From positions 288,115 through 352,114 of the forward strand of contig JBAZNI010000001.1 in assembly GCA_041649295.1 (NCBI GenBank): a stretch of 64,000 nt of DNA. The letters are read 5' to 3'. This document shows positions 1-64,000 of this stretch, piece by piece (within the stretch, counting starts at the first letter, position 1; each line of letters opens with the position of its first letter). The position numbers were made by a program, and so were the translations under genes. The notes beneath the pieces were generated by a model. That model was not told the DNA's origin. It saw only the letters and a program-made list of their open reading frames with translations, and made no database searches. The stretch is from Candidatus Pacearchaeota archaeon (lineage in GTDB: Archaea; Nanobdellota; Nanobdellia; Pacearchaeales; GW2011-AR1).

Positions 1-231
1 AAAACAGTTGATAATCTAAAAAGAAATATATTCTGCGGACAGCAGATACCAAAAGATAGAATTCCAAGGGAATATATTCAAAAATATAAGATTAGTAATC
101 TTTGGTGGCATCCATTAGCTGGTAATTGGAGATTAGTTTATTCTGCTGTTACTCCAGTAAGTTTTGAAATTCTTGCAGTAATAATTGAGTATTTTGACCA
201 TAAGCATTATGAAAGACGTTTTAATTACTAA
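1..231 (+). CDS. RelE/ParE-like toxin, C-terminal part (5' end lies outside the window)
   Basis: Frame 1 is open from the window edge to TAA at 229-231. The translation ..NIFCGQQIPKDRIPREYIQKYKISNLWWHPLAGNWRLVYS..DHKHYERRFNY aligns with ORF 39254-39559 (NPFCGIQTPKKQILKIYLQKHQIKNLWKYNLPNAWKLLYS). Confidence 0.5.
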   Translation, partial: KTVDNLKRNIFCGQQIPKDRIPREYIQKYKISNLWWHPLAGNWRLVYSAVTPVSFEILAVIIEYFDHKHYERRFNY

Positions 232-362
232 AAATTGATGTTTATACACTTCGAAATTACCTCTGGATAAATTTCTCCGTTAATAATTTAGTTAAGATAA
301 GTAAAATCAAATTAATTTATTGGTGGCAGTAATCAAAGTAGAAAGTGAGTATATCATAGAAC

Positions 363-448
363 AGCTGTCTATTGTAATATCAGAGCGAAGCGAATTTTTA
401 TTTAATAGAACATAACTTTCCCTAGTTTTATGCGAATTGAGTGGTAAG
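363..448. repeat. Mosaic intergenic repeat copy (Y module AGCTGTCTATTGTAATATCAGAGCGAAGCGA, then X module CTTTCCCTAGTTTTATGCGAATTGAGTGGTAAG)
   Basis: Matches 63872-63978, 4805-4850 and 5460-5507 by eye. Confidence 0.7.
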
Positions 449-544
449 CATCAGTATTCTTAACAGATGATTATAATTAGATATCACCTCTGATAAGTAT
501 AAAAAATAAATCAAAAATAAAAAAATAAATAGATTGATTGTTCT

Positions 545-850
545 TTAGAATCTTCTTCTATTGAAATTTCCACCGCCGCCTCTCATTGGTGGTCTTCTTG
601 GTCTATCTGGATCCATTGGCTTTGCTTCAGATATCTTAAGCTCACGGCCTTCAACATCTTTGCCGTTCATTTCTTCGATTGCTTTCTTTGCTTCGTCATC
701 GTCAGAAATTGTTACAAAACCAAATCCTTTTGATCTTCCTGAAAACTTGTCCTTTATTAATGTTGCTTCTTCTACATTATATGCTTCAAAAAGTTTTTTC
801 AACTTTGATTCATCAACACTAAAAGGCAAATTACCTACATATAGCTTCAT
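545..850 (-). CDS. RRM-type glycine/arginine-rich RNA-binding protein
   Basis: RNP-2 LYVGNL and RNP-1 KGFGFV motifs are present, with a C-terminal RRPPMRGGGGNFNRRRF tail. A GGAGG lies upstream of the ATG. Confidence 0.85.
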   Translation of the reverse strand: MKLYVGNLPFSVDESKLKKLFEAYNVEEATLIKDKFSGRSKGFGFVTISDDDEAKKAIEEMNGKDVEGRELKISEAKPMDPDRPRRPPMRGGGGNFNRRRF

Positions 851-1028
851 ATTTTTTCCTCCTTACACTCGTATCTATTAAGAACTAGTCCTAATAATTA
901 TAAAATGTCTTTCCTCCGAACATAACAATCATTAACAAAGAGGGTTTTTAAAGGTTTTGGAGGTTATTCTCTGTTAACTAAAAGGGACTTTTAGATAGGT
1001 TTTTAAGTTTCTAAATCGTGGCTTTTTT

Positions 1029-1598
1029 ATGGCAGAAAAGGAGTATAGTGGAATTAAAGATAGGCAAAGTTATGTATCTACGAGCGGTAAAGATTGGGAA
1101 TTAGTAGTGATGGATTTTGTTAATGCTTATTTTTTAAAAAATAAAATACCATTAAAAGTTATTCGTGGAAAAGGATTAAAAAATAAATCCCCAAAATTAT
1201 GGGATAATTTAGCTATTCCAGTTAATAATGGAAAGGTTGAGGGAGATGTTGATTTAGTAGTAATTAATATTTCTAATCCTGATATTCCTCTTGCTGTGAT
1301 TAGCTGTAAAACCAGTCTTCATGGTAGATTTTCTGAAACTTTGTTTTATGCAGTTGTTTGGAAAGAGATTATACAGAATTTTGTGGTAATGTTTGCTACA
1401 CCTGATAAAGGAAGGCAAGCCGGAGATGGAAAATGGGCTTCTGAATGGGGAACTGAAAAGCAACCTACAAAGGATAGACAATTAGGAGAAAAATATTTAG
1501 ATGGAATCTATATTAAAAATAATGAAACCTCTTTTGGTGGAAAAGTAAAAAAACTTGATGAACTGCCAATAGATTTAAAGAAATTACTTATTGGCTAA
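1029..1598 (+). CDS. Putative type II restriction endonuclease (PD-(D/E)XK-like)
   Basis: Converges on and overlaps the methyltransferase gene by 15 nt. The segment GDVDLVVIN..ISCKTSL resembles a D..(D/E/S)xK core. Confidence 0.45.
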   Translation: MAEKEYSGIKDRQSYVSTSGKDWELVVMDFVNAYFLKNKIPLKVIRGKGLKNKSPKLWDNLAIPVNNGKVEGDVDLVVINISNPDIPLAVISCKTSLHGRFSETLFYAVVWKEIIQNFVVMFATPDKGRQAGDGKWASEWGTEKQPTKDRQLGEKYLDGIYIKNNETSFGGKVKKLDELPIDLKKLLIG

Positions 1599-2396
1599 TT
1601 TTTGTTGAGACATCTCTTCTTTTGTTTTTCTTAATCTTTCTTTTGCAGTTTTGCAATATTCTTCTGAAATGTCTATATGGATAAAATTTCTATCATTTTT
1701 GTTAGAAACAATAGCAACCGTTCCGGTTCCTCCGAACATATCTAAAATATTATTTCCCTTATAAGAATAAAATTTTATTAGTCTATAAACCAATTCATCT
1801 GGAAAAGGAGCAGGATGTCCATTTCTTTTAGTTTCTGGAGAAATATACCACATACCGTCTGAAAATTTCATGAATTCTTCTTTTGTAATATCTATATCTT
1901 TTTGAGAACCTTCTAACCTTACTCCATCTTTTTGAAAAATTAAGACATATTCCCAAGAAGGAACTATATGGGGATTGGCAGGACTCTTAAAACTTCCCCA
2001 TGCTGTTCTCTTAAGCATAGTTTGTTTATACCAAACTATTTCTGTTCTGAATTTCATACCTAATTTTCTTAATTGATTTGCAAAATCATGATGAATTGGA
2101 ACAAAATCTCTTATGCCTGTTGGAGCAATATTTAAGCAAAATCTCCCTCCATTAACAAGAACTCTTTGAGTCTCTTTCCAAACTTCATTTAGCCAATTAA
2201 GATATTCTTGATAATCCATTTTATCATTATGATTATCATAATCTTTGCCCACATTATATGGGGGGGAAGTTATTGCTAAATGAACACTATTAGAAGGCAT
2301 TTTTTTCATAATTTCTAATACATCTCCACAAATAATTTTATTTTGAAAACTGCTTATTTCATTCTCTTTTTCCATAATCTTAATTAGTTCTTTCAT
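1584..2396 (-). CDS. DNA methyltransferase, N4-C/N6-A type (beta class)
   Basis: Motif IV ITSPPYNVG precedes motif I DMFGGTGTVAIV. The ATG at 2396 (MKELIK) is preferred because the longer ORF to 2438 overlaps the transposase stop. Confidence 0.85.
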   Translation of the reverse strand: MKELIKIMEKENEISSFQNKIICGDVLEIMKKMPSNSVHLAITSPPYNVGKDYDNHNDKMDYQEYLNWLNEVWKETQRVLVNGGRFCLNIAPTGIRDFVPIHHDFANQLRKLGMKFRTEIVWYKQTMLKRTAWGSFKSPANPHIVPSWEYVLIFQKDGVRLEGSQKDIDITKEEFMKFSDGMWYISPETKRNGHPAPFPDELVYRLIKFYSYKGNNILDMFGGTGTVAIVSNKNDRNFIHIDISEEYCKTAKERLRKTKEEMSQQKLANK

Positions 2397-2398
2397 TT

Positions 2399-3337
2399 TT
2401 AAATACTTTTGTTTGCTAAATTTATTAGTTCTAACCATCTGTTTGTAGTCTGAAATTTTAAAGAAGGGATAGCCAATTCAGAAGGAGTTTTTCCCTTTAA
2501 TGCCTCATGCTTTTTTACAAAATTATAATAAATTTCAATTCCTTTCATTAAGGCATAAGCACTTTCTACTGAGCCATGTAGCCCCCTAAAATTCTGTGTT
2601 CTTTGCCTTATTGTGTTATGTAATCTCTCAACCCAAATATTAAAGCCCTCCCCTTTTCTTTGGGTAACCACATTATGTTTAACATTATATTTTCCTAAAT
2701 GGTTATCATATCCAAAAGTCCTTTTAACTGCCTTTTCATAAGCAGTATAACCATCAGTTGTAACTATTTTAATCTGATTACCAGTTTTATTCTTAACCTT
2801 AGATAAAACCTCTTTTATATTATTCTGGCTTCGGTATTTAAAATAAGAAGAACTTATCAAAAATCTTGTCTTGACATCAATTCCATTAATTAGCCAGTTT
2901 TTATCAACTCCTAATTTTTTCTTATGCGACTTTCTTCTGTGATATTCCATCTCATCAACTTCTATGTAACTGCCCGTATTAATTTTTAGATTGTCCGTAT
3001 AATTTGCTATTTTCAAGATATATTTTTTAATCCACTTATAAATTGAAACATTAGAGCTATTATGAGGATAAAATGCCTGTAAATGAGATTGTATTTCTCT
3101 TGTTGATAACCCTCTATAAAATAAATCTAAGCAAAGAGATATTTTTCTATCATTGTTTCTCATTCTGTAAAAGCTATTATTATCTACAAATCTATGATGA
3201 CAATAGTTACAGGAAAATCTTTGAATTTTCCCTCTATTATCAGTATATCTAAAACCTCTCTTTATAATCTCTTCAGAATCACAATTAGGACACGAAAGGT
3301 TTTTATATTTGTTTTGCTTGTTATTTTTGTATTTCAT
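2399..3337 (-). mobile_element. IS-element DDE transposase with N-terminal zinc finger (IS6/IS1-like)
   Basis: CPNCDS..C..CHHRF zinc finger is followed by DEMEY, TTDGYTAYEKA and a HNTIRQRTQNFRGLHG..A tail typical of IS6-type DDE enzymes. Terminal inverted repeats could not be defined. Confidence 0.7.
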
Positions 3338-3351
3338 TAGTCGTGGAATAC

Positions 3352-3502
3352 CTGCTCCTTCGGGAGCAGTTAATTTAATATTATTGAAGCATTCAGTGTC
3401 CCATAATCACTGAATGCCTCTTTCCCCTCGTTATATAACGAGTTGATATTTCTAATACAACCTACTATTTAAATCTTTCTATTTCACGAATAATCGTGAA
3501 AT
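3352..3502. other. Cluster of four perfect hairpins/palindromes upstream of the transposase gene
   Basis: The four are CTGCTCC-TTCG-GGAGCAG (3352-3369), GCATTCAGTG-9nt-CACTGAATGC (3389-3417), palindrome CTCGTTATATAACGAG (3427-3442) and ATTTCACGA-ATAA-TCGTGAAAT (3481-3502). Confidence 0.6.
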
Positions 3503-3624
3503 TAAACTTTAAGTTAAATATCTAATTTATTGTTAAGATTTAACCCCCGCATTCAACCTCACGAAGAGGATTACCATGTGTTTTTAAAAACACAAAAGTT
3601 TATAAAGTCCTTTTTATTACATAA

Positions 3625-4467
3625 TTGATGGAAAAAACTATTAATAACAAAACTGATAATAAGAAAAAAGCTGGAAGACCTAAGGGAGCTAAAAGTAAAC
3701 TTAATCTTCCAATAAGAAATATAGCCGACGCCATAGACTGGGCTCGGAAAGTGGATAATGAAGCCAATGGAAATGAATTTCATCCAGAGGATTTAGTAGA
3801 GTATATAGGTATAAACAAGGGATTTGTTAGCCCTGCATTATCAGTATTGCAAAAATTTGGGTTTATTGAAAAGGGCAGTTTTGGGTGGAAAATTAGTGAT
3901 TTAGGGATGAGGGTTATAAGCAATGAAAGAGAAGCAGTCAGAGAGGCTTTAGAAAGGGTTGATTTATATAGAGATTTGTTAAGAAGTTTTGGAGATAAGA
4001 ATGTAACCAAAACTATCATACTTAACTATCTAAAAACTAAATATAAAAAGGGGGAGAATACAGAGATAATTGCAGAAAAATATGCCGAAGCAGTTAGTTA
4101 TCTAAACTCCCTTGAAAAAGGAATAGGAAAACCGGCTACTAAAGAAGTAAATAAAATAATTGATAATAAGATTATAACTTTATTAAAATTAAAATATACT
4201 TTTTATCCAGATAAAAATTCAAAAAAAGAAATTTTAAATGAATTAATAACTGAATTTAATGATGATGAAGATGTTACTATAAAATCTTTAATATCTCAAA
4301 TTAAAGAGAATGAAGATAATGAAAGCATATTAAAAGTGCTTATAGACACCTTAATGAATAGTTTTTCTCAAAAATATCCAATTCTTAATATTGAAAAGAA
4401 AGTTAAAAAAGAGCAAAAGAAAGAAATAACTGAAAAATCACAAGAACATCATAGTCAATCTGATTGA
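3625..4467 (+). CDS. Hypothetical protein, basic N-terminus (KKKAGRPKGAKSK), possible winged-helix DNA binder
   Basis: Long ORF with coding-like composition; no family recognised. Confidence 0.5.
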   Translation: MMEKTINNKTDNKKKAGRPKGAKSKLNLPIRNIADAIDWARKVDNEANGNEFHPEDLVEYIGINKGFVSPALSVLQKFGFIEKGSFGWKISDLGMRVISNEREAVREALERVDLYRDLLRSFGDKNVTKTIILNYLKTKYKKGENTEIIAEKYAEAVSYLNSLEKGIGKPATKEVNKIIDNKIITLLKLKYTFYPDKNSKKEILNELITEFNDDEDVTIKSLISQIKENEDNESILKVLIDTLMNSFSQKYPILNIEKKVKKEQKKEITEKSQEHHSQSD

Positions 4468-4675
4468 TAAAACGGGAGAACATTTAGGGGTTGCTTGTTT
4501 TGTATTCAAGTTAATCCCTAAATGCGTTTTTTAAATATTATATTATCTTTAAGAATTACTACTTTTTAAATGTTTTTCATATTTTTTTAACCATAAAAAG
4601 TCCCTCTAACTTAACAATGTATGGAGGTTAAAAACCCTGGATGATGTTGAGAAAATCTGGCAATATCAACTCCAA

Positions 4676-4850
4676 GGGTTAATGTTAGAGACAATATGTT
4701 ATGTTGCGGGTATATTAGTTATCAGCACACATCACTTTCTTGCATTAAATAATTGTTTAAAGCGAAAAACATGCCGGAGGCTGTTTTGAGCTGTTCTTCT
4801 CTTTGGGTTAATAGTCCATATCTTCCCTAGGGTTTATGGGGGTTGGGGGT
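4676..4850. repeat. Mosaic repeat copy (left-TIR-like GGGTTAATGTTAGAGACAAT at 4676-4695, X module at 4805-4850)
   Basis: The TIR-like 18-mer is identical, in reverse complement, to 40442-40459. The X module aligns with 63872-63920. Confidence 0.65.
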
Positions 4851-4928
4851 TTGGTTTACACAAGAAACCAAAAAGCTTAAATATTAGTATTTATTATGAA
4901 TTATAATAAAACATTATAAATAGATAAA

Positions 4929-5165
4929 ATGGTTCAAAGCATTATTAATATTAATGAGCAAGAAGATAGGGTGCTGAATATAGTCAAAGCTAAATTCGGG
5001 CTTAAAAATAAAAGCGAGGCTGTTGCTTTAATAACCAAAATATATGAAGAAAGTTTCCTAGAGCCTGAATTAAGGCCAGAGTACCTAGAGAAATTAGAGA
5101 AAATAAGAAAGGGAAAATATATTAAGTTTAGTTCTATTAGTGAGTTAAGAAAGATAACAAGTTAA
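4929..5165 (+). CDS. Small antitoxin-like protein (RHH/DUF2683-like)
   Basis: 78 aa, 17 nt upstream of a RelE-like ORF; the pair is arranged like a type II TA module. Confidence 0.5.
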   Translation: MVQSIININEQEDRVLNIVKAKFGLKNKSEAVALITKIYEESFLEPELRPEYLEKLEKIRKGKYIKFSSISELRKITS

Positions 5166-5181
5166 TATTAAAGAGGTTGAA

Positions 5182-5448
5182 ATGTACAGCTATAAAATAA
5201 GTGAGGAGCTTAAAGAGATTATGCTAAAGCTCTCAAAAAAAGATAAACCTCTTTATGAGCAATTATTAAAGAAAATTGAAGAGGTAATTAATTATTATGA
5301 TATTGAACATTATAAAAATCTAAGATATAATATGAAAAACTCAAAAAGAGTCCATATCGGGCATTTTGTTCTTGTTTTTCAGTTCGATAAACAAACCAAT
5401 GAAATAAGTTTTGATGATTTCGACCACCACGATAAGATTTATGGATGA
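5182..5448 (+). CDS. RelE/ParE-family toxin
   Basis: 88 aa. The KRVHIGHFVLVFQFD..ISFDDFDHHDKIY C-terminus is typical of archaeal RelE-like toxins. Confidence 0.6.
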   Translation: MYSYKISEELKEIMLKLSKKDKPLYEQLLKKIEEVINYYDIEHYKNLRYNMKNSKRVHIGHFVLVFQFDKQTNEISFDDFDHHDKIYG

Positions 5449-5459
5449 GTTAGGAATTT

Positions 5460-5507
5460 GGGTTAATAATCCCTATCTTTCCCTTGCTTAAATTGAGTTG
5501 AGCGGGG
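5460..5507. repeat. Mosaic repeat X module (GGGTTAATAATCCCTATCTTTCCCTTGCTTAAATTGAGTTGAGCGGGG)
   Basis: Aligns with 4805-4850, 63872-63920 and 416-448. Confidence 0.7.
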
Positions 5508-5859
5508 TTTTGGGATGGGTGTTGTTGATTCTTGATTCTGTTAGTTTTGTTTTCCTGCTCTTTACCACACATAGTTTTTGGAAAATCACCCGAAAACTAT
5601 ATATACTAGAGCTCCCTCCACTATATGTTATTAGAATCATATTGAATAGCTTGTAAAAGATGACTAAAAGATACTAAGCAGGGTACACAGGAAATTACAT
5701 TCACAATAACATTTCATGATCACTTTCAGGTTTGTTTTAGTGAGTTAATCATAAGGGTGAGAAAAAATCTTTTACACATCTTAATTAGTTAAGTATGAGC
5801 AATCCAATAATTCTAGTAATACAATAAATACATAAATAAATCATAGGAGGAAAATAAAA

Positions 5860-6996
5860 ATGGCAAAAATAAGCCCTGTATCAATAAAATATATGATACA
5901 TGCAAGGTTTGAAGCTGTTGGCTCAGTAGAAAAGCCAGATGTAATTGGAGCTTTATTTGGGCAGACAGAAGGGTTACTTGGAAGAGAACTTGAAATAAGA
6001 GATCTTCAAAAAGAAGGTAAAATCGGCAGGATTGAAGTAGATTTAGAGCCTGAAAATGGAAAAACTATTGGAAAAATTCAAATTCCCACTGCTATTGACC
6101 AGTCAGAAACTAGTTTAATTGCCGCTGCAATTGAAACAATTGACAGAATTGGACCTACAGAAGCTAAAATAACTGTAGAAAAAATTGAAGATGTCCGTGG
6201 AAACAAGAGAGATTACATTTTAGAAAGGGCAAAAAAATTATTAGAAGGAATTCAGGGCAACCAAACTTCTAAAGAAATTTCAAGTAATCTTAAAATTGCT
6301 ACAAGAACATCAAGAATTCAGGAATATGGAGATGAAAAGCTCCCATGTGGAAACATTGAAGTGCCTGAAATAATTGTTGTTGAAGGCAGAGCTGATGTTG
6401 TTAATTTGCTTGAAAACAGGATTGAAAATGTAATTGGAATGAACGGAACAAAACTTCCAAGAGCAGTTATCGAGCTTAGCAAGAAAAAAGAAATAACTCT
6501 TTTTGTTGATGGCGATAGGGGAGGAAAGCTTATAGCAAAGAATGTAATTGAAAATGCAGAAATTGACTATATTGCATTTGCTCCTGACGGCAAAGAAGTT
6601 GAAGAACTCTCTGGAAAAGAGATCCTTGCAAGTTTAAGAAAGAAAATTCCTGCAAAGGAATTTTCTTCCTCTAAGGAGGAAAAGCAGGATTATAACCAAA
6701 AATATTCCAATGAAAATTCAAAGATAGATATTGAAAAATTAAGGAAAATACTTCCAGAAATTGAAGGAAGTGAAAAAGCATATTTATTTGACAAAAACTT
6801 GAACATAATAAAAAAAGTTTCAAAGTCAGGGATTCAGAATGCACTTTCAAAAGAGGGAAATGTTGAAATTATTGCAATTGACGGGAAAGTGACACTTCAG
6901 ATAATTGAAATTGCTGAGCAGGCAGGAGTTAAGTATCTTGCAGCAAAAACATTCGCAACTTCTAGCTCAGACAAAATTAAGTTTATTGGGTTTTAG
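5860..6996 (+). CDS. dnaG: Archaeal DnaG primase-like protein (Toprim)
   Basis: The N-terminus IKYMIHARFEAVGSVEKPDVIGALFGQTEGLLG is characteristic of archaeal DnaG. Toprim motifs VVEGRADV and FVDGDRGG are present, and AGGAGG lies upstream. Confidence 0.9.
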   Translation: MAKISPVSIKYMIHARFEAVGSVEKPDVIGALFGQTEGLLGRELEIRDLQKEGKIGRIEVDLEPENGKTIGKIQIPTAIDQSETSLIAAAIETIDRIGPTEAKITVEKIEDVRGNKRDYILERAKKLLEGIQGNQTSKEISSNLKIATRTSRIQEYGDEKLPCGNIEVPEIIVVEGRADVVNLLENRIENVIGMNGTKLPRAVIELSKKKEITLFVDGDRGGKLIAKNVIENAEIDYIAFAPDGKEVEELSGKEILASLRKKIPAKEFSSSKEEKQDYNQKYSNENSKIDIEKLRKILPEIEGSEKAYLFDKNLNIIKKVSKSGIQNALSKEGNVEIIAIDGKVTLQIIEIAEQAGVKYLAAKTFATSSSDKIKFIGF

Positions 6997-7000
6997 ATTA

Positions 7001-7128
7001 ATATATGCGCTCCGAAACCAGCTTCGCTAGGTTTCTTCGCTAAGAAATTACCTTAATGAAAAACTAATACACGCTAAAGATACGTTTCTAACATTAACAA
7101 GAGCGAGCGGTGTTTTCTTGAATTGAAT
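7001..7128. repeat. About 130-bp intergenic repeat, copy 1 (ATATATGCGCTCCGAAACC..GGTTTCTTCGCTAAGAAA ... TCTAACATTAAC..AGCGAGCGG..GTTTTCTTGAATTGAAT)
   Basis: Paralogous to 8591-8752. The internal 6-bp stem differs by a compensatory pair. Confidence 0.7.
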
Positions 7129-7253
7129 CAGTTAGAATTCTTATATGGGCACAAATTTTCAAACACTTTAGATTGTGCCCACATAGATTACTATGGTTTA
7201 TTATGGAGTAAAAATCTTAATGATTTTAAGATTATATAACTTAAACTTTTTGG

Positions 7254-7679
7254 TTATTTCCAGCCAATTAAAATAATTCCGATTGTTGCAAGAACTACTC
7301 CTGCAACTTTTATATAAGAGAATTCTGATTTAAAGAGGAGTACAGAACCTATAAATACCACAATAGCACTAGCTGATATTACTGCCGAACTATATCCCGC
7401 ATTTGGAGTTTGTTTCAAGGAATAGGTAGACATTAGTAATCCCACCATTCCAAGAACTGCCGCCAATATAAGAAATACCAGCCATAGCGAAGGTATTTTC
7501 AAATCTTGTTTTGTTGCAACCGAAGCTATTAATAATAATAAAAATATTATCCCTTCAATATACATTGCAAAAATAATTGGGCGAATTCCTAAATTAAGCA
7601 AATGTTTTTGGGTTAAAGTCATTAAACCAAAAAATACCATTGCGATTAGTGCAAGTATAAACCAACTCATTTTCATCAT
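7254..7679 (-). CDS. Small EamA/DMT-like membrane protein
   Basis: 141 aa with four to five hydrophobic helices and an EamA-like pattern. Confidence 0.55.
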   Translation of the reverse strand: MMKMSWFILALIAMVFFGLMTLTQKHLLNLGIRPIIFAMYIEGIIFLLLLIASVATKQDLKIPSLWLVFLILAAVLGMVGLLMSTYSLKQTPNAGYSSAVISASAIVVFIGSVLLFKSEFSYIKVAGVVLATIGIILIGWK

Positions 7680-7727
7680 AAAAGCTAGTATAACAAATTA
7701 TATAAAGTTAACTTTTTGAAATATATT

Positions 7728-8588
7728 ATGGCAAGAGTAATTAGAGCAGATTTGCACAATCACTTAGCAACACATTCGCCAGAGTTCACTCTTCGAGAAG
7801 TTGCAGATATAGTTCGTAAAAAATTAGGCGCTGGCGGGATGATTGCAGTTGTTAATTTTAAAACAGAGCAGGGAAATGATGAAAATGCGTGGAATTACGA
7901 AAATCTAATAAAAAGAAATGGGCTATATGCAATAAAATCTACTGGCGATGCTGTTTATGATTCAAATAGAGATGTAACTATTGTTAAGGCGCAGGAAATT
8001 CCAGTAGATAGAGGAGATCATAGTTTTGCTCACTTGTTAGCTATTGGCATATCAAAAGGAGATAGTGTTAAACCCTGGCAGTCTGTTGAAGATACACTTG
8101 CAGATATTAAAGAAAATTATCATGCAATTGTCGTTGTTCCTCATCCATTTGCATCAAATGGATTAGGAGATTATCTTGATGAGCATCCAGATTTGTTAGG
8201 TTATATTGATGCAATTGAAACTCATAGTAGCGGAGCGGCTTTATTTTTCGGAGCAAATCTAAAAGCAAGAGTGTTGCATGATTCAGTAAAAAGAGATTTT
8301 CCAATTGCTAGTATTAAATCTTCTGATGGACATTCACTAAGTGAAATTGGAAGAAGTTATATAGAAATACCAGAACCAGAAATTGAAGAGGGCCTTGGAT
8401 TAACAGATGAATTATCAAAAAATTTAATGGATCAAATAGGTTGTGGAAAATCTGGAAATTCATACTGGCCTACTATTAAACATCTTGCAACTCTTGCTCC
8501 TATTGAAGTTAAAGAATTATTAACAGGAAAATACGACCAGACATTTACAAAAGAATTTGTTGATAAGTTAAGAGGAAAAAAGAAATAA
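7728..8588 (+). CDS. PHP-domain-like metal-dependent phosphoesterase
   Basis: N-terminal RADLHNHL motif with later H/D residues. The ATG at 7728 is preferred to the TTG at 7716. Confidence 0.5.
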   Translation: MARVIRADLHNHLATHSPEFTLREVADIVRKKLGAGGMIAVVNFKTEQGNDENAWNYENLIKRNGLYAIKSTGDAVYDSNRDVTIVKAQEIPVDRGDHSFAHLLAIGISKGDSVKPWQSVEDTLADIKENYHAIVVVPHPFASNGLGDYLDEHPDLLGYIDAIETHSSGAALFFGANLKARVLHDSVKRDFPIASIKSSDGHSLSEIGRSYIEIPEPEIEEGLGLTDELSKNLMDQIGCGKSGNSYWPTIKHLATLAPIEVKELLTGKYDQTFTKEFVDKLRGKKK

Positions 8589-8590
8589 GA

Positions 8591-8752
8591 ATATATGGGC
8601 TCCGAAATCGCCTTTGGCAGATTTCTTCGCTAAGAAAATTATTTAATAGGGGTAAAATCACTTTATTTACATTGTCAGTAGTCGTAACATTCCAGTATTA
8701 TTACATTAACCCAGGCGTTGTTTTCTTGAATTGAATAAAAGCATTTTTAAAT
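8591..8752. repeat. About 130-bp intergenic repeat, copy 2
   Basis: ATATATGGGCTCCGAAATC..GATTTCTTCGCTAAGAAAA ... ACATTAACCC..GTTTTCTTGAATTGAATAAAAGCATTTTTAAAT. The tail is shared with 11391-11411. Confidence 0.7.
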
Positions 8753-8772
8753 TGAGCAAACTATGATTAGAT

Positions 8773-9270
8773 ATGAAAAAAGGTGTTAAAATAATATTAA
8801 TCGTATTAATCATTTTTATTGCAATTTCTGTTTATCTTACATTTATCTACAAGTTTAGATGTGACAATATTGTGTGCTGGGAGCAAAAATTTGAAAGATG
8901 TTCGAGGGCAAGTTTTGTAAATGATGCTGGAGAAGTTGTTTGGAAATATACAATTCTTGGCAAGAATAGGGACGGAAAATGCGAAGTCGAAGTAACTGCT
9001 ATAAGGCTTAAAAGTGGATTAAAAAAATCAATTGAAATGGAAGGGCAATCGATGGTATGCCTTACTGACTTAGGAACAATAAATAATCCAGAAACAACAC
9101 CTGCAAACTGCCACGGAAGATTAAAAGAAACACTTCAAGAGCTGATGATTGAAAAACTATACCAGTATATTCTTGATAATGTCGGCAAGGTCAGCCAGGA
9201 AATTATGGATATTGAAAGCATAACTTCTGGGAATTCAACACAAATTATTGTTGGAAACTCTACAAGTTAA
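8773..9270 (+). CDS. Membrane-anchored Cys-containing hypothetical protein
   Basis: N-terminal TM helix; ORF of 165 aa. Confidence 0.5.
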   Translation: MKKGVKIILIVLIIFIAISVYLTFIYKFRCDNIVCWEQKFERCSRASFVNDAGEVVWKYTILGKNRDGKCEVEVTAIRLKSGLKKSIEMEGQSMVCLTDLGTINNPETTPANCHGRLKETLQELMIEKLYQYILDNVGKVSQEIMDIESITSGNSTQIIVGNSTS

Positions 9271-9301
9271 AGTATTTAAATAAAAAATTTGTTAGTTATT
9301 T

Positions 9302-9505
9302 ATGAATCCGGTGTTAAAAAATATAATAATAACTATTATAATTTTAGTGATTATTCTTTGTGCAACAATGCTTATAAGAGTTTTAGTTGGAGGCGATGAA
9401 GACACATGGATATGTTCTGCTGGTGAGTGGGTTAAGCACGGGAATCCAAGTGTCGCTATGCCTTCAGAAACATGCTATGCTCCTAGAATGAATAGTTTTT
9501 TATAG
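9302..9505 (+). CDS. Small membrane protein
   Basis: 67 aa with one TM helix, in the same orientation as its neighbours. Confidence 0.4.
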   Translation: MNPVLKNIIITIIILVIILCATMLIRVLVGGDEDTWICSAGEWVKHGNPSVAMPSETCYAPRMNSFL

Positions 9506-9541
9506 TATATTATCTTGAAAAAGATGTAAAGGAGGGTAAAA

Positions 9542-10174
9542 ATGTATAAGAAAATTTTTAGTGTTTTTGTGTTTATAATAGTCTTTTCTATGAGTTTTGT
9601 ATTTGCTGCTCAAGGAAATGGACAGAGTAATGGGGTTGGTAATGAAGGTGGAACTCAAAATCCAGATGCTGTATATCAACAAACACAAGAACAGAATAGG
9701 GTTCAGATTCAAGACGGGACACATACTAGTGAAAGTGGACAAATGCTTGAAATACAAACTCAAGAAAACAATAGAGTAAGACTTAAAGTTGGAGGTGTTT
9801 CTACAGAATGTGCCTGCGAGATGAAACAAGAAAAAGTTCAGAATATGACAAAATTGTATGTAGGGCTTTCAAATGGAAAAAATGCAGAAATTAAAGTAAT
9901 GCCAGATGTTGCTGCTGAAAGAGCTTTAGAAAGATTGAGATTAAAAGTGTGTTCTGAAGAAAATAATTGCACTATTGAACTTAAGGAAGTGGGAAATATC
10001 GACGAAGAAAAACAGCTTGCCTATGAAATTCAAATGCAAAGGCATTCAAAAATACTTGGTATTTTTCAAAAGAAGATGCAAGTAAGAGCAGAAGTTAGTG
10101 CCGAAAATGGCGAAGTTATAAATGTTAAGAAACCATGGTGGGCATTTATCGCGAGCGAACCAGCTGAAGAGTAG
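9542..10174 (+). CDS. Secreted hypothetical protein
   Basis: Signal-peptide-like N-terminus (FSVFVFIIVFSMSFVFA). GGAGGG lies upstream. Confidence 0.55.
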   Translation: MYKKIFSVFVFIIVFSMSFVFAAQGNGQSNGVGNEGGTQNPDAVYQQTQEQNRVQIQDGTHTSESGQMLEIQTQENNRVRLKVGGVSTECACEMKQEKVQNMTKLYVGLSNGKNAEIKVMPDVAAERALERLRLKVCSEENNCTIELKEVGNIDEEKQLAYEIQMQRHSKILGIFQKKMQVRAEVSAENGEVINVKKPWWAFIASEPAEE

Positions 10175-10244
10175 TTTTATTTGTTTTTATTCTTTTGTTC
10201 TTTTTTAGTTCTTTTTTGTTAATAGCAAGGTTTAAAAAGTACTG

Positions 10245-10472
10245 ATGACGAGTAGTAAAACAATGATAACTGAAACATTAGATAGGGCAGGGAGTATAGT
10301 AGATAATGATAATCTCTTGCATGTATGTGCTTGGTGTGATTCAATAATATATGAAGATGTAGTTGTTGCTAAGTTAACTAAAAACGAGCATGAGATATTA
10401 CATAACGACTCTCTTAGTGGTTATCAAATAGGCCATACAATGTGTAAAGATTGCAGAAATGATTTTAAATAG
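10245..10472 (+). CDS. Small Cys-rich protein (possible zinc binder)
   Basis: Contains CAWCDS ... CKDC pairs; 75 aa. Confidence 0.4.
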   Translation: MTSSKTMITETLDRAGSIVDNDNLLHVCAWCDSIIYEDVVVAKLTKNEHEILHNDSLSGYQIGHTMCKDCRNDFK

Positions 10473-10507
10473 TTAATTTATTAAGTTAAAGGTTTGTTCT
10501 TATATTC

Positions 10508-11296
10508 ATGAAAGAGATAAAAATAGGGTGTTCTGGAATAGGCAATGTTAGTGATGTTGAGGACACTTTTTTCAAGTTTAAAGAAGCAGGAATTTCTGCT
10601 GCTGAAATTCCATTTACTTATGGGATATTTATTAAGAAGAAAGAGGATATTGAGAAAGTGAGAAAAGCTAGTGAGAAATTTGGTGTAGCATTATCAATTC
10701 ACGCTCCTTATTGGATAAATCTTAATTCTGCTGAAAAGATAAAAATAGAGGGCAGTAAGAAAAGGATTTTAGACTGCTGTGAAATTGGAGAAAAATTAGG
10801 TGTAAAATTTGTTGTTTTTCATGCGGGGTTTTACGGTAAAATTAGTAAAGAAGAAACCTATGAAAACATTAAAAATCAAATAATAGAGATGCAGGGAGTT
10901 ATTAAGAAAAATAACTGGAAAGTTAAACTTGCTCCTGAAACAATGGGAAAGATTAATGTTTTTGGAAGTGTTAGCGAGATACTTAAATTAGTTAAAGATA
11001 CTAAATGCTCTTTCACTCTTGACTTTGCACATTTATACGCACGTTCACTCGGAACTCTTTCATATAAAGAAATGCTAAGTGAGTTTAATGAAATAGATAA
11101 ATTCCATTGCCATTTTTCTGGGATTGAGTTTGGGGACAAAGGAGAGAAAAATCACAAACTAACTTCTGAGCAAGAATGGACAAAACTCCTTAAAGTATTA
11201 AAAGAATCTGGCAAAGAGTTTACAATAATTAATGAATCTCCTTCTCCAGTAGAAGATGCTTTGTTAGGTGTGGAAGTGTTGAGGGGGCTGGGATAA
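10508..11296 (+). CDS. Endonuclease IV-like / xylose-isomerase-like TIM-barrel protein
   Basis: Motifs HAPYWINL, VVFHAG, APETMG and LDFAHLYA follow the Nfo-like metal-ligand order. Confidence 0.6.
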   Translation: MKEIKIGCSGIGNVSDVEDTFFKFKEAGISAAEIPFTYGIFIKKKEDIEKVRKASEKFGVALSIHAPYWINLNSAEKIKIEGSKKRILDCCEIGEKLGVKFVVFHAGFYGKISKEETYENIKNQIIEMQGVIKKNNWKVKLAPETMGKINVFGSVSEILKLVKDTKCSFTLDFAHLYARSLGTLSYKEMLSEFNEIDKFHCHFSGIEFGDKGEKNHKLTSEQEWTKLLKVLKESGKEFTIINESPSPVEDALLGVEVLRGLG

Positions 11297-11340
11297 TGTG
11301 AAGAAAAGCTTATATTTGTATTAATTAACAGATATATTGT

Positions 11341-11411
11341 AGAAAAGTATGCTTCTAATATTAACTAAGAGCGGAGTGTATTCTTTATATTAAATAAAAG
11401 CATTTTTAAAT
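11341..11411. repeat. Mosaic repeat fragment (AGAAAAGTATGCTTCTAATATTAACTAAGAGCGGAGTG ... AATAAAAGCATTTTTAAAT)
   Basis: The head matches 25869-25894. The Y-like core matches 7087-7110 and the tail matches 8734-8752. Confidence 0.6.
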
Positions 11412-11451
11412 AACGTGTCAAAAGAATTAAATAAAGATTTATTTAGGGTTT

Positions 11452-12216
11452 TTAGTATTTTCTTTCTTTTCGATTTCTTCTTATCTCTTTTGTTTGAGGA
11501 TCTCTTACCATCTCATCTTCAAATCCTCTAGCTAAAAGTTCTTCATAAGCTTCCCAAATTCCGTGTGAAAATAAATCAGGTTGAAAAACCATATCTCCTT
11601 TTTCACCATAAATTCCGCATCTTTGATAATTTGCAACAAGAGTTGTTACAATATCTCTTTGATCAAAACATTTTGAAAAACCTGTTTTATGATAAGTTCT
11701 CATTGGAACTCTTGGGGAAGTGACTGTTATATTAACTTCGGGCCATGCAGCTAGACAAGAATATTTGTCTCTTCTTTCTGCACTAGGCATGTGAACAGAT
11801 ATTATTGAGTTAACATCAAGTCCAAGTTTTTGAACCATTCTTTTAGAATGTTCATAATTTGCTTTTGTATGTGTTGAGTTAGGTTCAATTAAAATTTTTT
11901 CTCTTGGGACACCCATTTTAACTGCAACATCTGCGAGCATTTCAGATTCATTAGCATATTGTGTTGAACCATCTATTCTATCCCAGAATCTTCCCCCCTT
12001 TCCTCCGCCAGTAAACATTAAGTATGGCAGTCTGCTCCATCCATTTAAAAAAAGTCTAGCTCCTTCTTCTGCAGGCAAAGTATCAATAGAACCAAGAACC
12101 AAAATCAAATCAGCGGGTTTTAATCTTTCATTTAACTGAAAATAATCCCATAATCCTTGTGCAATATCTAAATCATCTTCTGTTGGTTGCACTCTAATCC
12201 CGCTTTGATTTATCAT
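11452..12216 (-). CDS. DUF218/YdcF-like protein
   Basis: ADLILVLGS..LPAEEGARL..FTGGGKGG..ESEMLADVAVKMGVP..ILIEPNSTHT. Paralog of 56776-57534. Confidence 0.65.
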   Translation of the reverse strand: MINQSGIRVQPTEDDLDIAQGLWDYFQLNERLKPADLILVLGSIDTLPAEEGARLFLNGWSRLPYLMFTGGGKGGRFWDRIDGSTQYANESEMLADVAVKMGVPREKILIEPNSTHTKANYEHSKRMVQKLGLDVNSIISVHMPSAERRDKYSCLAAWPEVNITVTSPRVPMRTYHKTGFSKCFDQRDIVTTLVANYQRCGIYGEKGDMVFQPDLFSHGIWEAYEELLARGFEDEMVRDPQTKEIRRNRKERKY

Positions 12217-12346
12217 TATACTCTCTCATTAAAATTATTTATAAAGATTTATGCATAGTTATATATAATATTATATTATGATAAAATGCCTGTTCTTATA
12301 ATGAATAAGAAGCATGTTTTTACCTTAACTAAGATATATCTCGGAA

Positions 12347-12763
12347 TTAACTCTTTATCCCTTTCTTCAAACTAATTAATAAATGCTGATTTAAGATTGG
12401 CTGGGCGTTTTTTATTTTGTCCTGAATTGGTTTTTTATTTTTTAGCGATTTTTCAAGAAGTTTTATCGGAACAATACTAATTTTGTATCTGCCTTTTTCA
12501 ATTAAACTTTCAGTAGATGATGAAACTGCCAAAACTTCAACTTTTTTGTTTCCAGATGTTATTAAATAAACACCAATTATATCTTCTATTGCAGGTTCAA
12601 GCATTAAAAGAACATCTTTTTTTATATTAAATGGGCGATTTATAACTGTTACAATAACATCAGAACCTAACAATGTTTTTGGAAGTAAAACACCGGAGCT
12701 GTTCCCGACTTTAATTGTCTTTCTAAAGAATCTTTGTTTTATAGGTTTTTTTAGCTGTTCCAT
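12347..12763 (-). CDS. AbrB/SpoVT-like domain protein
   Basis: The IKVGNSSGVLLPKTLLG motif lies near the N-terminus. Confidence 0.4.
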   Translation of the reverse strand: MEQLKKPIKQRFFRKTIKVGNSSGVLLPKTLLGSDVIVTVINRPFNIKKDVLLMLEPAIEDIIGVYLITSGNKKVEVLAVSSSTESLIEKGRYKISIVPIKLLEKSLKNKKPIQDKIKNAQPILNQHLLISLKKGIKS

Positions 12764-12894
12764 AATGTTATAACAATGTTATAACCATTTATAAGTTTTT
12801 GTGTATTAGTTACTTAATAGAAGTATCAAATTTGTTGTTACCACAAAGTTTATAAAGTGGAAAAAGCTCGGAAAGTTAATCTAAATTTAATAAA

Positions 12895-14115
12895 ATGAGA
12901 CACAAAAAAATGAAATCAAATTTTGTTTTGATTTCTTTGATAGCACTTTTAGCAGTGGTTGCTTTAGCAAGTTCTGTTAGCGCTTCAACTCTCGATATTT
13001 TGGGAGTATCAGTTTGGGCTAATGGATTAAATGCTGGAGCAGGAGATGTTGCTGTTGAAGCTGATACAAAAGTTCCAATATCAATAAGTTTTCAAGCACT
13101 CGAAGACGCTAGTGATGTGCAAGTTTCAGCTTGGTTCCTTGGTGAAAGAAGCGATGCTGTAGAAAAAGACTTCTCAGACCTAATTGCCTGGAATGTATAT
13201 AAGGTTAAAGGATTGAGCGTTCTTGTTCCTGCAGACATTGAACCTGAAGAAGAATTAACACTTTATGTGAGAATTGAATCTGACGCTGGAAATTGGGAAG
13301 AATCTTACACATTACAAGGGCAGAGACAACCTGACAACCTAGATGTATTGCTTGTAGATTTTGATAACAGCGTAAATGCTGGTACAACTCTAGCAGTAGA
13401 TGTAGTTGTTAGAAACCTTGGAAGACAAGATGCTGAGAATACTTTTGTAACAGTTGAAATACCTGAATTAGGTGTTTCAAAAACAGTTTACCTTGAAGAT
13501 TTGTATCCAACAGATGACTGTGATGACGATTGTGAAAAAGAAGATACTAAAGAAGGAAAGCTTTTTGTTACAATCCCATCAGATGCAGAAGCTGGTGTTT
13601 ACGAAGTTCAAGTAACAGCTAAGACTGAAGACACAAAAACTACAGTCACAAAGAACCTTGTTGTAAAAACTGCTGAAGCAGAAGCAAGTGTAGTTTCAAA
13701 CCCTGTAAGCAAAACTTTCTCAGTTGGAGAAACAGTTACATACGACCTTATTTTGGTCAATACAGGAAGCGAAATTGCATTATACAACATAGCTCCTACA
13801 AGTGCTTCAGACGCTCTGACAATTAGTCTAAGCGACTCTGTTGTAGCAGTTCCTGCTGGCTCAAGCAAAACTGTCAAAGTTAGTGTAAAAGCTAACAGAG
13901 AAGGAACATATGGTTTTGAAATCGGCGTTACTTCTGATGGTTTATCGCAAACAGCTAGATACACAGCAACAGTTGAAGGAAGATCTTTAGAAAACAATGT
14001 AGTTGTATTGACAATTGTTCTTGCAATTATATTTGTTATTTTAGTGATAATCCTGATTGTACTGCTTACAAGAAAATCAGAGAAATCTGAAGAATTCACA
14101 GAAAGTTATTATTGA
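12895..14115 (+). CDS. Acidic cell-surface protein with signal peptide and C-terminal TM anchor (S-layer/CARDB-like repeats)
   Basis: Signal peptide ..LASSVSAS, a T/V/E-rich beta-type sequence, and a C-terminal VVVLTIVLAIIFVILVIILIVLL anchor. Confidence 0.6.
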   Translation: MRHKKMKSNFVLISLIALLAVVALASSVSASTLDILGVSVWANGLNAGAGDVAVEADTKVPISISFQALEDASDVQVSAWFLGERSDAVEKDFSDLIAWNVYKVKGLSVLVPADIEPEEELTLYVRIESDAGNWEESYTLQGQRQPDNLDVLLVDFDNSVNAGTTLAVDVVVRNLGRQDAENTFVTVEIPELGVSKTVYLEDLYPTDDCDDDCEKEDTKEGKLFVTIPSDAEAGVYEVQVTAKTEDTKTTVTKNLVVKTAEAEASVVSNPVSKTFSVGETVTYDLILVNTGSEIALYNIAPTSASDALTISLSDSVVAVPAGSSKTVKVSVKANREGTYGFEIGVTSDGLSQTARYTATVEGRSLENNVVVLTIVLAIIFVILVIILIVLLTRKSEKSEEFTESYY

Positions 14116-14240
14116 TTTTTTAATTAACTTTTTTTTCTTTTTCTTTTTTATTTTTTTATTTTATCTTACTCAAGAGAGGTATGCTAAATAACCCAAATCA
14201 AGGTTATTATAACCATAGTAATGGTTATCTTTTAATGTCT

Positions 14241-14777
14241 CTATATTAGATTAAATCTCTTTTTTACTTTCCACTTTCCTTTTGGTTTATATAATAAAGT
14301 AAGGTTATCTAAGCTTAAAGAATATTTTGGTTTTTTCTGTGTTCTTAAATAATTCCAGATAATGTCAAATGTTTCTTTAGTATTACCATAACAAATAGTT
14401 GCATGGGGTTTATGTTTAACATCAAATTCGTGAGGTTTAATCTCTAATTCAGTTTCTAAATCTCTAACAAGTTCTCTTTGTGTTTTTTTAGCTTCTTTGG
14501 AAAAATCAGTTTTCATAAAAGAAACAAATCTCCTAAAATTGCCAAAACCATTAACATCAATCTTTGCTTTTATTCTGTTAGCAGTAAAACCTTTTAAAAA
14601 AGATTCTAATTTCTTATAACTGCTAAATTCAAATGGACTTTTAATAGTTACATGTGAAGGCAACTGACTAACATCAACAACATGCCTTTCGCCAGATATA
14701 TCTGCAGTTTCTTTCATCAACCTTTCATTATATTTTTTAGCTTCTCCACTTAACAAATACACAAGAACGTATTTCAT
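14241..14777 (-). CDS. 2H phosphoesterase (LigT-like)
   Basis: Two HxT/S motifs are present: PSHVTIKSPF and KPHATICYG. Confidence 0.65.
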   Translation of the reverse strand: MKYVLVYLLSGEAKKYNERLMKETADISGERHVVDVSQLPSHVTIKSPFEFSSYKKLESFLKGFTANRIKAKIDVNGFGNFRRFVSFMKTDFSKEAKKTQRELVRDLETELEIKPHEFDVKHKPHATICYGNTKETFDIIWNYLRTQKKPKYSLSLDNLTLLYKPKGKWKVKKRFNLI

Positions 14778-15439
14778 TTTAGCCTCTTCTTCCTCTTAAT
14801 ATCATTTTGTTTCTTTAGCAATTTCCAAAGATTGTCTAGAATTGCTTTTGGAATCTTAACCTTAAACTTAACTTCAAGCTCTTCTAAAAAATATCCTAAA
14901 TCAAGGATGGCTGTCTCTCTTTTAAGCTCTTTTTGAACTTTTGCTTCATTTATTATTAAATCCCAGTTTATTTTTGTATTAGTTATAATACTATTGGCGT
15001 CAATCATATCTTTTGGCCTATTTGTTGCGCATTTCATAACAAAAATATCATGGAAGTCTGCAATTTTAAGCAGAAAGTTGTCTCCAAATTGATGCAGCTG
15101 TTTGGCTCTTTTTCTTATGTTTTCTGAGAAAACAAAGTCTACAACTTCATCAACAAACAAATCAAATCTCTCATCTCCTAATGTCAACATCTCAGGCGTG
15201 TTTTTTCGCTCTCCATACACAACAAAGGAATTCATTTCTTCATAACCAAGAGATTTAAGAACTTCTTTAAAATCTGCCCTGTCTTTCTGAGTTTCAAAAA
15301 CTAAATCTATATCAAATGTAGACTCTTTTAAACCTAAAAATATCATAGCGGTCCCGCCTATAGCATAAACATTTATTTTTCTTTTAAGCCTCTTTCCTAT
15401 TGCAATAAAAAGATTCCTTTGTCTTTCTACCCCTATCAT
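14774..15439 (-). CDS. Nucleotidyltransferase-fold protein (AbiEii/MNT-like minimal NTase)
   Basis: YAIGGTAMIFLGLKESTFDIDLVF (G[GS]..DxD). Overlaps both neighbours by 4 nt. Confidence 0.55.
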   Translation of the reverse strand: MIGVERQRNLFIAIGKRLKRKINVYAIGGTAMIFLGLKESTFDIDLVFETQKDRADFKEVLKSLGYEEMNSFVVYGERKNTPEMLTLGDERFDLFVDEVVDFVFSENIRKRAKQLHQFGDNFLLKIADFHDIFVMKCATNRPKDMIDANSIITNTKINWDLIINEAKVQKELKRETAILDLGYFLEELEVKFKVKIPKAILDNLWKLLKKQNDIKRKKRLK

Positions 15440-16062
15440 TTATGGTCCTCCAAATCTGCATAATTAAACGGAATATGCACCATCCATTTCTTTTCTATTT
15501 CTTTAAAATCTCTTGAGTTAAGTCCTTCAATTATATAAATATATCCTGCGCCTTTCTTCGGCAAAGTTAAATTATTAAATCTCTGGCTCATTTTTCTTGT
15601 TCGCATAATTTTTCTTGATACATCATATAAAGCTCCAACCTGCCTTTGGAGATTTTCTGCTTTTGACAATCTGTACAAAAGAGGCCAGTCATTTATTTTT
15701 TTAAACAAAGCCAAAGATGCTAATATCTTCCTAAAACTTCTGCTCTTTAGCGCAAAAACAAGAACTTCTTCAAGACTAATTTCTTTTCCATATATTCTAT
15801 GTGATTCAGTTTCTCGTATTTTAACAGGAGAGTTTTTATTTAAAATATCTATATAGCTCATACCTCCCAGCCTATTTTCAAATGATATTTCATAAACTCG
15901 TTTATTACTGCTCAGCCTTTTTGTTTTAACATAGCCCTTTTTTCTTAATAAAGATAATAGTTTTACAGCTTTTATTCTATCAATATCTAATAAAGTTATC
16001 ACTGATTCAATTGTCTGCACGCCTTCGATTTTCTCAAGCTTAGATTTTACATCCTTTCTCAT
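15436..16062 (-). CDS. Winged-helix protein, putative cognate regulator/antitoxin of the NTase
   Basis: The segment LLSLLRKKGYVKTKR..RVYEISF is wHTH-like. It is the first gene of a 3-gene overlapping cassette. Confidence 0.4.
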   Translation of the reverse strand: MRKDVKSKLEKIEGVQTIESVITLLDIDRIKAVKLLSLLRKKGYVKTKRLSSNKRVYEISFENRLGGMSYIDILNKNSPVKIRETESHRIYGKEISLEEVLVFALKSRSFRKILASLALFKKINDWPLLYRLSKAENLQRQVGALYDVSRKIMRTRKMSQRFNNLTLPKKGAGYIYIIEGLNSRDFKEIEKKWMVHIPFNYADLEDHK

Positions 16063-16088
16063 AGTGGTATGTAGCTATATGTAATATA

Positions 16089-16158
16089 TAAACCTTTCTA
16101 TTATTTCATTATTTAAGAACATTATTAAATGTACAGCAGGAGATATATAAAGTTAGTT
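16089..16158. repeat. 70-bp direct repeat, left copy
   Basis: TAAACCTTTCTATTATTTCATTATTTAAGAACATTATTAAATGTACAGCAGGAGATATATAAAGTTAGTT. Matches 17679-17748 at 69 of 70 positions. Confidence 0.9.
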
Positions 16159-16911
16159 TAGCCTCTTTTTATTCATTGCTTTTAAATTATTCAAAACATC
16201 TCCTTTAACTTGTTCATATGGCGGAACAACACTAACTAAATTCTTTAAACCCTGCTCGTATTCGGTTTTTTGAGGAATCCTAAGATTTGACAATTTTGAT
16301 TTTTCTTCTTTCAATTTCTCAAGCAAAAGAGGTTTATCGACTTTTACTCCTTTGCTAAAAAGCATCCAAACATCATATAAATCTCTTGGCTCCGCCCGAT
16401 TTATTAGCGCCCTTATTTTTTCAGCCAAAATTTCTTTTTCATCTAATACAAATAAAGTAAATAAAGGGACATCTGAAAATAGTCTTGGGACAACCTTTGC
16501 AATTTTATGTTTAACTCTCCTTTTATTAAAATCTAATTTTAAGGTGTTTGTTGAAGATTGGTTTCCGCTAAAAAGCGGGCCCTTAAATCTAACTTCGATT
16601 CTTAAATTGCCCTTAAACTCTTTTTCTGAATATACTTGAAAATCAATGTTAAGCAGTCTAAAATCTTCGAGGCATTTGTTTACAACTTGTTTTACCCCAA
16701 AAATGGATAAATTTGTGCTGAAATCCAAGTCTTCAGATGCTCTTTCTAATCCAAAACAAATTCTTAAGCATGTTCCTCCTTTAAAGATAAAGTTTTTATA
16801 ATACTTTGACAAAGCATTAAGGAAAATATATTGAATGTATTCTTTTTCTTCATAATATAAATTGGTTTTTCTTATTTCTTTTACTTCACTTAGTTCATCT
16901 AAAGAAATCAT
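16153..16911 (-). CDS. AbiEii/AbiGii-family nucleotidyltransferase toxin
   Basis: FKGGTCLRICFGLERASEDLDFS motif. The start at 16911 gives an ATGA overlap with the upstream gene. Confidence 0.75.
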   Translation of the reverse strand: MISLDELSEVKEIRKTNLYYEEKEYIQYIFLNALSKYYKNFIFKGGTCLRICFGLERASEDLDFSTNLSIFGVKQVVNKCLEDFRLLNIDFQVYSEKEFKGNLRIEVRFKGPLFSGNQSSTNTLKLDFNKRRVKHKIAKVVPRLFSDVPLFTLFVLDEKEILAEKIRALINRAEPRDLYDVWMLFSKGVKVDKPLLLEKLKEEKSKLSNLRIPQKTEYEQGLKNLVSVVPPYEQVKGDVLNNLKAMNKKRLN

Positions 16912-17627
16912 TTTTTCACCTCTATATTTACATCTAAAAGCCATTTATTATTTAAATTATTCCTTCTTCCAAGACTTGGGTCAAGCAACTCATAACCATT
17001 CCCAATATGCTCTTGAATTTTTTTTAAATTTTTATTCTTAAAATCAATACTTTCAAGAATAAATCCCAGCCTTCTCAAAACAGATTTGCTCTCAACTTTA
17101 AATGCATAATCAATCAGTTTTTTAATATCTAATTCACTCCAGCCATTTCTAATTGAAGCAGTTATTTCTTTTATGCCCCCAGAATATTTTGGGAATAAAA
17201 GAGAATCAATAATTGCTTTTTCCCTTTCTGCAATAATAATATTGCCAATTTTTTGATAACCAAAAAACCTTTTTTTAGAGAGGGTTATATACTTAAACTC
17301 TCCAACATCTTTGGTATATTTCGCTGCCGCAAAAAATATTTTTTTAGGGGTCTGGTCGCTAAACCCGTAATAATTTAGGGCAGACCAAAAAGAAACATAA
17401 GATGGCCAGTTAATCCCAGAGCCAACAGCAAAATCGTCTGCATCTTTAAAAAAAAGAAAACCCTTGACCGATTTTATTATATTCTTTTTCTTTAAAGCTT
17501 TGATTAAATTATAAGAATTGATTTTATTAATGCCTAAAATAACCTCCAGATCTTTAGCTTTAAACATCCAAATTTGGTTTTTTCTAAGTGAGGTATATGC
17601 TTTTTCTTCAAGTTTGCTTAATTGCAT
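16908..17627 (-). CDS. AbiEi-like antitoxin/transcriptional regulator
   Basis: N-terminal wHTH, lying immediately upstream of and overlapping the AbiEii gene. Confidence 0.6.
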   Translation of the reverse strand: MQLSKLEEKAYTSLRKNQIWMFKAKDLEVILGINKINSYNLIKALKKKNIIKSVKGFLFFKDADDFAVGSGINWPSYVSFWSALNYYGFSDQTPKKIFFAAAKYTKDVGEFKYITLSKKRFFGYQKIGNIIIAEREKAIIDSLLFPKYSGGIKEITASIRNGWSELDIKKLIDYAFKVESKSVLRRLGFILESIDFKNKNLKKIQEHIGNGYELLDPSLGRRNNLNNKWLLDVNIEVKK

Positions 17628-17678
17628 TTTTCTAAGTTATTAGTAAATTTAATACTAATATTATAGAAAATTACTATT

Positions 17679-17748
17679 TAAACCTTTCTATTATTTCATT
17701 ATTTAAGAACATTATTAAATGTACGGCAGGAGATATATAAAGTTAGTT
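17679..17748. repeat. 70-bp direct repeat, right copy
   Basis: See 16089-16158. The single difference is A16135 versus G17725. Confidence 0.9.
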
Positions 17749-17780
17749 AAAATTAAAAACCCCTGCCTCTTATTTAGATT

Positions 17781-18200
17781 ATGAAAAAGTGGGCTAGGGT
17801 AATTATATCAAATGTTTTTATATTACTTGGTTTGATATTTGTTATATTGTCTCAGAAAGTTGTTATCGGAGCCGTTATTGGACTTGAAAGATTTCACACA
17901 AATATTCTTGGGTTTATTGGCATTGTTTTTATTGGTGTTGGTGTTGGGATGATGTTTGCGAGGAGAAGAGAGGTAAAAACAAAAGACAGGTTAAAAGAGA
18001 TTATTGATAATCGTTCAGTGTTAAGTTATAATGATTTAAAGAAAATTGTTGAAAAGTTAGATTTTGAATTAAAAGAAGGAAGCAGGCATACAGAAGTTTA
18101 CAAAGGAACTCAAAGAGTTACAAGCATACCAAGACATAAAAGAGATCAATCAACTCATACTTACTGGACAATTGTAAAGGAATTATATGCAGCTGCTTAA
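17781..18200 (+). CDS. Membrane-anchored HicA-like protein
   Basis: Two N-terminal TM helices. The C-terminus LSYNDLKKIVEKLDFELKEGSRHTEVYKGTQRVTSIPRHKRDQS..TIVKEL fits the HicA pattern (GSH..vP.H). Confidence 0.55.
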   Translation: MKKWARVIISNVFILLGLIFVILSQKVVIGAVIGLERFHTNILGFIGIVFIGVGVGMMFARRREVKTKDRLKEIIDNRSVLSYNDLKKIVEKLDFELKEGSRHTEVYKGTQRVTSIPRHKRDQSTHTYWTIVKELYAAA

Positions 18201-18475
18201 AGATTGTTAGTATGCTCTCTAAAAAGTTCAGAATATAGTCTATCATGCTTTTCCAAACCTTGTTCATATCTTCTGCATAAAGCAGGGTATTCTGTTCTTA
18301 TTAAATTAACAAATCTAGAGCAATCAACATTTTCTTTATCATCTACATTAATTCCTATTCCTCTTTCTTTTGCACTAGTTAATGCTTCTCTTACAATAAA
18401 CTTTGCATACCTATGCAAACGATTGTGTAATGTCCAAAATTCATCTATTCTATTGCCTATTTCTATTGGGTTCAT
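18197..18475 (-). CDS. Hypothetical protein P6 (92 aa), last gene of the tyrA-linked operon
   Basis: The ATG at 18475 lies 1 nt after the upstream stop (TAAaATG). No family recognised. Confidence 0.5.
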   Translation of the reverse strand: MNPIEIGNRIDEFWTLHNRLHRYAKFIVREALTSAKERGIGINVDDKENVDCSRFVNLIRTEYPALCRRYEQGLEKHDRLYSELFREHTNNL

Positions 18476-18476
18476 T

Positions 18477-19859
18477 TTAATCCTCTGTTTTTGTTGGTTT
18501 GCCAAGATAGTCTAAAACATTCTGTTTATTAATTACTGCTACCCGATCTCCTCTGTTTTGGAGTATTGACTGCAAGTCCTCGTCTATTTCATAAGCTACA
18601 AGATAGCCTAAAACGTCTTTAGGAATTCTCTGATTTTCTGGAAGTGACCTATTTAGTTTTTGAATATTAAACTCCACTGCTGCCTTATATATAGATAACT
18701 GTTGTCCTGCCCTATCTGCATTCTGGTCTCCAGGTGTTCCATCTGTGTTTATCTTGTTTGTTGCTAATTGTTTTACTTCTGAAACAGTGTAAACGCCATT
18801 TTCTTTTCTAAAAAACAAGTCTAATCTTAATCTATTATCTATAAAATGAATTGCTTCTCTATCTCCATCAGACATCTGAAGTTTTTCAACTAAATGTTTG
18901 TATTTATTATAAAACTCTTCAGACGTATTTTCATCTAATTTAAAATCAGCGCATAATAAAGTAAAATCTGGGCCAAAAATTCTATGATAATTTTCAGGAT
19001 CTAACAAATACACGAGCAATTGCTGATGCCCTTTTCCTGCAAATCGCAAATTATCCATTCTTTTTTTTGCACCATAATCGGGGGTAATTACATCTTTTAA
19101 AACTTTTTTTATTTCAGGTATTTTTTCTATCTCTTCTTCTATTCTCCTGTCTGTGTCAGTTAAATGCTGTTCTAATGATTCTTCTAATGTTGCAGGTATT
19201 CTTGTCTGGTGAAGTACCCTACTTGGAAGATGACCATTTACATATCCATCTCTTGAGCTCCATATCTCTCTTATACGGCCTCTTATTGAGCCTATTGATC
19301 TAATAAATCCAGCAGTTTTTAACCTTGTCTCTATTTCTTTTGCTATTCCCCTTGGAAGACCTTTCCCATTATACCCATTATCAATCTTCTCTAATAAACT
19401 TTCTTCAAGAAGTCTATCTTCTTCTGCAGAAAAAATTCTTTTACCATTTCTAGGGATTACTACTGGAGCAAATTTTAAATGAGAGTATTTTGTGTCTATT
19501 TCATGCAATTGTTCCACAATCTGTTCAACTGCCTGATTATTTGCAAAAGTCGTATAACCTAGCCCTGAAACCAAAGTTGTTCTAACTACATCAAATCTTT
19601 TTGAAATTGCTGTATCTCCGATTTCCCTTAATTGTTCTTCAGTTAGATTTCTTTTTTTTCTTCCGCTTAAGGTTTTCCTTTTTTTCTTTTCAACTGGCGT
19701 TTGTTCCTTAGATTTCCTTATATTTGAAACAAGAGAATAAAGTGCATTTAAACTTTGAAACCCAAATTGTTCTGCAATCTGATTAGGATCAGCATCTTCT
19801 CTGTTATATGCTTCAAGTATTTGCTGTTTCTCTTCATCTGTTCTTCTTAATCTTTTCAT
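18477..19859 (-). CDS. Hypothetical protein P5: HTH + Myb/SANT-like segment + C-terminal PD-(D/E)XK-like nuclease core
   Basis: TDEEKQQILEAY..QIAEQFG (HTH), FSAEEDRLLEE..GRIREIW (Myb-like), and RLDLFFRKENGVYTVSEVKQ (D..ExK). Confidence 0.5.
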   Translation of the reverse strand: MKRLRRTDEEKQQILEAYNREDADPNQIAEQFGFQSLNALYSLVSNIRKSKEQTPVEKKKRKTLSGRKKRNLTEEQLREIGDTAISKRFDVVRTTLVSGLGYTTFANNQAVEQIVEQLHEIDTKYSHLKFAPVVIPRNGKRIFSAEEDRLLEESLLEKIDNGYNGKGLPRGIAKEIETRLKTAGFIRSIGSIRGRIREIWSSRDGYVNGHLPSRVLHQTRIPATLEESLEQHLTDTDRRIEEEIEKIPEIKKVLKDVITPDYGAKKRMDNLRFAGKGHQQLLVYLLDPENYHRIFGPDFTLLCADFKLDENTSEEFYNKYKHLVEKLQMSDGDREAIHFIDNRLRLDLFFRKENGVYTVSEVKQLATNKINTDGTPGDQNADRAGQQLSIYKAAVEFNIQKLNRSLPENQRIPKDVLGYLVAYEIDEDLQSILQNRGDRVAVINKQNVLDYLGKPTKTED

Positions 19860-19860
19860 T

Positions 19861-21087
19861 TTAAGCAGCCTCCGCCTTAGGTTTGACTTTAAACCCTTTT
19901 ACATATTTTACTTTCTGGCTAAATTCTCTTCTAAAGTCGTCAAAGTCAGGCATAGAATCTGAATATTTAGAAATAAAATCATATAATCCTTTAACATCTG
20001 TTGCTAAAGCTACTTCTGAACCAGCATAACCAGAGTTATCTACTGATTGCTGTCTGCCAGCAAGATAATTTAATGCCAAAACTTTTTTGTATTCTTCTTG
20101 GAATTGATGTTTTTCTTCATCTGATAAATTATCTAAAATATTTTTATAACTTTTTGCTTCTTCTTTTGAAGGGATGTCTCCTCTTCTTCCATGATATAGT
20201 GTAACTGGATGCCATTCTAAAAATTCTCCTTCAGCTAAAAAGTCTAATCCTCCGTTATTTATGCCTCTGTTTCTTACTTGGAATGTCTCTCCTTCAATAG
20301 TTCTGTATTCTGGAAGATACTTTTCTAACATTAAAGCAACTGCTCCTTCTTGCTGAGATGAAGCATGGAATCTATCTTCAATAAAATAAGAGTTTTTTCT
20401 GTGATTATCTAGATTTTCAATTGCTGTTTTTCTTCTTTGTTCTAGTGTTAAAGCAACTAGTCCAACACCATTTTCCCAATTTCTTTTCCCAATTTCGCTT
20501 AATTGCTCTGGTGTTAAAGCAGCTAGTCCAACACCATTTTCCCAATTTCTTTTTCCCATAACCCTTCCCATTTCTGTTCTTTGCTCGGATGTAAAACTTT
20601 TAAAGGGGTCTCCATGAATCTTTATTCTTTCTAAGGCAATAGCTCTTCTTTGTTCATAAGGGATAGTTGTCCAAAGGTTGCCTCCCCTAACTTGCATACT
20701 TTTTCTCCCATTATTAACACAGTCTTCTCTACTTAAAAGTCGAGATACTGGTCCGTGAAGTTCGTATGATCTGGGTCCTCCTATACTGCCTCCCTTTTTT
20801 CCAGATTTACTTAGATCTTCCTTAGTTAGATTTGCAAGGCCAGCAACATAAGCTTTTTTTCCTCTTTCTGTTGCTATAGCTAATTTCCTATAATCTATTT
20901 CATCTACACTAAGAGATTCATTAATAAAACGATTTATAGTAGTAGTTCCTATTCCTGAAATATCTGCAAGTTGTCCGAATGATGAAAAAGTTTTTATCTT
21001 TCCTTTTCTGTGCGCTTCTATTTCTTCTCTGATTATGTCTATTAGTACTTGCTTATCTTCTTGTCTTGGCTTTATTCCTCTTGGCAT
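19861..21087 (-). CDS. Hypothetical protein P4: short DNA-binding-type repeats + Vsr/DUF559-like endonuclease core
   Basis: Repeats are LTKEDLSKSGKKGG, LSREDCVNNGRK, FTSEQRTEMGRVMGKRNWENG and LTPEQLSEIGKRNWENG. The C-terminus reads SSQQEGAVALML..GGLDFLAEGEFLEWH. The ATG at 21087 lies 1 nt after the upstream stop. Confidence 0.5.
   Translation of the reverse strand: MPRGIKPRQEDKQVLIDIIREEIEAHRKGKIKTFSSFGQLADISGIGTTTINRFINESLSVDEIDYRKLAIATERGKKAYVAGLANLTKEDLSKSGKKGGSIGGPRSYELHGPVSRLLSREDCVNNGRKSMQVRGGNLWTTIPYEQRRAIALERIKIHGDPFKSFTSEQRTEMGRVMGKRNWENGVGLAALTPEQLSEIGKRNWENGVGLVALTLEQRRKTAIENLDNHRKNSYFIEDRFHASSQQEGAVALMLEKYLPEYRTIEGETFQVRNRGINNGGLDFLAEGEFLEWHPVTLYHGRRGDIPSKEEAKSYKNILDNLSDEEKHQFQEEYKKVLALNYLAGRQQSVDNSGYAGSEVALATDVKGLYDFISKYSDSMPDFDDFRREFSQKVKYVKGFKVKPKAEAA
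20445..20558. repeat. Tandem 66-nt (22-codon) near-identical duplication inside P4
   Basis: GTGTTAAAGCA(A/G)CTAGTCCAACACCATTTTCCCAATTTCTTTT.. occurs at 20445 and 20511. It encodes GKRNWENGVGL(A/V)ALT. Confidence 0.85.
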
Positions 21088-21088
21088 C

Positions 21089-22156
21089 TTACTTAACACT
21101 CCAGTCATATTGCTTTAAATCTTGAGTTGCGAAAAAGGTTTTGTCGTGCCCGTTTATTGCTACATATCCCCAAAGGAATGCTTCTTGTTCTGCCTGATTT
21201 AAATGGCGAGTTGCTAAAACTCCTGCTTTTGTTTTATATTCAATTAAAACATTGTTTAGTAATTTCTTGTAAAAGTCAACTGTTTCCTGTGTTGGAAGCG
21301 CAAATGGATTTGCTGCTAAAGGAACTATATTTTTATCCTGATTCCATAAAGTATCAGCTAATTCTAAATATGGTGCAACATCATGCGGACAGAATTGAAT
21401 AACTTTTGATTTTTCAGCTCTGTCTCTTCCTCTGTTTGGAAGATACTTGAATCTTAATTCTCTGTTAAATCTTTTTTCTGGGCAAGTGTGGTCACTATCA
21501 ATATTCTGTGCAATAACATATTTCCAATCATTATCTTCAACTGCAACAGATTCTAAACCAACATCCCATCTTGAGTGTTTTGGTGTTCTTGAAGGAACTT
21601 GGAAAACAAATCTCCCGCCTTCTATTGTTGAGATTTTAGAATCATCATAATCTTTTAGTTTTATTTCTACACCTGGAACCTGATGTGCATATCCAAATAT
21701 TTCCGCTCCATCTAAACAGCTTACTAAAGCGATTTTTCTTGGAATCTGATCTACTGCTCCTTCTGGAGGTCTAGTAATATATCCTGATAAAAATGGTATA
21801 TGCCCTGTTTCTTGATATTGGTTATGCAAGCTATCAAATGCTTCTTGCCTTTGTTTAACTGGAAGTATTTTTTGTTTTCTTAACTGCTCAATTGTTTTTG
21901 CTCTCCTTAGTTTTAACTCTGGAGCATGTTTTTTAAATTTAGAAGGGGTTAGATACTCTTCGGGCAGTATTAAACGAGCAACAACTAAATGAGAATCATA
22001 AGGCATATCTGTAATTCGTGAAACAAGCTTATTAGTCGCCCTAATTTCATTACCTAAATCTCGTATTTCTGCTTCTGTTCTTCTCTTAAAAAAGTCCTTT
22101 TTTTCCATATTTTTACGTATAAAATAGCCTTTATAAGCCTTTCTATATGTTGTCAC
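21089..22156 (-). CDS. Hypothetical protein P3 (355 aa)
   Basis: Long ORF with no recognised motif. An alternative start lies at 22108 (MEKKDFF). Confidence 0.5.
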   Translation of the reverse strand: MTTYRKAYKGYFIRKNMEKKDFFKRRTEAEIRDLGNEIRATNKLVSRITDMPYDSHLVVARLILPEEYLTPSKFKKHAPELKLRRAKTIEQLRKQKILPVKQRQEAFDSLHNQYQETGHIPFLSGYITRPPEGAVDQIPRKIALVSCLDGAEIFGYAHQVPGVEIKLKDYDDSKISTIEGGRFVFQVPSRTPKHSRWDVGLESVAVEDNDWKYVIAQNIDSDHTCPEKRFNRELRFKYLPNRGRDRAEKSKVIQFCPHDVAPYLELADTLWNQDKNIVPLAANPFALPTQETVDFYKKLLNNVLIEYKTKAGVLATRHLNQAEQEAFLWGYVAINGHDKTFFATQDLKQYDWSVK

Positions 22157-22601
22157 TAAGAAGTAAGGGCAAAGAAGAAAAATTTAATTCTTCCTGCTCT
22201 CCAGCAAGTCTAGCAGATCTATACAATTCATAAATGGCATCGGGAAAGTAATAACATTTTTCAGGATTAATGCCATTATCCCTTAATTCTTTCTCTATTT
22301 TCTCTAAGTGCATATTAATTATTCTTAAGCCAACTTCACTATCTGATGTTACATAATAATTTCCACTACACTTAAATAATTCCAAATCATATAATCCGCC
22401 ACTTCTTGTCTCTGATTCATCTCTAAATCTTTCAACTAATTCTAAAGTTTCTCTATGGGCTCTTATTTTATCATATACTTCTACAGCAGTTATTTCTGGG
22501 CTAAAATCTCTTTGAATTCTCGGAAGAGTTTCTTCACAAGCTTTTCCCAATTGTTCTGCTCTATCTTGAGTAATTAAAAAGTGTACATAATGTCCATTCA
22601 T
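22143..22601 (-). CDS. Hypothetical protein P2 (152 aa)
   Basis: GGAGG lies upstream of the ATG at 22601, which is 1 nt after the upstream stop (TAAcATG). Confidence 0.5.
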   Translation of the reverse strand: MNGHYVHFLITQDRAEQLGKACEETLPRIQRDFSPEITAVEVYDKIRAHRETLELVERFRDESETRSGGLYDLELFKCSGNYYVTSDSEVGLRIINMHLEKIEKELRDNGINPEKCYYFPDAIYELYRSARLAGEQEELNFSSLPLLLSDNI

Positions 22602-22602
22602 G

Positions 22603-23037
22603 TTATTTCCTCCTCTCTGATAAATCATGTATTGTAGGATATATTCCAGTGGTTTTGTACAAACAGATAATCTCTGGGTGAGGTATAATTCCAAGTAGAT
22701 TGGCAAAGTCTAGTTCAGCAAAATTTTGGACTCTTCCTCTAGTTCCTTCAGGATGATTTAATCTAGACAAATCAATAATCAATCCGCAATCTTTTCTAGA
22801 AAGTATTTCATCTAATTCTGCAAAATGGATATAAGACTTCAAAAGATAATCTGGAAGTCGCGGACATAATCCAAATCTCAATTTTTTGAGATCCTGGTCA
22901 TGCAAATCATCAGTTACAAATTCTACATTTATTGGATCACAACAAAAAAAGTCTTGTTCAGGAGTTTCCCAAATAGACTTTTCAATTATATGTTTCCCAA
23001 TCTCAGTTCTTGTATCGCAATAAACCAGTGTTTTCAT
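22603..23037 (-). CDS. Hypothetical protein P1 (144 aa)
   Basis: Its ATG overlaps the tyrA TGA (ATGA at 23034-23037). Confidence 0.5.
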   Translation of the reverse strand: MKTLVYCDTRTEIGKHIIEKSIWETPEQDFFCCDPINVEFVTDDLHDQDLKKLRFGLCPRLPDYLLKSYIHFAELDEILSRKDCGLIIDLSRLNHPEGTRGRVQNFAELDFANLLGIIPHPEIICLYKTTGIYPTIHDLSERRK

Positions 23038-24032
23038 TTTAACTCCCCCTCGAGATTATTTAATCCATTTATGAATATCTGCCTTGCTTCTTTAGCAAAA
23101 GGATTCATAATCTGCATATTATTAAATAATGCTGGAGTATCATTCGCAATTATTTCTACAATATCCATTAATTTATCAAAAGTTTTTGTGCTTAATTCAA
23201 CTCTCTTTATACCTGCCTTGTTTAGAGCCTGGCCAATAAAATGAGTTAGTGCTTGAGAAAGGGCCATTTGTTTATCATGTTCTTCAGGAGTTGTTATAGT
23301 TGTTTGAAGTCCGATAAATTCGCAAAATTCTTTTATCATATCAAAGGTTTTATTAGTTGCTCTAACATTACAAAGAGCAATTCTCATTCCATTAATTGAG
23401 TCAGGTGCACTTTGCGGTCCAAATAATGGATGAGTTCCAATTATTTCAATATCCTTTGGTAAAATCTGGTTCATTAATTTACAAGAAAACACCTTTAGAG
23501 AACAAACATCCAACACAATAGTCTCATCTTCTATTTTGTCTTTTATTTTTAGTAATATTTGCTCAAGATTTTCCATAGGAACAGCTAAAATAATAAATCT
23601 ACTTGTCAATATCTCATTTAATGAAACAAATTTAACTCCAAGTTCACCTGCTTGTTCACTTTCATTATTAATATCTGTTACAAATAACTCAATATTATCT
23701 AATTTTGAAAGATGTTTTGCAGCAAGCTTTCCAAAATTTCCAAAACCAATTATTCCTATGCTTATGGTCTTTTTTTGAATATCCTTAGACTCCTTAAGAA
23801 TAGTGTTAAAAATGTTCTTTACATTAAAACTATTTCTGGCATTTTTAGTTTTATCCAAAACTTCTTGTTCTCTAGAGCCATCTAAAACAGGCATATTCGT
23901 TTTTGCTTTAATATCTCCGATAGTTCTTACCATCTCAAGCCTTTGGTCAAGAAGACTAACGAGATTTCCATCTATCTCATCAATCTTTTTTCTTAGCATT
24001 CCAATTTCTTGTGGCAGTGTTATTTGTTTCAT
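23034..24032 (-). CDS. tyrA: Chorismate mutase / prephenate dehydrogenase fusion
   Basis: N-terminal CM-II pattern LRKKIDEIDGNLVSLLDQRLEMVRTIGDIK..GSREQEVL, Rossmann IGIIGFGNFGKLAA, and IGTHPLFGP. Confidence 0.75.
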   Translation of the reverse strand: MKQITLPQEIGMLRKKIDEIDGNLVSLLDQRLEMVRTIGDIKAKTNMPVLDGSREQEVLDKTKNARNSFNVKNIFNTILKESKDIQKKTISIGIIGFGNFGKLAAKHLSKLDNIELFVTDINNESEQAGELGVKFVSLNEILTSRFIILAVPMENLEQILLKIKDKIEDETIVLDVCSLKVFSCKLMNQILPKDIEIIGTHPLFGPQSAPDSINGMRIALCNVRATNKTFDMIKEFCEFIGLQTTITTPEEHDKQMALSQALTHFIGQALNKAGIKRVELSTKTFDKLMDIVEIIANDTPALFNNMQIMNPFAKEARQIFINGLNNLEGELK

Positions 24033-24161
24033 AATTAGTGAAAATAAGCCTCCTATATATATTTAGTTGTAGTTTATTCAGATATTAACCGAAAAGTATA
24101 TAAATAGTTGAATATTATACAATTTATTGTAAAAACTGATAGCGAGGGAGGTAAATTTATA

Positions 24162-24201
24162 TATACCAAAAAAGGTATAATGTTATACCAAAAAAGGTAT
24201 A
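24162..24201. promoter_or_regulatory. Two tandem palindromic sites TATACC-A6-GGTATA (period 22) in the tyrA / MNT divergent intergenic region
   Basis: Located at 24162-24179 and 24184-24201, 26 nt upstream of the MNT-family gene start. Confidence 0.5.
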
Positions 24202-24226
24202 ATACAATAAAATAGGCGTAAAGAAA

Positions 24227-24829
24227 ATGTTAACAAAAAATCAAACAGAAATGCTGGACATGTTTAGGAAAAACATATTCTTAAATGAAAGTATAAGAAA
24301 AATAGCTTTAGTTCTAAATAAACCATACCCCAAAGTCTACGAAGCATTAAAAAAATTTGAAAAAGAAAAAATAGTTCAAATTAAAAAAGTTGGAAGCTCA
24401 AATATTTGTAGTTTAATGCTAAATAAAGAGAGTATTGCTATCTTTTCTATGCTTGACAAACAAGAAGCATTTTCAAAAAAAATTCCCAACATAGATAAGA
24501 TACTTTCATTTAATGAATTCCTTGATGACATTTTAATTGTAAGTGGAAGCTATGCAAAAGGATGTCAAACTAAAAAATCAGATATTGATATAGTTATAAT
24601 CACTAAAGAAGATGCCTATAAAAAACAAGAGTTAATGGAGAATATGGCAATGACCTTCCTGCCAGAATTCCATATCACAGCATTTTCCTATAAGAATTTT
24701 ATCAACATGTTGTTAAATAATGAATTTAATCTCGGGAAAGAAACTTTCAGATTCCACCTTATATTTAGAAATCCTGAAAGATATTATGAATTAATTAAGG
24801 AGGCAATTAAAAATGGTTTCAAAGGTTGA
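24227..24829 (+). CDS. wHTH-fused minimal nucleotidyltransferase (MNT-like)
   Basis: VSGSYAKGCQTKKSDIDIVII motif. Overlaps the HEPN gene. Confidence 0.7.
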   Translation: MLTKNQTEMLDMFRKNIFLNESIRKIALVLNKPYPKVYEALKKFEKEKIVQIKKVGSSNICSLMLNKESIAIFSMLDKQEAFSKKIPNIDKILSFNEFLDDILIVSGSYAKGCQTKKSDIDIVIITKEDAYKKQELMENMAMTFLPEFHITAFSYKNFINMLLNNEFNLGKETFRFHLIFRNPERYYELIKEAIKNGFKG

Positions 24830-25292
24830 ATTATACTTAAAAAGAGCAGACGATGAACTTTTGCTATCAAAGGTAAATTTTAATATGTCTGTAAAACCAG
24901 AAATAAAGCAGTTTTTAAGATTAAATTTAAATCAGACATTTTTTAATGATGTTATTTCCGAAGCATACTATTCTATTTTTTATGCAGCAAAGGCATACCT
25001 TTTAACAAAAGGAATAGAAACTTCTGCTCCAGAAGAGCACAAAAAAACATATAACTATTTTAAAAAATTTGTGAACAAAGGAGTTTTAGATAAAGAACTT
25101 CTTGAGATTTATGATACAGAAGCAGACAAAGCAGAATTTTTATTAAAAATATTTTTTAAAGAAAAGAGCAAGAGAGGCAAATTTGTTTACAATATTAACT
25201 CAGATGCAAATATCCCTGTTGCCTTAAACTCTATCGGCAATGCGAAGAAGTTTGTCGCAAATATAAAATCAGTTATTGAAAAAGAAAAATGA
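24813..25292 (+). CDS. HEPN-domain protein
   Basis: 159 aa helical protein following and overlapping the MNT gene. Contains AYYSIFYAAKAYLL..EEHKKT. Confidence 0.6.
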   Translation: MVSKVELYLKRADDELLLSKVNFNMSVKPEIKQFLRLNLNQTFFNDVISEAYYSIFYAAKAYLLTKGIETSAPEEHKKTYNYFKKFVNKGVLDKELLEIYDTEADKAEFLLKIFFKEKSKRGKFVYNINSDANIPVALNSIGNAKKFVANIKSVIEKEK

Positions 25293-25741
25293 AAGACATA
25301 AAACCAAAGTTAATTGAGTTATTTAAGCAAGGCTACTGCACACCGCAGATTTCAGTAATTGCTAAAAAAATTAAAGAGCCTTCTACAACAATACATTATA
25401 ATATAAAAAGATTAGAGCAAGAAGGAGCGATAAAATCTTACAAAGCTGTTTTTAATTATAAAAAAATAAATGAGGGGCATTGCACTTATATTTTTGTCAA
25501 TTTATCTCCAGAAAATTATGGAAATCCAGAAAAAATAGCAAAAGAAATAGCTAAAGATTCAAGAATTGAAAGTGTGGATGTAGTTACAGGGGGCTATGAG
25601 TTAATAATCAAGTTAAGGACTAAGGATGTAGATGAATATTATGAGGCAATAAAAAATATGGTATCGAAATTTAAATTCACAAAAACAACTTCAGTTACTT
25701 CTTTAAAACAAATTAAAAGCGAGTTTGTTGAGTTAGAATAA
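25289..25741 (+). CDS. Lrp/AsnC-family transcriptional regulator
   Basis: HTH IAKKIKEPSTTIHYNIKRLEQEGAIKSY followed by a RAM-like C-terminal half. Confidence 0.7.
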   Translation: MKDIKPKLIELFKQGYCTPQISVIAKKIKEPSTTIHYNIKRLEQEGAIKSYKAVFNYKKINEGHCTYIFVNLSPENYGNPEKIAKEIAKDSRIESVDVVTGGYELIIKLRTKDVDEYYEAIKNMVSKFKFTKTTSVTSLKQIKSEFVELE

Positions 25742-25868
25742 AAATTAAAATCTAAATGCTTCCATCTGTTTGATCGTAACCCCTGGCTATCTCAGATATT
25801 TGATATTCCTAAATTGTTTATTATCTTATTGTAAAATACCTTATTTAATTTAAAATAAGTTAAGCTGT

Positions 25869-25894
25869 AGAAAAGTATGCTTTCACATTAACCC
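25869..25894. repeat. Mosaic repeat fragment (AGAAAAGTATGCTTTCACATTAACCC)
   Basis: Matches 11341-11366. Confidence 0.5.
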
Positions 25895-25908
25895 AAAAAT
25901 AATCATTT

Positions 25909-28900
25909 TTAACTGCCCTCTTCCAGCTTCAAACTCACAATCTTGCTAATACCGCTGTTCATGCTGATTCCATAAATAACATTAGCCCCGCTAATAATGC
26001 TGTCGTTGTGGCTTATTACAATATACTGCCCGGATTTCATGTATTTGTGAAGAAGATTAGCTAAAAGTTCTGAGTTTCTTTTATCAAGTGCTGCATCAAT
26101 TTCATCAAGAATATAGAAACAGTAAGGATGATATTCCTGAATTGCAAAAATCAATGAAAGTGCAATAAGTGTTTTTTCTCCGCCTGATAAAGAATTAATG
26201 TCAAAGTATTTTCCTTTTGCAATTCTTATTATAATATCTATTCCCCCTTCAAAAATATCTTCAGGATTCTGGATTTCAAGGAATGCTTTTCCTTTTGTGC
26301 TTAACTGGCTGAAATTCCTCGTGAATAGCTCATTAATTGCAGTAAATGTTTTCATAAAAGTCTTTTTCTTTTTAACATCAATTTCATGTATGATTTTAAG
26401 TATCTCTTCTCTTTCATCTTCCAGCTGTTTGACTTTTTCAGACACCTTCTCATATTCTTCTTTTACAAATTCGTATGTTTCCAAAGCTCTCATGTTTACA
26501 CTGCCTATTCTCATTAAGTCCTGCTCTGATTTCTGAAGTTTTTCTTTAAGAAACTGAATACTTCCAGAAATAAATTCAATTCCTGAAAATTCCCTTAACT
26601 CAAATTCGAAAGATTCTTTTTCAGCACCGACTTTTGCAATTTCAACTTTAAGATTATTTATAACTTCTGTAAATCTCGAAAGAGTGTTTTGCTGGTTTAC
26701 AAGCAACAGATTTTTCTGATTTATTTTTTCCTGTATTTCTGTTCTTTCCTTAAACAGCTTTTCAAATTTTTCAATCATATCATCCAAAGCAGACTGCCTG
26801 TCTCCTAATTTATGCTCGTTTAGTTTCAGATTAGAGTTTAAATTTGACAAATCTTTTTTTATCTCTATTTTGTCTTTGTCGATTCCCTTTATAACAATTC
26901 TTATCCTTTCAATTTCCTGCTCTTTGAACAAAATAGTCCTGTCAATATTTTCATCTGTTCTTGATGATATTTCCTGCAGTTCAAACAGAAGTGTTTTTGA
27001 TTTCTCCTCTATCTTTGAAATATCTTGAAGATTCTTTGCAAGTGATTCCTGTCTTGTTTTTAAGTTTTGGATTTCTATTTTAAAATTCTTTTCTTTAGCC
27101 ATAAGTTTTTTCATAGATTCTCTTTTTTCATTAATAGATTCTATTTTAACAAGCTCAACTTCTCTTTCTGACAATTCGTTTTTTAGGGAATCATCTTTGC
27201 TACCAAGATTTTTTATATTAATTTCAAAATCTTCAATTTCTTTTTTAACTGAATTTAACAGCTCCAAACTTTTTTTGATTTTGTCTTCTGTCGATTTTAA
27301 AACATGAGTTACATGCTCGCTTGTTAATTTGCTCTGGCATAGAGGGCAGATATCAGAAGAAGGTATTTTTGATTTTAGTTTCTGATTTCTTTCTATATCT
27401 GCTTCAATTACAGAAAAAGATTTCTCAGCATTTTTTCTTTCTTCATATAATTTTTCAAGTTGTTTTTTATTTTCTCCAATATCTTTATTTAGCTCTTTTA
27501 TTTTTGCTGTGCATTCTTCTGTTGTCTGGAAAGTAAGTTCTTCTGCCAAAGATTTTATCTGGTTAAAAAGATATCTTGATTCTGTTTCAGCAGAAGTTAA
27601 TTCTCTTTCCTTATCTCTTATCCTGTCTTTAATGAGATTAAATTCTGTCTGCAGAGAATAAACTTTTTCTTTTTTAGATTCAATTTCATCAAGTTCCTGC
27701 TTTTTAGCTTTGATTTCATTCTGTCTTTTAGAAAGTAATGGAGATTCTTTTTTTAATCTATTAAGTTCTTCTTCAGATTCTTTTAAGCTGTGCTCTAATT
27801 CATTTCTTCTAACTTCATTTTCAGCTAGTTTTTTGTCAAAGTTATCTATTCTTGTTCTGTCTTCTGTAACCCTTATATTCAGCATTGTAATTTCATCATT
27901 CAAAGACTCTCTTTCAAAACCTGAAGATTTCTGAACATGCTCATTTATTTCATCTGCTCTTTGTGAAAGAGATTTAATTTCCTGCTCCAATCTTGATATT
28001 TCTGATTTTACTTTTTCCTTGAATTTGGTGTTTTTATCAACTTCTTCTTTTATTTTTTCAATTTCTTTATCTTTTTCATCAAGGTTCTTTTTTATTATTG
28101 ATACTTTGCACTGCTTGACACTTTTTTCAAGTTCTTTAAACCTCAAAGCCTGCTTCCTTTCTTCTTCAAGATTTTTCATATATGCTGTTCTCTCTCTTAA
28201 AACTGCAGAAACTTCTTTTAGTTTTTGGTTTGTTTTTTCAATTTCATGGAGAGATTTCTGTTTTCTCATTTCGTAAATTGAAATTCCTGCAACTTCTTCA
28301 ATAATCTCTCTTCTTTCAATAGGGTGCATTTTAACAAGATGGGCAATTTCTCCCTGAAGAACAATATTAAATCCATTTGGGTCAATTCCTGCATGAGATA
28401 AAAGTTCTAAAATTTCCTGGCGTGTTTTTGTCTCGCCATTTAGCTTGTAAATGCTCGTTCCTTTTCTCCTTACAATTCTTTTAATAGAAACGTCTTTTGA
28501 ATCGATGTTAAACATTTTGTCAGAATTATCAAAAACAATTTCAACACTTGCCTCTTTAGACGGTTTTCTTTCTTTTGTTCCCTGAAAAATAAGATGTGAT
28601 GATTTTTCAGCTCTCAAACTTTTGCTTGACAAACGCCCTAAAACAAAACACAAAGCATCGCTTATATTTGAATTATGCGCGAATATATTATTAGCTACAA
28701 AATTATGATGTTCTTCAACGCACAAATCATAAACCCATTCCCCCCCAGCTATTTCTTGAATATCTATAAGTTCATCCCAAAAGATGTCTGATTGAATTAG
28801 CAGATTTAACCTATTTATATTTTCAGAATTTCCTATAAATAATTGATTAGTCAATAAAGAAAGTCCATTTCTTGAAGGAGTGCATTGATTATAATAATAT

Positions 28901-30381
28901 GAATCTAAACTTGGAAAATCCTGTTTATTTTTCTTAACTGAGATGCCTAACTCGTTTGTGATTATTTTTACTAAATCATTTGCTTCGATTAAATCAACAT
29001 TAGTATTAGATTTTTTATGCAAGTGGGATAATATCCTGTCTTTTTTTCTTTTATGGATTAATTGAATATATTGATTAAATAATGCTAAATTTAAAACTCC
29101 TGAGATAGTTATTGATTTATATTTGCCTTTAAAGTCTTTATATCCTTTTATAATGTCTTTAGTATTAAAAAGAATGCCTAACCTTAGCAAGCAAGTTTCA
29201 ATACTATGACAAAGCAGTTCACTCTTTGTTGTTATTTCAATTACTGGAGATTTTTTTGAGACATATCCATCTCCACAATATAGTCCATTTAATAAGTTTG
29301 ATATTTCTTCCTTAGAAGAGTGTTTTAAAATAATGTTTGAAATCTTTTTATTTTCTGTTTTTGAAGCCATCCCTAATTCCCTTAAAATCTTTTTTAATGG
29401 CTCTGAAAAAATTATTACATCCCAGCAATTTTGTTTATACTCCCGGACTAATGGTTCTTTATGGAAAAGTTTTCTTACAAGATAAACATAATCTTCTACA
29501 ATTTCTCTATCTCCATTTGTAAACCAGATATGGCTTGAATCTCCAAGCCTTCCTTCTGCCAAAAGATATCCAAAAAATCTGGCAAAGTCTGGAGAATTTT
29601 TAAATTCAAATCTTGTATCCTTGCCATTAGCACAAATAGTATTTATATTATTGACTATTTCTATATCTGAAAAACCTGCATACCTAAATATTTTTATAAG
29701 GTTGCAGAAGTGAATTGATTGTTTATCAAGCATCCCTTTAATAATATAATAATTAACTCCTATTTTCTGCGCTAATTCCCTCCAGCTATTTTTTTCTTTT
29801 AATGATTTTAAAATATTAACATATTCTTCTTTATAAGGAATATAAAAATTATCTTCAAGACTAAATTTATCAAGAAGTTCTATAAAATATTTATTTTCAG
29901 GCTCAAAGTTTATTTTTCTCGTAACAGCTATTCTAACCCCTTTTTTTAATTCTTCTGCTTTTGCAGGAACAATTTTATTATTTTTTAATATAAAGAAAGG
30001 ATGATATTTAGTAGATGTAATTTCTCTGCCCGAACGAGTTTTTATTTTTAGCAGTTTTTCTGGAGAAGTTCTCTTTACAAATGCTTTAATGGGTTTTTTT
30101 ACAACTTTTAAAGTATTAAAATCAAGGCATAATACTTCTGTGCCATCGCCTTGAATTAAAAATCCATCTTCAGTTTTTATAGCATTGATTAAACGAGAAT
30201 TAACAATATTTCCAATCTTTTCTATTGTTCCGTCTGATAGCTGGACTAGTGAATTTTCAGTCAGGCACTTACCACTTCCATTTGGGCCAATAATGACATT
30301 AATTCCTGTATCAAATGGGAGCTGTGCTTTTCCTGCAAAACTCTTAAACCCATTTATTGTCAGCTCTTTTACATAACCCAT
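25909..30381 (-). CDS. SMC-headed coiled-coil ATPase with central CxxC hook, interrupted by an intein
   Basis: Head motifs are INGFKSF, GPNGSGK[intein]SNISDALCFVLG, QGEIAHLV..ERREIIEEVAGIS, LSGGEKTLIALSLIFAIQ and ILDEIDAALD. CPLC lies at 27337-27348, the extein midpoint. Confidence 0.85.
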   Translation of the reverse strand: MGYVKELTINGFKSFAGKAQLPFDTGINVIIGPNGSGKCLTENSLVQLSDGTIEKIGNIVNSRLINAIKTEDGFLIQGDGTEVLCLDFNTLKVVKKPIKAFVKRTSPEKLLKIKTRSGREITSTKYHPFFILKNNKIVPAKAEELKKGVRIAVTRKINFEPENKYFIELLDKFSLEDNFYIPYKEEYVNILKSLKEKNSWRELAQKIGVNYYIIKGMLDKQSIHFCNLIKIFRYAGFSDIEIVNNINTICANGKDTRFEFKNSPDFARFFGYLLAEGRLGDSSHIWFTNGDREIVEDYVYLVRKLFHKEPLVREYKQNCWDVIIFSEPLKKILRELGMASKTENKKISNIILKHSSKEEISNLLNGLYCGDGYVSKKSPVIEITTKSELLCHSIETCLLRLGILFNTKDIIKGYKDFKGKYKSITISGVLNLALFNQYIQLIHKRKKDRILSHLHKKSNTNVDLIEANDLVKIITNELGISVKKNKQDFPSLDSYYYNQCTPSRNGLSLLTNQLFIGNSENINRLNLLIQSDIFWDELIDIQEIAGGEWVYDLCVEEHHNFVANNIFAHNSNISDALCFVLGRLSSKSLRAEKSSHLIFQGTKERKPSKEASVEIVFDNSDKMFNIDSKDVSIKRIVRRKGTSIYKLNGETKTRQEILELLSHAGIDPNGFNIVLQGEIAHLVKMHPIERREIIEEVAGISIYEMRKQKSLHEIEKTNQKLKEVSAVLRERTAYMKNLEEERKQALRFKELEKSVKQCKVSIIKKNLDEKDKEIEKIKEEVDKNTKFKEKVKSEISRLEQEIKSLSQRADEINEHVQKSSGFERESLNDEITMLNIRVTEDRTRIDNFDKKLAENEVRRNELEHSLKESEEELNRLKKESPLLSKRQNEIKAKKQELDEIESKKEKVYSLQTEFNLIKDRIRDKERELTSAETESRYLFNQIKSLAEELTFQTTEECTAKIKELNKDIGENKKQLEKLYEERKNAEKSFSVIEADIERNQKLKSKIPSSDICPLCQSKLTSEHVTHVLKSTEDKIKKSLELLNSVKKEIEDFEINIKNLGSKDDSLKNELSEREVELVKIESINEKRESMKKLMAKEKNFKIEIQNLKTRQESLAKNLQDISKIEEKSKTLLFELQEISSRTDENIDRTILFKEQEIERIRIVIKGIDKDKIEIKKDLSNLNSNLKLNEHKLGDRQSALDDMIEKFEKLFKERTEIQEKINQKNLLLVNQQNTLSRFTEVINNLKVEIAKVGAEKESFEFELREFSGIEFISGSIQFLKEKLQKSEQDLMRIGSVNMRALETYEFVKEEYEKVSEKVKQLEDEREEILKIIHEIDVKKKKTFMKTFTAINELFTRNFSQLSTKGKAFLEIQNPEDIFEGGIDIIIRIAKGKYFDINSLSGGEKTLIALSLIFAIQEYHPYCFYILDEIDAALDKRNSELLANLLHKYMKSGQYIVISHNDSIISGANVIYGISMNSGISKIVSLKLEEGS
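28672..30267 (-). mobile_element. 532-aa intein with LAGLIDADG homing-endonuclease domain in the Walker A loop
   Basis: Starts at Cys39 (GSGK|CLTENSLV) and ends ..NIFAHN|S. The LAGLIDADG-like blocks are FFGYLLAEGRL and LLNGLYCGDGYV. Confidence 0.85.
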
Positions 30382-30417
30382 AAATTACAAAGGATTTGAA
30401 TATTTTTAAAGGTTGAG

Positions 30418-30657
30418 ATGATAAAAGGCAAGGTTTTTAAGTTAATAACTTTATGGTTTATAATGCTAAGAATAAGTTATAACTATCCTAATATGATTAT
30501 CCTCATTGTTTACTCTAGCGAGCTAGCTGTCAGAAAAGCAGAAGAGAGAGCTAATGTAGAGCCCTGCGACAGCAAAGTAGAGCCAGTAAGAGCAATATAT
30601 CCAGATACTGCAGGATTAGATTATAGAGTTGGAAGATATTTGGATGTTAAGGCATAA
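30418..30657 (+). CDS. Doubtful small ORF in the SMC/Lrp intergenic region
   Basis: The distal half is locally GC-richer (..AEERANVEPCDSKVEPVRAIYPDTAGLDYRVGRYLDVKA). No RBS or family was recognised. Confidence 0.2.
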   Translation: MIKGKVFKLITLWFIMLRISYNYPNMIILIVYSSELAVRKAEERANVEPCDSKVEPVRAIYPDTAGLDYRVGRYLDVKA

Positions 30658-31609
30658 ACAAGAATTTGTGTTCTTTAAACCAGAGAAGATGATGATATTT
30701 TTTAATTGATTTTCCGAAAAGATTTCTAATATCATTTAATATTTTCCTAAATTCTTCATAACTTTCAACTTCCATTTCAAATTCTAAATCATTATCGCTT
30801 ATTGTTTCATAGGCATAAATAATATTTGGATGCCGGTGAAAATAGTCCAGCATTTTTTCCTTAATAGTTAAATCCTCGAGTTGTATTTCAATTTTATACC
30901 AGTAATAACCAATTTTTTCTAAATCCAAAATAACTCTAAAATCTTTGATAATTCCTTTTTCAATCATCTTTTTTATCCGATAAGTTACATTAGTTATGCT
31001 AATTTTAGTTTTTTTAGAAATATCAACCGAACTCATTCTGGCATTTGCACTAATAAGTCTTAAGATTTCCAAGTCTATTGAATCAAAATCTGATTTTTCA
31101 GGAAAAAACATAACTTTAACTTCTGGCAGAATTTTTGATTTTTTATCATTTAAATAATCTCTTTTGTAAATATAAAACTTGCAATAAATAGACATATCTA
31201 ATTCAAAGATATAATCTCCAAATCGCTTCATTAAATCTTCTCTTAATTCATAAAATTCATATATATTTTTAACCCAGCAAGCGAGCCCTAAATCTCTGAA
31301 TCCATCTATACTATCGACCCACCAAAATTTTGGGTGTTTTTTGTAATACCCTATGATTTTATTTTCCTGCTCTGGTGTGTCTTTTTGAAGTTTAATAAAA
31401 AATCTGCAGTTAATATATCCTAATTTAGTTACATCAATCATTGTTTGATAACCTTTAATCACACTATTTTTCTCAAGTTGTTTTGTTCTGTACTGAACAA
31501 CTTCCCTGCTAAGTCCGACTTTTTTTGCAATTTGCTTAAAACTCTGTCTGCTGTCTAAATCTAACTGATACAAGATAGCTCTGTCTTTCTTGTCTAGTTT
31601 ATATACCAT
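30647..31609 (-). CDS. Tandem (double) Lrp/AsnC-type regulator
   Basis: Two HTH_AsnC modules: DRAILYQL..FKQIAKKVGLSREVVQYRTKQLEKNSVI and DLEILRLIS..DISKKTKISITNVTYRIKKMIEKGII. Confidence 0.75.
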   Translation of the reverse strand: MVYKLDKKDRAILYQLDLDSRQSFKQIAKKVGLSREVVQYRTKQLEKNSVIKGYQTMIDVTKLGYINCRFFIKLQKDTPEQENKIIGYYKKHPKFWWVDSIDGFRDLGLACWVKNIYEFYELREDLMKRFGDYIFELDMSIYCKFYIYKRDYLNDKKSKILPEVKVMFFPEKSDFDSIDLEILRLISANARMSSVDISKKTKISITNVTYRIKKMIEKGIIKDFRVILDLEKIGYYWYKIEIQLEDLTIKEKMLDYFHRHPNIIYAYETISDNDLEFEMEVESYEEFRKILNDIRNLFGKSIKKYHHLLWFKEHKFLFMP

Positions 31610-31703
31610 ATTTTTACTATAATTATTATATTTATATACTTTTTGGTTAAAAGGTAAAAAAAATAGTAAATAGTTTTATATATCTTCTTTTTAAAGAAAT
31701 TTA

Positions 31704-32840
31704 ATGGTAAAACCAAAACTAATTGAGGTTCTAGTTAAAACCCCAGAAAAAGGGCTCTCATTTAGCGCTAGCCATTTAATTCCAAAAATTCCATTACCAA
31801 AAAAACCGATACCCCAACTAAGATGGTATACTAATGATATTGACTCATTTACTGAACACAACAAAAGATGGGTAAATAGTGAGGAAGAAAAACCCATATT
31901 CAAAATGGTATATTTTGATCTTGAAACAAGATGCAATCAAAACTGCCGGGGATGTTTTACAGGAATTGGAACAACAAACCCTCTAGAATCAAATCAACCA
32001 GTAACAGATTACAAAAGACTCGCCAAGACTATAGATTTCTTAAAAAGCCATGGAGGAGAATCGATAGTCTATGCGGGCAAGGGGGAACTCTGGACAAAAC
32101 CAAAAGAAGCAAGAGAATTCATAGAATATACAACAGACAGAGGTTTAGGTATGATGATATTTACAAATGGGACTCTTTTAGAGGAAGCAGATATTCGGTG
32201 GCTAAAAGAAAAAGATGTTTCTTTAACTATTTCATTAAGGGGGACAAATGAAAGAGCTCACAATGAATTAGTAAGGGGAAGGGGATTTAGAAAAAGTATT
32301 CGTGCGATAAAATACGCCTTAAAATATGGTTTTCAAGATGAAAATCGGCTAGCAGTTGAAATACCTGCAATTAATTCAAATTACCAAGAAGTTTTAAATG
32401 ATTTTTTGCCTGCAATGAGATATTTAGGCATAGTGCCTTTTGCAGAGCAGTTTATTCTCACACATTGCCCAGAACAAGACAAAAAACTCTCGTTAAATTT
32501 CAAACAAGCAAGAAAGTTTTTTGAAGAAGCTGCGAGAATTGACAGGTTATTTGGATACGAATATGAACCAGTTAATCAGCAAAGAATGACTGCTCAAGAA
32601 CCGTGCCGAAGACCAACATATTCGTTTGTTGTTAGAACTAATGGTGATGTTGAAGATTGTCCTGGAACTTTTTATTGTCATGGCAATATAGATATACAAA
32701 CATTAAAAGAAATATTTGAATCTCAAACATTCAAAGGATTTCTAAATCATTATTCTGGCTGCCCTTGTTCAACTTGTTATACTAAAACTGATAAGGATTT
32801 ACCAAAAGATTTACCTTTTGGGCTGGAGGATTTAAAATGA
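31704..32840 (+). CDS. Radical SAM enzyme with C-terminal Cys-rich (SPASM/twitch-like) region, paralog 1
   Basis: CNQNCRGC (CxxxCxxC), the GKGELW glycine motif, and C-terminal CRRP..CPG..C..CPCSTC. Confidence 0.75.
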   Translation: MVKPKLIEVLVKTPEKGLSFSASHLIPKIPLPKKPIPQLRWYTNDIDSFTEHNKRWVNSEEEKPIFKMVYFDLETRCNQNCRGCFTGIGTTNPLESNQPVTDYKRLAKTIDFLKSHGGESIVYAGKGELWTKPKEAREFIEYTTDRGLGMMIFTNGTLLEEADIRWLKEKDVSLTISLRGTNERAHNELVRGRGFRKSIRAIKYALKYGFQDENRLAVEIPAINSNYQEVLNDFLPAMRYLGIVPFAEQFILTHCPEQDKKLSLNFKQARKFFEEAARIDRLFGYEYEPVNQQRMTAQEPCRRPTYSFVVRTNGDVEDCPGTFYCHGNIDIQTLKEIFESQTFKGFLNHYSGCPCSTCYTKTDKDLPKDLPFGLEDLK

Positions 32841-33976
32841 AAATAATTCCCGAAGTTGCAAGGAAATTTGGAGGAAAATTTCCAGCAGATTATCAGAACA
32901 AACTTCCTTATTGGGGATTTTTCTCAAAAGAAGAAATGGGGTCTAATGAAGGAAGGCTCTTAATGATGGATATAGATTTTGGGAGATATTGTTCTCTTGA
33001 TTGTCCAACTTGCTTTAGAAAAAGCAATGTAGTGGATAAAGGTTTTGAAGGGGATTTAAAATACGATGAACTTCTAAGGGTTATTGATGATGCAAGAAAA
33101 CTTGGATTACAAAGTGTTAAAACTTGTGGAGCAGGAGAACCAACACAAGATATAAGATTCTTGCAGTTTATTAAAGACATGAGTAAAAGAGACCTAGGAA
33201 CAGCGATTTTTACAAAGGGACAAGTTTTAGGTGATGATAAAGAAGCAAAAAGGTTTAATAGAAATTATGGAATAACTTCTGCTCAACAATTATGTGATGA
33301 GTTAGCAAAGTATAAAGTTAGTTTTATGTTAAGTTTCCAATCATTTGATACAGAGATACAAGATAAATTAGTTGGAAAAGAGGGGTATAGTCTTGTTAGA
33401 AATAAAGCATTGGACAATTTAGTAGAAGCAGATTTTAATGGAAGTAATCCTACAAGATTGGCTTTAGTTAATGCTCCTATAACCCAAACAAACTATAATG
33501 AAGCATTTGAGATTTATGTTTATGCAAGAGAAAGAAATCTATATCCTGTTTTTGCTTTATCAATGGTTAGTGGAAAACAATTTGATGGAGGATTTTTACG
33601 AAGTGTTGATATTAGTTATGAACAAAAACTAGACTTATATGTAAACATTTATTCTTGGAATATTGAACATGGAGTTCAAACATTAAGACAGATTCAAGAG
33701 GAGGGAGTTTCTGCAATGCCTGGAGTTCATCCTTGTAATCAAATAGCTTGCGGGCTTTATTTAACTGCTAATGGGAATGTTGTCGGATGTCCTGGGTTTA
33801 CTAATGTAGAAGGGAATGTGCGAGAAGAAAGTATAAAAAATATCTGGGAAAAAAGTCAAAATAGAAAATTAAGAGCAGAAGTTTTTAATTGTAAATGTCC
33901 TCCGAAAGATGGGATCACTATCCCTCATAACATTTATGAGAAAGTTCTAAAGAGGCTAACAGAAAAATATAGGTAA
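32837..33976 (+). CDS. Radical SAM enzyme with C-terminal Cys-rich (SPASM/twitch-like) region, paralog 2
   Basis: CSLDCPTC, GAGEPT, and C-terminal HPCNQIACG..GCPG..CKCPP. An ATGA overlap joins it to paralog 1. Confidence 0.75.
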   Translation: MKIIPEVARKFGGKFPADYQNKLPYWGFFSKEEMGSNEGRLLMMDIDFGRYCSLDCPTCFRKSNVVDKGFEGDLKYDELLRVIDDARKLGLQSVKTCGAGEPTQDIRFLQFIKDMSKRDLGTAIFTKGQVLGDDKEAKRFNRNYGITSAQQLCDELAKYKVSFMLSFQSFDTEIQDKLVGKEGYSLVRNKALDNLVEADFNGSNPTRLALVNAPITQTNYNEAFEIYVYARERNLYPVFALSMVSGKQFDGGFLRSVDISYEQKLDLYVNIYSWNIEHGVQTLRQIQEEGVSAMPGVHPCNQIACGLYLTANGNVVGCPGFTNVEGNVREESIKNIWEKSQNRKLRAEVFNCKCPPKDGITIPHNIYEKVLKRLTEKYR

Positions 33977-33980
33977 AAAA

Positions 33981-34658
33981 TCAGAACAGCTTTTTCTGAG
34001 CGCCGTGCAACTTGTATTTTTTTATTGTGTCCCAGGATTCTCTAAATATGCCTTTGTCCTTGAATTTATCATAGTTGTCGTAAATGAATTTTCTCGTAAC
34101 TGGGTCGCTTGAATATCCAGAACCAAAATTAATTCCTATTTGTTTTTTTATTTTTTCTATTTCTGCATCTCGTGTTGTTTTTGCAACTATACTTGCAGCA
34201 GAGACAACAACATGATTTACATCAGCCTTGTGTTCGCAAACAAGCTCAATATTCCCGCGGGCCATTAAAAATTTCTCAACATAATCTTTCCAAGCAGGAA
34301 TATTAACAGAAGGGCAGTCAATTATCACCCCAATTTTTTCTTTTTTATCTTTTAATCTTTTAGCTATTTGATTAATTATTTGTGCAGACGCAACTGCTTC
34401 CCTTTGATTAAGATTTAACCTGTCTCCAGATTTATTGTCAATTTCATCAACAGAGATTTTTACACAGAAACTATCAATTACCCTTTCTTTTATTATTTTA
34501 GCAAGTTCTTCTCTTTTTTTAGGAAGAAGTGTTTTTGAATCTCTTATCCCAAGTTTTACAAATTGCTTTTCTGTTTCTTTATCAATTAAAACACCTGCCA
34601 AAACCATTGGGCCGATAACTGGCCCTCTGCCAGCATCATCAATTCCAAGGATTAACAT
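33981..34658 (-). CDS. rnhB: Ribonuclease HII
   Basis: LGIDDAGRGPVIGPMV at the N-terminus, DSK, and a SAASIVAK-type motif. Confidence 0.9.
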   Translation of the reverse strand: MLILGIDDAGRGPVIGPMVLAGVLIDKETEKQFVKLGIRDSKTLLPKKREELAKIIKERVIDSFCVKISVDEIDNKSGDRLNLNQREAVASAQIINQIAKRLKDKKEKIGVIIDCPSVNIPAWKDYVEKFLMARGNIELVCEHKADVNHVVVSAASIVAKTTRDAEIEKIKKQIGINFGSGYSSDPVTRKFIYDNYDKFKDKGIFRESWDTIKKYKLHGAQKKLF

Positions 34659-34692
34659 GCCAAGTTAAACTAAATCAGGTATAAAAATGTTT

Positions 34693-35790
34693 TTAAAAAA
34701 TACTTTCTTGCGGTTTTCCGTCATCAACTTGCTCTTCATGCTCCCAAGGAAAGCAATCATCTTCATCCAACATTTTTTCTTTTTCTTTTTTTTGAGTTAT
34801 TCTTGAAGTATTGTCTGGAAGATAATTTCTATCCCCTACAGGAAGGTCTGATTTAGAAAAGAGAGGAAGCAATTCATCTTGCACTTCTAATCCTTCAATC
34901 AATTTTTCTTCAAGCAGTTCTCTATGTTTTTCAACCCAATCGCAATAGTTTCTATGAGAAATAAACCATAATGGAAAAGAATGAACTCGCTGGTTATTTA
35001 CCACCAATCCTCGAACCTTTCGTCTTTCAAAGTTGTAATCATCTGGGCAAAGACCAATACTTTCAACAGTTGCTTTTGGGTCTACCATTAAATCATTTAA
35101 AAATGTCCCTGAAATACTTCTTACATGTCTTCTTGCATAGCCCCCAGAATTAGGATCTCTCCTTATTTCTGAATAACAGTATTCATTAAGCAAATACTTA
35201 TTTGTTGCAGTTGGATTAATGTAAAATTGCAACATAATTGAAAAAGGAGCATGAATCGCATATAGTACTCCTTTTCTTGCTTCATGTAAAAATTGATTTT
35301 GAGTAATCCCCCTATTTTTCATTTTTGTAACTTTATGCCTAAAAAGAACAAAGTAAATTTTAGGAAATGGCCGCTTGTTATCATAAATCTGCCACTGCCT
35401 CATTTTTTCCATTTGCTCCCTTATTAATTTTAATTGATCTCTTTGTACACATGATTTTGTTTCATAGTAAATTCTCTTTCTATGGTCTGAGACATCTGGT
35501 TGAAGTGAACTTCTGCCCCCCTTTAACTTAAACATTCTACCCTGATGAAGATATCCTCCAAAGATAGCTGCAGTAAGATATTCGAAAAATGAACCGCTAT
35601 AACTAGAAATATCTGGTTTTGGCTCTTTTAATGGAAATAAAAATTCTAATTGAGAATCCCCCTCAAATGGGATATTAATGCACTTCTTTGCAATAGGCTG
35701 ATATATGGTGCCATTAAATTCATTTCTTAACCATTTGCTAAATTCATCATACCCCCTCCAACTTAAATTAAGATTCAACCTGCTTTTCAT
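34693..35790 (-). CDS. Hypothetical protein with possible PD-(D/E)XK core
   Basis: LQPDVSD..KRIYYETKS resembles PD..ExK; nothing else was recognised. Confidence 0.35.
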   Translation of the reverse strand: MKSRLNLNLSWRGYDEFSKWLRNEFNGTIYQPIAKKCINIPFEGDSQLEFLFPLKEPKPDISSYSGSFFEYLTAAIFGGYLHQGRMFKLKGGRSSLQPDVSDHRKRIYYETKSCVQRDQLKLIREQMEKMRQWQIYDNKRPFPKIYFVLFRHKVTKMKNRGITQNQFLHEARKGVLYAIHAPFSIMLQFYINPTATNKYLLNEYCYSEIRRDPNSGGYARRHVRSISGTFLNDLMVDPKATVESIGLCPDDYNFERRKVRGLVVNNQRVHSFPLWFISHRNYCDWVEKHRELLEEKLIEGLEVQDELLPLFSKSDLPVGDRNYLPDNTSRITQKKEKEKMLDEDDCFPWEHEEQVDDGKPQESIF

Positions 35791-35883
35791 AAGCTAAGAT
35801 AAATTAAATGCTTTATAAAAATTATATAGATAAGAAGTATATTTTAGAAGACTTTAAAAACAGAATAATCTTCGAATTTCCAT

Positions 35884-35959
35884 AGCAGAGTGGAGGAGCC
35901 TGGAGTCCTCGCAGGGCCCATAACCCTGAGATCGCGCGGTTCAAATCCCGCCTCTGCTA
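35884..35959 (+). tRNA. tRNA-Met (CAU), initiator-like, with irregular T stem
   Basis: Has an A1:U72 pair, GGG/CCC closing the anticodon stem, and loop CCCAUAA. The T stem pairs (GCG[C]GG / CCCGC) only if one C is bulged. Confidence 0.6.
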
Positions 35960-36142
35960 TTTACTTAATCTGCGGGATTTTCAAATAGTTAATTTCGCAA
36001 GAAAATAACTTGCCAAAATTGCCTGCAATTTTTAGCACCCGCCTCTGCTATTTACTTAATCTGCGGGATTTTCAAATAGTTAATTTCGCAAGAAAATAAC
36101 TTGCCAAAATTGCCTGCAATTTTTAGCACCCGCCTCTGCTAT
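35947..36142. repeat. 91-bp tandem repeat (2 full units plus 14 nt), each unit starting with the tRNA-Met 3' end CCCGCCTCTGCTAT
   Basis: Units start at 35947, 36038 and 36129 and are identical by eye. Confidence 0.9.
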
Positions 36143-36166
36143 TTTTTATTTTTAGGGTTAAGAAAA

Positions 36167-36313
36167 TTAAATTTTTATTCCAGAATCTTTGACGTCTTTT
36201 GAAGCTTGGTCAAATTCTCCATTTTGAAGACAATCAAAGCAAGTATGGATAGAACCATCTTTATCTTTAACAATTCCAGAGCCTTTACATTTTGGACAAT
36301 TTTTGTTAGCCAT
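36167..36313 (-). CDS. 48-aa zinc-ribbon protein (CPKCKGSG ... CFDC)
   Basis: Not in the ORF track because it is under 60 aa. Hand translation gives MANKNCPKCKGSGIVKDKDGSIHTCFDCLQNGEFDQASKDVKDSGIKI. Confidence 0.45.
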   Translation of the reverse strand: MANKNCPKCKGSGIVKDKDGSIHTCFDCLQNGEFDQASKDVKDSGIKI

Positions 36314-36385
36314 TTTATCAAACTTATTAAGAATATAAGATTATTTGGTATTTATAGATTTATGGGGGGTATTAACTAAAGAAGG

Positions 36386-36874
36386 TTATACGCCCAGAAT
36401 TATATTTGTAAGTTGAGAAGGATTATACTCCCCTCTCACCCCTATTGGAAAGGAATCATAAGATTCTGCAACTTTTGAATCTAAAAATGAATTAAGAATT
36501 TGAGCATGTGTTTGGCATGGTAATTTTCTAACTAATTTGCCTCTTGAATCAGAATGGTATATCCATCTAACAGGGGGCTCTAGTTTTTTTCCACTTTCAA
36601 AATAAGTTGACTTTAGATGGTATATTCCAGGAGGAATTGGATTTTTAACTGTATCTTCATCATCAGATAATCTCTTTGCAACTTCTGTATCAATTAAGAA
36701 AGGCACTTCAGACAGAATTTTTCTTCTATGAGGATCATCCATAAAATACCATGCTTTTTCTTTAACATTAAAAACTAAATTTTGTGGCAACCCGCAAATA
36801 TGGAGTTCATGCATATTAGGATTATTTTCTTCAATTTGTTTTTTTAACCATTTTTTAGATTTTCTTATTGAAAC
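36386..36874 (-). CDS. Hypothetical protein
   Basis: The ORF runs to 36910. The internal ATG (MVSIRKSKK) is preferred. No family recognised. Confidence 0.45.
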   Translation of the reverse strand, partial: VSIRKSKKWLKKQIEENNPNMHELHICGLPQNLVFNVKEKAWYFMDDPHRRKILSEVPFLIDTEVAKRLSDDEDTVKNPIPPGIYHLKSTYFESGKKLEPPVRWIYHSDSRGKLVRKLPCQTHAQILNSFLDSKVAESYDSFPIGVRGEYNPSQLTNIILGV

Positions 36875-37044
36875 CATACTTAAAATATACAATAAACTGT
36901 ATAAAAACAAATGTATAATAAATAATATAAAAGGTTTAACTTAGAGGGAGTAGTGATTTTATTGTTTAACAGATGCCTGACGGCGACACTGAAACCCAAT
37001 AAAAAGTTATACAATCAGAAGAATTACAATTAACATAGAGAAAA

Positions 37045-37503
37045 TTAACTTGTTCGCCAACCCTTATCATCTCTTTGCCAAATAAAAGGATTTTTATTTT
37101 CACCTTTAAATTCAAAAACTTTTATTAAAACCGAACCTGGAATAAATCCATCATTGCAACAATCTGGAAGTGCAAGTTGAACTGTTTCACAAGCTCCAAA
37201 GTCTTCGCTATTTTCTATAAATGGATGTTCCATATATTCCCTAACATACCATAAACTTGAGTTAAGGACCTCTCTTTTAACCAAATTAGCTACAACATTA
37301 GGGAAGATATCTGAACCAGCCAAGGCATAATATTCTGCATTAATATCATCTGATGCAGTATAGGCATATCTTCTAGCAGAATCAATTTTTCTTAAAGTTA
37401 AATATTTGAGCTCTTTGTCCAACCTTGCAAGTGAGGGGACATTTTCTTTTAATAACAAGTCAGTTGCCTCTAAAACCTTCTTTACTAATAGTTCGTTTTT
37501 CAT
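37045..37503 (-). CDS. Hypothetical protein
   Basis: 152-aa ORF; no family recognised. Confidence 0.45.
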   Translation of the reverse strand: MKNELLVKKVLEATDLLLKENVPSLARLDKELKYLTLRKIDSARRYAYTASDDINAEYYALAGSDIFPNVVANLVKREVLNSSLWYVREYMEHPFIENSEDFGACETVQLALPDCCNDGFIPGSVLIKVFEFKGENKNPFIWQRDDKGWRTS

Positions 37504-37574
37504 AGTCGGGTAATAGTATTTGTATTTTTAAACTTTCCTATTAATATGTAACTTAGAAGTAATTACAAAAATAT

Positions 37575-37714
37575 CGCCGACACTGGGAATCGAACCCAGG
37601 AACCCCGAAGGGCCGAGATGTTTGTGTTATATCCTCTTAAAGGAAATGTCGTAAGAAGAACCATAGGTTCTTTTTACTTAGCAATCTCGTGCTCTACCAC
37701 TGAGCGATGTCGGC
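37575..37714 (-). tRNA. tRNA-Ser (GCU) with 59-nt intron at 37/38
   Basis: Acceptor GCCGACA/TGTCGGC, D arm GCTC-AGTGGTA-GAGC, anticodon stem CGAGA/TCTCG with loop UUGCUA|A. It has a long variable arm (CCC-TTCG-GGG) and T arm CTGGG-TTCGATT-CCCAG. Confidence 0.85.
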
Positions 37715-37728
37715 TTGTTGGTTATGTT

Positions 37729-37809
37729 CGACATCGCGAAGGAACTGCCTTCAAAATGCAAATTTTGAATGGGACAGAAATTTCCTGAATTTCTGTAAGC
37801 GATGTCGGC
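37729..37809. ncRNA. Structured element: 9-bp closing stem around two perfect hairpins, ending in a 12-nt copy of the tRNA-Ser 5' end
   Basis: CGACATCGC (37729-37737) pairs with GCGATGTCG (37799-37807). The hairpins are TTCAAAAT-GCAA-ATTTTGAA (37750-37769) and ACAGAAATT-TCCTG-AATTTCTGT (37774-37796). The strand is undetermined. Confidence 0.4.
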
Positions 37810-37940
37810 ATATAAAAATAACAGAAATTAACAGAATTTAAAGGTTTGTGTTTTTGTTTTTGTAAGTGGGTTAAAAACACTATAATATTTTTTTTACCTA
37901 TGGCTAATTTTATATACAAATTTTAAGGCTATTTTAATTA

Positions 37941-38043
37941 TGGCCCTGAAGAGAATCGAACTCCTGACTACTCGGCTTTTAGTATTTATGATTTTATTCG
38001 CTATACTTGTAAACGAGTCGTTTTGCCACTAGACTACAGGGCC
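37941..38043 (-). tRNA. tRNA-Val (UAC) with 32-nt intron at 37/38
   Basis: Acceptor GGCCCTG/CAGGGCC, D loop AGT-GGCA, anticodon stem ACTCG/CGAGT with loop UUUACA|C. The intron forms hBHBh' (GTAT/ATAC, bulge CA|A, TTTA/TAAA, bulge AG|C). There is one C12-A23 mismatch. Confidence 0.8.
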
Positions 38044-38130
38044 GTATAAAAAGCAGTTAACCCTATCTTAAAAATGTTTTGCTATAACAACCTTTTTAAA
38101 ATCTATGGTTTTTAAAATACAGACTAAAAT

Positions 38131-38268
38131 GCGCTGCTAGTTTATCGGTAGAATACATCCTTGCCAATGTGGAAGAACCAAGGTTTTCCTAACACTACCT
38201 CTCCTTATGAAGGAAAAATGAGAGAAAGCAAAAAGGATGTGAGCCGGGTTCAATTCCCGGGTGGCGCA
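38131..38268 (+). tRNA. tRNA-Gly (GCC) with about 66-nt intron at 37/38
   Basis: Acceptor GCGCTGC/GTGGCGC (two G-U pairs), anticodon stem CATCC/GGATG with loop UUGCCA|A, and T arm CCGGG-TTCAATT-CCCGG. Confidence 0.8.
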
Positions 38269-38296
38269 TATAATCATTAGATTAAGTGAAATCTTA

Positions 38297-38349
38297 GCGA
38301 CGCACGGCACTAAGAATTTTTCCTGAATTCTTTCAGCCGGGTGGCGCAT
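38297..38349. other. Long imperfect hairpin ending in a 13-nt copy of the tRNA-Gly 3' end
   Basis: GCGACGCACGGC (38297-38308) pairs with GCCGGGTGGCGC (38336-47) at 10 of 12 positions. The inner hairpin is AAGAATT-TTTCCTG-AATTCTT (38312-32). CCGGGTGGCGCAT at 38337-49 is identical to 38257-69. Confidence 0.6.
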
Positions 38350-38379
38350 TTATTTTATCAAAATTAATCTGTCTAATAG

Positions 38380-38766
38380 ATGATTTTTAAGTTGCTGAAT
38401 GGAATAAGCAATACTGAAAACAACTTAAGGGAAGCAATTGCAGGAGAACATCACGAGTGCGCAAGAATGTACCCTGAAATGGAAAAAGAAGCTGAAGCAG
38501 AAGGAAATAAATATGCTGCAAAATTATTCAAAGAAATTTCTGAAGTAGAAGAACAGCATAGAAATAGATATAAAAAACTTCTTGAGATGCTAAAAAATGG
38601 AACACTTTACAAAAGAGATAAACCAATAAGATGGAAATGTTCAAAATGCGGTTATATACATGTTGGAACTGAACCTCCATTAATATGCCCTTGCTGTAAG
38701 CATGAAAGAAAATACTATGAACCGGAATGCATGTGCTTTGAAGAAGGATATGAATGCTGTAATTAA
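38380..38766 (+). pseudogene. Rubrerythrin, C-terminal half only (second ferritin-like helix pair plus rubredoxin domain)
   Basis: KLLNG..NLREAIAGEHHE..EAEGNKYAAKLFKEISEVEEQH plus CSKCGY..CPCC. The first E..ExxH half is absent and in-frame stops lie directly upstream. It may still be expressed as a short form. Confidence 0.55.
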
Positions 38767-38768
38767 AA

Positions 38769-38897
38769 ATGACAAAAAAACAAATTTATAAATGTAAAAT
38801 TTGTGGAAACATAGTCGAAGTTCTGCACGAAGGCATAGGAGCATTAGTGTGCTGCGGGCAACCAATAAAACTCCAAGTTGAAAAAAACAAAAGATGA
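38769..38897 (+). CDS. Desulforedoxin-like domain protein (42 aa)
   Basis: Hand translation gives [42 protein letters not shown], which matches the Dx / N-terminal desulfoferrodoxin pattern. No SOR domain follows. Confidence 0.6.
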
Positions 38898-38972
38898 GGG
38901 GAAAAGAAAAATAAATTCTTTACTTTGAGTTTACCAAAAACTTTAAATACTTGTTATATCATAAGATATAAC

Positions 38973-39266
38973 ATGGAATCGTTGTTTATATTAAGAAAAA
39001 AAGAAAATATTTTGCGTTATCCGAGATTAGATACTATCCTAATGGTTGAAGAATTTATTAAAGAACATGATGGGGAATTTAAAAAACGAGCACTATGGGA
39101 ATCGCTCCCTAAAAAAACAATGTATCAAACTTTCTCTCTAATCATTGACTATCTGCTTGTTTCTGGAAAAATATCTGTAGATTCGGAAGGTAAAATCGGA
39201 TGGATTTTTTATCCAAAAGAATCTGAGAATAGGCTAAAAAAAGCCCATTTATTTTGGAAACCTTAA
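38973..39266 (+). CDS. Putative antitoxin/partner of the RelE-like ORF
   Basis: Overlaps the downstream RelE-like ORF by 13 nt. The ATG at 38973 (MESLFIL) is preferred. Confidence 0.4.
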   Translation: MESLFILRKKENILRYPRLDTILMVEEFIKEHDGEFKKRALWESLPKKTMYQTFSLIIDYLLVSGKISVDSEGKIGWIFYPKESENRLKKAHLFWKP

Positions 39267-39559
39267 AAATGAAATCAGAAATTCAATTTATTAATGAAAA
39301 ATTATTAAACTCATTTGAAAAACTTTCTAATAGCAATTATGAAGACAAAGAACTTGTAAAATTTATAAAGCGTGCATTTGAAGACATTAAAGAAAATCCT
39401 TTTTGTGGCATACAGACTCCTAAAAAACAAATTCTTAAAATATACCTTCAAAAACATCAGATAAAAAACTTATGGAAATATAATCTGCCAAATGCATGGA
39501 AACTACTCTACTCTATAAAAAGTGGAAAAATTTTTATCACCCAAATTACTATTAAATAA
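39254..39559 (+). CDS. RelE/ParE-like toxin paralog (C-terminus shorter than the copy at 1-231)
   Basis: NPFCGIQTPKKQILKIYLQKHQIKNLWKYNLPNAWKLLYS aligns with the window-start fragment. It lacks the ..DHKHYERRF end. Confidence 0.5.
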   Translation: METLKMKSEIQFINEKLLNSFEKLSNSNYEDKELVKFIKRAFEDIKENPFCGIQTPKKQILKIYLQKHQIKNLWKYNLPNAWKLLYSIKSGKIFITQITIK

Positions 39560-39583
39560 ATCAAAAAGAGACTTAAATATTAA

Positions 39584-40252
39584 ATGAAACTCGCAATACT
39601 TTTTAGCGGTGGAAAAGATTCAACCTATGCAGGTTATCTTGCAAAGAAACAGGGAAACAAATTAGTGTGTTTAATATCAGTTTATTCAAAAAATAAAGAT
39701 AGCTTTATGTTTCACACTCCGAGTATTGAAAAAACTAAAAAACAATCAATTGTTATGAATATTCCTTTAATCATAAAAAAAACAAAAGGAAAAAAAGAAG
39801 AAGAATTAAAAGATTTGGAAAAAGCAATTAAAAATGCAATAAAAAAATACCGTATTGATGGGATTATAACCGGAGCTGTTGAATCTGTTTATCAGGCATC
39901 ACGAATACAAAAAATCTGCGACAAACTAAAAATAAAATGTTTTAACCCTTTATGGAAGAAAAACCAGATTGGATTATTAAATGAGATAGTTAAAAATAAA
40001 TTTAATGCAATTATCGTCGGTGTTGCAGCATATCCGCTAGGAAAAGAATGGCTAGGAAGAAAAATTGATAAGGAATTTATAACCGAAGTTAAATGGCTGC
40101 AGGAAAAATATAAAATTAATCCTGCAGGAGAAGGAGGGGAATTTGAAACTTTTGTTCTTAACTGCCCTTTATTCAAAAAGCCACTAAAATTAATTAATAA
40201 GAAAATTTCTGGAAGCGGAAATGCATGGAGATTGGATATTGAGGTAGAATAG
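39584..40252 (+). CDS. Diphthine-ammonia ligase (PP-loop ATPase, MJ0570/Dph6-like)
   Basis: AILFSGGKDS PP-loop and a ..GEGGEFETFV motif. Confidence 0.75.
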   Translation: MKLAILFSGGKDSTYAGYLAKKQGNKLVCLISVYSKNKDSFMFHTPSIEKTKKQSIVMNIPLIIKKTKGKKEEELKDLEKAIKNAIKKYRIDGIITGAVESVYQASRIQKICDKLKIKCFNPLWKKNQIGLLNEIVKNKFNAIIVGVAAYPLGKEWLGRKIDKEFITEVKWLQEKYKINPAGEGGEFETFVLNCPLFKKPLKLINKKISGSGNAWRLDIEVE

Positions 40253-40349
40253 AGTCAGAAAAAAGTTTAGATAACATGGGATTTGTCGTTGGTGGTTTAA
40301 TTGTATCAAAATTATCTAATTTTTATATATTAACTAATAAACATAAATT

Positions 40350-40459
40350 AATATTCCCTATTTCTCCCTAACTTTACGCTCTGACTACTGATCCTCTCGC
40401 TTAACTAACAACTAACTTAACTACTAAAATATCGATAAAAGATTGTCTCTAACATTAAC
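40350..40459. repeat. Mosaic repeat copy (X-like AATATTCCCTATTTCTCCCTAACTTTACGC..., right TIR ATTGTCTCTAACATTAAC)
   Basis: 40442-40459 is the exact reverse complement of 4678-4695. Confidence 0.65.
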
Positions 40460-40482
40460 AAAATTAAAATTTAATATTAAAC

Positions 40483-41415
40483 TTATCCATAAGTTGAGAC
40501 TTCTGCATTCTTGATATAATCATGTGCAGAATATGCTGCAATTGCCCCGTCTCCTGTTGCAATTATTGCTTGTTTTATAGGAATTTCTCTTATATCTCCA
40601 ATTGCAAAAAAACCTGCAATATTTGTTCTCATTAAACTGTCTGTTATTACTTCTGATTTATCATTTAATTTAACCCCTAAAATTTTTGCTAATTGTGTAA
40701 TTGGTTCTCTTCCTATATCAACAAAAACCCCGCTTACCTCAATAAAATCTTTTCCTTTGTAAGGTTTGTCTAATTTAACTGAAGAAACTTTTCTATCTCC
40801 AATAATCTCTTTGATTTGTGTATTTTCTATTAACTCGATATTTTTTTTCTTTTTTACTTTTGCAAGGTTTATTGGTTCAGGATGAAATGTTTTTCTTGAA
40901 ATTATATACACTTTTTCAACAATATCAGATAACATTAAAGCATCTTTTGCAGCGGAATTTCCTGCACCAACAAAAACAACCTTCTTGCCTTTGTAAAGTT
41001 GTGCATCACAAATTGCACAATAATTCACCCCTTTTCCAGAAAATTCATCTTCTCCTTTTACACCAAGTTTTTTCCACTTTGTTCCTGTTGCTAAAATAAC
41101 TGCTTTAGCTTCATATTCTTTTCCCCCTGCAGTTAATATAAACGATTTCCCTCTTTTTTCAATTTTATCAACTAAATAGCTAACAACTTTTGGGGAATAT
41201 GAAAGAGCATGCTCTTCTATTCTTTTTGCAAGTTCAAAGCCGTTTATTTCTTTAAATCCAGGATAATTTTCAATAATGTCTGTTTTCATTATAGTCCCGC
41301 CTAAATAAATATCAAAAATTATAACATCTAATTCGTATCTTCTGCAATATATCGCAGCTGCCAAACCACCTGGCCCCCCTCCTATAATTGCAACCTCTGT
41401 TTTTTCCATTTTCAA
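40483..41415 (-). CDS. trxB: Thioredoxin reductase
   Basis: VAIIGGGPGGLAAAIY, redox CAICDA, and a second GAGNSA dinucleotide motif. Confidence 0.85.
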   Translation of the reverse strand: MKMEKTEVAIIGGGPGGLAAAIYCRRYELDVIIFDIYLGGTIMKTDIIENYPGFKEINGFELAKRIEEHALSYSPKVVSYLVDKIEKRGKSFILTAGGKEYEAKAVILATGTKWKKLGVKGEDEFSGKGVNYCAICDAQLYKGKKVVFVGAGNSAAKDALMLSDIVEKVYIISRKTFHPEPINLAKVKKKKNIELIENTQIKEIIGDRKVSSVKLDKPYKGKDFIEVSGVFVDIGREPITQLAKILGVKLNDKSEVITDSLMRTNIAGFFAIGDIREIPIKQAIIATGDGAIAAYSAHDYIKNAEVSTYG

Positions 41416-41612
41416 CTAAACCAAATAATATATATAAAGTTAATGTTAAGAATAATTCTAATGTAAAAGAAAATCAGTTATAGGTATTGTTAACCTTATC
41501 TTACTCAATAGGTAAAAATATGGGTAATACTACACCTTTAGTGCCTTTTACAAACATTTCTTGAATTGCATAGTTAGTAATTATGCTCTTTTTAAACTTT
41601 TGTATATCTAAA

Positions 41613-43682
41613 CTATTTCCCAGCTCTGAAATCTCTTAACTGCTTGTATTCTTTATTTCTTTCAAGAAAACTACTTATAAACTTCTTATTTTCAGAGCTA
41701 TCAAGTATTTCTCCAACTATAAATGTTTTAATGCTTGATTTATCAGGATTAGGGGACATTTTAACAAGGTTCATAGAAGATTTTCTTGCCTGCTCTCCTA
41801 CAAGTATAGTGTTATCTGCTATGTCTGCAATTCTTTTAGTTGAAATAAGAACATTGCCAAGAGGGGTAAATATCAGCTTTCCACTTTGCTTTTTTGCAAC
41901 AATTTCCCCCTCATTTACACCTATTCCAAAATCAATCTTTTGGGCATATTTTGAATTGTGTATTCTTAATGATTCTGCAACTGCTCTTGCTGTTTTTATT
42001 GCACTAAAGCTGTTTTGTAAAGATCTTGTAGCAATTGGCGCAAATATTCCAACAACATATTCTCCAGTATCATATACTTTTCCATCATTTTCAGATATCT
42101 TATTTATGGCCTTTTTCAAATTTTCATTGGCATTTGTCTTGCTGTTTATAACTTCATGGTAATTCTTTATTTTAATTGCGATTATCCCTGAATTTTGCTT
42201 TTCTCCATCTACAACCGAAGAATGTTTTGCTTCGTTGCCAAGAGTTTCAAAAACAGGCTTAATTATTTTTTCTTCCTTAGGTGAAGCTAATTTAATTACC
42301 CCTCCCTTCTTATCTTCTGAAAAGGGGATATTGCCTCCAAATGCAGAAAACTTGCTAATCCCATAGGGGAATTTATGTTTAATCACTTTTCTTGATGTAA
42401 GCAGGATAAACATCCCAAATATAACAATAAGTATTAGCCATGCAAAAGAATTTCTGTTTACAACTTCTCCAAAACTGCCGGGCTTTCTGTTTTTGGAAAT
42501 AGAAATTGAATTTCCTGTAAGAGCAACAGTCCCATGATGGAATGTCTCACCATCCCCAACACTTATGTTATACTCTCCATCAGGTGCACTTAAAACATAT
42601 TTAATTGAATTGCCAACACTTAAATTCAATTCTTTAACTTCAGTATAATTCCCTATAGTTATTTCAACAAATTTATCATAAGGCACATTTCCAACATTTA
42701 AGAGGGTTATAGTATCATTGACTATTATAAAAGAAATTTTTTTGTTCTCGCTGACATAAAATTGGGTTTTAGTGGAAATACCTTCAGACTCTGCACTTAT
42801 ATTCCAGTATCCTAAAACTGCATTTTCTTCAAAAGATTGATAACTTGATTCCCCAGTGTTTCCAATTATATTAAATGTTTCCCTTCCATCTGCACTAGTT
42901 ATTATATAACTTGCAGTTTTTCCATTTATATTGTAATCTGCCTGATCATAAAGAATTGATGTAAACTCAAGATTTTCACCTGGTTTTATGCTTGAAGGAA
43001 CTGACAATTCAAGTTTTGTTGGCAGCGAGTTTATTGTTATAGTGCTGTTTGAAACTCCAAAATTAGTAACTTCTCCAAAACTATCTTTTTCATAAATGAA
43101 TATATTAAGCTGATATTCTCCTGAAGCTATATTTTCCGGAAGAGAAATATTCCCGCTGAATTTATTATCTGTTACAGGAACAATCATCTCTAATCCATTT
43201 GAAGAAAACTTGATTTCTGCAAATCCATTAATTTTTTGTTCATTTGTTTTTTTTGCTGTTCCTGTAAATATTAATGTTTCATTTGGATTAAAAGATTCTG
43301 CATTAAACTGAAGTGTGAAAAATATCTGTCCGGTAATTTCAAAATCAAGGCTGTTTTTCTCCCCATCATTTGCCACTATAAGAATATGGCAAGCTCCATC
43401 CATATCCCTTAAAAACTCTCTTGTAAGAGGAGCAGAAATATAATAAGCAGTTGTGTCTTTTGTCAAGTAATTATAATAAAGCAGTTTTGTGCTGTTTCCG
43501 CACACCATTTTTAAATCAACCCAGCCTTCTTCACCATCTGTCCCAAGAACAAGATTCATAACATCCCCTATGGAATATATTTCTTTTGGCTGTTCAATAA
43601 AAAATGTACTGGCATTTGCTAATGAAACCAGGAATAAACTTAAAACTAAAAATGACGCCAATCCACCTGCTTTTTTCACCAT
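41613..43682 (-). CDS. Receptor-like membrane protein: large extracellular domain, one TM helix, cytoplasmic degenerate class III cyclase-like domain
   Basis: Signal peptide and TM helix (FAWLILIVIFGMFILL). The C-terminus has IIAIKIKN.., KVYDTGEYVVGIF, FGIGVNEGEIV and TPLGNVLISTKRIADIA in the order of CHD motifs, but the metal-binding Asp residues are replaced. Confidence 0.45.
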   Translation of the reverse strand: MVKKAGGLASFLVLSLFLVSLANASTFFIEQPKEIYSIGDVMNLVLGTDGEEGWVDLKMVCGNSTKLLYYNYLTKDTTAYYISAPLTREFLRDMDGACHILIVANDGEKNSLDFEITGQIFFTLQFNAESFNPNETLIFTGTAKKTNEQKINGFAEIKFSSNGLEMIVPVTDNKFSGNISLPENIASGEYQLNIFIYEKDSFGEVTNFGVSNSTITINSLPTKLELSVPSSIKPGENLEFTSILYDQADYNINGKTASYIITSADGRETFNIIGNTGESSYQSFEENAVLGYWNISAESEGISTKTQFYVSENKKISFIIVNDTITLLNVGNVPYDKFVEITIGNYTEVKELNLSVGNSIKYVLSAPDGEYNISVGDGETFHHGTVALTGNSISISKNRKPGSFGEVVNRNSFAWLILIVIFGMFILLTSRKVIKHKFPYGISKFSAFGGNIPFSEDKKGGVIKLASPKEEKIIKPVFETLGNEAKHSSVVDGEKQNSGIIAIKIKNYHEVINSKTNANENLKKAINKISENDGKVYDTGEYVVGIFAPIATRSLQNSFSAIKTARAVAESLRIHNSKYAQKIDFGIGVNEGEIVAKKQSGKLIFTPLGNVLISTKRIADIADNTILVGEQARKSSMNLVKMSPNPDKSSIKTFIVGEILDSSENKKFISSFLERNKEYKQLRDFRAGK

Positions 43683-43794
43683 TATAAATTTAATCTATTC
43701 TAGTATTTAAACATTTTGTGGTTGTTATTATGTTAATAGTAAATTGCAGAGCAATCATATAAAAGTTTTTAAATATCTTACTGCAAGAATAATA

Positions 43795-44028
43795 ATGGTA
43801 TGCAAATATCAAAATGAATGTGAATTATATACCCCTCCTGATAAAATAATCCATCAAATAGGCCCAATCCTAATTGATCCATTTAAAGAAATTATTTGTT
43901 GTAGAGATACTAGTGAGTTTAGTTGCCCTCATGCAGATTTGCTGGACAAAGTAAAGAAATTGGAATCATGCAGGAGAAAACCAAATAATCCTGAAAATGG
44001 GCATCAAACTGAAGCATTATTTGGTTAA
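43795..44028 (+). CDS. Small Cys-containing hypothetical protein
   Basis: The ATG at 43795 (MVCKYQNECELY) is preferred to the TTG start of the ORF track. Confidence 0.35.
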   Translation: MVCKYQNECELYTPPDKIIHQIGPILIDPFKEIICCRDTSEFSCPHADLLDKVKKLESCRRKPNNPENGHQTEALFG

Positions 44029-44092
44029 TATGCTATTTTTACACTAATAATTGCTCTTCAAATTCTGTCAGGAGAACTTTTATAAATCCCTT

Positions 44093-45229
44093 ATGCTTTT
44101 AATGGGCATGACAGGAAATAAAGTGACTCCTTGGGAAGTTAGTGGCATAATAGATTACGAAAAACTAATAAGAGACTTTGGTGTCAGCAAAATTGATGAA
44201 AATATTTTAAGTTTAATTAAGAAAGGGGCAGGAGAAGTTCATTTTATGCTTCACAGAGGTGTGTTTTTTGCGCACAGGGATATGAAATTTATACTTGATG
44301 AATACAGCAAAGGAAATAAGTTTTTTTTATACACTGGAAGAGCGCCATCTGGGAAAATTCATTTAGGGCATTTGCTTCCGTGGATTTTTACAAAATGGCT
44401 GCAGGATAAATTTGATGTTGAACTTTGGTTTCAGTTTCCAGATGAGGAAAAATTTCTGTTTAAACAGAATCTAACCTTCAAAGAAATTGAAAAAAATCTT
44501 TATGAAAATATGCTGGATATAATTGCCCTGGGTTTTGATCCTAAAAAAACACACTTTATAATTGATACAAAACATGCAGGATTAATGTACAAGCCGGCAT
44601 GTGAGGTTGCTAAAAAAGTAACATTTTCAACTGTAAAAGCATCTTTTGGCATGACAAATGAAACAAATATTGGAAGTATTTTTTATACTGCAATGCAGGC
44701 AGTTCCTGCATTCTTGCCTTCAATAATTAAAGGAAGAAAAATTCCCTGTTTAATCCCCCACGCAATAGACCAAGACCCTCATTTTAGGATAACAAGGGAT
44801 ATAATACCAAAGTTAGGCTATTACAAGCCAGCTTCAATTCAGTGTTTATTTCTCCCGCCACTTTCAGGGATAAATGGAAAAATGTCTTCTTCTGAAAATG
44901 ATGCTATATTTACAACTGATACCCCTGATGAAGTAAAAAATAAAATAAATAAATATGCATTTTCAGGAGGCAAAGACACTCTGGAAGAGCATAGGAAATC
45001 AGGGGGAAATCCTGACATTGATGTTTGTTTCCAGTATTTAAGAATGCTATTGGAAGAAGATGATAAAAAACTTGAGCAGATTTACAAAGATTATAAATCT
45101 GGGAAAATGACTACAGGTGAATTAAAAAAATATACAATTGAAAAAATAAATTCTTTTTTGAAAAAACATCAGGAAGCAAGAAAAAAAGCAGAAAAAATTA
45201 TTGACAAATTTATTTATAAATACCAATAA
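44093..45229 (+). CDS. trpS: Tryptophanyl-tRNA synthetase (archaeal/eukaryotic type)
   Basis: VTPWEV.G.IDYEKLIRDFG, HIGH-type GKIHLGHLLPW, and KMSSS. The start among 44093/44102/44108 is uncertain. Confidence 0.8.
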   Translation: MLLMGMTGNKVTPWEVSGIIDYEKLIRDFGVSKIDENILSLIKKGAGEVHFMLHRGVFFAHRDMKFILDEYSKGNKFFLYTGRAPSGKIHLGHLLPWIFTKWLQDKFDVELWFQFPDEEKFLFKQNLTFKEIEKNLYENMLDIIALGFDPKKTHFIIDTKHAGLMYKPACEVAKKVTFSTVKASFGMTNETNIGSIFYTAMQAVPAFLPSIIKGRKIPCLIPHAIDQDPHFRITRDIIPKLGYYKPASIQCLFLPPLSGINGKMSSSENDAIFTTDTPDEVKNKINKYAFSGGKDTLEEHRKSGGNPDIDVCFQYLRMLLEEDDKKLEQIYKDYKSGKMTTGELKKYTIEKINSFLKKHQEARKKAEKIIDKFIYKYQ

Positions 45230-45259
45230 GTTTTTATACATGCAATTATAGATTCTAAA

Positions 45260-45799
45260 ATGTCGACAGAATTTTATGTTCATATTGATGAATTAGCAGA
45301 TTGGAACAGAAAATCCATCCCAAGAGGGTTAATTAAAATGAAGGACGGCAACAATCTTCTAATTGGAATTTGCAGAGGAAATCAAGACAGGCATATAGTA
45401 TTAAGTGATTTGTTGCATGAACAGTTAGGTGAATGGGAATTAGGCAGATTTTCGAAAAATTGTCCTGCTACTATTAAAGAGCTTCGTAGTTCAGACAAAC
45501 CATTTTATGCAAAGTGGTCAAAAGAAAGTCCAATTGAATTTTTTGATAAATCCCTTAGATTTTGCTGGTCTGTTAATCTTGCCGGTAAAAACAGGGAAAT
45601 TAACTGCCCTGATGAGTATCACCAGAGATTATTAGAACTATGGGGCTCGTTTTTAGATAATGAAACTTCTGTCTATCATGGCTCTTCTTACCCTATTTAT
45701 AATTGGGAAAATTTGAAAGAAGCTGTTTTTGGGGAAGAAAGAATCATGGAACCAAGCATGTTTGCACAAGGTTCTACAAGAATAATGCGGACAGATTGA
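45260..45799 (+). CDS. Hypothetical protein
   Basis: 179-aa ORF; no family recognised. Confidence 0.45.
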   Translation: MSTEFYVHIDELADWNRKSIPRGLIKMKDGNNLLIGICRGNQDRHIVLSDLLHEQLGEWELGRFSKNCPATIKELRSSDKPFYAKWSKESPIEFFDKSLRFCWSVNLAGKNREINCPDEYHQRLLELWGSFLDNETSVYHGSSYPIYNWENLKEAVFGEERIMEPSMFAQGSTRIMRTD

Positions 45800-45833
45800 T
45801 TTGCCTTTTAGTAAATTTATGCAAGCAAGAACA

Positions 45834-46052
45834 TTAATTTTTTTTATGTATTTTAAATTCTGTATATGCACACTTTCCGCAGTATAACCTATTATTTGTA
45901 TCCATTAAAAATATTCCTGGTCCGCACCTTGGGCAGGTTTTTGCCCTTTTTACAGTATTTCCTTCTATAGTGTATTTTGAATATTTCTTGCTTGTTGGCT
46001 TGTTTTTGTGAGGTTTCTTTCCTTTTTTTTCAACTTTTTTCTTTTTTCCCAT
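45834..46052 (-). CDS. rps27ae: Ribosomal protein S27ae (eS31)
   Basis: Basic N-terminus followed by the CPRCGPGIFL..YCGKC zinc ribbon. Confidence 0.85.
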   Translation of the reverse strand: MGKKKKVEKKGKKPHKNKPTSKKYSKYTIEGNTVKRAKTCPRCGPGIFLMDTNNRLYCGKCAYTEFKIHKKN

Positions 46053-46054
46053 TT

Positions 46055-46375
46055 TTATTTCCCTTCTTTATTTGCTTCGCTTGTTTTTTTAGATTCTTCA
46101 GCAAGAGCTTTTCTTTCTTTTTTTGTAGTTGTTTCGTATTTTTGTTTGTCTTTAATAGAATTATAGATTTTTGCATGAACTTCAAAATTTTTAATCCCAA
46201 ATTTGCTTTTTATTTTTTCAATGACTATATTCTCTTCTGGTTTTTTGAATTCTTCAGAAAGCATTTTAACCACGTCTTTTTTTGAAGGGGTTACATTGCT
46301 ACTGATTATTACAACTATTTCCTCTCTTTTTAATAAAAGATTATTTTTTTTACTTACAATATTTTTTTCAGCCAT
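46055..46375 (-). CDS. rps24e: Ribosomal protein S24e
   Basis: NNLLLKREEI.. TPSKKDV..LSEEF.. FGIKNFEVHAKIY pattern, adjacent to S27ae. Confidence 0.85.
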   Translation of the reverse strand: MAEKNIVSKKNNLLLKREEIVVIISSNVTPSKKDVVKMLSEEFKKPEENIVIEKIKSKFGIKNFEVHAKIYNSIKDKQKYETTTKKERKALAEESKKTSEANKEGK

Positions 46376-46385
46376 TTTATAACGA

Positions 46386-46538
46386 TTATTTTATTTTTTT
46401 AAAATAGTCTCCTTTTTTATTTAACCCCAATTTTTTAGCTAGTTCTGATTTTTCAGGATCAATTATTATTATACGCCCTCTGATTTTTTCCATGTTTATT
46501 TTTTCAAGTTCTGGTTTTTTTTCTTTGTTTTCTGCCAT
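46386..46538 (-). CDS. Spt4/RpoE''-like protein lacking the zinc ribbon
   Basis: IRGRIIIIDPEKSELAKKLGLNKKGDY matches the Spt4 C-terminal half (W.G..I...PEKSEIAKK.GI..KG.YA). No CxxC..CxxC is present. The ATG lies 1 nt after the ACP-like stop. Confidence 0.6.
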   Translation of the reverse strand: MAENKEKKPELEKINMEKIRGRIIIIDPEKSELAKKLGLNKKGDYFKKIK

Positions 46539-46539
46539 T

Positions 46540-46806
46540 TTAATAATTTTCCTTGTATAATTTAATAACCTCATCTAAAAATGTTCCTACTCTCTGGTTT
46601 TCTAGATGGGGTAACAGATTAAGATCAATAGGATGATCTTCTTCAATTCTAATTCCAAGTTCAAGTAAGTTTAGCGAATCTATTCCATAATCTTCAAGAG
46701 CTTTTGCTTCATCTAGTTCCTTAGGAGTTAATCCTTTTGCAAGTTCCTCATCGTTTATATAGTCACAAATTGTTTGTTTTAATTCAAATCGAATATCCCT
46801 TTTCAT
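46540..46806 (-). CDS. Acyl/peptidyl carrier protein-like (ACP) domain protein
   Basis: ALEDYGIDSLNLLELGIRIEEDHPIDL aligns with the ACP phosphopantetheine site (..[20 protein letters not shown]). An ATGA overlap joins it to the rpoE' stop. Confidence 0.65.
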   Translation of the reverse strand: MKRDIRFELKQTICDYINDEELAKGLTPKELDEAKALEDYGIDSLNLLELGIRIEEDHPIDLNLLPHLENQRVGTFLDEVIKLYKENY

Positions 46807-47405
46807 TTCTTTTTTGCTCCTTTCTTTTCTTTCTCAACTTTTTTTTCAGCTGATTTCAGTGTTTTTTTGCTCTTTTGTTTTTCAGATTCAATCCACTCTA
46901 TTTTTCCTAATCCTGGCTGCCTCATTGTAAGCCCTATTTTTGGTTCTCCTAATTTATAACTTATTGCAACAATTCTTGCAATGCAATTATCTCCTTTTTT
47001 GAGAGTATGTTTGTTTGCTTTTCCCACTAACACATTTGTTTTGCTGAAGCTTACATAATCATCCATTGTCTGGCTTATATGAATCATCCCCTGTATAGAG
47101 CCCAAATCAATAAATGCCCCAAAATTTGTAATTTCTGATATTGTTCCATAAACTAACTCCTGCATTTCAGGCTTCCATACAATTAATTTAAACTGTGATT
47201 TATAATATACTGCGCCGTCACCGGGGATAATTACCCCCTCATCAACATCTTTAACTCCTGCAACTGCTACAACTGAGCCAAGTTCTTTGTCAAAATAATT
47301 AAGGTAAGTTTCTTTTAACTGCTGCTCTACTGCTTTTTTTGTCGGCAGTCCAAACAATTTTGGCTCAACTCGTATATAATCTTCAACATCTATTAGATAG
47401 TACAT
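46803..47405 (-). CDS. rpoE1: DNA-directed RNA polymerase subunit E' (Rpo7)
   Basis: N-terminal MYYLIDVEDYIRVEPKLFG and S1 domain GTISEITNFGAFIDLGSIQGMIHISQ. Confidence 0.85.
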   Translation of the reverse strand: MYYLIDVEDYIRVEPKLFGLPTKKAVEQQLKETYLNYFDKELGSVVAVAGVKDVDEGVIIPGDGAVYYKSQFKLIVWKPEMQELVYGTISEITNFGAFIDLGSIQGMIHISQTMDDYVSFSKTNVLVGKANKHTLKKGDNCIARIVAISYKLGEPKIGLTMRQPGLGKIEWIESEKQKSKKTLKSAEKKVEKEKKGAKKK

Positions 47406-47538
47406 TTTGTCCCTGTAAATTTAATATAATAAGTGGTAAAAATAGGTTTATAAACGTTACTCTAGCATTTGGCAAATCTAAAGTATGATTATTTTAGAAC
47501 ACAATAATGTTTAAAAATGGTTATAATTATTCAATTAA

Positions 47539-47781
47539 ATGGAAGGACGTAAACAATATACTATTTATACATCAAAGCCAAAAGCAGAAGAAGCACTTAA
47601 AGAATTAAGGGACAATGTAGCTAAATTCTTATCTGAAAGGCGTTTAATTTTTGGTGGACAGGCACAAGTTTTACCTATAACATGTGCTGATGAAGGAAGT
47701 GTGATTAGATACCTTGCTTATCAGACAGTAACTTATGAATTGCCTAAAGAAAGAAGAATTTGCGGGCATGAGCCTTGGTAA
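47539..47781 (+). CDS. Hypothetical protein (80 aa)
   Basis: ORF only. Confidence 0.35.
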   Translation: MEGRKQYTIYTSKPKAEEALKELRDNVAKFLSERRLIFGGQAQVLPITCADEGSVIRYLAYQTVTYELPKERRICGHEPW

Positions 47782-47799
47782 TTTTTATAATTAATAATT

Positions 47800-48192
47800 T
47801 TAATTTTCAGCAATTTGATTCTTTTGCTTTATTGTTAAGAATCTTGCATGTTTATTTGCTCTTTTGATTTTGTTTTTTAGTTCTCTGTCAAGAGTTGCAA
47901 CATAAATGTCTTTTTTATTTTTAATATAACAAACAATCCCGGAATCAGCTTCTTTTTTTTCAAGATTAATTATTTTTACTTTATTTTTGCTTATAACCTC
48001 AAGCACAATTTCTGCAGCCTGCCTGTCAGTTAGTTTCTGCTTTGAATTTTTTATTTTTTCTAATTCTTGAATTACTAAATCTGGAATAAGCACTTCAAAA
48101 ACCCCATATTTTTCTTTTAGGCTTTCAAATAAATCAATTTTGTTTTTTACAGCGATTATTAAAAAATTGGTGTCTAATATTATTTGCTCCAT
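47800..48192 (-). CDS. PIN-domain nuclease (Fcf1/VapC-like)
   Basis: IILDTNFLI.. with acidic residues at PIN positions; 130 aa. Confidence 0.65.
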   Translation of the reverse strand: MEQIILDTNFLIIAVKNKIDLFESLKEKYGVFEVLIPDLVIQELEKIKNSKQKLTDRQAAEIVLEVISKNKVKIINLEKKEADSGIVCYIKNKKDIYVATLDRELKNKIKRANKHARFLTIKQKNQIAEN

Positions 48193-48242
48193 GATTAAAG
48201 TAAAATCCCAATCTTTAAATAACCTTTTGTATTAATTTTTAT

Positions 48243-48800
48243 ATGCAAGAAAGAGGGCATGTAATTTCGGTTTTAAGGAAAGTCAGGAAAGCTATCACAA
48301 AACATGACAGCGGAGAAATAAAACAGCTCAGTGATCAGACAATTCATTCTGCAACTATTTACAATGATGAGGATAATCTTCTTGTTGCTGTTGTAATTTA
48401 TGCACTTAGCAAGATTATTGAAAGGGGCGAGAAATATTACAAGGATAATTACCATAAATATCTTGGAGTTTACACAAAAGCTATTGATAAATCTATAATA
48501 GATTTGACAAATAATAATGATGAAGATTTTAGGAAACAGATGAAAATATTTACACAACAAAGCGAGATTTCGGGGGATTTGAAAAGGCATTTGCAGGATA
48601 TGTTTCAAAAAGCAAGGATCAATAAAGCGTCTAAAATTTATGAGCACGGAATTTCTATGGAAAGAACAGCAAATCTCCTAGGAATTTCTTTATGGGAATT
48701 GGCAGAATATGCCGGGCAGAGCAATGTAGCAGACATGTCCCGAGGAAAAACAATTGATATTAAAGATAGATTGAGAAAAGCAATGGAGATTTTTAGATGA
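48243..48800 (+). CDS. Hypothetical protein with C-terminal HTH
   Basis: ISMERTANLLGISLWELAEY. Confidence 0.4.
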   Translation: MQERGHVISVLRKVRKAITKHDSGEIKQLSDQTIHSATIYNDEDNLLVAVVIYALSKIIERGEKYYKDNYHKYLGVYTKAIDKSIIDLTNNNDEDFRKQMKIFTQQSEISGDLKRHLQDMFQKARINKASKIYEHGISMERTANLLGISLWELAEYAGQSNVADMSRGKTIDIKDRLRKAMEIFR

Positions 48801-49195
48801 AACAACAAATTTTATTTTTGTGCAAATATAATCGGTTTAGAAGCAAACTGGCAGAAGCTTTTTTTAATAAATATTACAGAGGAGATAAATACCGCGCTGA
48901 AAGTGCAGGCATTATTAAAGGATATCCTTCAAGTAAATATGTTGTTTTAGCTGGAAAAGAAAAAAAAGCGATTGTAAAAATTAAAACACAGCCTGTTTCA
49001 GAGTTATTATTATCTAAAACAAATATTTTAGTAATTGTTGCAAATGATGTTCCTAAAGAACTTTTTAAGGGCAGAGTGAAAAAAATAATTGTCTGGAAAA
49101 TTCCAGACACTCACCAAAGCGATTTAAAGAGAATCAAAATTATTGCGAAAATGATTGAGAACAAAGTGATTAAATTTGCAGGAGAGTTGAAATGA
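48797..49195 (+). CDS. Low-molecular-weight phosphotyrosine phosphatase / ArsC-like
   Basis: ILFLCKYNRFRSKLAEAFF (CX5R-S P-loop). Confidence 0.7.
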   Translation: MKQQILFLCKYNRFRSKLAEAFFNKYYRGDKYRAESAGIIKGYPSSKYVVLAGKEKKAIVKIKTQPVSELLLSKTNILVIVANDVPKELFKGRVKKIIVWKIPDTHQSDLKRIKIIAKMIENKVIKFAGELK

Positions 49196-49329
49196 AAATA
49201 ACAGCTTATGAAAAAAGAAAATATGTATTAAAGGATAAAAAAGATTTTATAATCTTAGAAAAGATAAAACAAATTGAAAAATTAAGGATAAATAATACAA
49301 ATAAACTATTAAAAAAGCACCAAAAATGA
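49192..49329 (+). CDS. 45-aa ORF translationally coupled on both sides (possible antitoxin of the downstream PIN-like protein)
   Basis: ATGA overlaps lie at 49192-49195 and 49326-49329. Hand translation begins MKITAYEKRKYVLKDKKDF... Confidence 0.35.
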   Translation: MKITAYEKRKYVLKDKKDFIILEKIKQIEKLRINNTNKLLKKHQK

Positions 49330-50003
49330 AAGCAATAATATTTGACTCTGGAACTTTAATAACTTTTTCAATGAGTGGTCTGCTAGATTTATTAAAAAAC
49401 TTGAAAAAATCATTTAATGGAAAGTTTTTGATTACTAAAGAGATTGAATATGAATGTATAAAACGCCCTATGCAGATTCCTAAGTATAAATTGGGTGCTA
49501 TGAGATTAAAAGAATTAATTGATGATAAGATTTTAGAATTTCCAGAGTCAATGGGCGTTGAAAATAATTTATTAGAATTAAGGGCAAAGGAGATCTTCAG
49601 AAAGGCAAATTCTGCTTTTGAAGCAAAAGGAAGAATGATACATATAATTGACAGAGGAGAATGTTCTTGTTTAGCTTTAAGCGAGATGCTTTCTGAAAAA
49701 GGTATTGAAAACGTGATTTGTATTGATGAGAGAACAACAAGAATGATGTGCGAGAAACCAAAGAATCTTCAGTTGCTATTAACTGAAAAACTTCATACTC
49801 CAATAAACATGCTTGCTAATTTTGGAGAGTGCAAATTTTCATTTATTCGTTCTTCTGAATTAGTTTATGTTGCGTTTAAGAAAGGATTGATAAAAGATAA
49901 ATCCAAAGAAATGCTTGATGCTATGCTTTACTCTGTGAAGTTTAAGGGTTGTGCTATTTCTAATGAAGAAATCAGAGAAATTGAAAAGTATATCTTGCTA
50001 TAA
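49326..50003 (+). CDS. PIN-like domain protein
   Basis: AIIFDSGTLI N-terminus, with later IDRGE and IDERT acidic motifs. Confidence 0.4.
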   Translation: MKAIIFDSGTLITFSMSGLLDLLKNLKKSFNGKFLITKEIEYECIKRPMQIPKYKLGAMRLKELIDDKILEFPESMGVENNLLELRAKEIFRKANSAFEAKGRMIHIIDRGECSCLALSEMLSEKGIENVICIDERTTRMMCEKPKNLQLLLTEKLHTPINMLANFGECKFSFIRSSELVYVAFKKGLIKDKSKEMLDAMLYSVKFKGCAISNEEIREIEKYILL

Positions 50004-50210
50004 ATAAAAATCTTGCAGATTAAAATTGAAATGATGGGCATATTCAATGGGTGCAATTTAATAGATTAGTTATATAGATATTATAATCTCTACCAGATGT
50101 AAGCTAATATTAGAATTTTCTTATAAATTTATAAACATTAAATTTCTTGATATTTTATGGGTCTATAGTTAAATGGTAAATTTTAAATATATCCGTATAT
50201 TTATTGTAAA

Positions 50211-51272
50211 ATGCAATATAAAGATATTGATGTAAGAAAAGAGATTCTTAGAAAGTTTTTAAAAAATAATCCTAATGCGACTTATAAGCAAATAAAAAGG
50301 GAAATTCATACCAAAGTTGAAAAAGTGTACACTGGCGGGATGAAAGATGCATTTAAAGATGCAGGTATTAAAAATCCAAGGAATTTTGAGAGAAAGAATA
50401 GAGAGGAAAGAGAAAAAATTATAATTAATTATATAAAGAAACATCCCGGAGTTGGGGCACATACAATTGCAAAGGATACAAAAATAAATCCATCTAGTAT
50501 TTTTAATAGTATAAGAGAGGCTTATGTGTTTGCAGGGATTACATACCCTCGGATAAGAATTAATAAATCAAAAACAGAAAAAAAGAAACAAATAATGTTT
50601 TTGGTTAAAAATAACCCTTTAATAACTGCTAGAGAAATAAAAGAATTAAGCGGAATAAATTTATATAAAGTATTTAAAAACTTTAATGAAGTTTACAAGG
50701 AGTTAGAAATAAAAGATATTTGCAATAAAAATAAAGAAAGAATTAAAAAGCAAAACCAAGTAATTGAATTTATTAAAAATAATCCTAGAGCAACACAAAG
50801 AGAGATAAATCGCACTTGTAAGACACATGTTCAAGAACTATTTAATGGTGGGATATTTGAAGCTTATAAAAATGCACAGATTCTTTTTCCATATGAGAGA
50901 TTAAAAATCTATGGTATTGGAATTAAATCTGTAAGGGAGGATTCAAAAAGATTTGAAGATGAAATTGCCTTAAAATTATCTGGCTATGGCAATGTTAATA
51001 GACTGGTAAGAATAAAGAAGGGTGTTGCAGATATAGTCTTCGAAAGAAAAGATAAAAAAGCAATTGTAGAGGTAAAAAATTATTTAAAAAAAGAGGTTTC
51101 TTTTTCACAGATTAACCAGTTAAACAGTTATTTAAATGATTTTAACTGCAATCTTGGGTTGCTTATATGCAATGTTAAGCCAAAGAAGGATAAGTTTATA
51201 ATTGGTAAAAATAGAATATTTGTGTTAGATAAAGACGAACTTGACAGAGTGCCTTATTTAATGGAACTGTAG
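50211..51272 (+). CDS. Four tandem HTH-like modules fused to a C-terminal PD-(D/E)XK (Mrr-cat-like) nuclease domain
   Basis: The modules begin LKNNPNATYKQIKREI.., IKKHPGVGAHTIAKDT.., VKNNPLITAREIKELS.. and IKNNPRATQREINRTC... The C-terminus is FEDEIALKL..GVADIVFERKDKKAIVEVKNY. Confidence 0.5.
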   Translation: MQYKDIDVRKEILRKFLKNNPNATYKQIKREIHTKVEKVYTGGMKDAFKDAGIKNPRNFERKNREEREKIIINYIKKHPGVGAHTIAKDTKINPSSIFNSIREAYVFAGITYPRIRINKSKTEKKKQIMFLVKNNPLITAREIKELSGINLYKVFKNFNEVYKELEIKDICNKNKERIKKQNQVIEFIKNNPRATQREINRTCKTHVQELFNGGIFEAYKNAQILFPYERLKIYGIGIKSVREDSKRFEDEIALKLSGYGNVNRLVRIKKGVADIVFERKDKKAIVEVKNYLKKEVSFSQINQLNSYLNDFNCNLGLLICNVKPKKDKFIIGKNRIFVLDKDELDRVPYLMEL

Positions 51273-51334
51273 TTTAATGGTTAGAATTTTGGTCTCCAGA
51301 ACCAACGATGGGGGTTCGATTCCCTCCAGTTCCA
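51263..51334 (+). tRNA. tRNA-Trp (CCA), no intron
   Basis: Acceptor GGAACTG/CAGTTCC, anticodon stem TTGGT/ACCAA with loop CUCCAGA, and T arm GGGGG-TTCGATT-CCCTC. The 5' 10 nt overlap the preceding CDS end. Confidence 0.85.
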
Positions 51335-51342
51335 TGTTCTAA

Positions 51343-51367
51343 AGGGGTTCGATTCCTCCTAGGCCCA
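51343..51367 (+). pseudogene. Orphan tRNA fragment (T arm plus 3' acceptor strand)
   Basis: AGGGG-TTCGATT-CCTCC-TAGGCCC-A lies 8 nt after tRNA-Trp. Its acceptor sequence differs from every tRNA in the window. Confidence 0.6.
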
Positions 51368-51524
51368 TTTAATCTTTATTTACTTAACCCCTACAGATAA
51401 AATTAAAAAGAGGGGAGATTATAGTTTTATATGAAAAATCATATTTTCAAAGTTCTAATCTGGAATCGTAGTGAGCGTTACAGATAATTTAAATATAAAC
51501 TTCTAATCTATTTAAGAGGTGCTT

Positions 51525-52940
51525 ATGGATGAAATTATTAATAACCAAATTGAAGAAAAAAAACAAAAGACTTTAAAATATTCTATTCAGGAAGGCAGTG
51601 CAACAGCAGTTATGTCTGGAGCAGGTGAAGCTTATATAACCCCTTTTGCCCTTGCCTTAAATGCTTCAAATGCTCAAGTTGGTTTTTTATCCAGTTTTGT
51701 AGGGTTATTTGGGGCATCTGCACAGATAATTGGAAGTAAATTAGTTTATCGATACAAGCGAAAAAAACTCATAGTTTTATTTGTTGCATTACAAGCAACA
51801 ATTTGGCTGTTACTTGCTTTGCTTGGAATTTTAGCATGGAAAGGGATTATTAACGGAGTTGCAGCTTCTATTCTTATTTTAATTTATAGTTTATATTCTA
51901 TCCTTGGCAATTTTGCAGGTCCTCCTTATTTCTCTTTGATGGGGGACTTAGTTCCTGAAAAAAAGCGTGGTGCTTATTTTTCAAGGAAAAGCAAGATAGT
52001 TGGGGCAGTTGCCCTTGTTGTGACTTTTTTTTCAGCACTTTTCCTTGACTATTCAAAACAAGCAGGATTGTTAATGCTGGGATTTATTACTTTATTTATT
52101 CTTTCTTCTGCAGGAAGATATATTTCTACTTTTTTATTTACAAAACATTATGAACCAGAATCAAAAATGGAAAAAGGATCTTACTTTAGCTTTTGGCAGT
52201 TTATTAAAAAAGCTCCACATAATAACTATGGCAAATTTGTGTTTTATATAGCCTTTATTAATTTTGCAGTTAATTTTTCAGGACCCTTTTTTGCAGTTTA
52301 TATGCTTAAAGATTTGAGTTTTAACTACCTTACTTTTACATTAGTTAATATTGCAGGAAGCTTGTTTACAATAATCTTCCTGCCTTTATGGGGCAAGATA
52401 GGGGATATTTATGGTAATAAAAAACTGTTGGCTGTATGCAGTGTTATAATTACTATAAATCCAATTTTATGGTTGCTTTCACCAAATCCACTATATCTTA
52501 TATTTTTTGTCCAATTAGTTTCTGGTTTGGGCTGGGCAGGATTTAATTTAGGGGCATCCAATTTTATCTATGATGCTGTTACTCCTCAAAGGAGGGCTAT
52601 TTGTGTTGCCTATCACACTTTTATAAGCGGAATCGGTGTTTTCTTAGGAGCATCTTTAGGAGGATTGTTTGCCCAGTATATAGGGTTAAAGTTTATAAAC
52701 ATTTTTTTGCTGATATTTCTTATTTCAGGAATATTAAGAGGAATTGCTTCTTTGATATTTATTCCTATGATTAAAGAAGTTAGGAAAACTCCGCCTCCAA
52801 GTGAAAAATTGAGTTTTATAACTTACCTTACACTTATAACTCCTCATGCATTTTATACTGCATTCAGAGGAATTAGAAATAATCTAAGCTTTATTTCAGA
52901 ATCAAAAGCAGGAAAGGAAAAAATACCAGAGTTAATGTGA
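51525..52940 (+). CDS. MFS transporter
   Basis: About 12 predicted TM helices and a G.L.DR.G+K-like loop (GDLVPEKKRG). Confidence 0.7.
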   Translation: MDEIINNQIEEKKQKTLKYSIQEGSATAVMSGAGEAYITPFALALNASNAQVGFLSSFVGLFGASAQIIGSKLVYRYKRKKLIVLFVALQATIWLLLALLGILAWKGIINGVAASILILIYSLYSILGNFAGPPYFSLMGDLVPEKKRGAYFSRKSKIVGAVALVVTFFSALFLDYSKQAGLLMLGFITLFILSSAGRYISTFLFTKHYEPESKMEKGSYFSFWQFIKKAPHNNYGKFVFYIAFINFAVNFSGPFFAVYMLKDLSFNYLTFTLVNIAGSLFTIIFLPLWGKIGDIYGNKKLLAVCSVIITINPILWLLSPNPLYLIFFVQLVSGLGWAGFNLGASNFIYDAVTPQRRAICVAYHTFISGIGVFLGASLGGLFAQYIGLKFINIFLLIFLISGILRGIASLIFIPMIKEVRKTPPPSEKLSFITYLTLITPHAFYTAFRGIRNNLSFISESKAGKEKIPELM

Positions 52941-52992
52941 AAAAACTTGTGTAAACAAATGTATCCTAAAGCATCCAAATAAAAAGAGCACT

Positions 52993-53994
52993 TTAAGATA
53001 GCTCGTTTGCAACGAATGGTTTCGAGCCCAATTTAATTATGTTAATTTTAACAAAAGAGTCTTTATTAGTCTTTTCTCTTTCTAAAGCTTCTTTATATCC
53101 TAATGAAATTTTTGTTAGATTAGTTATACCCTCCTCAGTTAATACCTCGGGATCAATATATCTAAATTTTTTCTTCAATTCTATTCCTTCTTTAGACTCT
53201 TCTATTTTAAATCCATTTTTTAACATATCTAATTGCTCTAAAATTTCTTGGTTTTTGCTGTTTTCTAATAAGTTTATAATAAATTGGTCTGTTTTCATTA
53301 AGTCCTCTTTTGAGATTAATTTAGAATCTATAGCCTTCCTTAAAATTTGAGCTAAAATATAATATCTGGCTCTTGCATCATTTCCTGCCCAATGCTCTTT
53401 TTGTAATCTTAAATATTCATTTGCAAAGGATTCAGCAGATTGTTTAGTCTCAAATACCATTTGTCCATTAATATTCTTTAAGTTAGTTACACATAATTTA
53501 ACTAAGTCGTCCTTTCCTAAATCCTTAAGTTCTCTAATTGTATAATCAAATCTATCTACACACAAACTCGGAGCATGTTTTTCTAAAAGAGAAAATGATT
53601 CTACATTAGCAACATCTTTGTAATTAAATCCATATTTTTTAAGTATATTAGGAACATCAGAATTTTCAATTATATTTAGATGATTATTATCTTGGTAATC
53701 CTCTTTTGTTGGGTCTCCTAAAACCCAATCAACTACATGAGAAAAAGCAGTGTGAGAAATATCATGTAAAAGTCCTGCTATTTGTTCTTCTATGTCCGCA
53801 TCTAATTTTCTTAATAATATCATCACTCCAATTGAATGTTCAAATCTTGAAAAAACAATTCTGTGATAGTAGTCTTGAGGTAATCCTTGTTGAGAAATAC
53901 CCTTTAATCTTTGTAATGTTTTTGAATTAATTAAATCTATTAACACAGGTTCATTAATTTCTTCTTCACCATAAACTTTATCTTTTATTAGCAT
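52993..53994 (-). CDS. HD-domain phosphohydrolase
   Basis: SRFEHSIGV ... GLLHDISHTAFSH. Confidence 0.7.
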   Translation of the reverse strand: MLIKDKVYGEEEINEPVLIDLINSKTLQRLKGISQQGLPQDYYHRIVFSRFEHSIGVMILLRKLDADIEEQIAGLLHDISHTAFSHVVDWVLGDPTKEDYQDNNHLNIIENSDVPNILKKYGFNYKDVANVESFSLLEKHAPSLCVDRFDYTIRELKDLGKDDLVKLCVTNLKNINGQMVFETKQSAESFANEYLRLQKEHWAGNDARARYYILAQILRKAIDSKLISKEDLMKTDQFIINLLENSKNQEILEQLDMLKNGFKIEESKEGIELKKKFRYIDPEVLTEEGITNLTKISLGYKEALEREKTNKDSFVKINIIKLGSKPFVANELS

Positions 53995-54036
53995 AACTAT
54001 TAGCTCTTTTCATATTATAAAAACTTAATTATAATA

Positions 54037-54077
54037 TGGTCCCACGAGGAGTTGAACCTCGGAATACTCGGTGTAAA
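54037..54077 (-). pseudogene. Orphan tRNA 3' half (anticodon loop to discriminator); split-tRNA half or integration scar
   Basis: On the minus strand it reads TTTACAC-CGAGT-ATTC-CGAGG-TTCAACT-CCTCG-TGGGACC-A. No matching 5' half is present in the window. Confidence 0.55.
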
Positions 54078-54156
54078 CACTAGGATATGTTTTTGGGTAA
54101 GAAAATTAAACACATTTACTTTTTGAGTACAAATTGATTTTAGAATCACAAAAAAT

Positions 54157-54483
54157 TTAATCCTGAATTGTTCTATCGTGTGGTCTAGGGAATCTTTCTT
54201 TTCTGCGTCTTAAAACTTCATATCCTAATATTCCTTCACTAACCTCTCCAAAATTAAGTAATAAATTAACTCCTTTTAAACTTTCTGGCCATACCCCCTC
54301 TCCATAAGAGCCCACTAATCTTCCGTTATATTTATTATTTCCGCTTCCTCTTTCTTGTACAAGAGTAAAGTATCCTACTGATTCATGTGAGGGATTATTT
54401 CCTAAAAGATTATGGACAATTCTTACTAAATCTCCTTCTCTAACATCTTCTTTAAATCCTGATACTGGCTTTAATTTTCCCAT
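54157..54483 (-). CDS. Hypothetical protein (108 aa)
   Basis: The ATG at 54483 (MGKLKPV) is preferred. The ORF-track start at 54591 is a TTG. Confidence 0.4.
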   Translation of the reverse strand: MGKLKPVSGFKEDVREGDLVRIVHNLLGNNPSHESVGYFTLVQERGSGNNKYNGRLVGSYGEGVWPESLKGVNLLLNFGEVSEGILGYEVLRRRKERFPRPHDRTIQD

Positions 54484-54677
54484 TTTAATACTACATTTTT
54501 CCAGTTTTTTAAATCTTTCTATTGTTGTAATTATATAGTAATTAATTACTCTAAATTTCATATGATAAAATGTGTTTAAAACTTTAGTCAAAAAACATAT
54601 CTACTTTGTGTAAACAAGTATAACATTATTGTTCTTTTTTCATTAAACAGTTTTTGTCATACGCGTTTTGACACCTT

Positions 54678-55319
54678 TTACAACTCTCCTTTCCATTCTT
54701 TTAGGAACCTTTCAACATACTCTTTTACATATTGGTATCTTTCTTTGGCAATTTTTTTAGCTTCTTTGGTATTAAAACTTTCAGGGGTTATTCTAAAAAT
54801 CTTCCTATAAAAACCATGAATTGTTGATGTATAAAAATTAACAGAACTATCATTTAAGGGTATATTTGGATTAAATAGCGGTCTTTGTATTTCTCCACTT
54901 GTGCAAAACATTCTTGCAATGGTTATTGCACCTAATGCATCAAGCCTATCTGCATCTTGAAGAATTTCAGCTTCAATAGTTTCAGCCTTCATATTTTTAC
55001 TATGACGATGAACTTTAATAGCATAAATAACTAATTTTATTTTGTCATCTGGAAAACCCATTTCTTTTAATATTTCTTCAGCCATTTTAGCGCCATGTCC
55101 TGCATGACACTCAATTTCTTTGTTATGTTCTTTTAATCTAGCTACATCATGAAGCAAACATGCGGTTTTTAACACATCTAAATCAACTTTCTTATTTTTT
55201 GATAATTTTAATGCTAAATTATAAACTCTTTCAGTATGGTCAAAGGCGTGACTTCCACCTTTAATAAAATAAGGCTGTATCTTTTCTTTTAATTTTATAT
55301 AAAAATTTTCATCAATCAT
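54678..55319 (-). CDS. HD-domain phosphohydrolase
   Basis: HAFDHTERV ... LLHDVAR ... HRH. Confidence 0.7.
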   Translation of the reverse strand: MIDENFYIKLKEKIQPYFIKGGSHAFDHTERVYNLALKLSKNKKVDLDVLKTACLLHDVARLKEHNKEIECHAGHGAKMAEEILKEMGFPDDKIKLVIYAIKVHRHSKNMKAETIEAEILQDADRLDALGAITIARMFCTSGEIQRPLFNPNIPLNDSSVNFYTSTIHGFYRKIFRITPESFNTKEAKKIAKERYQYVKEYVERFLKEWKGEL

Positions 55320-55351
55320 GTAATCAACATATACATTTCAATTTATAAACA

Positions 55352-55392
55352 TGAGCCCACGCGGGATCGAACCGCGGACCGGTCGGTGTAAA
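55352..55392 (-). pseudogene. Orphan tRNA 3' half (anticodon loop to discriminator); split-tRNA half or integration scar
   Basis: On the minus strand it reads TTTACAC-CGACC-GGTC-CGCGG-TTCGATC-CCGCG-TGGGCTC-A. No matching 5' half is present in the window. Confidence 0.55.
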
Positions 55393-55479
55393 CAAGTATA
55401 ACATCATTGCTATTTATCACTCTATCCCATATCATATTAATCGGATAAACTTTAATAAACATAAGGAGCAATTAGTTTT

Positions 55480-56043
55480 ATGCCCAGAAATCATTTTTTG
55501 TTCAGAAAAGAAAACCAGCTTAAAAAATCAGATAAAAGTATCAAACAAAACTGGGATGAAAAAATAATTTCCCTCTGCAGTTTAATAAACAAAAGAAAAG
55601 AGTATTATACTACATCATCCTGTTCAGGAAGAGTTTTACTGCTTAAACAAAGCAAGGAGAAAAGAGATGATTTATTTATTAAAGTTTGGCATGACAAAAT
55701 AAATTTTGATGAATTAAAAAATGAGTTAAATAAAATAAAAACAAAAGAACTAGTTTATTTTAAGCAGGAACCTTGTATCCTGCATGTTTCTTGTTCTAGT
55801 TTAGAAAAAGCTCAGGAAATTCATGATTTGGCAAAATTAGCTGGATGGAAAAGATGCGGGATAATAGCAACTAAAAAAAGGATTGTTGTTGAGTTAAACG
55901 CAACTGAAAAGCTTGAATTCCCAATTTTTTATAAAGGAAGGGTATTAGTTGATGATAATTTCCTGAAATTAGTTGTAAGTGAAGCAAATAAAAAATTAGG
56001 GAGTTCGTGGGGAAAAATTATAAATCTAGAAAAAGGATTATAA
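55480..56043 (+). CDS. taw3: tRNA wyosine-derivative methyltransferase Taw3/TYW3-like
   Basis: YYTTSSCSGRVLLL motif; length about 190 aa. Confidence 0.7.
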   Translation: MPRNHFLFRKENQLKKSDKSIKQNWDEKIISLCSLINKRKEYYTTSSCSGRVLLLKQSKEKRDDLFIKVWHDKINFDELKNELNKIKTKELVYFKQEPCILHVSCSSLEKAQEIHDLAKLAGWKRCGIIATKKRIVVELNATEKLEFPIFYKGRVLVDDNFLKLVVSEANKKLGSSWGKIINLEKGL

Positions 56044-56067
56044 ACTTAGCACCCATTTCTGCCATAT

Positions 56068-56727
56068 TTATGTTTTAACCCCATTACACCATTCGCAGCA
56101 TTGTTTTGGGCAGGTTGATTCAAGAAGAACCAGTGCATTGTTAAATAATTTTTCAGCATTGTCAATATCAACAGATATTTTTTTTAAAGTTGTATCAAAA
56201 ATCACTTCGCCAGTTTCCAAAACCTCTTTAGGAACATAAAACAGCAAAAAAGCATAATCTTCTGTTTCATAACCATTTTTTCTTAAAAGAAAATTGTAAA
56301 AATTAAGCTGGTCTCGATAGTGCTCATGGGTATCTTCTTTGCAAGGGTATCCGCGGGTTTTATAGTCAAGAACAATTAATTTATCATTAACACTATTAAC
56401 CAACATATTATCAATCCCGCCATGCAGGATGTTCCCATTATCGTCCTTAAACCATAAACCTTTTCTAGAGTTTCTCCATTCTTCCAAGAGTTCTTTATTA
56501 TCAAATAATTTAAGATTCTTACATTCTGAATTGCCACATATCTCTGGTGGGAGTTTGCCATTTTTCATGAATTTGTCAAAGTGTTTTTTTAGAATGCCAT
56601 CCATTCCAGATGGAAGCGAGGGGAATATCCCATTTGGTCTCTTCCAAACATCGTGTTCTGATAGCCAAAAACATCTCGGGCACTCCTTCATTAAACTAAT
56701 TGATGATGGAGATAATTTGTAACCCAT
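56068..56727 (-). CDS. Cas4/RecB-like PD-(D/E)XK nuclease with Cys cluster (stand-alone)
   Basis: N-terminal CPRC, GIDNML..LIVLDYKT, QLNFY, and C-terminal CPKQCCEWC. Confidence 0.6.
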   Translation of the reverse strand: MGYKLSPSSISLMKECPRCFWLSEHDVWKRPNGIFPSLPSGMDGILKKHFDKFMKNGKLPPEICGNSECKNLKLFDNKELLEEWRNSRKGLWFKDDNGNILHGGIDNMLVNSVNDKLIVLDYKTRGYPCKEDTHEHYRDQLNFYNFLLRKNGYETEDYAFLLFYVPKEVLETGEVIFDTTLKKISVDIDNAEKLFNNALVLLESTCPKQCCEWCNGVKT

Positions 56728-56775
56728 GTAATAATAAATTATTTAAGGTATAAAAAAGTAACTATCACAGCATAA

Positions 56776-57534
56776 TCATATCTTGAGTACCTCTCTGTCT
56801 TTTCTCACAAGATGTTCTTGATACTCTGGATTAAAATCCAATAATTCATGATATGCTTCTAAAACATATCCAGGAATATTGTCTGGCTGAGGGGCCATAT
56901 AATTAAACCCATATTTTTCTTCAGAATATACTATCATTCTTTGAAAATCTCCTAACATATCTGCAATTAGTTGAACCTGGCTCATCTGCCCCTGAAATCC
57001 TCTTTGATGATACTTTTCAAAAGCAACTTCTGGGCAAACCATTATTGGAGTTATTTCTGGCCATTGCTTTCTAACAGTTGCCAAATCTCTTCTTAATGAA
57101 GAGGGCATATGAGAAAAAATAACTAATTCAGGAGAGACTCCTCTTTCAAATAATTTTTCTTTTGCAGAACCTATATTTTCTCCTGTATTTTTTGATTCTT
57201 TTTCTAGTAGAATATGCTGGTCTTCTCTTGAAACCCCCATTTTTAATGCAACATCATACCCCATTTCTGCTTCTGTCACCGCATCAAGATCACGCCTTCT
57301 TTTATCAAAATTCCTTCCTCCCTGTCCTCCTGTAAACACTAAATAAGGCGCCCATTTATCTTTATACAATTCAACAGCTCTTTCAGCAGGCAACAAATCA
57401 ATAGATGCTAACCATACTATTGCATCTGCTTTTTGAAGTTTATTCCAAGACTGATCACCGATTTTTGAGTAATCCCAAATAATTTCAGCTAAATTTAATT
57501 CTCTTTCAGTTGGCTGATAAACTCTTTTTAGCAT
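56776..57534 (-). CDS. DUF218/YdcF-like protein (paralog of 11452-12216)
   Basis: ADAIVWLASIDLLPAERAVEL..FTGGQGG..EAEMGYDVALKMGVS..LLEKESKNTGEN. The ATG at 57534 is preferred. Confidence 0.65.
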   Translation of the reverse strand: MLKRVYQPTERELNLAEIIWDYSKIGDQSWNKLQKADAIVWLASIDLLPAERAVELYKDKWAPYLVFTGGQGGRNFDKRRRDLDAVTEAEMGYDVALKMGVSREDQHILLEKESKNTGENIGSAKEKLFERGVSPELVIFSHMPSSLRRDLATVRKQWPEITPIMVCPEVAFEKYHQRGFQGQMSQVQLIADMLGDFQRMIVYSEEKYGFNYMAPQPDNIPGYVLEAYHELLDFNPEYQEHLVRKDREVLKI

Positions 57535-57583
57535 TTTAAATAGTAAAATAAAAGAGAACAAACTCTATTTAAAGATTTGGGTT

Positions 57584-58615
57584 CTAAAATCTCCTTGTGC
57601 TGAATATCTGCTCTTTTGAGTGTTCTATTTCTTTTTTAACAAGTTCAGAGTCTCTGTTTTTAAGCAGTATTTTTAATTCAGAGTCCCTTGATTCTAAAAA
57701 TATATCAAGTGTTTTGAAATGATTTATCAGCTGTGAAACTTCTTTATCTGTTAATTTAAGAGAAGATGCAAATCTGTATCCTCTTGTAGGAATATTCTCC
57801 TCAAGAGAGCGGGCGAACATCAATTTTGCAATTATATCTAAATCAATAAGATTTTCAAAATTAAATGTAGATAATAATGTTTTTGATTTTTTCAAAGGTA
57901 AATCACTATAATCTCTTAGTATATTGTCTTCTATTTTTTCAACACCCCTTATCAATTCTTTGTATCTTAAACTTATGATTGTCCCAACATTTCCAAGCTC
58001 TGTAAAATATCTTTTAATCATTTCTGCTATTCTAAGAACGGTTTCCGCTCTTTGTATCACCTTACAGACATCTCCGACAGTTGCCCGGCCAGTTATTTCA
58101 AGATAATCTAACTCTTTTATCACTTTATCAAAAAGCTCTCTTTGTTTTTCCAGTAATTGTAAATTGCTTGTTACTTCATTTAAAAGAGTTGCTGTTGATT
58201 TAAGGAAATATTTTGTATTTGGAAGGTATAATGTTGTCTTATTTTTCCTTTCTGAAACTGTGATAACACAAGTATTTGCTTGTTTTGCTGTTCTTTCTCC
58301 TGCTTTATGCCTTGTTCCTGTTTCTGTTGTTTCTATTGTTGGGTCTGGTGTAAGCAAAACATTTGCATAAAGAATCTTTTTCAAATCTGGAGAGATGACT
58401 ACTGCTCCATCGAGTTTGCATAATTCAAACAATTTATTTGGTGAAAAAGGGCAGTTTACTTTGAATCCGCCGTCTATAAGACTTTCAAGTTCAATACTAT
58501 GAAAAACTATTAGTGCCCCCATATTAGAAGTTATTAAATCATCAATTGCGGTTCTTAGCGGATTTCCCGGAGATACTTTTTTTAAGTAGTCGGTAATTGT
58601 CTCTTTTTCAGCCAT
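57584..58615 (-). CDS. disA: DisA-type diadenylate cyclase (DAC domain + linker + C-terminal HhH-like region)
   Basis: GALIVF, DGAVVISPD, and TGTRHKAGERTAKQANTCVITVSERKNKTTLY. Confidence 0.75.
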   Translation of the reverse strand: MAEKETITDYLKKVSPGNPLRTAIDDLITSNMGALIVFHSIELESLIDGGFKVNCPFSPNKLFELCKLDGAVVISPDLKKILYANVLLTPDPTIETTETGTRHKAGERTAKQANTCVITVSERKNKTTLYLPNTKYFLKSTATLLNEVTSNLQLLEKQRELFDKVIKELDYLEITGRATVGDVCKVIQRAETVLRIAEMIKRYFTELGNVGTIISLRYKELIRGVEKIEDNILRDYSDLPLKKSKTLLSTFNFENLIDLDIIAKLMFARSLEENIPTRGYRFASSLKLTDKEVSQLINHFKTLDIFLESRDSELKILLKNRDSELVKKEIEHSKEQIFSTRRF

Positions 58616-58712
58616 TAATAAAATTTACATCTATACTTTAAATATTTTGTTAGAGTAGAGTTATTTTACAATTATAAGATACTTTTAACTTTTAAAATTT
58701 TAAAAACACTAA

Positions 58713-60089
58713 TCATTCATATGGATTATCATGTGAAAGCATTTTGTGGGCTTTTTTGTAAATATCATACATGTTAAAACACATTTCTTCTGCATTTTTT
58801 TTTGCAATTTCTCTTATTTGTTTTTCGACATAACTGTCTTTTTTTATATCGTCTTTGCTGTTTATCTTATTCTTCTCTTTATCCTTATCTTTGTTCTTGT
58901 CTTTTTTTGGAAATAAATTTCCAAAAAGAGCTTTGAATGGATTCATTTCTTTTGATTTTTCCTCTTCTTTCTTTTCATCTTTTTTAATAAAATGGTCTAT
59001 ATCTTCTTTTAACTGGTCGAGGCTTTCTGTTGTTGCCCCTTCAATTAATTTTAAAACATCATTCATATCGGATTTTTTAAGTTCGCTTTCAAAAAGCGCA
59101 AGTTGGTCGCTGTTTAAGGCATATCCTTTAAAAGACATTGTTGCTTTGCCTCCAAATACATAGTGCTGTCCGACTTTGTTTGGTATTCCTCTGAAATGGA
59201 ATTCAATTAATAAGCAGTTGTAGTAATCTCTTTTTGGTTTTTTTATTCCTTCTGGCAGATTAAAACTTTTGATTTCCTCTTCTACTTTAATATCTTTCTT
59301 TCCAAACAAAGCTAGTTCAAGAATTATTGTATTGAATGGGGTTACTAATTCTGGGTTTCTTTCATTACCTCTCATTTCTAACTGCTGTGCTGCTTTTAAA
59401 TAAGGTTTTACCCATCTAGAATATAACTGTAGAGTATTTACCTGAGATTTTAAGTATGTTACTTGAATCTGATATCTTTTTCTTAATTCTTTTTCACTTA
59501 ATTCTTTCCATTTTAGGAATTCTTCTAATCTTGGCTTTATTACTCTTATTACCCTTGTATTTAAATCCAATTTGTCAATTTCTTTTTCAGAATCTGCTGC
59601 TAAAAATGCGTCTCTTAGTGTTACAAAATTTAAATCCTGCGCCATTCCATGGATTGACCCTCTCCCTCTTTTTATATCTACATTATCAAGCCATATTTGC
59701 TTTAATGCAAGCATCCCTGTTGTTCTTTTTTCTTCATTTTTTGAATTTGCATCATCATAATTTGCCAGTCTTATTTCAAAATCTTTTAAGTCATATATTA
59801 AATTAATCACACTTTTTATAACTGTATTAACCATTGCAAGATTATCTGTTACATTTTTTTGCATAACTGCTTTTCTTTGCCCCATTTCTGCAAAATGCCC
59901 TCCTCCTGGTGAAGAGGTAAAATTGTCTGCAAGTTTCTCAACTTTTCCACTAAAAAAATCATTCATTAAATCAAGTGTCCAGAAATAAATAGGTTCGAGA
60001 GTTTCAGAACTGGAATTATAGATAAGTTCGTGTGTTTTGACTGCTTTTTCTCCAAGTTGTTTTTCAATAATATCTGCTATCTCTGCCAT
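58713..60089 (-). CDS. Hypothetical protein (458 aa) with K/E/D-rich C-terminal third
   Basis: Long ORF; no family recognised. Confidence 0.5.
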   Translation of the reverse strand: MAEIADIIEKQLGEKAVKTHELIYNSSSETLEPIYFWTLDLMNDFFSGKVEKLADNFTSSPGGGHFAEMGQRKAVMQKNVTDNLAMVNTVIKSVINLIYDLKDFEIRLANYDDANSKNEEKRTTGMLALKQIWLDNVDIKRGRGSIHGMAQDLNFVTLRDAFLAADSEKEIDKLDLNTRVIRVIKPRLEEFLKWKELSEKELRKRYQIQVTYLKSQVNTLQLYSRWVKPYLKAAQQLEMRGNERNPELVTPFNTIILELALFGKKDIKVEEEIKSFNLPEGIKKPKRDYYNCLLIEFHFRGIPNKVGQHYVFGGKATMSFKGYALNSDQLALFESELKKSDMNDVLKLIEGATTESLDQLKEDIDHFIKKDEKKEEEKSKEMNPFKALFGNLFPKKDKNKDKDKEKNKINSKDDIKKDSYVEKQIREIAKKNAEEMCFNMYDIYKKAHKMLSHDNPYE

Positions 60090-60168
60090 AATCAGCTGCT
60101 CCTTTTTATTACCTTACTTCGTTTCTGAATTATTTAAAGGTTATCCTCTTAAGCATATTTACAAGAAG

Positions 60169-61281
60169 TTATATTTTCCAGACACCATTTTCTTGCAGTA
60201 TTTTTCCGTCAACGATAATTTTTGCTCTTGACATATCCTTGACAATATCCCAATGTATTGATGAATCGTTGCCCCCGCCATTTTCTTTATAGGCCATTCC
60301 CAGCGCCAAATGTATTGTTCCATCTATTTTTTCATCAAAAAGAAGATTTTTTGTAAATTTAGTTATATTTGGATTAACCCCTATTCCAAATTCCCCAACA
60401 TAACTTGAATTTTCATCCGCATTTAACATTTCTTCTAAGAATTCCTTATTTTTATCTGCATTAAATTTTATAACCTTTCCATTTTTAAAAGTTAATTCAA
60501 TGCCAGCCACTTCTTTTCCAGAATTTACCGCAGGATATTCAAATTTAACATATCCATTTAAACTTTCTCTTACAGGAGCCATGAAAATTTCTCCTCCGGG
60601 CATATTTTCTTCCCCTTTGTCTGCAACTGATTTATCTCCGTGAACATTAAAAGTTAAGTTTATACCCTCTCCTATTAAATGTACCTTTGAGTTTTTTTTG
60701 AATTTAAAAAGGATTTTACCCATTTTATTCCCGAGCTTTTTCCAGTCAAGCAAACAAGCAGAATAAACAAAATTTTCATAATTAATTAAATCCATTTCAG
60801 CTTCCTGCGCTAAAGATTCAGAGGGAAACAAGGTTGTGCATCTTCTTATTTTATTTTTCTCATTCACAATATAATCTGATATTGCATGGGTTGCTTTGTT
60901 TCTTGCAGTTATTTTTTTAGAATCTGCTTCAGTTAGCTCCTTGGTATTTGAAGGGGAAATTATTCCAATATATTTTTGTGCATTTTTAACCATAAAATCA
61001 AATTCTGCAGGGAATCTTTCTATCTGATGTTTTTTGCCGTATTTATAAAAAAAAGAATTTAATCCAGGAAGATTAACTCTTATAACCGGATGAGCCCCAT
61101 TTAGTATTGTTTCTTTATATATCGCTTTAATTAATTCTTGGCCTGGAAGTTCCCCACTTATTATTACTACCTCGTTTGGTTTTACTGCAACAGAATAATT
61201 CACAAGCAATTTTGCTAATTTTTGTGTCCTTAAATCCATTAACTTTTTTATAAATTTCATTTTATAAGCTTTATTGTGCAA
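60169..61281 (-). CDS. M29-family aminopeptidase (AmpS/PepS-like)
   Basis: LAKLLVNYSVAVKPNEVVIISG.., GGEIFMAP, GEFGIGVNP, DEKIDGTIHLALG. The true start is probably an internal ATG (61260 or 61239). Confidence 0.8.
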   Translation of the reverse strand: MHNKAYKMKFIKKLMDLRTQKLAKLLVNYSVAVKPNEVVIISGELPGQELIKAIYKETILNGAHPVIRVNLPGLNSFFYKYGKKHQIERFPAEFDFMVKNAQKYIGIISPSNTKELTEADSKKITARNKATHAISDYIVNEKNKIRRCTTLFPSESLAQEAEMDLINYENFVYSACLLDWKKLGNKMGKILFKFKKNSKVHLIGEGINLTFNVHGDKSVADKGEENMPGGEIFMAPVRESLNGYVKFEYPAVNSGKEVAGIELTFKNGKVIKFNADKNKEFLEEMLNADENSSYVGEFGIGVNPNITKFTKNLLFDEKIDGTIHLALGMAYKENGGGNDSSIHWDIVKDMSRAKIIVDGKILQENGVWKI

Positions 61282-61315
61282 TCCAAATCTTTAAAAAAAG
61301 AGATTACATTAGTTA

Positions 61316-61681
61316 TTGATGGGATTATTTAGAAAAAAGAGAACAATTGATTTTACCAAACTTCCAGATTCAAGAGTAGCTGAGAGCAGGGAATTTAAAT
61401 TTACAAATGAGGGTTTAGTTGATTTAAGGGATTCTGAACCATTAAAAAAATCTGCATCTCCAGTATCATCTCTTCCATCTAATTCGGGATTTAATTTCTT
61501 AGAAAATAATTCTGGATTCTCTTCTGATTCTGGTTCAGCAGGTTCTTCTGATTCTGAAACAAATAAGATTTTGACAAACACTGCAAGAAGAGTTGAAGAA
61601 AATTCAAATGAACTTTACAGGCTTTTGCAAAGAATTGAACTTCTTGAAAGGAAAATAGAAAGGCTTGAAAACGGAAGATAA
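61316..61681 (+). CDS. Hypothetical protein with S-rich middle and C-terminal coiled coil
   Basis: ORF only; an antisense ORF at 61309-61581 overlaps it. Confidence 0.35.
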   Translation: MMGLFRKKRTIDFTKLPDSRVAESREFKFTNEGLVDLRDSEPLKKSASPVSSLPSNSGFNFLENNSGFSSDSGSAGSSDSETNKILTNTARRVEENSNELYRLLQRIELLERKIERLENGR

Positions 61682-61755
61682 TTTTTATTTGTATAGGATA
61701 AAAAAGAAAAATAGAAGAAGAATTTTAATAATTTAAGACAAAAATAAACAAATTT

Positions 61756-61950
61756 TTATTTTTTAGTAGATGTATATATCATATAAAGTCCTGCTAACCC
61801 TACTAATATATAAACTGCTTTTGCAAGCCATGCAACTGAGCCAAATACAATATCTACAAGATCCCAGTTTCCAATACCTACAAGACCCCAATTAACAGCT
61901 CCAATGATAACCAATACAATAGCTACCCAGTCAATCCAATTTTTAGCCAT
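61756..61950 (-). CDS. DUF378 small membrane protein
   Basis: WIDWVAIVLVIIGAVNWGLVG pattern. Confidence 0.7.
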   Translation of the reverse strand: MAKNWIDWVAIVLVIIGAVNWGLVGIGNWDLVDIVFGSVAWLAKAVYILVGLAGLYMIYTSTKK

Positions 61951-62069
61951 TTTATCAACCTCCTTTCAATAATATTCTATATATTTTGCCCTATATAAAT
62001 ATTTTGGATTTAACTGGCAGATTAATAAGATTTATTAATGTTTGTTGGTTGATTAATTTATACATCAAA

Positions 62070-63734
62070 ATGGCAAAAGATTTTAATGACGAGATTCATG
62101 CTTATGCACTTGAAAACGCTATTGTTTATGGAAAAGCAATAGAATCCGTTGTTCTTACTAAACTTTTTCAGCACGGGTTAAAAAAAGAAGGGATAAAAGA
62201 TGTAATGGTTAAGATAAAAGAAATTGTCAGTTTTGTTAATTCTCTCAAAAATGATGAAAAAATTTCCGAGTTTAAAAAGTATAAATCTTTCCTAAAAGAA
62301 AAACCTGCTGAAGAAAAGGGGCTTAAAGAGCTTCCAAAATCAGGGAAACATATGGTTTTTAGAATGGCTCCATTTCCATCAGGGGGTTTGCACATAGGAA
62401 ACACAAAAACTTACTTGCTTAATGCTTTATACTCTGAAAAATATAAGGGAAAGACATTTTTAGTAATTGATGACACAATTGGGAGCGAGGAAAAAAGAAT
62501 CATAGACGAAGCTTATAATTTAATTCCTCAGGCATTTAATTATCTTAAAGTTAAATATAATAAGCCAATAATATATAAGTCAGACAGGTTAAAAATTTAT
62601 TACAAATATGCAGAACAACTTATAAAAAAAGGAAAAGCTTATGTTTGTTCCTGCTCTCATGAACAATTAAGGGAAAACAGAGCTAACCAAAGAGAGTGTG
62701 CATGCCGGCATATGCCGATTGAAGAACAGATAAAAAGATGGAGGAAAATGTTTAAAGCAAAAGAAGGCGAATATACTCTAAGGATTAAAACATCTATGCA
62801 AAATCCAAACCCTGCTTTTAGAGATAGAGTTCTATGCAGAATTTCTGAAAGAGAGCATCCAAGGGTTGGAAAAAAATATCGGATATGGCCTATGCTTGAA
62901 TTTTCATGGGCAATTGATGATCACCTGCTTAAAGTAACCCATATCATTCGGGGTAAAGAATTAATGATTGAAGGAGAAATGCAAAAATATATATGGGATA
63001 TTTTTAAATGGAAACATCCAGAATTAATTTATGTCGGATTAGTTAAGTTAGAAGGAATTGGGGGAAAATTAAGCAAAAGCAAAGCTCAGAAAGAGGTTTT
63101 ATCTGGGGAATATTCTGGATGGGATGACCCAAGAACATGGAGTGTGCAAAGTTTGGAGAGGAGGGGGATTTTAGCAAATTCAATAAGGGAATTTATTGAA
63201 AAAATCGGGCTTAACCAAAATGAGATAACTGTTCCAATTGAAGAACTATATGCAATAAACAGAAAGAAAATAGATTCTACTTCGGGAAGGTATTTTTTTG
63301 TTGAAAATCCTGTAGAGATAAAAATCCCAGAAGAGATAAAAAAGAAAAGTTTAAAGGTTAAATTATATCCTGAAAAAAACGAATATAAAGTTATTATAAT
63401 TGATAAAAATATTTTTATTGCTTTGAAAGATTTTAATGATTTCAAGGATAAAGATGTCAGGCTTATGCATTTTTGTAATATTAATCTTAAAAAAATTCCC
63501 CAGTTTATTTCAGAGGAGAATAATCTGAAAATTCAAAAGATACATTGGGTTTCTAAAAGTGTTAAGGCAAGAATAATGATGCCTAATGGAATTTATACTA
63601 AAGGAATTGCAGAATCTTCTGTTTCAAAATTAAAACCCGGTGAAATGATTCAGTTTGAAAGATTTGGTTTTGCCAGATTTGACCATTTTGATAAAAAACT
63701 CGATGAGTATGAATTCTGGTTTAGCCATGATTAA
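62070..63734 (+). CDS. gltX: Glutamyl-tRNA synthetase (archaeal type)
   Basis: FRMAPFPSGGLHIGN (HIGH) and KLSKS. The ATG at 62070 (MAKDFNDEIHAYALENA) is preferred to the TTG-type start at 61986. Confidence 0.85.
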   Translation: MAKDFNDEIHAYALENAIVYGKAIESVVLTKLFQHGLKKEGIKDVMVKIKEIVSFVNSLKNDEKISEFKKYKSFLKEKPAEEKGLKELPKSGKHMVFRMAPFPSGGLHIGNTKTYLLNALYSEKYKGKTFLVIDDTIGSEEKRIIDEAYNLIPQAFNYLKVKYNKPIIYKSDRLKIYYKYAEQLIKKGKAYVCSCSHEQLRENRANQRECACRHMPIEEQIKRWRKMFKAKEGEYTLRIKTSMQNPNPAFRDRVLCRISEREHPRVGKKYRIWPMLEFSWAIDDHLLKVTHIIRGKELMIEGEMQKYIWDIFKWKHPELIYVGLVKLEGIGGKLSKSKAQKEVLSGEYSGWDDPRTWSVQSLERRGILANSIREFIEKIGLNQNEITVPIEELYAINRKKIDSTSGRYFFVENPVEIKIPEEIKKKSLKVKLYPEKNEYKVIIIDKNIFIALKDFNDFKDKDVRLMHFCNINLKKIPQFISEENNLKIQKIHWVSKSVKARIMMPNGIYTKGIAESSVSKLKPGEMIQFERFGFARFDHFDKKLDEYEFWFSHD

Positions 63735-63744
63735 TATAATTTTT

Positions 63745-63978
63745 GGGTTAGTGTTAGAGACAATCTTTTATTATGGTTTTGTTTGTTTTTAATTGTCAAG
63801 CATTAGTTATTAAACATAATAAGCAAGCCATATTATCGCTGTCTTACAGATTAAAGAAAATATTATTTATAGAGGTTAATAATCCATATCTTTCCCTAGC
63901 TTTATGCGAGTTGAGCGGTAGTTTTTGTAGAGTAGAATTGCTGTCTGTTACATTAACCTAAGCGAGCGAAGCGAGTAG
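63745..63978. repeat. MITE-like mosaic repeat, best-delimited copy (about 215 bp between inverted termini) plus flanking AGCGAGCGAAGCGAG
   Basis: The left end GGGTTAGTGTTAGAGACA (63745-62) faces the right end TGTCTGTTACATTAACC (63943-59), giving 14 of 17 as an inverted repeat. The X module is at 63872-63920. Confidence 0.65.
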
Positions 63979-64000
63979 CATATCTTATTTATTGTTTCTT

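What the first reader, a model, noticed from the sequence alone, without database searches (positions are those of the whole stretch)
18197..24032. tyrA translationally coupled to six unrecognisable genes, two with nuclease-like cores, higher in GC, inside a TA/Abi island
Seven minus-strand genes are packed with coupling-type junctions.
- The chorismate mutase/prephenate dehydrogenase TGA overlaps the next ATG (ATGA at 23034-23037).
- Four later junctions are stop-1nt-ATG: TAAcATG at 22599-22605, TAAgATG at 21085-21091, and TAAaATG at 19857-19863 and 18473-18479.

I cannot assign any of the six downstream proteins (144, 152, 355, 408, 460 and 92 aa) to a named family. Only pieces are recognisable.
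- P5 (18477-19859) has an N-terminal HTH, a Myb/SANT-like FSAEEDRLL...RIREIW segment and a C-terminal LDLFF...VSEVK motif that looks PD-(D/E)XK-like.
- P4 (19861-21087) has short [LF][ST]xE[QD]....G+K repeats reminiscent of NUMOD3/KGG DNA-binding repeats. These are followed by SSQQEG..L...GGLDFLAEGEFLEWH, which resembles Vsr/DUF559-type endonuclease cores.

Hand counts of single 60-nt lines gave 38-43% GC inside the block and 27% in one neighbouring line (30% for one tyrA line). That suggests foreign origin.

The flanks are all conflict systems: a wHTH-NTase-2H cassette, AbiEi/AbiEii, a HicA-like gene and MNT/HEPN. A lone tyrA, with no other aromatic amino-acid gene in 64 kb of a reduced-looking archaeal genome, is itself odd. 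The coupling implies it works with the unknowns rather than in tyrosine synthesis.
Basis: partly seen in the sequence, partly recalled or inferred. Interest (0 to 1): 0.85.

Follow-up and report, generated by a model that had tools for sequence, protein, structure and literature searches.

The report
Mosaic gene string; nucleases docked behind P3
The seven tightly packed genes are not one tyrosine-linked system but two units, the second being a widespread small-archaeon protein of unknown fold followed by DNA-cutting genes that turn up behind it again and again in other genomes.

Summary
The gene string is real: seven minus-strand genes, and five of six junctions are a 4-nt overlap or stop-1nt-ATG. 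The six unknowns match no Pfam, NCBIfam, PHROG, PADLOC or PDB family.

The GC claim fails. Block genes have 0.30-0.35 GC against 0.313±0.028 for window genes, and GC3 is at or below average.

The block is a mosaic, not a tyrA operon.
- **Unit 1, tyrA-P1-P2.** A 67%-identical tyrA in another metagenome sits beside the same AsnC regulator and a weak P2 relative. P1 and P3-P6 are absent there.
- **Unit 2, P3-P4-P5-P6.** It starts 34 nt after P2, at a TATA-like box with the same spacing as in P3 relatives.

P3 belongs to a family found in at least 36 DPANN species. Its model is confident (pTM 0.89) but has no PDB match.

P4 combines an HTH, 22-aa repeats and a possibly Vsr/EDxHD-like core. P5 combines HTH/Myb with a conserved PD-(D/E)xK plus QxxxY core. 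Both are nuclease-type genes.

Four unrelated nuclease-type families sit 1-2 nt behind P3 in divergent genomes, in mix-and-match fashion. I favour selfish, homing-endonuclease-like docking. A true P3-plus-nuclease conflict system is not excluded.

The parts
25289..25741 (+). AsnC/Lrp-family regulator, conserved divergent neighbour of tyrA
   Evidence: Pfam AsnC_trans_reg. In L053 its 73%-identical orthologue lies about 100 bp from tyrA, divergently.
24227..25292 (+). MNT/HEPN toxin-antitoxin pair inserted between asnC and tyrA
   Evidence: Pfam NTP_transf_2 and HEPN. The pair is absent from the asnC-tyrA spacer of L053.
23034..24032 (-). tyrA, bifunctional chorismate mutase / prephenate dehydrogenase, first gene of unit 1
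   Evidence: Pfam CM_2 1.2e-17, PDH_N 9.6e-18, PDH_C 2.2e-5, all above cut-off. NCBIfam prephenate dehydrogenase models score 1.7e-37, below their equivalog cut-offs.
22603..23037 (-). P1, 144-aa orphan, ATGA overlap with tyrA
   Evidence: No family hit. Singleton cluster. No relative in the metagenome scan or in any fetched locus. Absent from L053.
22143..22601 (-). P2, 152 aa, weakly conserved companion of tyrA
   Evidence: Weak matches to the two small ORFs coupled to tyrA in L053 (E 3e-4 and 4e-3 pairwise; reciprocal phmmer).
22130..22137 (-). TATA-like box CTTATAAA, 21 nt before the P3 ATG (probable promoter of unit 2, leaderless transcript)
   Evidence: Read. The same box at the same spacing precedes P3 homologues in L033, L041/L045, L017, L025 and L016. 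Inference only; no transcript data.
21089..22108 (-). P3, 339 aa, member of a DPANN-wide family of unknown fold; anchor of unit 2
   Evidence: 18 homologues. 36 species loci. AF2 pLDDT 87.5, pTM 0.89. No PDB structural or sequence match.
19861..21087 (-). P4, 408 aa: N-terminal HTH, 22-aa DNA-binding-type repeats, C-terminal nuclease-like domain
   Evidence: 39 homologues, some with NUMOD3. Weak HTH_3 match. Repeats shared with cyanophage B23 gp294.
20427..20558 (-). 66-nt tandem duplication inside P4 (two 22-aa repeat units GKRNWENGVGLxALTxEQ)
   Evidence: the repeat finder family D1, 86% identity.
19864..20436 (-). P4 C-terminal domain with invariant E247, D282, E291, H293 and near-invariant D304 (full-length numbering)
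   Evidence: AF2 pLDDT 91 with helix-strand-strand-strand core. Conservation counts. Foldseek is not significant; the Vsr-like I-Bth0305I scores E 4.2.
18477..19859 (-). P5, 460 aa: N-terminal HTH/Myb-like region plus C-terminal PD-(D/E)xK nuclease core
   Evidence: phrog_151 transposase HTH 1.6e-4. Weak Myb match. Family of 46 representatives.
18660..19052 (-). P5 nuclease core (residues about 270-400): GHQ, D347, E361-x-K363-Q, Q387-x3-Y391
   Evidence: Alignment blocks. Column counts of 30-34 of 34.
18197..18475 (-). P6, 92-aa orphan, last gene of unit 2
   Evidence: No family hit. Weak reciprocal match to the 95-aa gene in the same position of L056.
17781..18200 (+). Convergent membrane protein with weak HicA-like C-terminus that closes the cassette
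   Evidence: HicA_toxin 2.8e-4, below cut-off. Homologues lie in the same convergent position in L056/L057 (E 7e-13) and L003. L003's copy in turn matches L060's.

Best explanation
The seven-gene string is a mosaic of two transcription units in a variable, toxin-antitoxin-rich chromosomal slot of a Pacearchaeota genome.

**Unit 1 (tyrA-P1-P2)** is a resident metabolic gene with its AsnC-type regulator. An MNT/HEPN pair has been inserted between them. P2 is a weakly conserved small companion and P1 is a lineage-specific orphan.

**Unit 2 (P3-P4-P5-P6)** starts at its own TATA-like box.
- P3 is a conserved DPANN protein of unknown, apparently new fold. In most genomes it stands alone among housekeeping genes.
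- P4 and P5 are modular site-specific nucleases. DNA is bound by the N-terminal HTH/Myb elements and, in P4, by 22-aa repeats. It is cut by a C-terminal metal-dependent PD-(D/E)xK-type active site.
- In P5 the active site would be D347, E361 and K363, with H278 and Q387/Y391. In P4 it would be E247, D282, E291/H293 and D304.

I infer that P4 and P5 behave as free-standing, homing-endonuclease-like selfish genes. They have lodged directly behind P3 and are expressed by translational coupling to it.

Shown: the split into modules, the family distributions, the conserved motifs and the recurrent adjacency. Inferred: nuclease activity, the promoter, and selfish (homing-like) behaviour.
For: **Mosaic**
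- tyrA, P1, P2 and P6 have no relatives in about 45 loci carrying P3, P4 or P5 relatives.
- L053 keeps asnC-tyrA-(weak P2 relative) and then CysRS.
- P3 homologues start at the ATG at 22108. A TATA-like box sits 21 nt upstream, as in other loci.
- P3 lacks the GGAG motif that precedes P1, P2, P4, P5 and P6.

**P3 as a resident gene**
- 36 species loci across Woese-, Pace-, Nano-, Parv- and Aenigmatarchaeota.
- Its neighbours are MetRS (about 13 loci), a divergent TrmB regulator (about 12), TGT, a pseudouridine synthase, L15e and Rpb7.

**Nuclease character**
- P5 motif conservation, plus weak DruK, Cas4 and SduA_C hits in relatives.
- P4 core topology and invariant acidic and His residues.
- Architecture of N-terminal NUMOD/HTH plus a C-terminal nuclease-like domain, as described for the EDxHD enzyme I-Bth0305I (PMC3239194).
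- P4-type repeats occur in cyanophage B23 gp294, which lies between gp46 and gp45.

**Docking behind P3**
- P4 relatives follow P3 in L009 and L033.
- P5 relatives follow P3 in L003 and L056.
- A NucS_C-like 670-693 aa family follows P3 in L032 and L060.
- An HTH plus 16 repeats plus DH..N..N protein follows P3 in L014.
- The gaps are 1-2 nt in six of eight cases, against 30-40 nt for P3-MetRS (coordinates).

**Mix and match**
- Closest P3 pairs carry different nucleases (P3 window/L060 identity): window/L060 60%, L009/L014 47%, L033/L032 53%.
- P5 of the window and L003 are each other's closest relatives (300 bits). Their P3s are near the detection limit (52 bits).
- P4 and P5 relatives also occur without P3 nearby: L049, L050, L052, L054, L058.
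- Homing elements are active in this lineage: the window's SMC carries a LAGLIDADG intein that the L009 orthologue lacks.
Against: - No cleavage, target site or empty-site/filled-site polymorphism was shown.
- P4's nuclease fold is not confirmed. Foldseek's best hits are E 0.2-0.4, and Vsr-like I-Bth0305I scores only E 4.2. There is no sequence link to Vsr.
- P5 was not modelled.
- P3 and P4 identities co-vary between the window, L009 and L033 (39/35% and 30/31%). That fits long co-inheritance of a functional pair as well.
- A shared convergent membrane protein, and possibly a P6-like gene, travel with the cassettes in several lineages. This looks more like a multi-gene system than a lone selfish gene.
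- Free-standing homing endonuclease genes are documented mainly in phages. None of these families was found in IMG/VR.
Confidence: 0.45

Rival explanations
1. P3 plus a swappable nuclease, one or two small proteins and the convergent membrane HicA-like protein form a genuine multi-gene conflict or DNA-processing system specific to DPANN archaea. P3 would be the conserved sensor, modifier or partner, and the nuclease the effector. This resembles restriction-modification or defence systems that exchange effectors.
For: - Junctions between P3 and the nuclease are very tight, 1-2 nt in six of eight lineages (coordinates).
- Four nuclease families occupy the same position.
- P3 and P4 co-diverge.
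- A convergent membrane protein family closes the cassette in the window, L003, L056 and L060.
- P6 is weakly similar to the L056 95-aa gene in the same position.
- The cassettes sit beside toxin-antitoxin or Abi genes in the window, L009 and L060.
Against: - In most loci (about 30 of 38) P3 stands alone among translation and tRNA genes, with a divergent TrmB regulator.
- There is no PADLOC hit for any component.
- P4 and P5 relatives also occur without P3 next to them.
- P5 and P3 histories are discordant.
Confidence: 0.3
2. One reading: all seven genes are one foreign operon in which the tyrA product acts with the six unknowns rather than in tyrosine synthesis.
For: Same strand and tight packing, with an ATGA overlap between tyrA and P1. 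tyrA is the only aromatic amino-acid gene within about ±10 kb.
Against: - There is no compositional anomaly.
- The 34-nt spacer carries a conserved promoter-like box before P3.
- tyrA is never next to P3, P4 or P5 relatives elsewhere.
- The tyrA relative in L053 lacks P1 and P3-P6 but keeps the AsnC regulator.
Confidence: 0.05
3. P5, named 'transposase' in the NCBI record, and P4 belong to an insertion sequence or transposon.
For: The NCBI name. A weak match of the P5 N-terminus to the HTH of phrog_151 transposase. The genomic contexts are variable.
Against: - No terminal inverted or direct repeats bracket P4, P5 or the block.
- There is a single copy in the window.
- No transposase catalytic domain appears in Pfam or NCBIfam.
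- The conserved core is PD-(D/E)xK with QxxxY, not DDE, HUH or a recombinase.
Confidence: 0.05
4. The adjacency is inherited synteny in compact genomes and has no special meaning. P4 and P5 are ordinary DNA-binding nucleases, for example repair enzymes.
For: DPANN genomes are compact, and 10 of 42 other same-strand pairs in the window are also tight. AP endonuclease, DUF763 and deoxynucleoside kinase also neighbour P3 in some loci.
Against: Different nuclease families follow closely related P3s, and the same nuclease family follows distantly related P3s. This pattern cannot be simple vertical synteny.
Confidence: 0.12

Closest known systems
EDxHD / Vsr-like homing endonucleases (prototype I-Bth0305I, PDB 3R3P; PMC3239194)
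   Same: - P4 has the same domain order: an N-terminal HTH/NUMOD-type DNA-binding region and a small C-terminal catalytic domain.
- P4 has a composite of invariant E, D and H plus a near-invariant D on a helix-strand-strand-strand core.
- I-Bth0305I appears among the Foldseek hits.
   Different: - There is no significant sequence or structure match (E 4.2, TM 0.36 on the target).
- P4 is free-standing in an archaeal chromosome, not encoded in an intron or intein.
- It carries about 110 extra helical residues after the core.
- Its repeats are 22-aa KGG/NUMOD3-like units, not NUMOD2.
Free-standing homing endonuclease genes of T4-like phages (Seg and Mob proteins; 'nuclease genes occupy boundaries of genetic exchange', PMC10448857)
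   Same: - Modular DNA-binding plus nuclease proteins are wedged between conserved genes.
- Several unrelated nuclease families occupy the same slot in different genomes.
- Their histories are discordant with the neighbouring gene.
- P4-type repeats occur in a cyanophage gene between gp46 and gp45.
   Different: - The setting is cellular DPANN chromosomes, not phages. No relatives were found in IMG/VR.
- The genes are translationally coupled to the upstream gene.
- No target site or homing event has been shown.
RecB/Cas4-type PD-(D/E)xK nucleases and Shedu (DUF4263) immune nucleases
   Same: - P5 keeps D...ExK followed by QxxxY. From my own knowledge, not checked against a source, these are hallmark motifs of RecB/Cas4-type nucleases.
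- It has a variable N-terminal DNA-binding or sensor region before a conserved C-terminal nuclease, as in type 1 Shedu (bioRxiv 10.1101/2023.08.10.552793).
   Different: - P5 itself matches no Cas4, Shedu or other named model.
- Only single relatives reach weak scores for SduA_C, Cas4 and DruK.
- There is no Cas4-type cysteine cluster.
- The family is tiny, with 46 representatives in 1.84 billion proteins.
Bifunctional TyrA (chorismate mutase / prephenate dehydrogenase, E. coli T-protein type)
   Same: The tyrA product has CM_2, PDH_N and PDH_C in that order. It aligns to NCBIfam PRK11199 over residues 8-268.
   Different: - It scores below every NCBIfam equivalog cut-off.
- It sits in a DPANN genome, with no other aromatic pathway gene within about ±10 kb.
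- It is coupled to small proteins of unknown function.

Membership tests
PD-(D/E)xK nuclease superfamily (P5) | Conserved D ... (D/E)xK catalytic motif on consecutive strands | tested here: met
   D347 in 32 of 34, E361 in 30 of 34 and K363 in 33 of 34 family members.
PD-(D/E)xK nuclease superfamily (P5) | Restriction-endonuclease-like alpha-beta-beta-beta-alpha-beta fold | not tested
P5 was not modelled.
RecB/Cas4-type subfamily (P5) | QxxxY motif after the ExK strand (taken as a family hallmark from my own knowledge) | tested here: met
   Q387 in 32 of 34 and Y391 in 30 of 34.
RecB/Cas4-type subfamily (P5) | Significant match to a named model (Cas4, PDDEXK_1, YqaJ, DUF4263/Shedu) | tested here: not met
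   P5 has no hit at E up to 5. Relatives give only isolated weak hits: SduA_C 0.006, Cas4 0.0097, DruK 0.0016.
Vsr-like / EDxHD homing endonucleases (P4) | Composite catalytic residues E, D, H, D on a Vsr-like core | tested here: inconclusive
   E247, D282 and H293 are invariant and D304 is kept in 18 of 20. They lie on a helix-strand-strand-strand core. The residue equivalence to I-Bth0305I was not established by superposition.
Vsr-like / EDxHD homing endonucleases (P4) | Detectable sequence or structural similarity to Vsr or I-Bth0305I | tested here: not met
   Foldseek gives 3r3p E 4.2. The PDB profile search found no Vsr. Pfam has no Vsr or DUF559 hit.
Vsr-like / EDxHD homing endonucleases (P4) | N-terminal NUMOD/HTH DNA-binding region | tested here: inconclusive
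   P4 itself has only a weak HTH_3 match (E 0.17). Relatives P0034 and P0039 carry Pfam NUMOD3, and others are named YciG.
Free-standing homing endonuclease gene (behavioural class) | Cleaves the gene-less allele near its own insertion site and is copied in by repair | not testable with these tools
   Needs enzyme assays or population data. Only indirect support was obtained: variable presence, mix-and-match with P3 subfamilies and discordant similarity.
Known anti-phage defence systems (PADLOC-DB 2.0) | Any component matches a defence-system model | tested here: not met
   Zero hits for all seven proteins. The P5 family gives only scattered weak hits.
Insertion sequence / transposase | Transposase catalytic domain and terminal repeats | tested here: not met
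   No such domain was found. No bracketing repeats were found.
Bifunctional TyrA (CM/PDH) | CM_2 plus PDH_N plus PDH_C domains in one chain | tested here: met
   All three are above Pfam cut-offs.
Bifunctional TyrA (CM/PDH) | Reaches an NCBIfam equivalog cut-off | tested here: not met
   The best score is 129.6 bits against a cut-off of 310.

The most novel reading that the evidence does not exclude
P3 is a DPANN-wide protein with a confidently predicted fold that resembles nothing in the PDB. It would be the core of an undescribed archaeal conflict system. In that system P3 pairs through translational coupling with interchangeable nuclease effectors: P4 (possibly Vsr-like), P5 (RecB-like), a NucS-like family and an HNH-like protein. 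The system would also include a small protein and a membrane-anchored HicA-like protein.
Probability: 0.27. Interest if true: 0.8.

Novelty: new variant of a known kind. Interest (0 to 1): 0.58.

Why it matters
DPANN archaea have tiny genomes, and a large share of their genes have no known function.

- **A new protein family.** P3 is present in at least 36 DPANN species, models confidently and has no structural relative in the PDB.
- **A recurrent docking site.** Unrelated nuclease genes repeatedly occupy the position immediately behind P3.
- **If the nucleases are selfish.** This would be a clear case of free-standing homing-type endonucleases spreading in cellular archaeal chromosomes. It would be a marker of DNA exchange between these episymbionts.
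- **If they work with P3.** It would be a new archaeal conflict or DNA-processing system. [quoted passage not shown]
- **A caution.** In compact genomes, tight gene packing alone is weak evidence for shared function.

Tried and rejected
**Family and structure searches**
- Pfam, NCBIfam, PHROGs and PADLOC on all seven proteins found nothing beyond tyrA. Domain fragments also gave nothing.
- PDB sequence profile searches for P3, P4, the P4 C-terminal domain and P5 gave no credible hit.
- Foldseek of P3 against the PDB gave a best E of 0.8. The P4 C-terminal domain gave nothing significant against the PDB or BFVD.
- hhalign of the P4 family against the P5 family showed no relation.

**Collection scans**
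- IMG/VR scans for P3, P4 and P5 relatives found none. One scan failed because no block was conserved enough.
- tblastn against GenBank phages found nothing for P5. For P4 only the repeat region matched.
- The metagenome scan for P1 found nothing.
- Cluster look-ups of tyrA, P1, P2 and P6 returned singletons.

**Other checks**
- A search for repeats bracketing a mobile element found none.
- No tRNA gene lies near the block that could serve as an integration site; the two tRNAs are at 35.9 and 51.3 kb.
- Links between the small proteins stayed weak: P2 with the L003 129-aa or L056 209-aa genes, and P1 with anything.
- Foreign origin by GC was rejected.
- The last contig look-up (P0008) ended right after P3 and was uninformative.

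**Not attempted**
- A Pfam scan of all 68 window ORFs for other aromatic-pathway genes.
- A structure prediction for P5.

Full report
**Source and layout.** The window comes from a Candidatus Pacearchaeota MAG, on contigs of 480 kb (ENA) and 565 kb (NCBI).
- tyrA, 23034-24032
- P1, 22603-23037
- P2, 22143-22601
- P3, 21089-22108/22156
- P4, 19861-21087
- P5, 18477-19859
- P6, 18197-18475

**Junctions.** They read exactly as described.
- They are more than chance. Five of six block junctions have a gap of at most 1 nt, against 10 of 42 other same-strand pairs in the window. My binomial estimate from those counts is about 0.004.
- The stop-1nt-ATG form occurs only in the block.
- P1, P2, P4, P5 and P6 each have a GGAG-type motif 7-18 nt upstream.

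**Composition.** The GC argument does not hold.
- 1-kb windows in the block are 0.31-0.35 GC, while unrelated parts of the window reach 0.386.
- Per-gene GC is 0.30-0.346 against 0.313±0.028 for 68 window genes.
- Third-position GC, the component most sensitive to foreign origin, is 0.16-0.22 against a mean of 0.216.

**Family searches.** tyrA is a bona fide CM_2 + PDH_N + PDH_C protein, although it falls below NCBIfam equivalog cut-offs. P1-P6 match nothing in Pfam, NCBIfam, PHROGs or PADLOC. Profiles of P3, P4 and P5 match no PDB sequence.

**The block is not conserved as a block.**
- tyrA, P1, P2 and P6 have no relatives in any of about 45 loci that carry P3, P4 or P5 relatives.
- P1 has no relative in the metagenome scan.
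- The only tyrA relative found (L053, 67% identity) lies about 100 bp from an orthologous AsnC regulator, divergently.
- In L053 tyrA is followed, with the same ATGA overlap, by two small ORFs with weak similarity to the two halves of P2. A convergent CysRS comes next.
- In the window an MNT/HEPN pair has been inserted between asnC and tyrA, and P1 lies between tyrA and P2.
- tyrA therefore looks like a resident, regulator-linked gene with a small companion. It does not look like part of a foreign seven-gene system.

**P2/P3 is the seam.**
- P3 homologues align from the ATG at 22108, with N-terminus MxKKxFF. This leaves a 34-nt spacer.
- The spacer contains CTTATAAA ending 21 nt before the ATG.
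- The same box at the same spacing (21-23 nt) precedes P3 homologues in L033, L041/L045, L017, L025 and L016.
- This geometry fits an archaeal TATA box driving a leaderless transcript (established knowledge). P3 also lacks the GGAG motif of the internal genes.
- I infer that P3 starts a second unit, P3-P4-P5-P6.

**P3.**
- A word-indexed search found 18 homologues. A single-pattern scan of GTDB species genomes found 36 loci in Woese-, Pace-, Nano-, Parv- and Aenigmatarchaeota.
- The AlphaFold2 model is confident (pLDDT 87.5, pTM 0.89). Foldseek finds nothing in the PDB: best E is 0.8 and TM about 0.12.
- In most loci P3 stands alone among housekeeping genes. MetRS lies downstream in about 13 loci and a divergent TrmB-type regulator in about 12.
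- Elsewhere the neighbours are TGT, a pseudouridine synthase, L15e, Rpb7, DUF763, a deoxynucleoside kinase or an AP-endonuclease-like protein.
- A conserved palindrome, TTGTGGTAA-N-TCACCACA, lies between TrmB and P3 in several Woesearchaeota loci. This suggests regulated expression.

**P4.**
- 39 homologues were found. Some carry Pfam NUMOD3 and others are named YciG (KGG repeats).
- The N-terminal part has a weak HTH.
- It has 22-aa repeats, including a 66-nt tandem duplication at 20427-20558.
- The repeats are shared with gp294 of T4-like cyanophage B23, a hypothetical gene between gp46 and gp45.
- The C-terminal 190 residues model with pLDDT 91. The core is helix (invariant E247), strand, strand (invariant D282), strand (invariant E291-W-H293), followed by near-invariant D304.
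- This composite and the domain order resemble the EDxHD/Vsr-like homing endonuclease I-Bth0305I (PMC3239194).
- Foldseek gives no significant match. 3r3p scores E 4.2; the best PDB hit is E 0.38; the best BFVD hit is E 0.21, with several 'endonuclease-like' phage proteins at E 0.4-3.
- The nuclease assignment of P4 is plausible but unproven.

**P5.**
- An exhaustive profile search of 1.84 billion representatives found only 46 relatives.
- The family conserves GHQ (H278 in 34/34), D347 (32/34), E361-x-K363-Q (30, 33 and 29 of 34) and Q387-x3-Y391 (32 and 30 of 34).
- That is a PD-(D/E)xK core with the QxxxY motif. I take D...ExK plus QxxxY as hallmarks of RecB/Cas4-type nucleases from my own knowledge.
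- Its N-terminus is HTH/Myb-like. Relatives show NUMOD3, other HTH types and isolated weak SduA_C, Cas4 or DruK hits.
- No named family is reached. The NCBI label 'transposase' rests on the HTH only.
- No terminal repeats bracket the genes.

**Recurrent docking behind P3.** Nuclease-type genes of four unrelated families lie immediately downstream of P3, on the same strand:
- P4 relatives in L009 and L033
- P5 relatives in L003 and L056
- a NucS_C-like PD-(D/E)xK family of 670-693 aa in L032 and L060
- an HTH plus sixteen 16-aa repeats plus DH..N..N (HNH-like, Pfam only E 0.86) protein in L014

The gaps are 1-2 nt in six of these eight cases. P3-MetRS gaps are 30-40 nt.

**Mix and match.**
- The closest P3 pairs carry different nucleases: window/L060 60%; L009/L014 47% and L033/L032 53%.
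- The same nuclease family follows distantly related P3s.
- P5 of the window and of L003 are each other's closest known relatives (40%, 300 bits). Their P3s are barely alignable (24%, 52 bits).
- P4 and P5 relatives also occur away from P3, in L049, L050, L052, L054 and L058.
- None of the three families was found in IMG/VR.

**Context.**
- The window and L009 are collinear: primase, AP endonuclease, surface-layer-like gene, then SMC and RNase HII. The slot between the surface-layer gene and SMC is variable.
- In L009 that slot holds P3-P4 in inverted orientation plus a DUF2283 pair. In the window it holds Abi and toxin-antitoxin cassettes plus both units.
- The window's SMC carries a LAGLIDADG intein that L009's lacks.

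**Interpretation.**
- The split into two units and the independent distributions are well supported; I put this at about 0.8.
- For P4 and P5 I favour selfish, homing-endonuclease-like genes that dock behind a conserved gene and ride its expression.
- The reasons are their modular DNA-binding-plus-nuclease architecture, the variable presence, the several families in one slot, the discordant histories, and P3's otherwise housekeeping-like, TrmB-linked context.

**The main rival** is a real P3-plus-nuclease system. Three observations support it:
- the extreme tightness of the coupling;
- the concordant P3/P4 divergence;
- a convergent membrane protein family that closes the cassette in the window (with a weak HicA-like C-terminus), L003, L056 and L060, together with a possible P6 counterpart in L056.

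I could not separate these two readings with the tools at hand.

**Limits.**
- There are no transcript or enzyme data.
- P5 was not modelled.
- P3 prevalence is a lower bound, because it comes from one peptide pattern.
- Context sampling for P4 and P5 is small (six and five distinct contexts).
- The 'lone tyrA' statement was checked only within about ±10 kb.

Noticed in passing
window 25909-30381 (minus strand): The SMC gene (1490 aa) carries an intein with a LAGLIDADG homing endonuclease (Pfam Intein_splicing, LAGLIDADG_3). The orthologous SMC in the collinear locus L009 is 944 aa and has no intein hit.
   Followed up: partly
window 24162-24203: Two perfect tandem copies of a 20-nt unit, TATACCAAAAAAGGTATAAT, which is itself palindromic (TATACC-N6-GGTATA). 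They lie between tyrA and the MNT/HEPN pair, close to the MNT start, and are probably an operator.
   Followed up: no
L036, L039, L044, L027, L046, L012, L030 (70 nt upstream of the P3 homologue): A conserved palindrome, TTGTGGTAA-N5-7-TCACCACA, lies between the divergent TrmB-type regulator gene and P3 in Woesearchaeota loci. It is a probable TrmB operator and implies that P3 is a regulated gene.
   Followed up: no
L014 8985-10178: The gene directly after P3 encodes an HTH, about sixteen tandem 16-aa repeats (EYQKHLAKEKGFENIN) and a C-terminal DH...N...N motif that looks HNH-like. Pfam HNH_4 reaches only E 0.86.
   Followed up: partly
L032 9065-11077 and L060 1060-3141: A 670-693 aa family has an N-terminal NucS_C-like PD-(D/E)xK domain and a long unknown C-terminal region. 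It sits 1-2 nt after P3 in two Pacearchaeota lineages. A relative of its C-terminal part lies 2.5 kb from P3 in L012 (6363-7466).
   Followed up: partly
window 17781-18200; L056 4119-4553; L003 10646-11383; L060 3892-4473: A family of small membrane proteins lies convergent to the end of the P3-nuclease cassette in four lineages. The window and L056 copies have a weak HicA-toxin-like C-terminus.
   Followed up: partly
L053 733-1727: The tyrA relative is split into a chorismate mutase ORF (733-1002) and a prephenate dehydrogenase ORF (987-1727) that overlap by 16 nt. This is either a real split or a frameshift or assembly error.
   Followed up: no
L062 1392-2477 (Synechococcus phage B23 gp294): A hypothetical phage protein between gp46 and gp45 is built from the same roughly 22-aa repeats as P4 (34% identity over 165 aa). 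It has no Pfam domain.
   Followed up: partly
alignment A2 (P4 family), C-termini: Nearly all P4 relatives end in the dipeptide VA or AA after a variable lysine-rich tail. This is an unexplained conserved C-terminal signature.
   Followed up: no
L003 9705-10649: In L003 the P3/P5-like cassette is followed, again with a stop-1nt-ATG junction, by an RtcB RNA ligase gene.
   Followed up: no

What the first reader, a model, noticed from the sequence alone, without database searches (positions are those of the whole stretch)
25909..30381. SMC-type ATPase head combined with a Rad50-style CxxC hook at the coiled-coil apex and no visible hinge
After removing the intein, the extein is 958 aa.
- The head motifs are SMC-like, not Rad50-like: INGFKSF, GPNGSGKSN, QGEIAHLV..ERREIIEEVAGIS, LSGGEKTLIALSLIFAIQ and ILDEIDAALD.
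- At extein residue about 480 of 958, the exact midpoint (nt 27337-27348), the heptad-rich region carries SSDICPLCQSKL. This has the position and form of the Rad50 zinc hook.
- I cannot see a hinge domain of about 150 aa with glycine-rich motifs.
- The length is Rad50-like rather than SMC-like (roughly 1150-1200 aa).
- No mre11, scpA or scpB gene is adjacent.

If this is the only SMC-class protein of the organism, chromosome-condensin function may here be dimerised through a zinc hook.
Basis: partly seen in the sequence, partly recalled or inferred. Interest (0 to 1): 0.7.

Follow-up and report, generated by a model that had tools for sequence, protein, structure and literature searches.

The report
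Natural SMC with zinc hook, no hinge
This archaeal chromosome-organising SMC protein has lost its usual hinge domain and carries a Rad50-type zinc hook at the tip of its arms instead, a swap conserved across the Pacearchaeota that matches a chimera previously built only in the laboratory.

Summary
ORF 25909..30381 (-) encodes a 1490-aa precursor. Removing a 532-aa LAGLIDADG intein from the P-loop leaves a 958-aa extein with CPLC at residues 480-483.

- **Head and arms are canonical SMC.** TIGR02169 scores 550 bits against about 100 bits for Rad50 models. The Pyrococcus Smc head matches at 3.5e-106.
- **No hinge is detectable**, by Pfam, by a local hinge HMM, or in the AlphaFold2 model.
- **The apex is a genuine archaeal zinc hook.** The motif is CPxCQxKxTxEHxxHV. 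The family profile hits the P. furiosus Rad50 hook at 2.7e-8, and the best structural match of the apex model is 1L8D.
- **The motif and arm lengths are fixed.** CPxC is invariant across more than 180 homologues (36-63% identical). Its spacing to Walker A (448 aa) and to the signature motif (387 aa) is identical in 104 of 105.
- **The gene sits at the SMC locus.** It shares the RNase HII–SMC position with a hinge-bearing Woesearchaeota SMC, so it is the SMC orthologue with its hinge replaced.
- **A Pacearchaeota subgroup has neither hinge nor hook.**

Not resolved: zinc-mediated dimerisation, the kleisin partner, and whether the genome also holds Rad50/Mre11 or a second SMC. I found no description of this in the searchable literature. 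It is a new natural variant of a known kind.

The parts
25909..30381 (-). Whole ORF: 1490-aa precursor of a hook-type SMC (958-aa extein plus 532-aa intein). The stop codon is 25909-25911.
   Evidence: The sequence is identical to database protein P0001, from a MAG labelled Candidatus Pacearchaeota.
30268..30381 (-). N-extein, aa 1-38. This is the start of the SMC head and ends in the Walker A stretch GPNGSGK.
   Evidence: Pfam SMC_N.
28672..30267 (-). Class-1 intein (532 aa) with a LAGLIDADG homing-endonuclease domain, inserted in the P-loop. Its junctions are Cys1, then His-Asn, then Ser+1.
   Evidence: Pfam Intein_splicing 3.1e-27 and LAGLIDADG_3 2.6e-14. The spliced junction GPNGSGKSNISDALCFVLG equals the consensus of intein-free homologues.
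28276..28671 (-). Remainder of the N-terminal half of the head (extein 39-170), including the Q-loop QGE at nt 28348-28356.
27358..28275 (-). N-terminal coiled-coil arm (extein 171-476, 306 aa). Predicted helix breaks lie at 208-216, 346-351 and 415-421.
   Evidence: AlphaFold2 secondary structure. The arm aligns to the N-arm of canonical SMC: TIGR02169 positions 1-468 and P0144 residues 1-437.
27301..27348 (-). Zinc-hook motif CPLCQSKLTSEHVTHV (extein 480-495). CPLC itself is nt 27337-27348. The non-helical apex loop is extein 477-488 (nt 27322-27357).
   Evidence: - C480, P481 and C483 are invariant; H491 is at least 90% conserved.
- The family apex profile hits the Rad50 hook structures 6zff (2.7e-8) and 1l8d (5.3e-8).
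- 38 of 40 members hit Pfam Rad50_zn_hook.
- The best PDB match of the apex model is 1l8d.
26416..27321 (-). C-terminal coiled-coil arm (extein 489-790, 302 aa). Helix breaks at 587-588, 608-613, 732-742 and 759-770 roughly mirror those of the N-arm.
   Evidence: Aligns to the C-arm of the hinge-type SMC P0144.
25912..26415 (-). C-terminal half of the head (extein 791-958). It carries the signature LSGGEK (nt 26173-26190), Walker B/D-loop YILDEIDAALD (nt 26083-26115) and H-loop ISHND (nt 26002-26016).
33981..34658 (-). RNase HII gene upstream of the SMC gene. It is not a functional part of the SMC. It serves as a synteny marker showing this is the orthologous SMC locus.
   Evidence: Pfam RNase_HII. 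The same neighbour is found in 43 of 72 hook-type loci, next to the hinge-type Woesearchaeota SMC, and next to the hook-less Pacearchaeota SMC.

Best explanation
This gene is the Pacearchaeota orthologue of the canonical prokaryotic SMC (condensin-type) ATPase. In it, the central hinge dimerisation domain has been replaced by an archaeal zinc-hook module of the Rad50/ASRP type.

**Shown**
- After intein splicing, the protein has an SMC ATPase head.
- It has two SMC-type arms of about 305 residues each, predicted as long helices.
- The arms meet at a 12-residue loop carrying an invariant CPxC.
- There is no hinge.
- The apex is homologous to known zinc hooks.
- The architecture is fixed across the clade, with essentially no indels in about 600 residues of arm.
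- The gene lies at the locus where the sister lineage carries a hinge-type SMC.

**Inferred, by homology with Rad50 and with the working laboratory chimera Smc(Zh)**
- Two protomers share one Zn2+ through their four cysteines. This gives a constitutive apex dimer that takes over the hinge's only indispensable role.
- The heads then engage and disengage with ATP, probably bridged by a kleisin that I did not find.
- The complex would thereby organise or segregate the chromosome as Smc-ScpAB does.
- Hinge-specific activities would be dispensable in this lineage.
For: **Head and arms are SMC**
- Pfam SMC_N scores 6e-61.
- TIGR02169 scores 550 bits and TIGR02168 537 bits, against 133 for ASRP and at most 109 for Rad50.
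- The PDB sequence search gives Pyrococcus Smc at 3.5e-106 and Rad50 at 5.7e-17.
- Foldseek top hits are condensin Smc4 and Pyrococcus Smc heads, with target-normalised TM-scores up to 0.91-0.92.
- The closest hinge-type relative, P0144, aligns over the head and both arms at 38% identity, leaving out its central roughly 230 residues.

**No hinge**.

**The hook is real and homologous**
- The residues are invariant.
- The profile hits Rad50 hook structures, Pfam Rad50_zn_hook in 38 of 40 members with a best E-value of 9e-8, and the midpoints of the NCBIfam Rad50, ASRP and arcadin-4 models in 23-38 of 40 members.
- The apex AlphaFold2 model has pLDDT 96.6. Its best PDB match is 1l8d, with TM 0.76/0.85 and rmsd 2.2 A.

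**Arm length is fixed**
- Walker A to CPxC is 448 aa, and CPxC to SGGE is 387 aa, in 104 of 105 homologues.
- CPLC is at position 480 in 36 of 36 complete metagenome ORFs.

**Orthology**
- RNase HII–SMC synteny is shared with the hinge-type Woesearchaeota SMC.
- In a neighbour-joining tree of the heads, the hook-type sequences plus their hook-less derivatives form one clan with 97/100 bootstrap support.

**Functional plausibility**
- B. subtilis Smc with the P. furiosus Rad50 hook in place of the hinge supports normal growth and keeps the arm-length constraint (PMC5344682).
- The reverse swap works in yeast Rad50 (PMC6969161).
Against: - There is no direct evidence for zinc binding or for dimerisation. 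Only monomer models could be made.
- The conserved residues C480, C483, H491 and H494 could in principle form an intramolecular C2H2-like site.
- No kleisin (ScpA) or ScpB was found. The window has none. About 880 kb of flanks around 72 hook-type genes has none. Two database searches returned only ScpAs of other archaeal groups.
- Whether the same genome also carries Rad50/Mre11 or a second SMC is unknown.
- The protein scores below the NCBIfam SMC cut-offs because the hinge is missing.
- The tree is a simple distance tree without Rad50 or ASRP outgroups.
Confidence: 0.8

Rival explanations
1. It is a Rad50 orthologue: a double-strand-break repair ATPase working with Mre11, whose head merely looks SMC-like.
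For: - The overall architecture and length (958 aa, head-arm-CxxC-arm-head) are those of Rad50.
- The NCBIfam archaeal Rad50 models align end to end: 4-949 against 3-875 of 878.
- The hook matches Rad50 hooks.
Against: - Rad50 models score at most 109 bits against cut-offs of 700-1087, while SMC models score 537-550 bits.
- Solved structures match at 1e-106 for Smc against 1e-17 for Rad50.
- The Walker B/D-loop is the SMC form DEIDAALD.
- The arms align with SMC arms.
- No Mre11-like gene lies beside any of 72 loci.
- The locus is syntenic with a hinge-type SMC.
Confidence: 0.03
2. It is a member of the archaea-specific SMC-related proteins (ASRP: ClsN/coalescin, Sph1/2). These are hook-bearing SMC-superfamily proteins, and the gene would then be distinct from the true SMC.
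For: - ASRPs have a zinc hook and no hinge (PMC9389158).
- The apex matches the midpoint of the ASRP model in 37 of 40 family members, with a best E-value of 4.5e-9.
- The whole protein hits ASRP at 1.4e-38.
Against: - The ASRP score of 133 bits is far below its cut-off of 300 and far below the SMC scores.
- The ASRP match to the whole protein covers only head residues 19-324.
- The arms are SMC-length and align with SMC arms.
- The closest relatives outside the family are hinge-type SMCs.
- The gene is the positional orthologue of a hinge-type SMC.
Confidence: 0.05
3. The CPxC...H..H motif is an intramolecular metal site or a simple structural cap of the helical hairpin, not an intermolecular hook. 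The protein would then dimerise only through its heads, arms or kleisin, or act without apex dimerisation.
For: - C480, C483, H491 (100% conserved in the close family) and H494 (78%) have a C-x2-C-x7-H-x2-H spacing that could supply four ligands within one chain.
- A Pacearchaeota subgroup nested in the family has lost the motif altogether, and about 75 residues of each arm with it. The gene is nevertheless kept at the same locus. The apex link may therefore not be essential.
Against: - P. furiosus Rad50 carries the same CPxC-x7-H pattern (alignment). There, to my knowledge of structure 1L8D, the zinc is held by four cysteines from two chains.
- H494 is not invariant.
- The predicted apex superimposes on the Rad50 hook.
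Confidence: 0.1

Closest known systems
Canonical prokaryotic SMC (Smc-ScpAB condensin; TIGR02169/TIGR02168), e.g. Pyrococcus Smc
   Same: - The ATPase head matches in all motifs, at 3.5e-106 to the Pyrococcus Smc head.
- The arms are about 300 residues each, with paired helix interruptions.
- The genomic position matches that of the hinge-type Woesearchaeota SMC.
   Different: - The hinge (Pfam PF06470) of roughly 170-230 residues is absent. A hook segment of about 12-35 residues takes its place.
- The score falls below the NCBIfam full-length cut-offs.
- No ScpA or ScpB has been found so far.
Engineered B. subtilis Smc(Zh): Smc with the P. furiosus Rad50 zinc hook in place of the hinge (Burmann et al. 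2017, PMC5344682)
   Same: - The design is the same: SMC head and arms with a zinc hook at the apex.
- The laboratory chimera supports normal growth and still shows strict arm-length constraints. The natural family shows practically invariant arm lengths.
   Different: - This one arose naturally and is fixed in a whole archaeal clade. It is archaeal rather than bacterial.
- Its function and partners are untested.
Rad50 (with Mre11), archaeal type
   Same: - A CPxC-x7-H zinc-hook motif sits at the exact midpoint.
- There is no hinge.
- The overall length is about 900-960 aa.
   Different: - The head and arms are SMC, not Rad50.
- There is no mre11 neighbour.
- The locus is the SMC locus.
ASRP family (ClsN/coalescin of Sulfolobus, Sph1/Sph2 of haloarchaea; PMC9389158) and arcadin-4
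   Same: They are archaeal SMC-superfamily proteins that organise DNA or the cell and carry a zinc hook instead of a hinge. Their apex sequences are mutually recognisable with this one.
   Different: - They form a separate family with divergent heads. The ASRP model scores 133 bits here against 550 for SMC.
- Judging from the NCBIfam model lengths (593 positions for ASRP against 1165 for SMC), they are shorter.
'Hinge-less' SMC of marine Actinobacteria (PMC12153180, 2025)
   Same: It is a natural SMC-clade protein that has lost the hinge.
   Different: - That group has no CxxC hook and is bacterial.
- The Pacearchaeota family replaced the hinge with a hook. Only a derived subgroup (about 780-804 aa) resembles the actinobacterial state.

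Membership tests
Canonical SMC (TIGR02169/TIGR02168, Pfam SMC_N + SMC_hinge) | ABC-type head split between the N- and C-termini, with Walker A, Q-loop, signature LSGGEK, Walker B/D-loop DEIDAALD and H-loop | tested here: met
   The motifs were read directly. SMC_N scores 6e-61. The Pyrococcus Smc head matches at 3.5e-106.
Canonical SMC (TIGR02169/TIGR02168, Pfam SMC_N + SMC_hinge) | Head closer to SMC than to any other SMC-superfamily branch | tested here: met
   The scores are 550 and 537 bits for SMC, 133 for ASRP, at most 109 for Rad50, 45 for RecN and 37 for arcadin-4. The Foldseek ranking agrees.
Canonical SMC (TIGR02169/TIGR02168, Pfam SMC_N + SMC_hinge) | Two antiparallel coiled-coil arms of about 300 residues each | tested here: met
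   AlphaFold2 predicts helices over 171-476 and 489-790 with paired breaks. The arms align to SMC arms.
Canonical SMC (TIGR02169/TIGR02168, Pfam SMC_N + SMC_hinge) | Central globular hinge dimerisation domain (PF06470) | tested here: not met
   There is no Pfam hit at E<=1. A local hinge HMM gives no hit at E<=10, while hinge-type relatives score 34-335 bits. The model has no globular region.
Canonical SMC (TIGR02169/TIGR02168, Pfam SMC_N + SMC_hinge) | Whole-protein score above the curated NCBIfam cut-off | tested here: not met
   The scores are 550.3 against 729.4 and 537.5 against 567.35. The shortfall corresponds to the missing hinge.
Canonical SMC (TIGR02169/TIGR02168, Pfam SMC_N + SMC_hinge) | Kleisin partner ScpA (with or without ScpB) encoded in the genome | tested here: inconclusive
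   None was found in the window, in 880 kb of flanks, or among the listed ScpA database hits. Whole genomes could not be searched.
Canonical SMC (TIGR02169/TIGR02168, Pfam SMC_N + SMC_hinge) | Orthologous genomic position | tested here: met
   RNase HII lies upstream of the gene in hook-type loci, in the hinge-type Woesearchaeota locus and in the hook-less locus.
Rad50 | CxxC zinc hook at the coiled-coil apex | tested here: met
Rad50 | Rad50-type ATPase head (NCBIfam Rad50 equivalog cut-offs) | tested here: not met
   The best score is 108.7 bits against cut-offs of 700-1087.
Rad50 | Operonic or genomic association with mre11 | tested here: not met
   No metallophosphoesterase or Mre11-like neighbour appears in the window or in 72 loci. 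Genome-wide presence was not testable.
ASRP (NF045487) | Score above the curated cut-off of 300 bits | tested here: not met
   132.9 bits, covering the head only.
ASRP (NF045487) | Zinc-hook motif in place of a hinge | tested here: met
   The apex matches ASRP model positions 249-358 of 593 in 37 of 40 members.
Zinc hook as a functional module | One Zn2+ coordinated by four cysteines from two protomers, giving a dimer | not testable with these tools
   Only monomer predictions were available. The claim is inferred from homology.
Class 1 intein with LAGLIDADG endonuclease | Cys at position 1, terminal His-Asn, a nucleophile at +1, a Hint fold and an endonuclease insert | tested here: met
   The spliced junction restores the family consensus.

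The most novel reading that the evidence does not exclude
Pacearchaeota as a clade run their chromosomal SMC with a zinc hook acquired from a Rad50/ASRP-type protein in place of the hinge. A nested subgroup has gone further and dispensed with any recognisable apex dimerisation module. One orthologous locus thus shows three states: hinge (Woesearchaeota), hook (most Pacearchaeota) and neither (some Pacearchaeota). This would be a natural demonstration that the hinge fold, and perhaps apex dimerisation itself, is dispensable for SMC function while arm length is not. The system may also work without a conventional ScpA kleisin.
Probability: 0.45. Interest if true: 0.75.

Novelty: new variant of a known kind. 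Interest (0 to 1): 0.62.

Why it matters
The role of the SMC hinge is a long-standing question. Proposals include a dimerisation point, a DNA-binding site and a DNA gate.

Laboratory work showed that a Rad50 hook can stand in for the hinge in B. subtilis. This family shows that evolution made the same swap and kept it throughout a widespread archaeal clade, while freezing arm length to the residue.

The family offers a ready-made comparative series of hinge, hook and no apex module at one orthologous locus. That series can be used to test which SMC properties depend on the apex. It also gives a concrete case of module exchange between the SMC and Rad50/ASRP branches of the superfamily.

On the practical side, these proteins are currently annotated simply as 'chromosome segregation SMC family protein'. 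The intein-containing window protein is annotated as 'LAGLIDADG family homing endonuclease'. Both labels hide the feature.

Tried and rejected
1. **Species-genome scan with the full-length family alignment.** It returned mostly bacterial hinge-type SMCs and no hook-type locus.
2. **Metagenome scan with the 40-sequence apex alignment.** A narrower 8-sequence alignment worked.
3. **Hunt for the kleisin.**
   - tblastn with an archaeal ScpA against all held DNA found ScpA only next to hinge-type SMCs of other archaea.
   - A 120-sequence ScpA HMM found nothing in 880 kb around hook-type genes.
   - Two database searches with ScpA profiles returned Hadarchaea, Thermococci, Asgard and Micrarchaeota. 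None of the hits lay on a contig whose length matched the long contigs carrying hook-type SMCs.
   - This is inconclusive, not evidence of absence.
4. **Conserved neighbours.** They are RNase HII, an NPCBM-like membrane protein, adenylosuccinate synthetase, an AP endonuclease and Toprim, and some could not be assigned. None resembles a kleisin, a kite protein or Mre11.
5. **DPANN comparative-genomics papers and their supplements.** They held nothing on SMC, ScpA or Rad50 in Pacearchaeota.
6. **Rad50 orthologue and ASRP member readings.** Both were considered and rejected on scores and synteny (see the rival explanations).

Full report
**What is in the sequence**

The finding's coordinates correspond to one ORF, 25909..30381 on the minus strand, encoding 1490 aa. 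A 532-aa insert (aa 39-570, nt 28672..30267) begins with Cys, ends with His-Asn and is followed by Ser. It matches Pfam Intein_splicing (3.1e-27) and LAGLIDADG_3. It sits inside the Walker A loop, GPNGSGK|S. Removing it gives a 958-aa protein whose junction, GPNGSGKSNISDALCFVLG, equals the consensus of intein-free homologues. The only CxxC in the extein is CPLC at residues 480-483 (nt 27337..27348), almost exactly at the midpoint. The only correction is that the 12-residue string quoted spans nt 27325..27360, and the coordinates given are those of CPLC alone.

**Head and arms are SMC**

- Pfam finds SMC_N (6e-61) and no SMC_hinge, even at E<=1.
- The NCBIfam SMC equivalogs score 550 and 537 bits. 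They align residues 3-474 to model positions 1-468 of 1165, which is the head plus the whole N-arm.
- Other superfamily models score much lower: ASRP 133 bits, the best Rad50 model 109, RecN 45.
- The SMC scores fall below the curated cut-offs (729 and 567), as expected if the hinge is missing.
- Among solved structures, the best sequence match is the Pyrococcus Smc head at 3.5e-106. The best Rad50 match is 5.7e-17.
- An AlphaFold2 model built from a 63-sequence family alignment has mean pLDDT 80.8. It shows the two head halves and two long helical arms (171-476 and 489-790).
- The arms carry paired interruptions near 208-216/759-770 and 346-351/608-613. These are in the kind of places where SMC arms have their joint and elbow. 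That last comparison rests on my knowledge of SMC structures and was not tested.
- Foldseek ranks condensin Smc4, Pyrococcus Smc head constructs and other SMC heads first.

**No hinge**

Besides the Pfam result, I built a hinge HMM from the central 260 residues of 54 related hinge-type SMCs. It scores 34-335 bits on hinge-bearing relatives. It gives no hit at E<=10 on this protein or on any of the other 23 hook-type representatives that have both head halves. In the model, the segment between the arms is a 12-residue loop (477-488) with no globular domain. A pairwise alignment with the closest hinge-type relative (P0144, 1142 aa, 38% identity) covers the head and both arms and leaves out P0144's central roughly 230 residues. 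The arms here (306 and 302 residues) are therefore about SMC length. The protein is short because the hinge is gone, not because it has Rad50-like arms.

**The apex is a genuine zinc hook**

- In the 120 closest database proteins, CP[LIV]C is present in 119.
- In a 63-sequence alignment down to 36% identity, C480, P481 and C483 are invariant and H491 is at least 90% conserved.
- The conserved motif is CPxCQxKxTxEHxxHV.
- A profile of 116 residues around the apex (40 sequences) finds, as its two best hits in the whole PDB, the P. furiosus Rad50 zinc hook: 6zff at 2.7e-8 and 1l8d at 5.3e-8. The alignment pairs CPLCqsklTeeH with CPVCgreLTdeH. The human Rad50 hook comes third.
- Scanned individually, 38 of 40 apex fragments hit Pfam Rad50_zn_hook, with a best E-value of 9e-8.
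- Against NCBIfam, the fragments match the midpoints of archaeal Rad50 models (up to 38 of 40, best 4e-10), of ASRP (37 of 40, best 4.5e-9) and of arcadin-4 (23 of 40).
- The hook therefore belongs to the archaeal zinc-hook class shared by these families, and the donor cannot be named.
- An AlphaFold2 model of the apex is very confident (pLDDT 96.6). Its best PDB match is 1l8d, with TM 0.76/0.85 and rmsd 2.2 A over about 100 residues. The Foldseek E-value is weak (0.015), as expected for a helical hairpin.

**How widespread and how constrained**

- The protein is identical to a database entry from a MAG labelled Candidatus Pacearchaeota. There it is named only 'LAGLIDADG family homing endonuclease'.
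- More than 120 clusters at 90% identity are 47-63% identical to it and 946-1082 aa long when intein-free. Where named, they come from Pacearchaeota or 'Nanoarchaeota' and are called 'chromosome segregation SMC family protein'.
- A profile-free search of 1.84 billion representatives shows the hook type occupying the top ranks, down to about 37% identity. Hinge-type SMCs follow.
- A metagenome scan with the pattern [KSD][IST]D[ILV]CPLCQ returned 69 loci encoding a confirmed relative. In 67 of them my ORF call recovered a hook-bearing SMC ORF of more than 300 aa.
- The arm lengths are practically invariant. Walker A to CPxC is 448 residues and CPxC to SGGE is 387 residues in 104 of 105 homologues. 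CPLC is at position 480 in 36 of 36 complete metagenome ORFs.
- This means roughly 600 residues of coiled coil have almost no indels at 47-63% identity. It recalls the strict, periodic arm-length constraint found experimentally in B. subtilis Smc, which persisted when the hinge was replaced by a Rad50 hook (PMC5344682).

**Orthology and history**

- The gene has no scpA, scpB, mre11 or second SMC-like neighbour.
- Its recurrent neighbours are RNase HII upstream (43 of 72 loci), a roughly 400-aa NPCBM-like membrane protein downstream (37 of 72), and then an AP endonuclease and a Toprim protein.
- In this window, extra genes separate the SMC gene from these usual neighbours. Two radical-SAM/SPASM genes and an AsnC-type regulator lie on one side. 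HEPN/nucleotidyltransferase and AbiEii-type genes lie on the other.
- The closest hinge-type relative, P0144, is labelled Candidatus Woesearchaeota and carries PF06470. It has the same RNase HII–SMC arrangement.
- In a neighbour-joining tree of the concatenated head halves (118 sequences, 336 columns), the hook-type sequences fall in one clan with four proteins of about 780-804 aa that have neither hook nor hinge. That clan has 97/100 bootstrap support, and three of the four nest inside the hook type.
- One of these hook-less proteins (PIU75690.1, Pacearchaeota) lies at the same syntenic locus.
- The simplest history has three steps. A canonical SMC was present in the common ancestor with Woesearchaeota. 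A zinc hook replaced the hinge on the Pacearchaeota stem. In one subgroup, the hook and about 75 residues of each arm were later lost.

**How it most likely works**

*Shown:* an SMC head, SMC arms, a homologous zinc-hook apex, no hinge, strong purifying selection, and the orthologous locus.

*Inferred:*
- Two protomers share one Zn2+ through four cysteines, as in Rad50. This forms the constitutive apex dimer that the hinge normally provides.
- ATP-driven head engagement and DNA organisation proceed as in Smc-ScpAB.
- The inference is made plausible by the engineered B. subtilis Smc(Zh), which supports normal growth, and by the reverse swap in yeast Rad50.
- The neck helix next to the head is highly conserved. 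Y171, E172, K175 and E181 are invariant, and R174, K177, K184, T185, L189, K190 and E191 are at least 90% conserved. This would fit a retained kleisin-binding site, but it is only an inference.

*Unresolved:* the kleisin, ScpB, the presence of Rad50/Mre11 or a second SMC elsewhere in the genome, and zinc stoichiometry. An intramolecular Cys2His2 site is a minor rival.

**Comparison with what is known**

It is not Rad50: the head scores, the arms, the neighbours and the locus all disagree. It is not an ASRP: 133 bits against a cut-off of 300, and the head and arms are SMC.

It fails one defining feature of canonical SMC, the hinge. It should therefore be described as an SMC orthologue with a replaced dimerisation module, and not as a standard member.

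The nearest precedents are these:
- the laboratory chimera Smc(Zh);
- the hook-bearing ASRP/ClsN family (PMC9389158);
- the 'hinge-less' SMCs of marine Actinobacteria, which lack a CxxC (PMC12153180).

Full-text searches combining SMC, zinc hook, hinge, DPANN and the lineage names found no description of a natural SMC with a zinc hook. That library is incomplete, so prior description elsewhere cannot be excluded.

**Verdict**

This is a new natural variant of a known kind of machine. It is of real interest to the SMC field as a clade-wide natural counterpart of an engineered protein. Its interest is tempered by two facts: the swap was already known to be tolerated, and hook-bearing SMC-like proteins already exist in archaea.

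Noticed in passing
L157:6279-8693 (P0503 = PIU75690.1); also P0137, P0140, P0141, P0150: A Pacearchaeota subgroup has SMC proteins of about 780-804 aa with neither hinge nor CxxC hook, and arms about 75 residues shorter each. The gene lies at the same RNase HII–SMC locus and nests within the hook-type clade in a neighbour-joining tree of the heads. How these proteins dimerise at the apex, if they do at all, is unknown.
   Followed up: partly
window 28672-30267 (-); also L093, L113, L115, L124, L127, L137, L148: A LAGLIDADG intein sits in the SMC P-loop (GPNGSGK|C...HN|S). Hook-type SMC ORFs about 500 aa too long recur in about 8 of 70 loci. Several hinge-type relatives (1660-1805 aa) also carry large insertions. 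This makes it look like a recurrent homing site. The insert made NCBI name the whole protein a homing endonuclease.
   Followed up: partly
P0219, P0224, P0226, P0228, P0233, P0247, P0250, P0258, P0260; L028, L051 (Saccharibacteria), L005 (Hadarchaeum), L050 (Actinomycetota): Many 'mini-SMCs' of about 750-870 aa exist. Some keep a hinge but have arms of only about 120 residues. Short SMCs also appear in CPR bacteria, in Hadarchaea and in an Actinomycetota MAG. The last may correspond to the published hinge-less marine group.
   Followed up: no
window 14241-25741: Genes typical of defence or mobile islands lie between the SMC gene and its usual downstream neighbours. They include nucleotidyltransferase + HEPN (24227-25292), AbiEii (16153-16944), a 2',5' RNA ligase-like gene, and a run of large ORFs with no Pfam match (18477-22156: 460, 415 and 355 aa). 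They look like an insertion relative to the synteny seen in L084 and L085.
   Followed up: no
window 31704-33976 (+): Two adjacent paralogous radical SAM/SPASM genes (378 and 379 aa) are wedged between the AsnC-type double-HTH regulator (30647-31609) and RNase HII. They are absent from the corresponding position in L084 and L085.
   Followed up: no
window 1029-3337: A restriction-modification pair (RE_BsaWI-like endonuclease and N6_N4 methyltransferase) lies next to a DDE (IS240-type) transposase.
   Followed up: no
window 57584-58615 (-): A DisA-type diadenylate cyclase (DAC + DisA-linker domains) is encoded in this small archaeal genome.
   Followed up: no

Follow-up and report, generated by a model that had tools for sequence, protein, structure and literature searches.

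Short hairpin-forming inserts between duplicated tRNA termini at iMet, Ser and Gly genes of a Candidatus Pacearchaeota archaeon

In a Candidatus Pacearchaeota MAG (a DPANN archaeon with a tiny genome), the terminus of three tRNA genes, those for iMet, Gly and Ser(GCT), recurs as an exact 12–16 nt duplicate 80–95 bp outside the gene, with a hairpin of 7–10 bp lying 1–5 nt ahead of each terminus copy. The stretch analysed, 64 kb in length and referred to here as the window, was compared with about 25 loci of related Pacearchaeota and Nanoarchaeota (labels L0xx). The reading that we put first, with somewhat less than even confidence, is that these modules are old, non-autonomous insertions of short, hairpin-forming, non-coding DNA into the ends of pre-existing tRNA genes, accompanied by target duplication, and that they are co-transcribed and self-folded. 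An insertional origin of the modules is well supported; the insertion mechanism, the co-transcription and a selection for self-containment are what we infer. The tRNA genes, modules and adjoining features are as follows, with the basis of each in brackets.

35884–35959, plus strand: tRNA-iMet, no intron (Rfam, 47.3 bits; ARAGORN)
35947–35959, plus strand: proximal iMet copy, the last 13 nt of the gene, together with T35960 (repeat search)
35961–36037, plus strand: iMet insert unit 1, 77 nt (sequence, repeats, fold, homologous inserts in L076, L079 and L085)
36038–36051, plus strand: second iMet terminus copy, CCCGCCTCTGCTAT (repeat search)
36052–36128, plus strand: iMet insert unit 2, identical to unit 1 (TRF)
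36129–36153, plus strand: third iMet terminus copy (36129–36142) running into the oligo-T terminator TTTTTTATTTTT (sequence; the junction ends unitig L002)
37575–37714, minus strand: tRNA-Ser(GCT), 61 nt intron (Rfam, 47.3 bits)
37714–37703, minus strand: proximal Ser copy, tRNA positions 1–12 (repeat search)
37715–37797, no strand assigned: Ser insert, 83 nt (sequence, repeats, fold; related module in L076)
37798–37809, minus strand: distal Ser copy, tRNA positions 1–12, or 14 nt with one mismatch allowed (repeat search)
37836–37842, minus strand: TTTAAAT box, its first base 33 nt upstream of the distal Ser copy (sequence and spacing survey)
37941–38043, minus strand: tRNA-Val (Rfam)
38131–38268, plus strand: tRNA-Gly(GCC), 69 nt intron (Rfam, 39.4 bits)
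38257–38269, plus strand: proximal Gly copy (repeat search)
38270–38336, plus strand: Gly insert, 67 nt (sequence, fold; homologues in L011 and L029)
38337–38356, plus strand: distal Gly copy, CCGGGTGGCGCAT, running into the T-run TTTATTTT (sequence, repeats)
38380–38766, plus strand: N-terminally truncated rubrerythrin ORF adjoining the Gly module (matches Pfam positions 79–137 of 137)
51263–51334, plus strand: tRNA-Trp (Rfam)

The iMet repeat, CCCGCCTCTGCTATTT, stands at 35947, 36038 and 36129, forming a perfect tandem with a period of 91 bp, 2.2 copies and 100% identity (TRF). Unit 1 contains a T-arm-like or inverted T-loop piece, GCGGGATTTTCAAAT (35972–35986), and a GCAAG..CTTGC hairpin; its distal part consists of an A/T hairpin with the loop CCTG (36015–36032) and then TAGCA (36033–36037); the A/T hairpin, AAAATTG-CCTG-CAATTTT, is found again at 36106–36123. 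Since other lineages have one unit, the tandem is best explained as a secondary event, an amplification between the repeats on either side. The Ser repeat, AGCGATGTCGGC, at 37703 and 37798, is the 5' end of the minus-strand tRNA-Ser, and its insert holds the complement of the copied terminus at 37728–37737, which closes a stem with 37799–37808, followed by the hairpins TTCAAAAT-GCAA-ATTTTGAA (37750–37769) and ACAGAAATT-TCCTG-AATTTCTGT (37774–37796). Within the Ser insert there is no TATA box at promoter distance from the tRNA, and the TTTAAAT box beyond the distal copy appears to be the ancestral Ser promoter. The Gly repeat begins at 38257 and 38337; between its copies lie a small hairpin, a strand complementary to the terminus (GCGACGCACGGC, 38297–38308) and the hairpin AAGAATT-TTTCCTG-AATTCTT (38312–38332). 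The complementary strand closes a stem with 38336–38347 in 10 of 12 pairs.

All coordinates of the terminus duplications reported in a preliminary description of this DNA were confirmed, as were its perfect 91 bp tandem, both closing stems and the truncation of rubrerythrin beside the modules. The N-terminal part of that protein is missing, and the ORF aligns with residues 59–185 of a 191 aa homologue in L005, which itself lies directly downstream of a tRNA-Gly. A YCCTG loop had also been put forward as the unifying feature; it is present in the three window copies, but orthologous hairpins keep their stem and their position beside the distal copy with other loops, and the loop was discarded as a signature since it is lost there and occurs at background frequency outside modules. 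The module hairpins are nevertheless the strongest CCTG-loop hairpins of the window, against weaker ones found at about chance frequency (14 versus 8.6 expected), and motif searches across the 64 kb located module hairpins at the three tRNA ends alone.

The duplications look like neither chance nor assembly error. The three modules are the sole direct repeats in the window of at least 11 nt, at least 50% GC and 40–160 nt spacing, where Markov simulations lead one to expect 0.07. Three of the ten tRNA ends in the window have a copy with 0–1 mismatch within 300 nt, the remaining seven showing at least four mismatches. Of the 23 GC-rich short-range repeat pairs in 128 kb from related loci, 12 fall on tRNA sequence, and nearly all of the others lie within the tandem-repeat arrays of one locus (L074). 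Fold tests gave z-scores of -2.3 to -4.1 for the window modules and, relative to shuffles, of -2.3 to -4.7 for 10 of 11 inserts. Furthermore, the Ser and Gly modules recur unchanged in a second assembly of separate provenance (Logan unitigs L002 and L004, run SRR8542065); this assembly breaks at the iMet tandem exactly where a k=31 graph must break.

No Rfam 15 covariance model other than those of the tRNAs matches at the gathering threshold, and relaxing the search to E-values up to 1 over 35850–38420 again returned nothing besides tRNAs. The ORFs at 36386–36910 and 37045–37503 have no Pfam or PHROG match, and a homologue search with the latter found none. Two further candidates were set aside: a fourth module at 55956–56066, whose hairpin lies inside an ORF and whose TTAGCACCC similarity is no better than chance, and a 365 aa ORF beside iMet as a mobile-element gene, whose pairing with RNase HII is conserved in relatives.

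Relatives were searched for further modules and for empty sites, and the 25 or so loci yielded some 20 modules of this kind, located at genes for iMet, Ser, Gly and Val, together with one filled/empty allele pair, filled L012 and empty L014, which have a common flank after the distal copy. Counted by lineage, modules occur at iMet in 6 of 8, at Ser(GCT) in 5 of 8, at Gly in about 5 of 13 and at Val in 3 of 8, and apparent orthologues of all three window modules are present in another species. A scan of a genome collection for a doubled Gly terminus gave mostly bacterial or repetitive chance and tandem matches, with L029 the sole relevant one. The distal copy matches the tRNA terminus of its own lineage, even where termini vary among lineages. 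Only distal copies are followed by T-runs (iMet, Gly), and for Ser in the window, L081–83 and L091/93 a TTTAAA-type box lies at the usual distance from the distal copy, such boxes starting 29–36 nt upstream of position 1 in tRNA genes of the clade (spacing survey).

Duplications measure 12–16 nt in the window, 10–27 nt in most relatives and 18–61 nt in three, the longest being 49 nt in L020 (the 3' half) and 61 nt, including the promoter, in L076. Their start is commonly just past the T-loop (position 61) or in the D-arm, with an inner boundary spanning positions 54–62. A strict 14 bp duplication, as a casposase ruler, fitted the first nine cases and was abandoned when L074, L076, L091 and L020 broke the rule. 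Terminal inverted repeats were seen in L012 (about 19 bp) and L016 (about 18 bp, imperfect) only, the window inserts being without them. Some junction sequence is held in common by inserts at different genes: an A/T hairpin and then TTTTTAGCA abuts the copy at iMet (window, L076, L079, L085) and Gly (L029 insert 2), TTTTTTAGTG abuts it at the Ser 3' end (L078), and GTGGTTTGTGTTT follows the inverted T-loop at iMet (L074) and the Ser 3' end (L091). These junction-anchored matches alone were retained, global similarity between inserts not rising above AT-rich intergenic background.

An insertional origin is supported by the filled/empty pair, the many independent inserts at the same tRNA ends in relatives and the truncation of the neighbouring rubrerythrin. 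The oligo-T terminator (iMet, Gly) or TATA box (Ser) flanking the distal copy supports it too, and indicates that the segments entered pre-existing gene ends. In the proposed course of events, a segment of about 45–100 nt would enter the end of an existing tRNA gene. For 3' ends its inner junction would fall at or close to the boundary between T-loop and T-stem (about position 61), for the 5' end in the D-arm (positions 10–14). Duplicated as the target, the stretch from the inner junction to the end of the transcription unit would then flank the insert on either side, the tRNA staying intact and the original terminator or promoter being displaced to the far side. Transcribed together with the tRNA, the insert would form a 3' trailer at iMet and Gly and a 5' leader at Ser, which ordinary end processing would trim off. 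The insert may persist through self-folding, in which the spare acceptor-strand or T-loop copy pairs with a complementary segment of the insert and so would not compete with folding of the tRNA. Among the origins raised at the outset (scars, a miniature element or a functional module), an insertional one is upheld, whether as a miniature element or as decayed integrase scars, and a secondary functional constraint is possible because module cores are conserved between species.

A bolder extension of this insertion reading, which we consider speculative, is that Pacearchaeota and Nanoarchaeota have undescribed miniature elements of about 50–100 nt that home to tRNA gene ends, on the T-loop or D-arm side of the terminal 12–16 nt. 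Insertion would be asymmetric, the inner junction fairly precise and the outer junction and duplication length variable, with part of the target copied inverted; a nick-primed or Cas1-like mechanism new to archaea might be involved, and some copies, such as the Gly minihelix, may have been kept as tRNA-like RNAs. Several observations speak against the insertion reading put first. Pfam lists for 6–10 kb on each side of the modules contain no transposase, integrase, Cas1 or reverse transcriptase, and no donor copy of any insert was found away from tRNA genes. The duplication length is not fixed, the window inserts are without terminal inverted repeats, and similarity between inserts, when unanchored, is no higher than among AT-rich intergenic segments. 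In addition, simple cut-and-fill insertion would not predict the inverted copy of the target's T-loop that many inserts contain, and the conservation of module cores between species could mean function rather than mobility.

The strongest of the rival readings, in our view an unlikely one, regards the modules as decayed integrative elements (plasmids or viruses), whose tyrosine-type integrase acted at a short tRNA core, whose attL and attR are the terminus copies, and of which deletion bias in these tiny genomes left only arm stubs. Recombination at att sites is the textbook origin of tRNA fragments beside archaeal tRNA genes (PMC9897764, PMC3293823), and direct repeats of part of a tRNA on both sides of inserted DNA are as for integrative elements. 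The long, att-like duplications of L020 and L076, 5.1 kb of inserted DNA in L009 with the same 14 nt Gly repeat at either end, and serial copies in L029, L020 and the window iMet locus all agree with it, as do an inner boundary near the T-loop and a variable outer one, expected if an element rebuilds the tRNA end. However, no Phage_integrase-type domain occurs in the genes 6–10 kb around the modules, the inserts are non-coding, and no integrase is found among the ORFs of the L009 island (ORFs without a Pfam scan). Viral contigs scanned with junction sequences or tRNA 3' ends contained no attP, DPANN plasmids and viruses being poorly sampled. Insert sizes cluster at 27–113 nt (exceptions being 161, 246, 560 and 5110 nt), and the Gly module-1 inserts of 67, 70 and 73 nt in three copies are unlike products of random deletion. 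Identical arm sequence beside different tRNA cores is also contrary to this reading, and close direct repeats around a hairpin should vanish fast, yet the modules occur in more than one species.

Such persistence could alternatively reflect functional RNA, a reading that we rate as quite unlikely, with structured leaders and trailers guiding or protecting tRNA end processing or termination, or released as small RNAs. For Gly, the 12 bp stem is a 7+5 bp acceptor/T-like stack that includes the 3' strand and discriminator of the tRNA itself, and such a minihelix could be recognised by RNase P, tRNase Z or the CCA-adding enzyme. Module cores are conserved between species as strongly as tRNA exons; the 62 nt Gly core shows 1–4 differences among the window, L029 and L011, its sole stem change being G.U to A-U, whereas introns and flanks are unalignable. 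The Ser hairpin has a compensated change from A-T to G-C between the window and L076, the degenerate distal iMet copy of L079 is mutated only in the loop of a TAGCA/TGCTA hairpin, and the modules lie inside the transcription unit. Against this stand a patchy distribution, with L010 lacking the Gly module despite tRNA-Gly exons identical to the window's and L085 lacking the Ser module despite near-identical exons, and the absence of double-sided covariation from the three-sequence Gly alignment; in the iMet hairpin, the A/T stem slips too readily for covariation scoring. Architectures vary among tRNAs, the minihelix being confined to the Gly module, and no Rfam family answers even at the relaxed E-values. 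Oligo-T alone suffices for archaeal termination.

Decidedly improbable, too, is an origin through break repair or replication template switching at T-arm and D-arm palindromes, where snap-back synthesis and template switches would leave direct and inverted copies of the tRNA end with filler, and no mobile element would be needed. Here tRNA genes are relevant as highly transcribed, palindrome-rich sites. The T-loop region of the target stands inverted at the start of many inserts (GGATTTGAACC at iMet, GAATCGAACC at Ser, GAATTGAACCCG at Gly), with a direct copy at their end; the complement of the copied terminus is contained in Gly module 1 and in the Ser insert of the window, and the duplication length is variable, all of which suit repair. 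Templated insertions are, however, usually much shorter than these inserts, and repair accounts poorly for target-independent, junction-anchored sequences recurring across tRNAs and genomes and for the similar size and architecture of many independent events. Finally, the notion that the distal copy is the true exon, and the insert with the proximal copy a non-canonical intron cut by the splicing endonuclease, is most improbable: promoter (Ser) and terminators (iMet, Gly) do adjoin the distal copies, insert sizes resemble the tRNA introns of these genomes (33–97 nt) and promoter spacing is leaderless-like, but the tRNA is already complete in the contiguous gene, L079 has a degenerate distal copy, a register-constrained search for bulge-helix-bulge motifs (two 3 nt bulges, 4 bp helix) was empty at iMet and Ser, and the scores at Gly, Val and L076 Ser are an artefact of self-complementary 4-mers (GCGC, CCGG) inside the repeat.

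Genes for tRNA are classic landing sites of mobile DNA, where the usual sight is a kb-sized element with an integrase. In one DPANN clade, about one in two of the sampled genes for iMet, Ser, Gly and Val has hairpin inserts of gene size or smaller between copies of the tRNA end, at both 3' and 5' ends, some of them kept across species. Should the modules be miniature elements, they would represent a new mode of tRNA-gene targeting in genomes thought almost free of mobile DNA; as repair products, they would mark tRNA arms as fragile palindromes; and if functional, they would bring structured leaders and trailers into the maturation of archaeal tRNA, in a lineage with otherwise leaderless-looking promoter spacing. 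The modules also account for broken unitigs, spurious fragments of tRNA and adjoining pseudogenes in such MAGs.

Among known systems, tRNA-like minihelices can direct processing, mascRNA at the 3' end of MALAT1 being one example. The predicted fold of the Gly module, an acceptor/T-arm-like 12 bp stack, resembles these, whereas the iMet and Ser modules form none. Like MITEs, which are often co-transcribed with neighbouring genes, the modules are small, AT-rich and non-coding, with long hairpins and flanking direct repeats; unlike MITEs, which end in defined terminal inverted repeats, make short duplications of fixed length and are dispersed in many copies, they have long duplications and are seen at tRNA ends only. 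Casposons, which use a Cas1-type casposase, make a 14–15 bp target duplication beside the tRNA T-loop palindrome, repeated use of the site giving arrays separated by a common duplication, and short mini-substrates integrate in vitro (PMC5137440, PMC4779613). The modules resemble them in part: the duplication, most commonly of 12–16 nt but also of 10, 20–27, 49 and 61 nt, starts just past the T-loop or in the D-arm, and some sites have serial copies. Casposon duplications are of fixed length and lie mostly downstream of the tRNA (4–5 bp overlap), and casposons have terminal inverted repeats, cas1 and polB (PMC5137440, PMC4779613); the modules, in contrast, have 12–13 nt of a variable duplication inside the tRNA and mostly no terminal inverted repeats, and neither cas1 nor polB occurs in the bracketed DNA or in the Pfam lists of genes 6–10 kb around them. 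The closest parallel to the bracketing itself is the att duplication of archaeal SSV/pNOB8-type plasmids and viruses, in which a repeat of a tRNA portion brackets foreign DNA and leaves the tRNA intact (PMC9897764, PMC3293823). At archaeal att sites, as here, several repeats may pile up at one gene and neighbouring genes may be damaged. No integrase turned up in the scanned neighbourhoods and no attP in the scanned viral contigs; unlike the DNA bracketed in att systems, the inserts are mostly 27–113 nt, non-coding and hairpin-shaped, and they occur at 5' as well as 3' tRNA ends, with the same flank beside different cores.

Five tRNA genes are called with Rfam in the window, an archaeal, AT-rich stretch of about 31% GC from a Candidatus Pacearchaeota archaeon MAG (ENA contig k141_1326485).

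tRNA genes of the window
35884-35959, plus strand, tRNA-iMet
37575-37714, minus strand, tRNA-Ser(GCT), with a 61 nt intron
37941-38043, minus strand, tRNA-Val(TAC), with a 33 nt intron
38131-38268, plus strand, tRNA-Gly(GCC), with a 69 nt intron
51263-51334, plus strand, tRNA-Trp

Repeat searches return the duplicated tRNA termini at iMet, Gly and Ser exactly as the preliminary description gave them. The iMet repeat CCCGCCTCTGCTATTT occurs three times at 91 bp intervals as a perfect 2.2-copy tandem, while the Gly repeat CCGGGTGGCGCAT and the Ser repeat AGCGATGTCGGC, the latter being the 5′ end of the minus-strand gene, each occur twice, 80 and 95 bp apart, respectively. When the 64 kb are screened for direct repeats (≥11 nt, spacing 40-160 nt), a GC content of at least 50% is reached by these three alone, the count expected from first-order Markov simulations being 0.07. 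Furthermore, a search within 300 nt of each tRNA end brings up a copy at 0-1 mismatch for 3 of 10 ends, against 4-6 mismatches for the remaining 7. Logan unitigs of run SRR8542065, an independent assembly, hold the Ser and Gly modules (each an insert bracketed by copies of the terminus) base for base and stop in the iMet tandem, where a k=31 graph must branch. The tRNA-end duplications in the window exceed chance, and an assembly artefact is ruled against.

Two further features of these tRNAs are recorded here. The introns (37618-37680, 37976-38008 and 38167-38235) are long (33-97 nt in the window and relatives) and turn over fast. The tRNA-Gly exons of the window and of L010 (L-numbers denote related loci gathered from metagenomes and genomes) are identical, yet only the window gene has an intron; at tRNA-Ser, the introns of window and L085 have their first ~20 nt in common. 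In addition, the T-stem 5′ strand of the iMet tRNA (35932-35951) harbors an extra bulged pyrimidine (GCG-c-GG paired with CCCGC). Five related lineages (L074, L076, L079, L081 and L091) retain this bulge, as either c or t, and L085 (GGAGG/CCTTC) lacks it. Position 33 of this initiator is C, as the anticodon loop reads CCCAUAA.

The signals that delimit the genes accompany the distal copies. Oligo-T runs (36142-36153 and 38349-38356) come after these copies and not behind the tRNA ends proper. In the clade, a survey of about 25 tRNA genes places the first base of a TTTAAA-type box 29-36 nt (mode about 31) upstream of position 1; none is present directly before the window tRNA-Ser, and the box lies instead 33 nt upstream of its distal copy (37836-37842), with the Ser genes of L081-83 and L091/93 having it likewise placed. 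Empty sites, proposed as a check in the preliminary description, are found among relatives: at tRNA-Gly, L012 (filled) and L014 (empty) form a pair, since the flank past the L012 distal copy equals that directly past the L014 tRNA. The modules were inserted into gene ends that already existed, with duplication of the terminal block. The leaderless-like spacing of the box, in the window and related loci, recalls the RNase P-free Nanoarchaeum equitans.

Relatives were collected by a metagenome scan using the 3′ 28-mer of tRNA-Gly as query (16 loci), by searching genomes for a Gly terminus present in duplicate, which led to L029 of Pacearchaeota SO_2017_GW1_270, and through RNase HII homologues, giving the syntenic iMet/Ser loci L074-L093. 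Terminal duplications with short inserts are common in these related loci, confirming the observation and extending it beyond the window.

Modules by tRNA gene and lineage
iMet, 6 of 8 lineages: window, L076, L079, L085/86, L074, L091/93
Ser(GCT), 5 of 8 lineages: 5′ end in window, L076, L081-83, L091/93; 3′ end in L078, L091/93
Gly, about 5 of 13 lineages: window, L011, L029 (two in series), L012, L009
Val, 3 of 8 lineages: L016, L009, L020

Most duplicated blocks span 10-27 nt, three being listed as longer: 18 nt (L016, Val 5′), 49 nt (L020) and 61 nt (L076 Ser, taking in the promoter). Inserts mostly measure 27-113 nt, with four bigger ones of 161, 246, 560 and 5110 nt. In 128 kb of related loci, 12 of 23 GC-rich short-range repeat pairs lie on tRNA sequence, and nearly all others fall in tandem-repeat arrays of L074. 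These arrays, in a Nanoarchaeota MAG, are intergenic (3900-4700 and 11900-12230) with repeats of ~120-240 bp, one being broken by a run of N.

In L020 (637-1420) the 49 nt 3′ half of tRNA-Val has two repeats with an ORF of 141 aa lying between them, while in L016 (881-1160) a tRNA-Val 5′ fragment (-4 to 14, then 13-29) has a 183 nt interruption. The largest insert, in L009 (6700-11825), is a 5.1 kb block that separates tRNA-Gly from the 14 nt copy of its end, past which lies a flank known from five module-free relatives; the block is absent from closely related contigs. It consists of seven co-oriented, housekeeping-like genes, which on inspection include methyltransferase, SpoU-like, flavoprotein/aldolase-like, nucleotidyltransferase, kinase-like and NUDIX genes, and no integrase is seen in it. 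Such an island, together with the long duplications in relatives, favors att scars left by integrases; however, no integrase is seen within 6-10 kb of the modules, scans of viral contigs gave no attP, the size range of the inserts is narrow and shared arms stand beside different cores, making this origin unlikely.

SO_2017_GW1_270 (L029, L076), with an RNase HII 71% identical, carries modules at iMet, Gly and Ser alike. In Gly module 1, the insert common to the window, L029 and L011, hardly any variation is seen over the stretch that starts with GCGAC(G/A)CACGGC, takes in the hairpin and runs to the distal copy, in contrast to the unalignable introns, spacers and flanks. The sole change in its stem is G.U to A-U, the L029 hairpin is longer by one A-U pair, and the loops are TTTCCTG, TTTCTTG and CATACAGGGACAAAA. 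The iMet modules of the window, L076, L079 and L085 have four common features in the same order, namely a piece of T-loop, inverted or palindromic, then GTTGCCAAAA, an A/T hairpin and, directly against the copy, TTTTTAGCA, with loops of CCTG, TTTA, TAGAA, TT or similar. At Ser, both the window and L076 show copy, hairpin, (T)CCC and second hairpin, the first hairpin differing by one compensated base pair (A-T to G-C) and, on the tRNA strand, by its loop (CAGGA versus GAAA). Because orthologous modules keep the hairpin while the loops differ, the hairpin beside the distal copy is real and recurrent; the YCCTG loop, which the preliminary description made part of the shared theme, is no defining feature. 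The strongest CCTG-loop hairpins of the window are those at 36015-32, 36106-23, 37774-96 and 38312-32. A primary function as RNA would fit the Gly minihelix and a conservation on par with tRNA exons, yet the spread is patchy (L010 lacks the Gly module and L085 the Ser module), covariation is absent from the three-sequence Gly alignment and there is no Rfam match, so that such a role appears quite unlikely.

Outward from the tRNA body, a typical module consists of the proximal copy, which belongs to the tRNA, a 0-16 nt spacer, a complement of the tRNA's own T-loop region or of the copied terminus, 1-2 hairpins and the distal copy, beyond which stands the original terminator or promoter. Examples of the complementary segment are GGATTTGAACC at iMet (L074 and L076), GAATCGAACC at Ser (L091) and GAATTGAACCCG at Gly (L029); in Gly module 1 it is a complementary strand of 12 nt, and in the window Ser module nine perfect nucleotides. 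The insert therefore closes into a long stem-loop tying up the spare tRNA sequence. Folding beats shuffles in 10 of 11 inserts (z < -2.3), and the closing stems described earlier for Gly and Ser are recovered (z -2.3 to -4.1). Unanchored similarity among inserts is not above the AT-rich background, and therefore only junction-anchored matches were used. Two such sequences recur at different tRNAs and in different genomes. Next to the copy stands TTTTTAGCA, both at iMet (four lineages) and in the second Gly insert of L029, with TTTTTTAGTG at Ser-3′ in L078; G(G)TGGTTTGTGTTT lies past the inverted T-loop at iMet (L074) and Ser-3′ (L091). With the exception of L079, the distal copy is each lineage's own terminus (CCCGCCTCTGCTA, CCCGCCTCCGCTA, CCTTCCTCTGCTA). 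Template switching at arm palindromes during repair or replication would produce inverted copies of the target, but target-independent sequences recur too, rendering it very unlikely; a non-canonical intron is hardly credible, the bulge-helix-bulge motif being absent.

Besides their insertion, the modules recur at the same positions of several tRNAs, are polymorphic as filled and empty alleles, fold strongly on themselves and persist between species. The best explanation, offered tentatively, is that a short non-autonomous DNA segment enters the D-arm, or a site at or close to where T-loop and T-stem meet, and that its insertion copies the stretch out to the transcription-unit end; the insert would be co-transcribed and then trimmed off, and may be tolerated owing to its self-pairing. 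The iMet tandem of 91 bp units could come from slippage between flanking repeats, as other lineages carry a single unit. No integrase, transposase, Cas1 or reverse transcriptase is found within 6-10 kb of any module. The interpretation in the preliminary description is partly supported: the origin is insertional, with both short non-autonomous segments and integrase scars as candidates for its kind.

Next to tRNA-Gly, a synteny common to the window and L005, lies a rubrerythrin ORF (38380-38766) that aligns only to residues 59-185 of the 191 aa full-length homologue directly downstream of tRNA-Gly in L005. Lost are ~58 N-terminal residues, among them the first pair of metal-binding helices, and the window does not contain this part elsewhere. 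A 42 aa ORF (38769-38897) represents the desulfoferrodoxin N-terminal domain alone, followed by a weak YoeB-like toxin ORF (39254-39559), of which the preceding small ORF could be the toxin-antitoxin partner. Between iMet and Ser (36167-37503, minus strand) are three small ORFs of 48, 163/174 and 152 aa with no significant Pfam or PHROG match; the first is CxxC zinc-ribbon-like with sub-threshold hits only, and the 152 aa protein is found only in this MAG. A 365 aa ORF (33981-35790, minus strand), also with no Pfam or PHROG match, contains a putative PD..(D/E)xK-like motif by eye (QPDVSD...YETKS). With RNase HII it forms a conserved pair in L074, divergent from iMet, and probably also in L078, L079 and L081, by position and size.

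The closest described phenomenon is the att duplication that integrative elements leave at tRNA genes of archaea (PMC9897764, PMC3293823). A limited literature search found no description of such modules in DPANN archaea. MITEs are similar in size and hairpin shape, but have neither a long duplication nor an exclusive tRNA-end location. Mechanistically, the closest analogue is casposon insertion, in which a 14-15 bp duplication arises beside a T-loop palindrome with tandem reuse of the site (PMC5137440, PMC4779613). Unlike the modules, however, casposons make a duplication that is fixed in length and mostly downstream of the tRNA, and carry inverted repeats, cas1 and polB.
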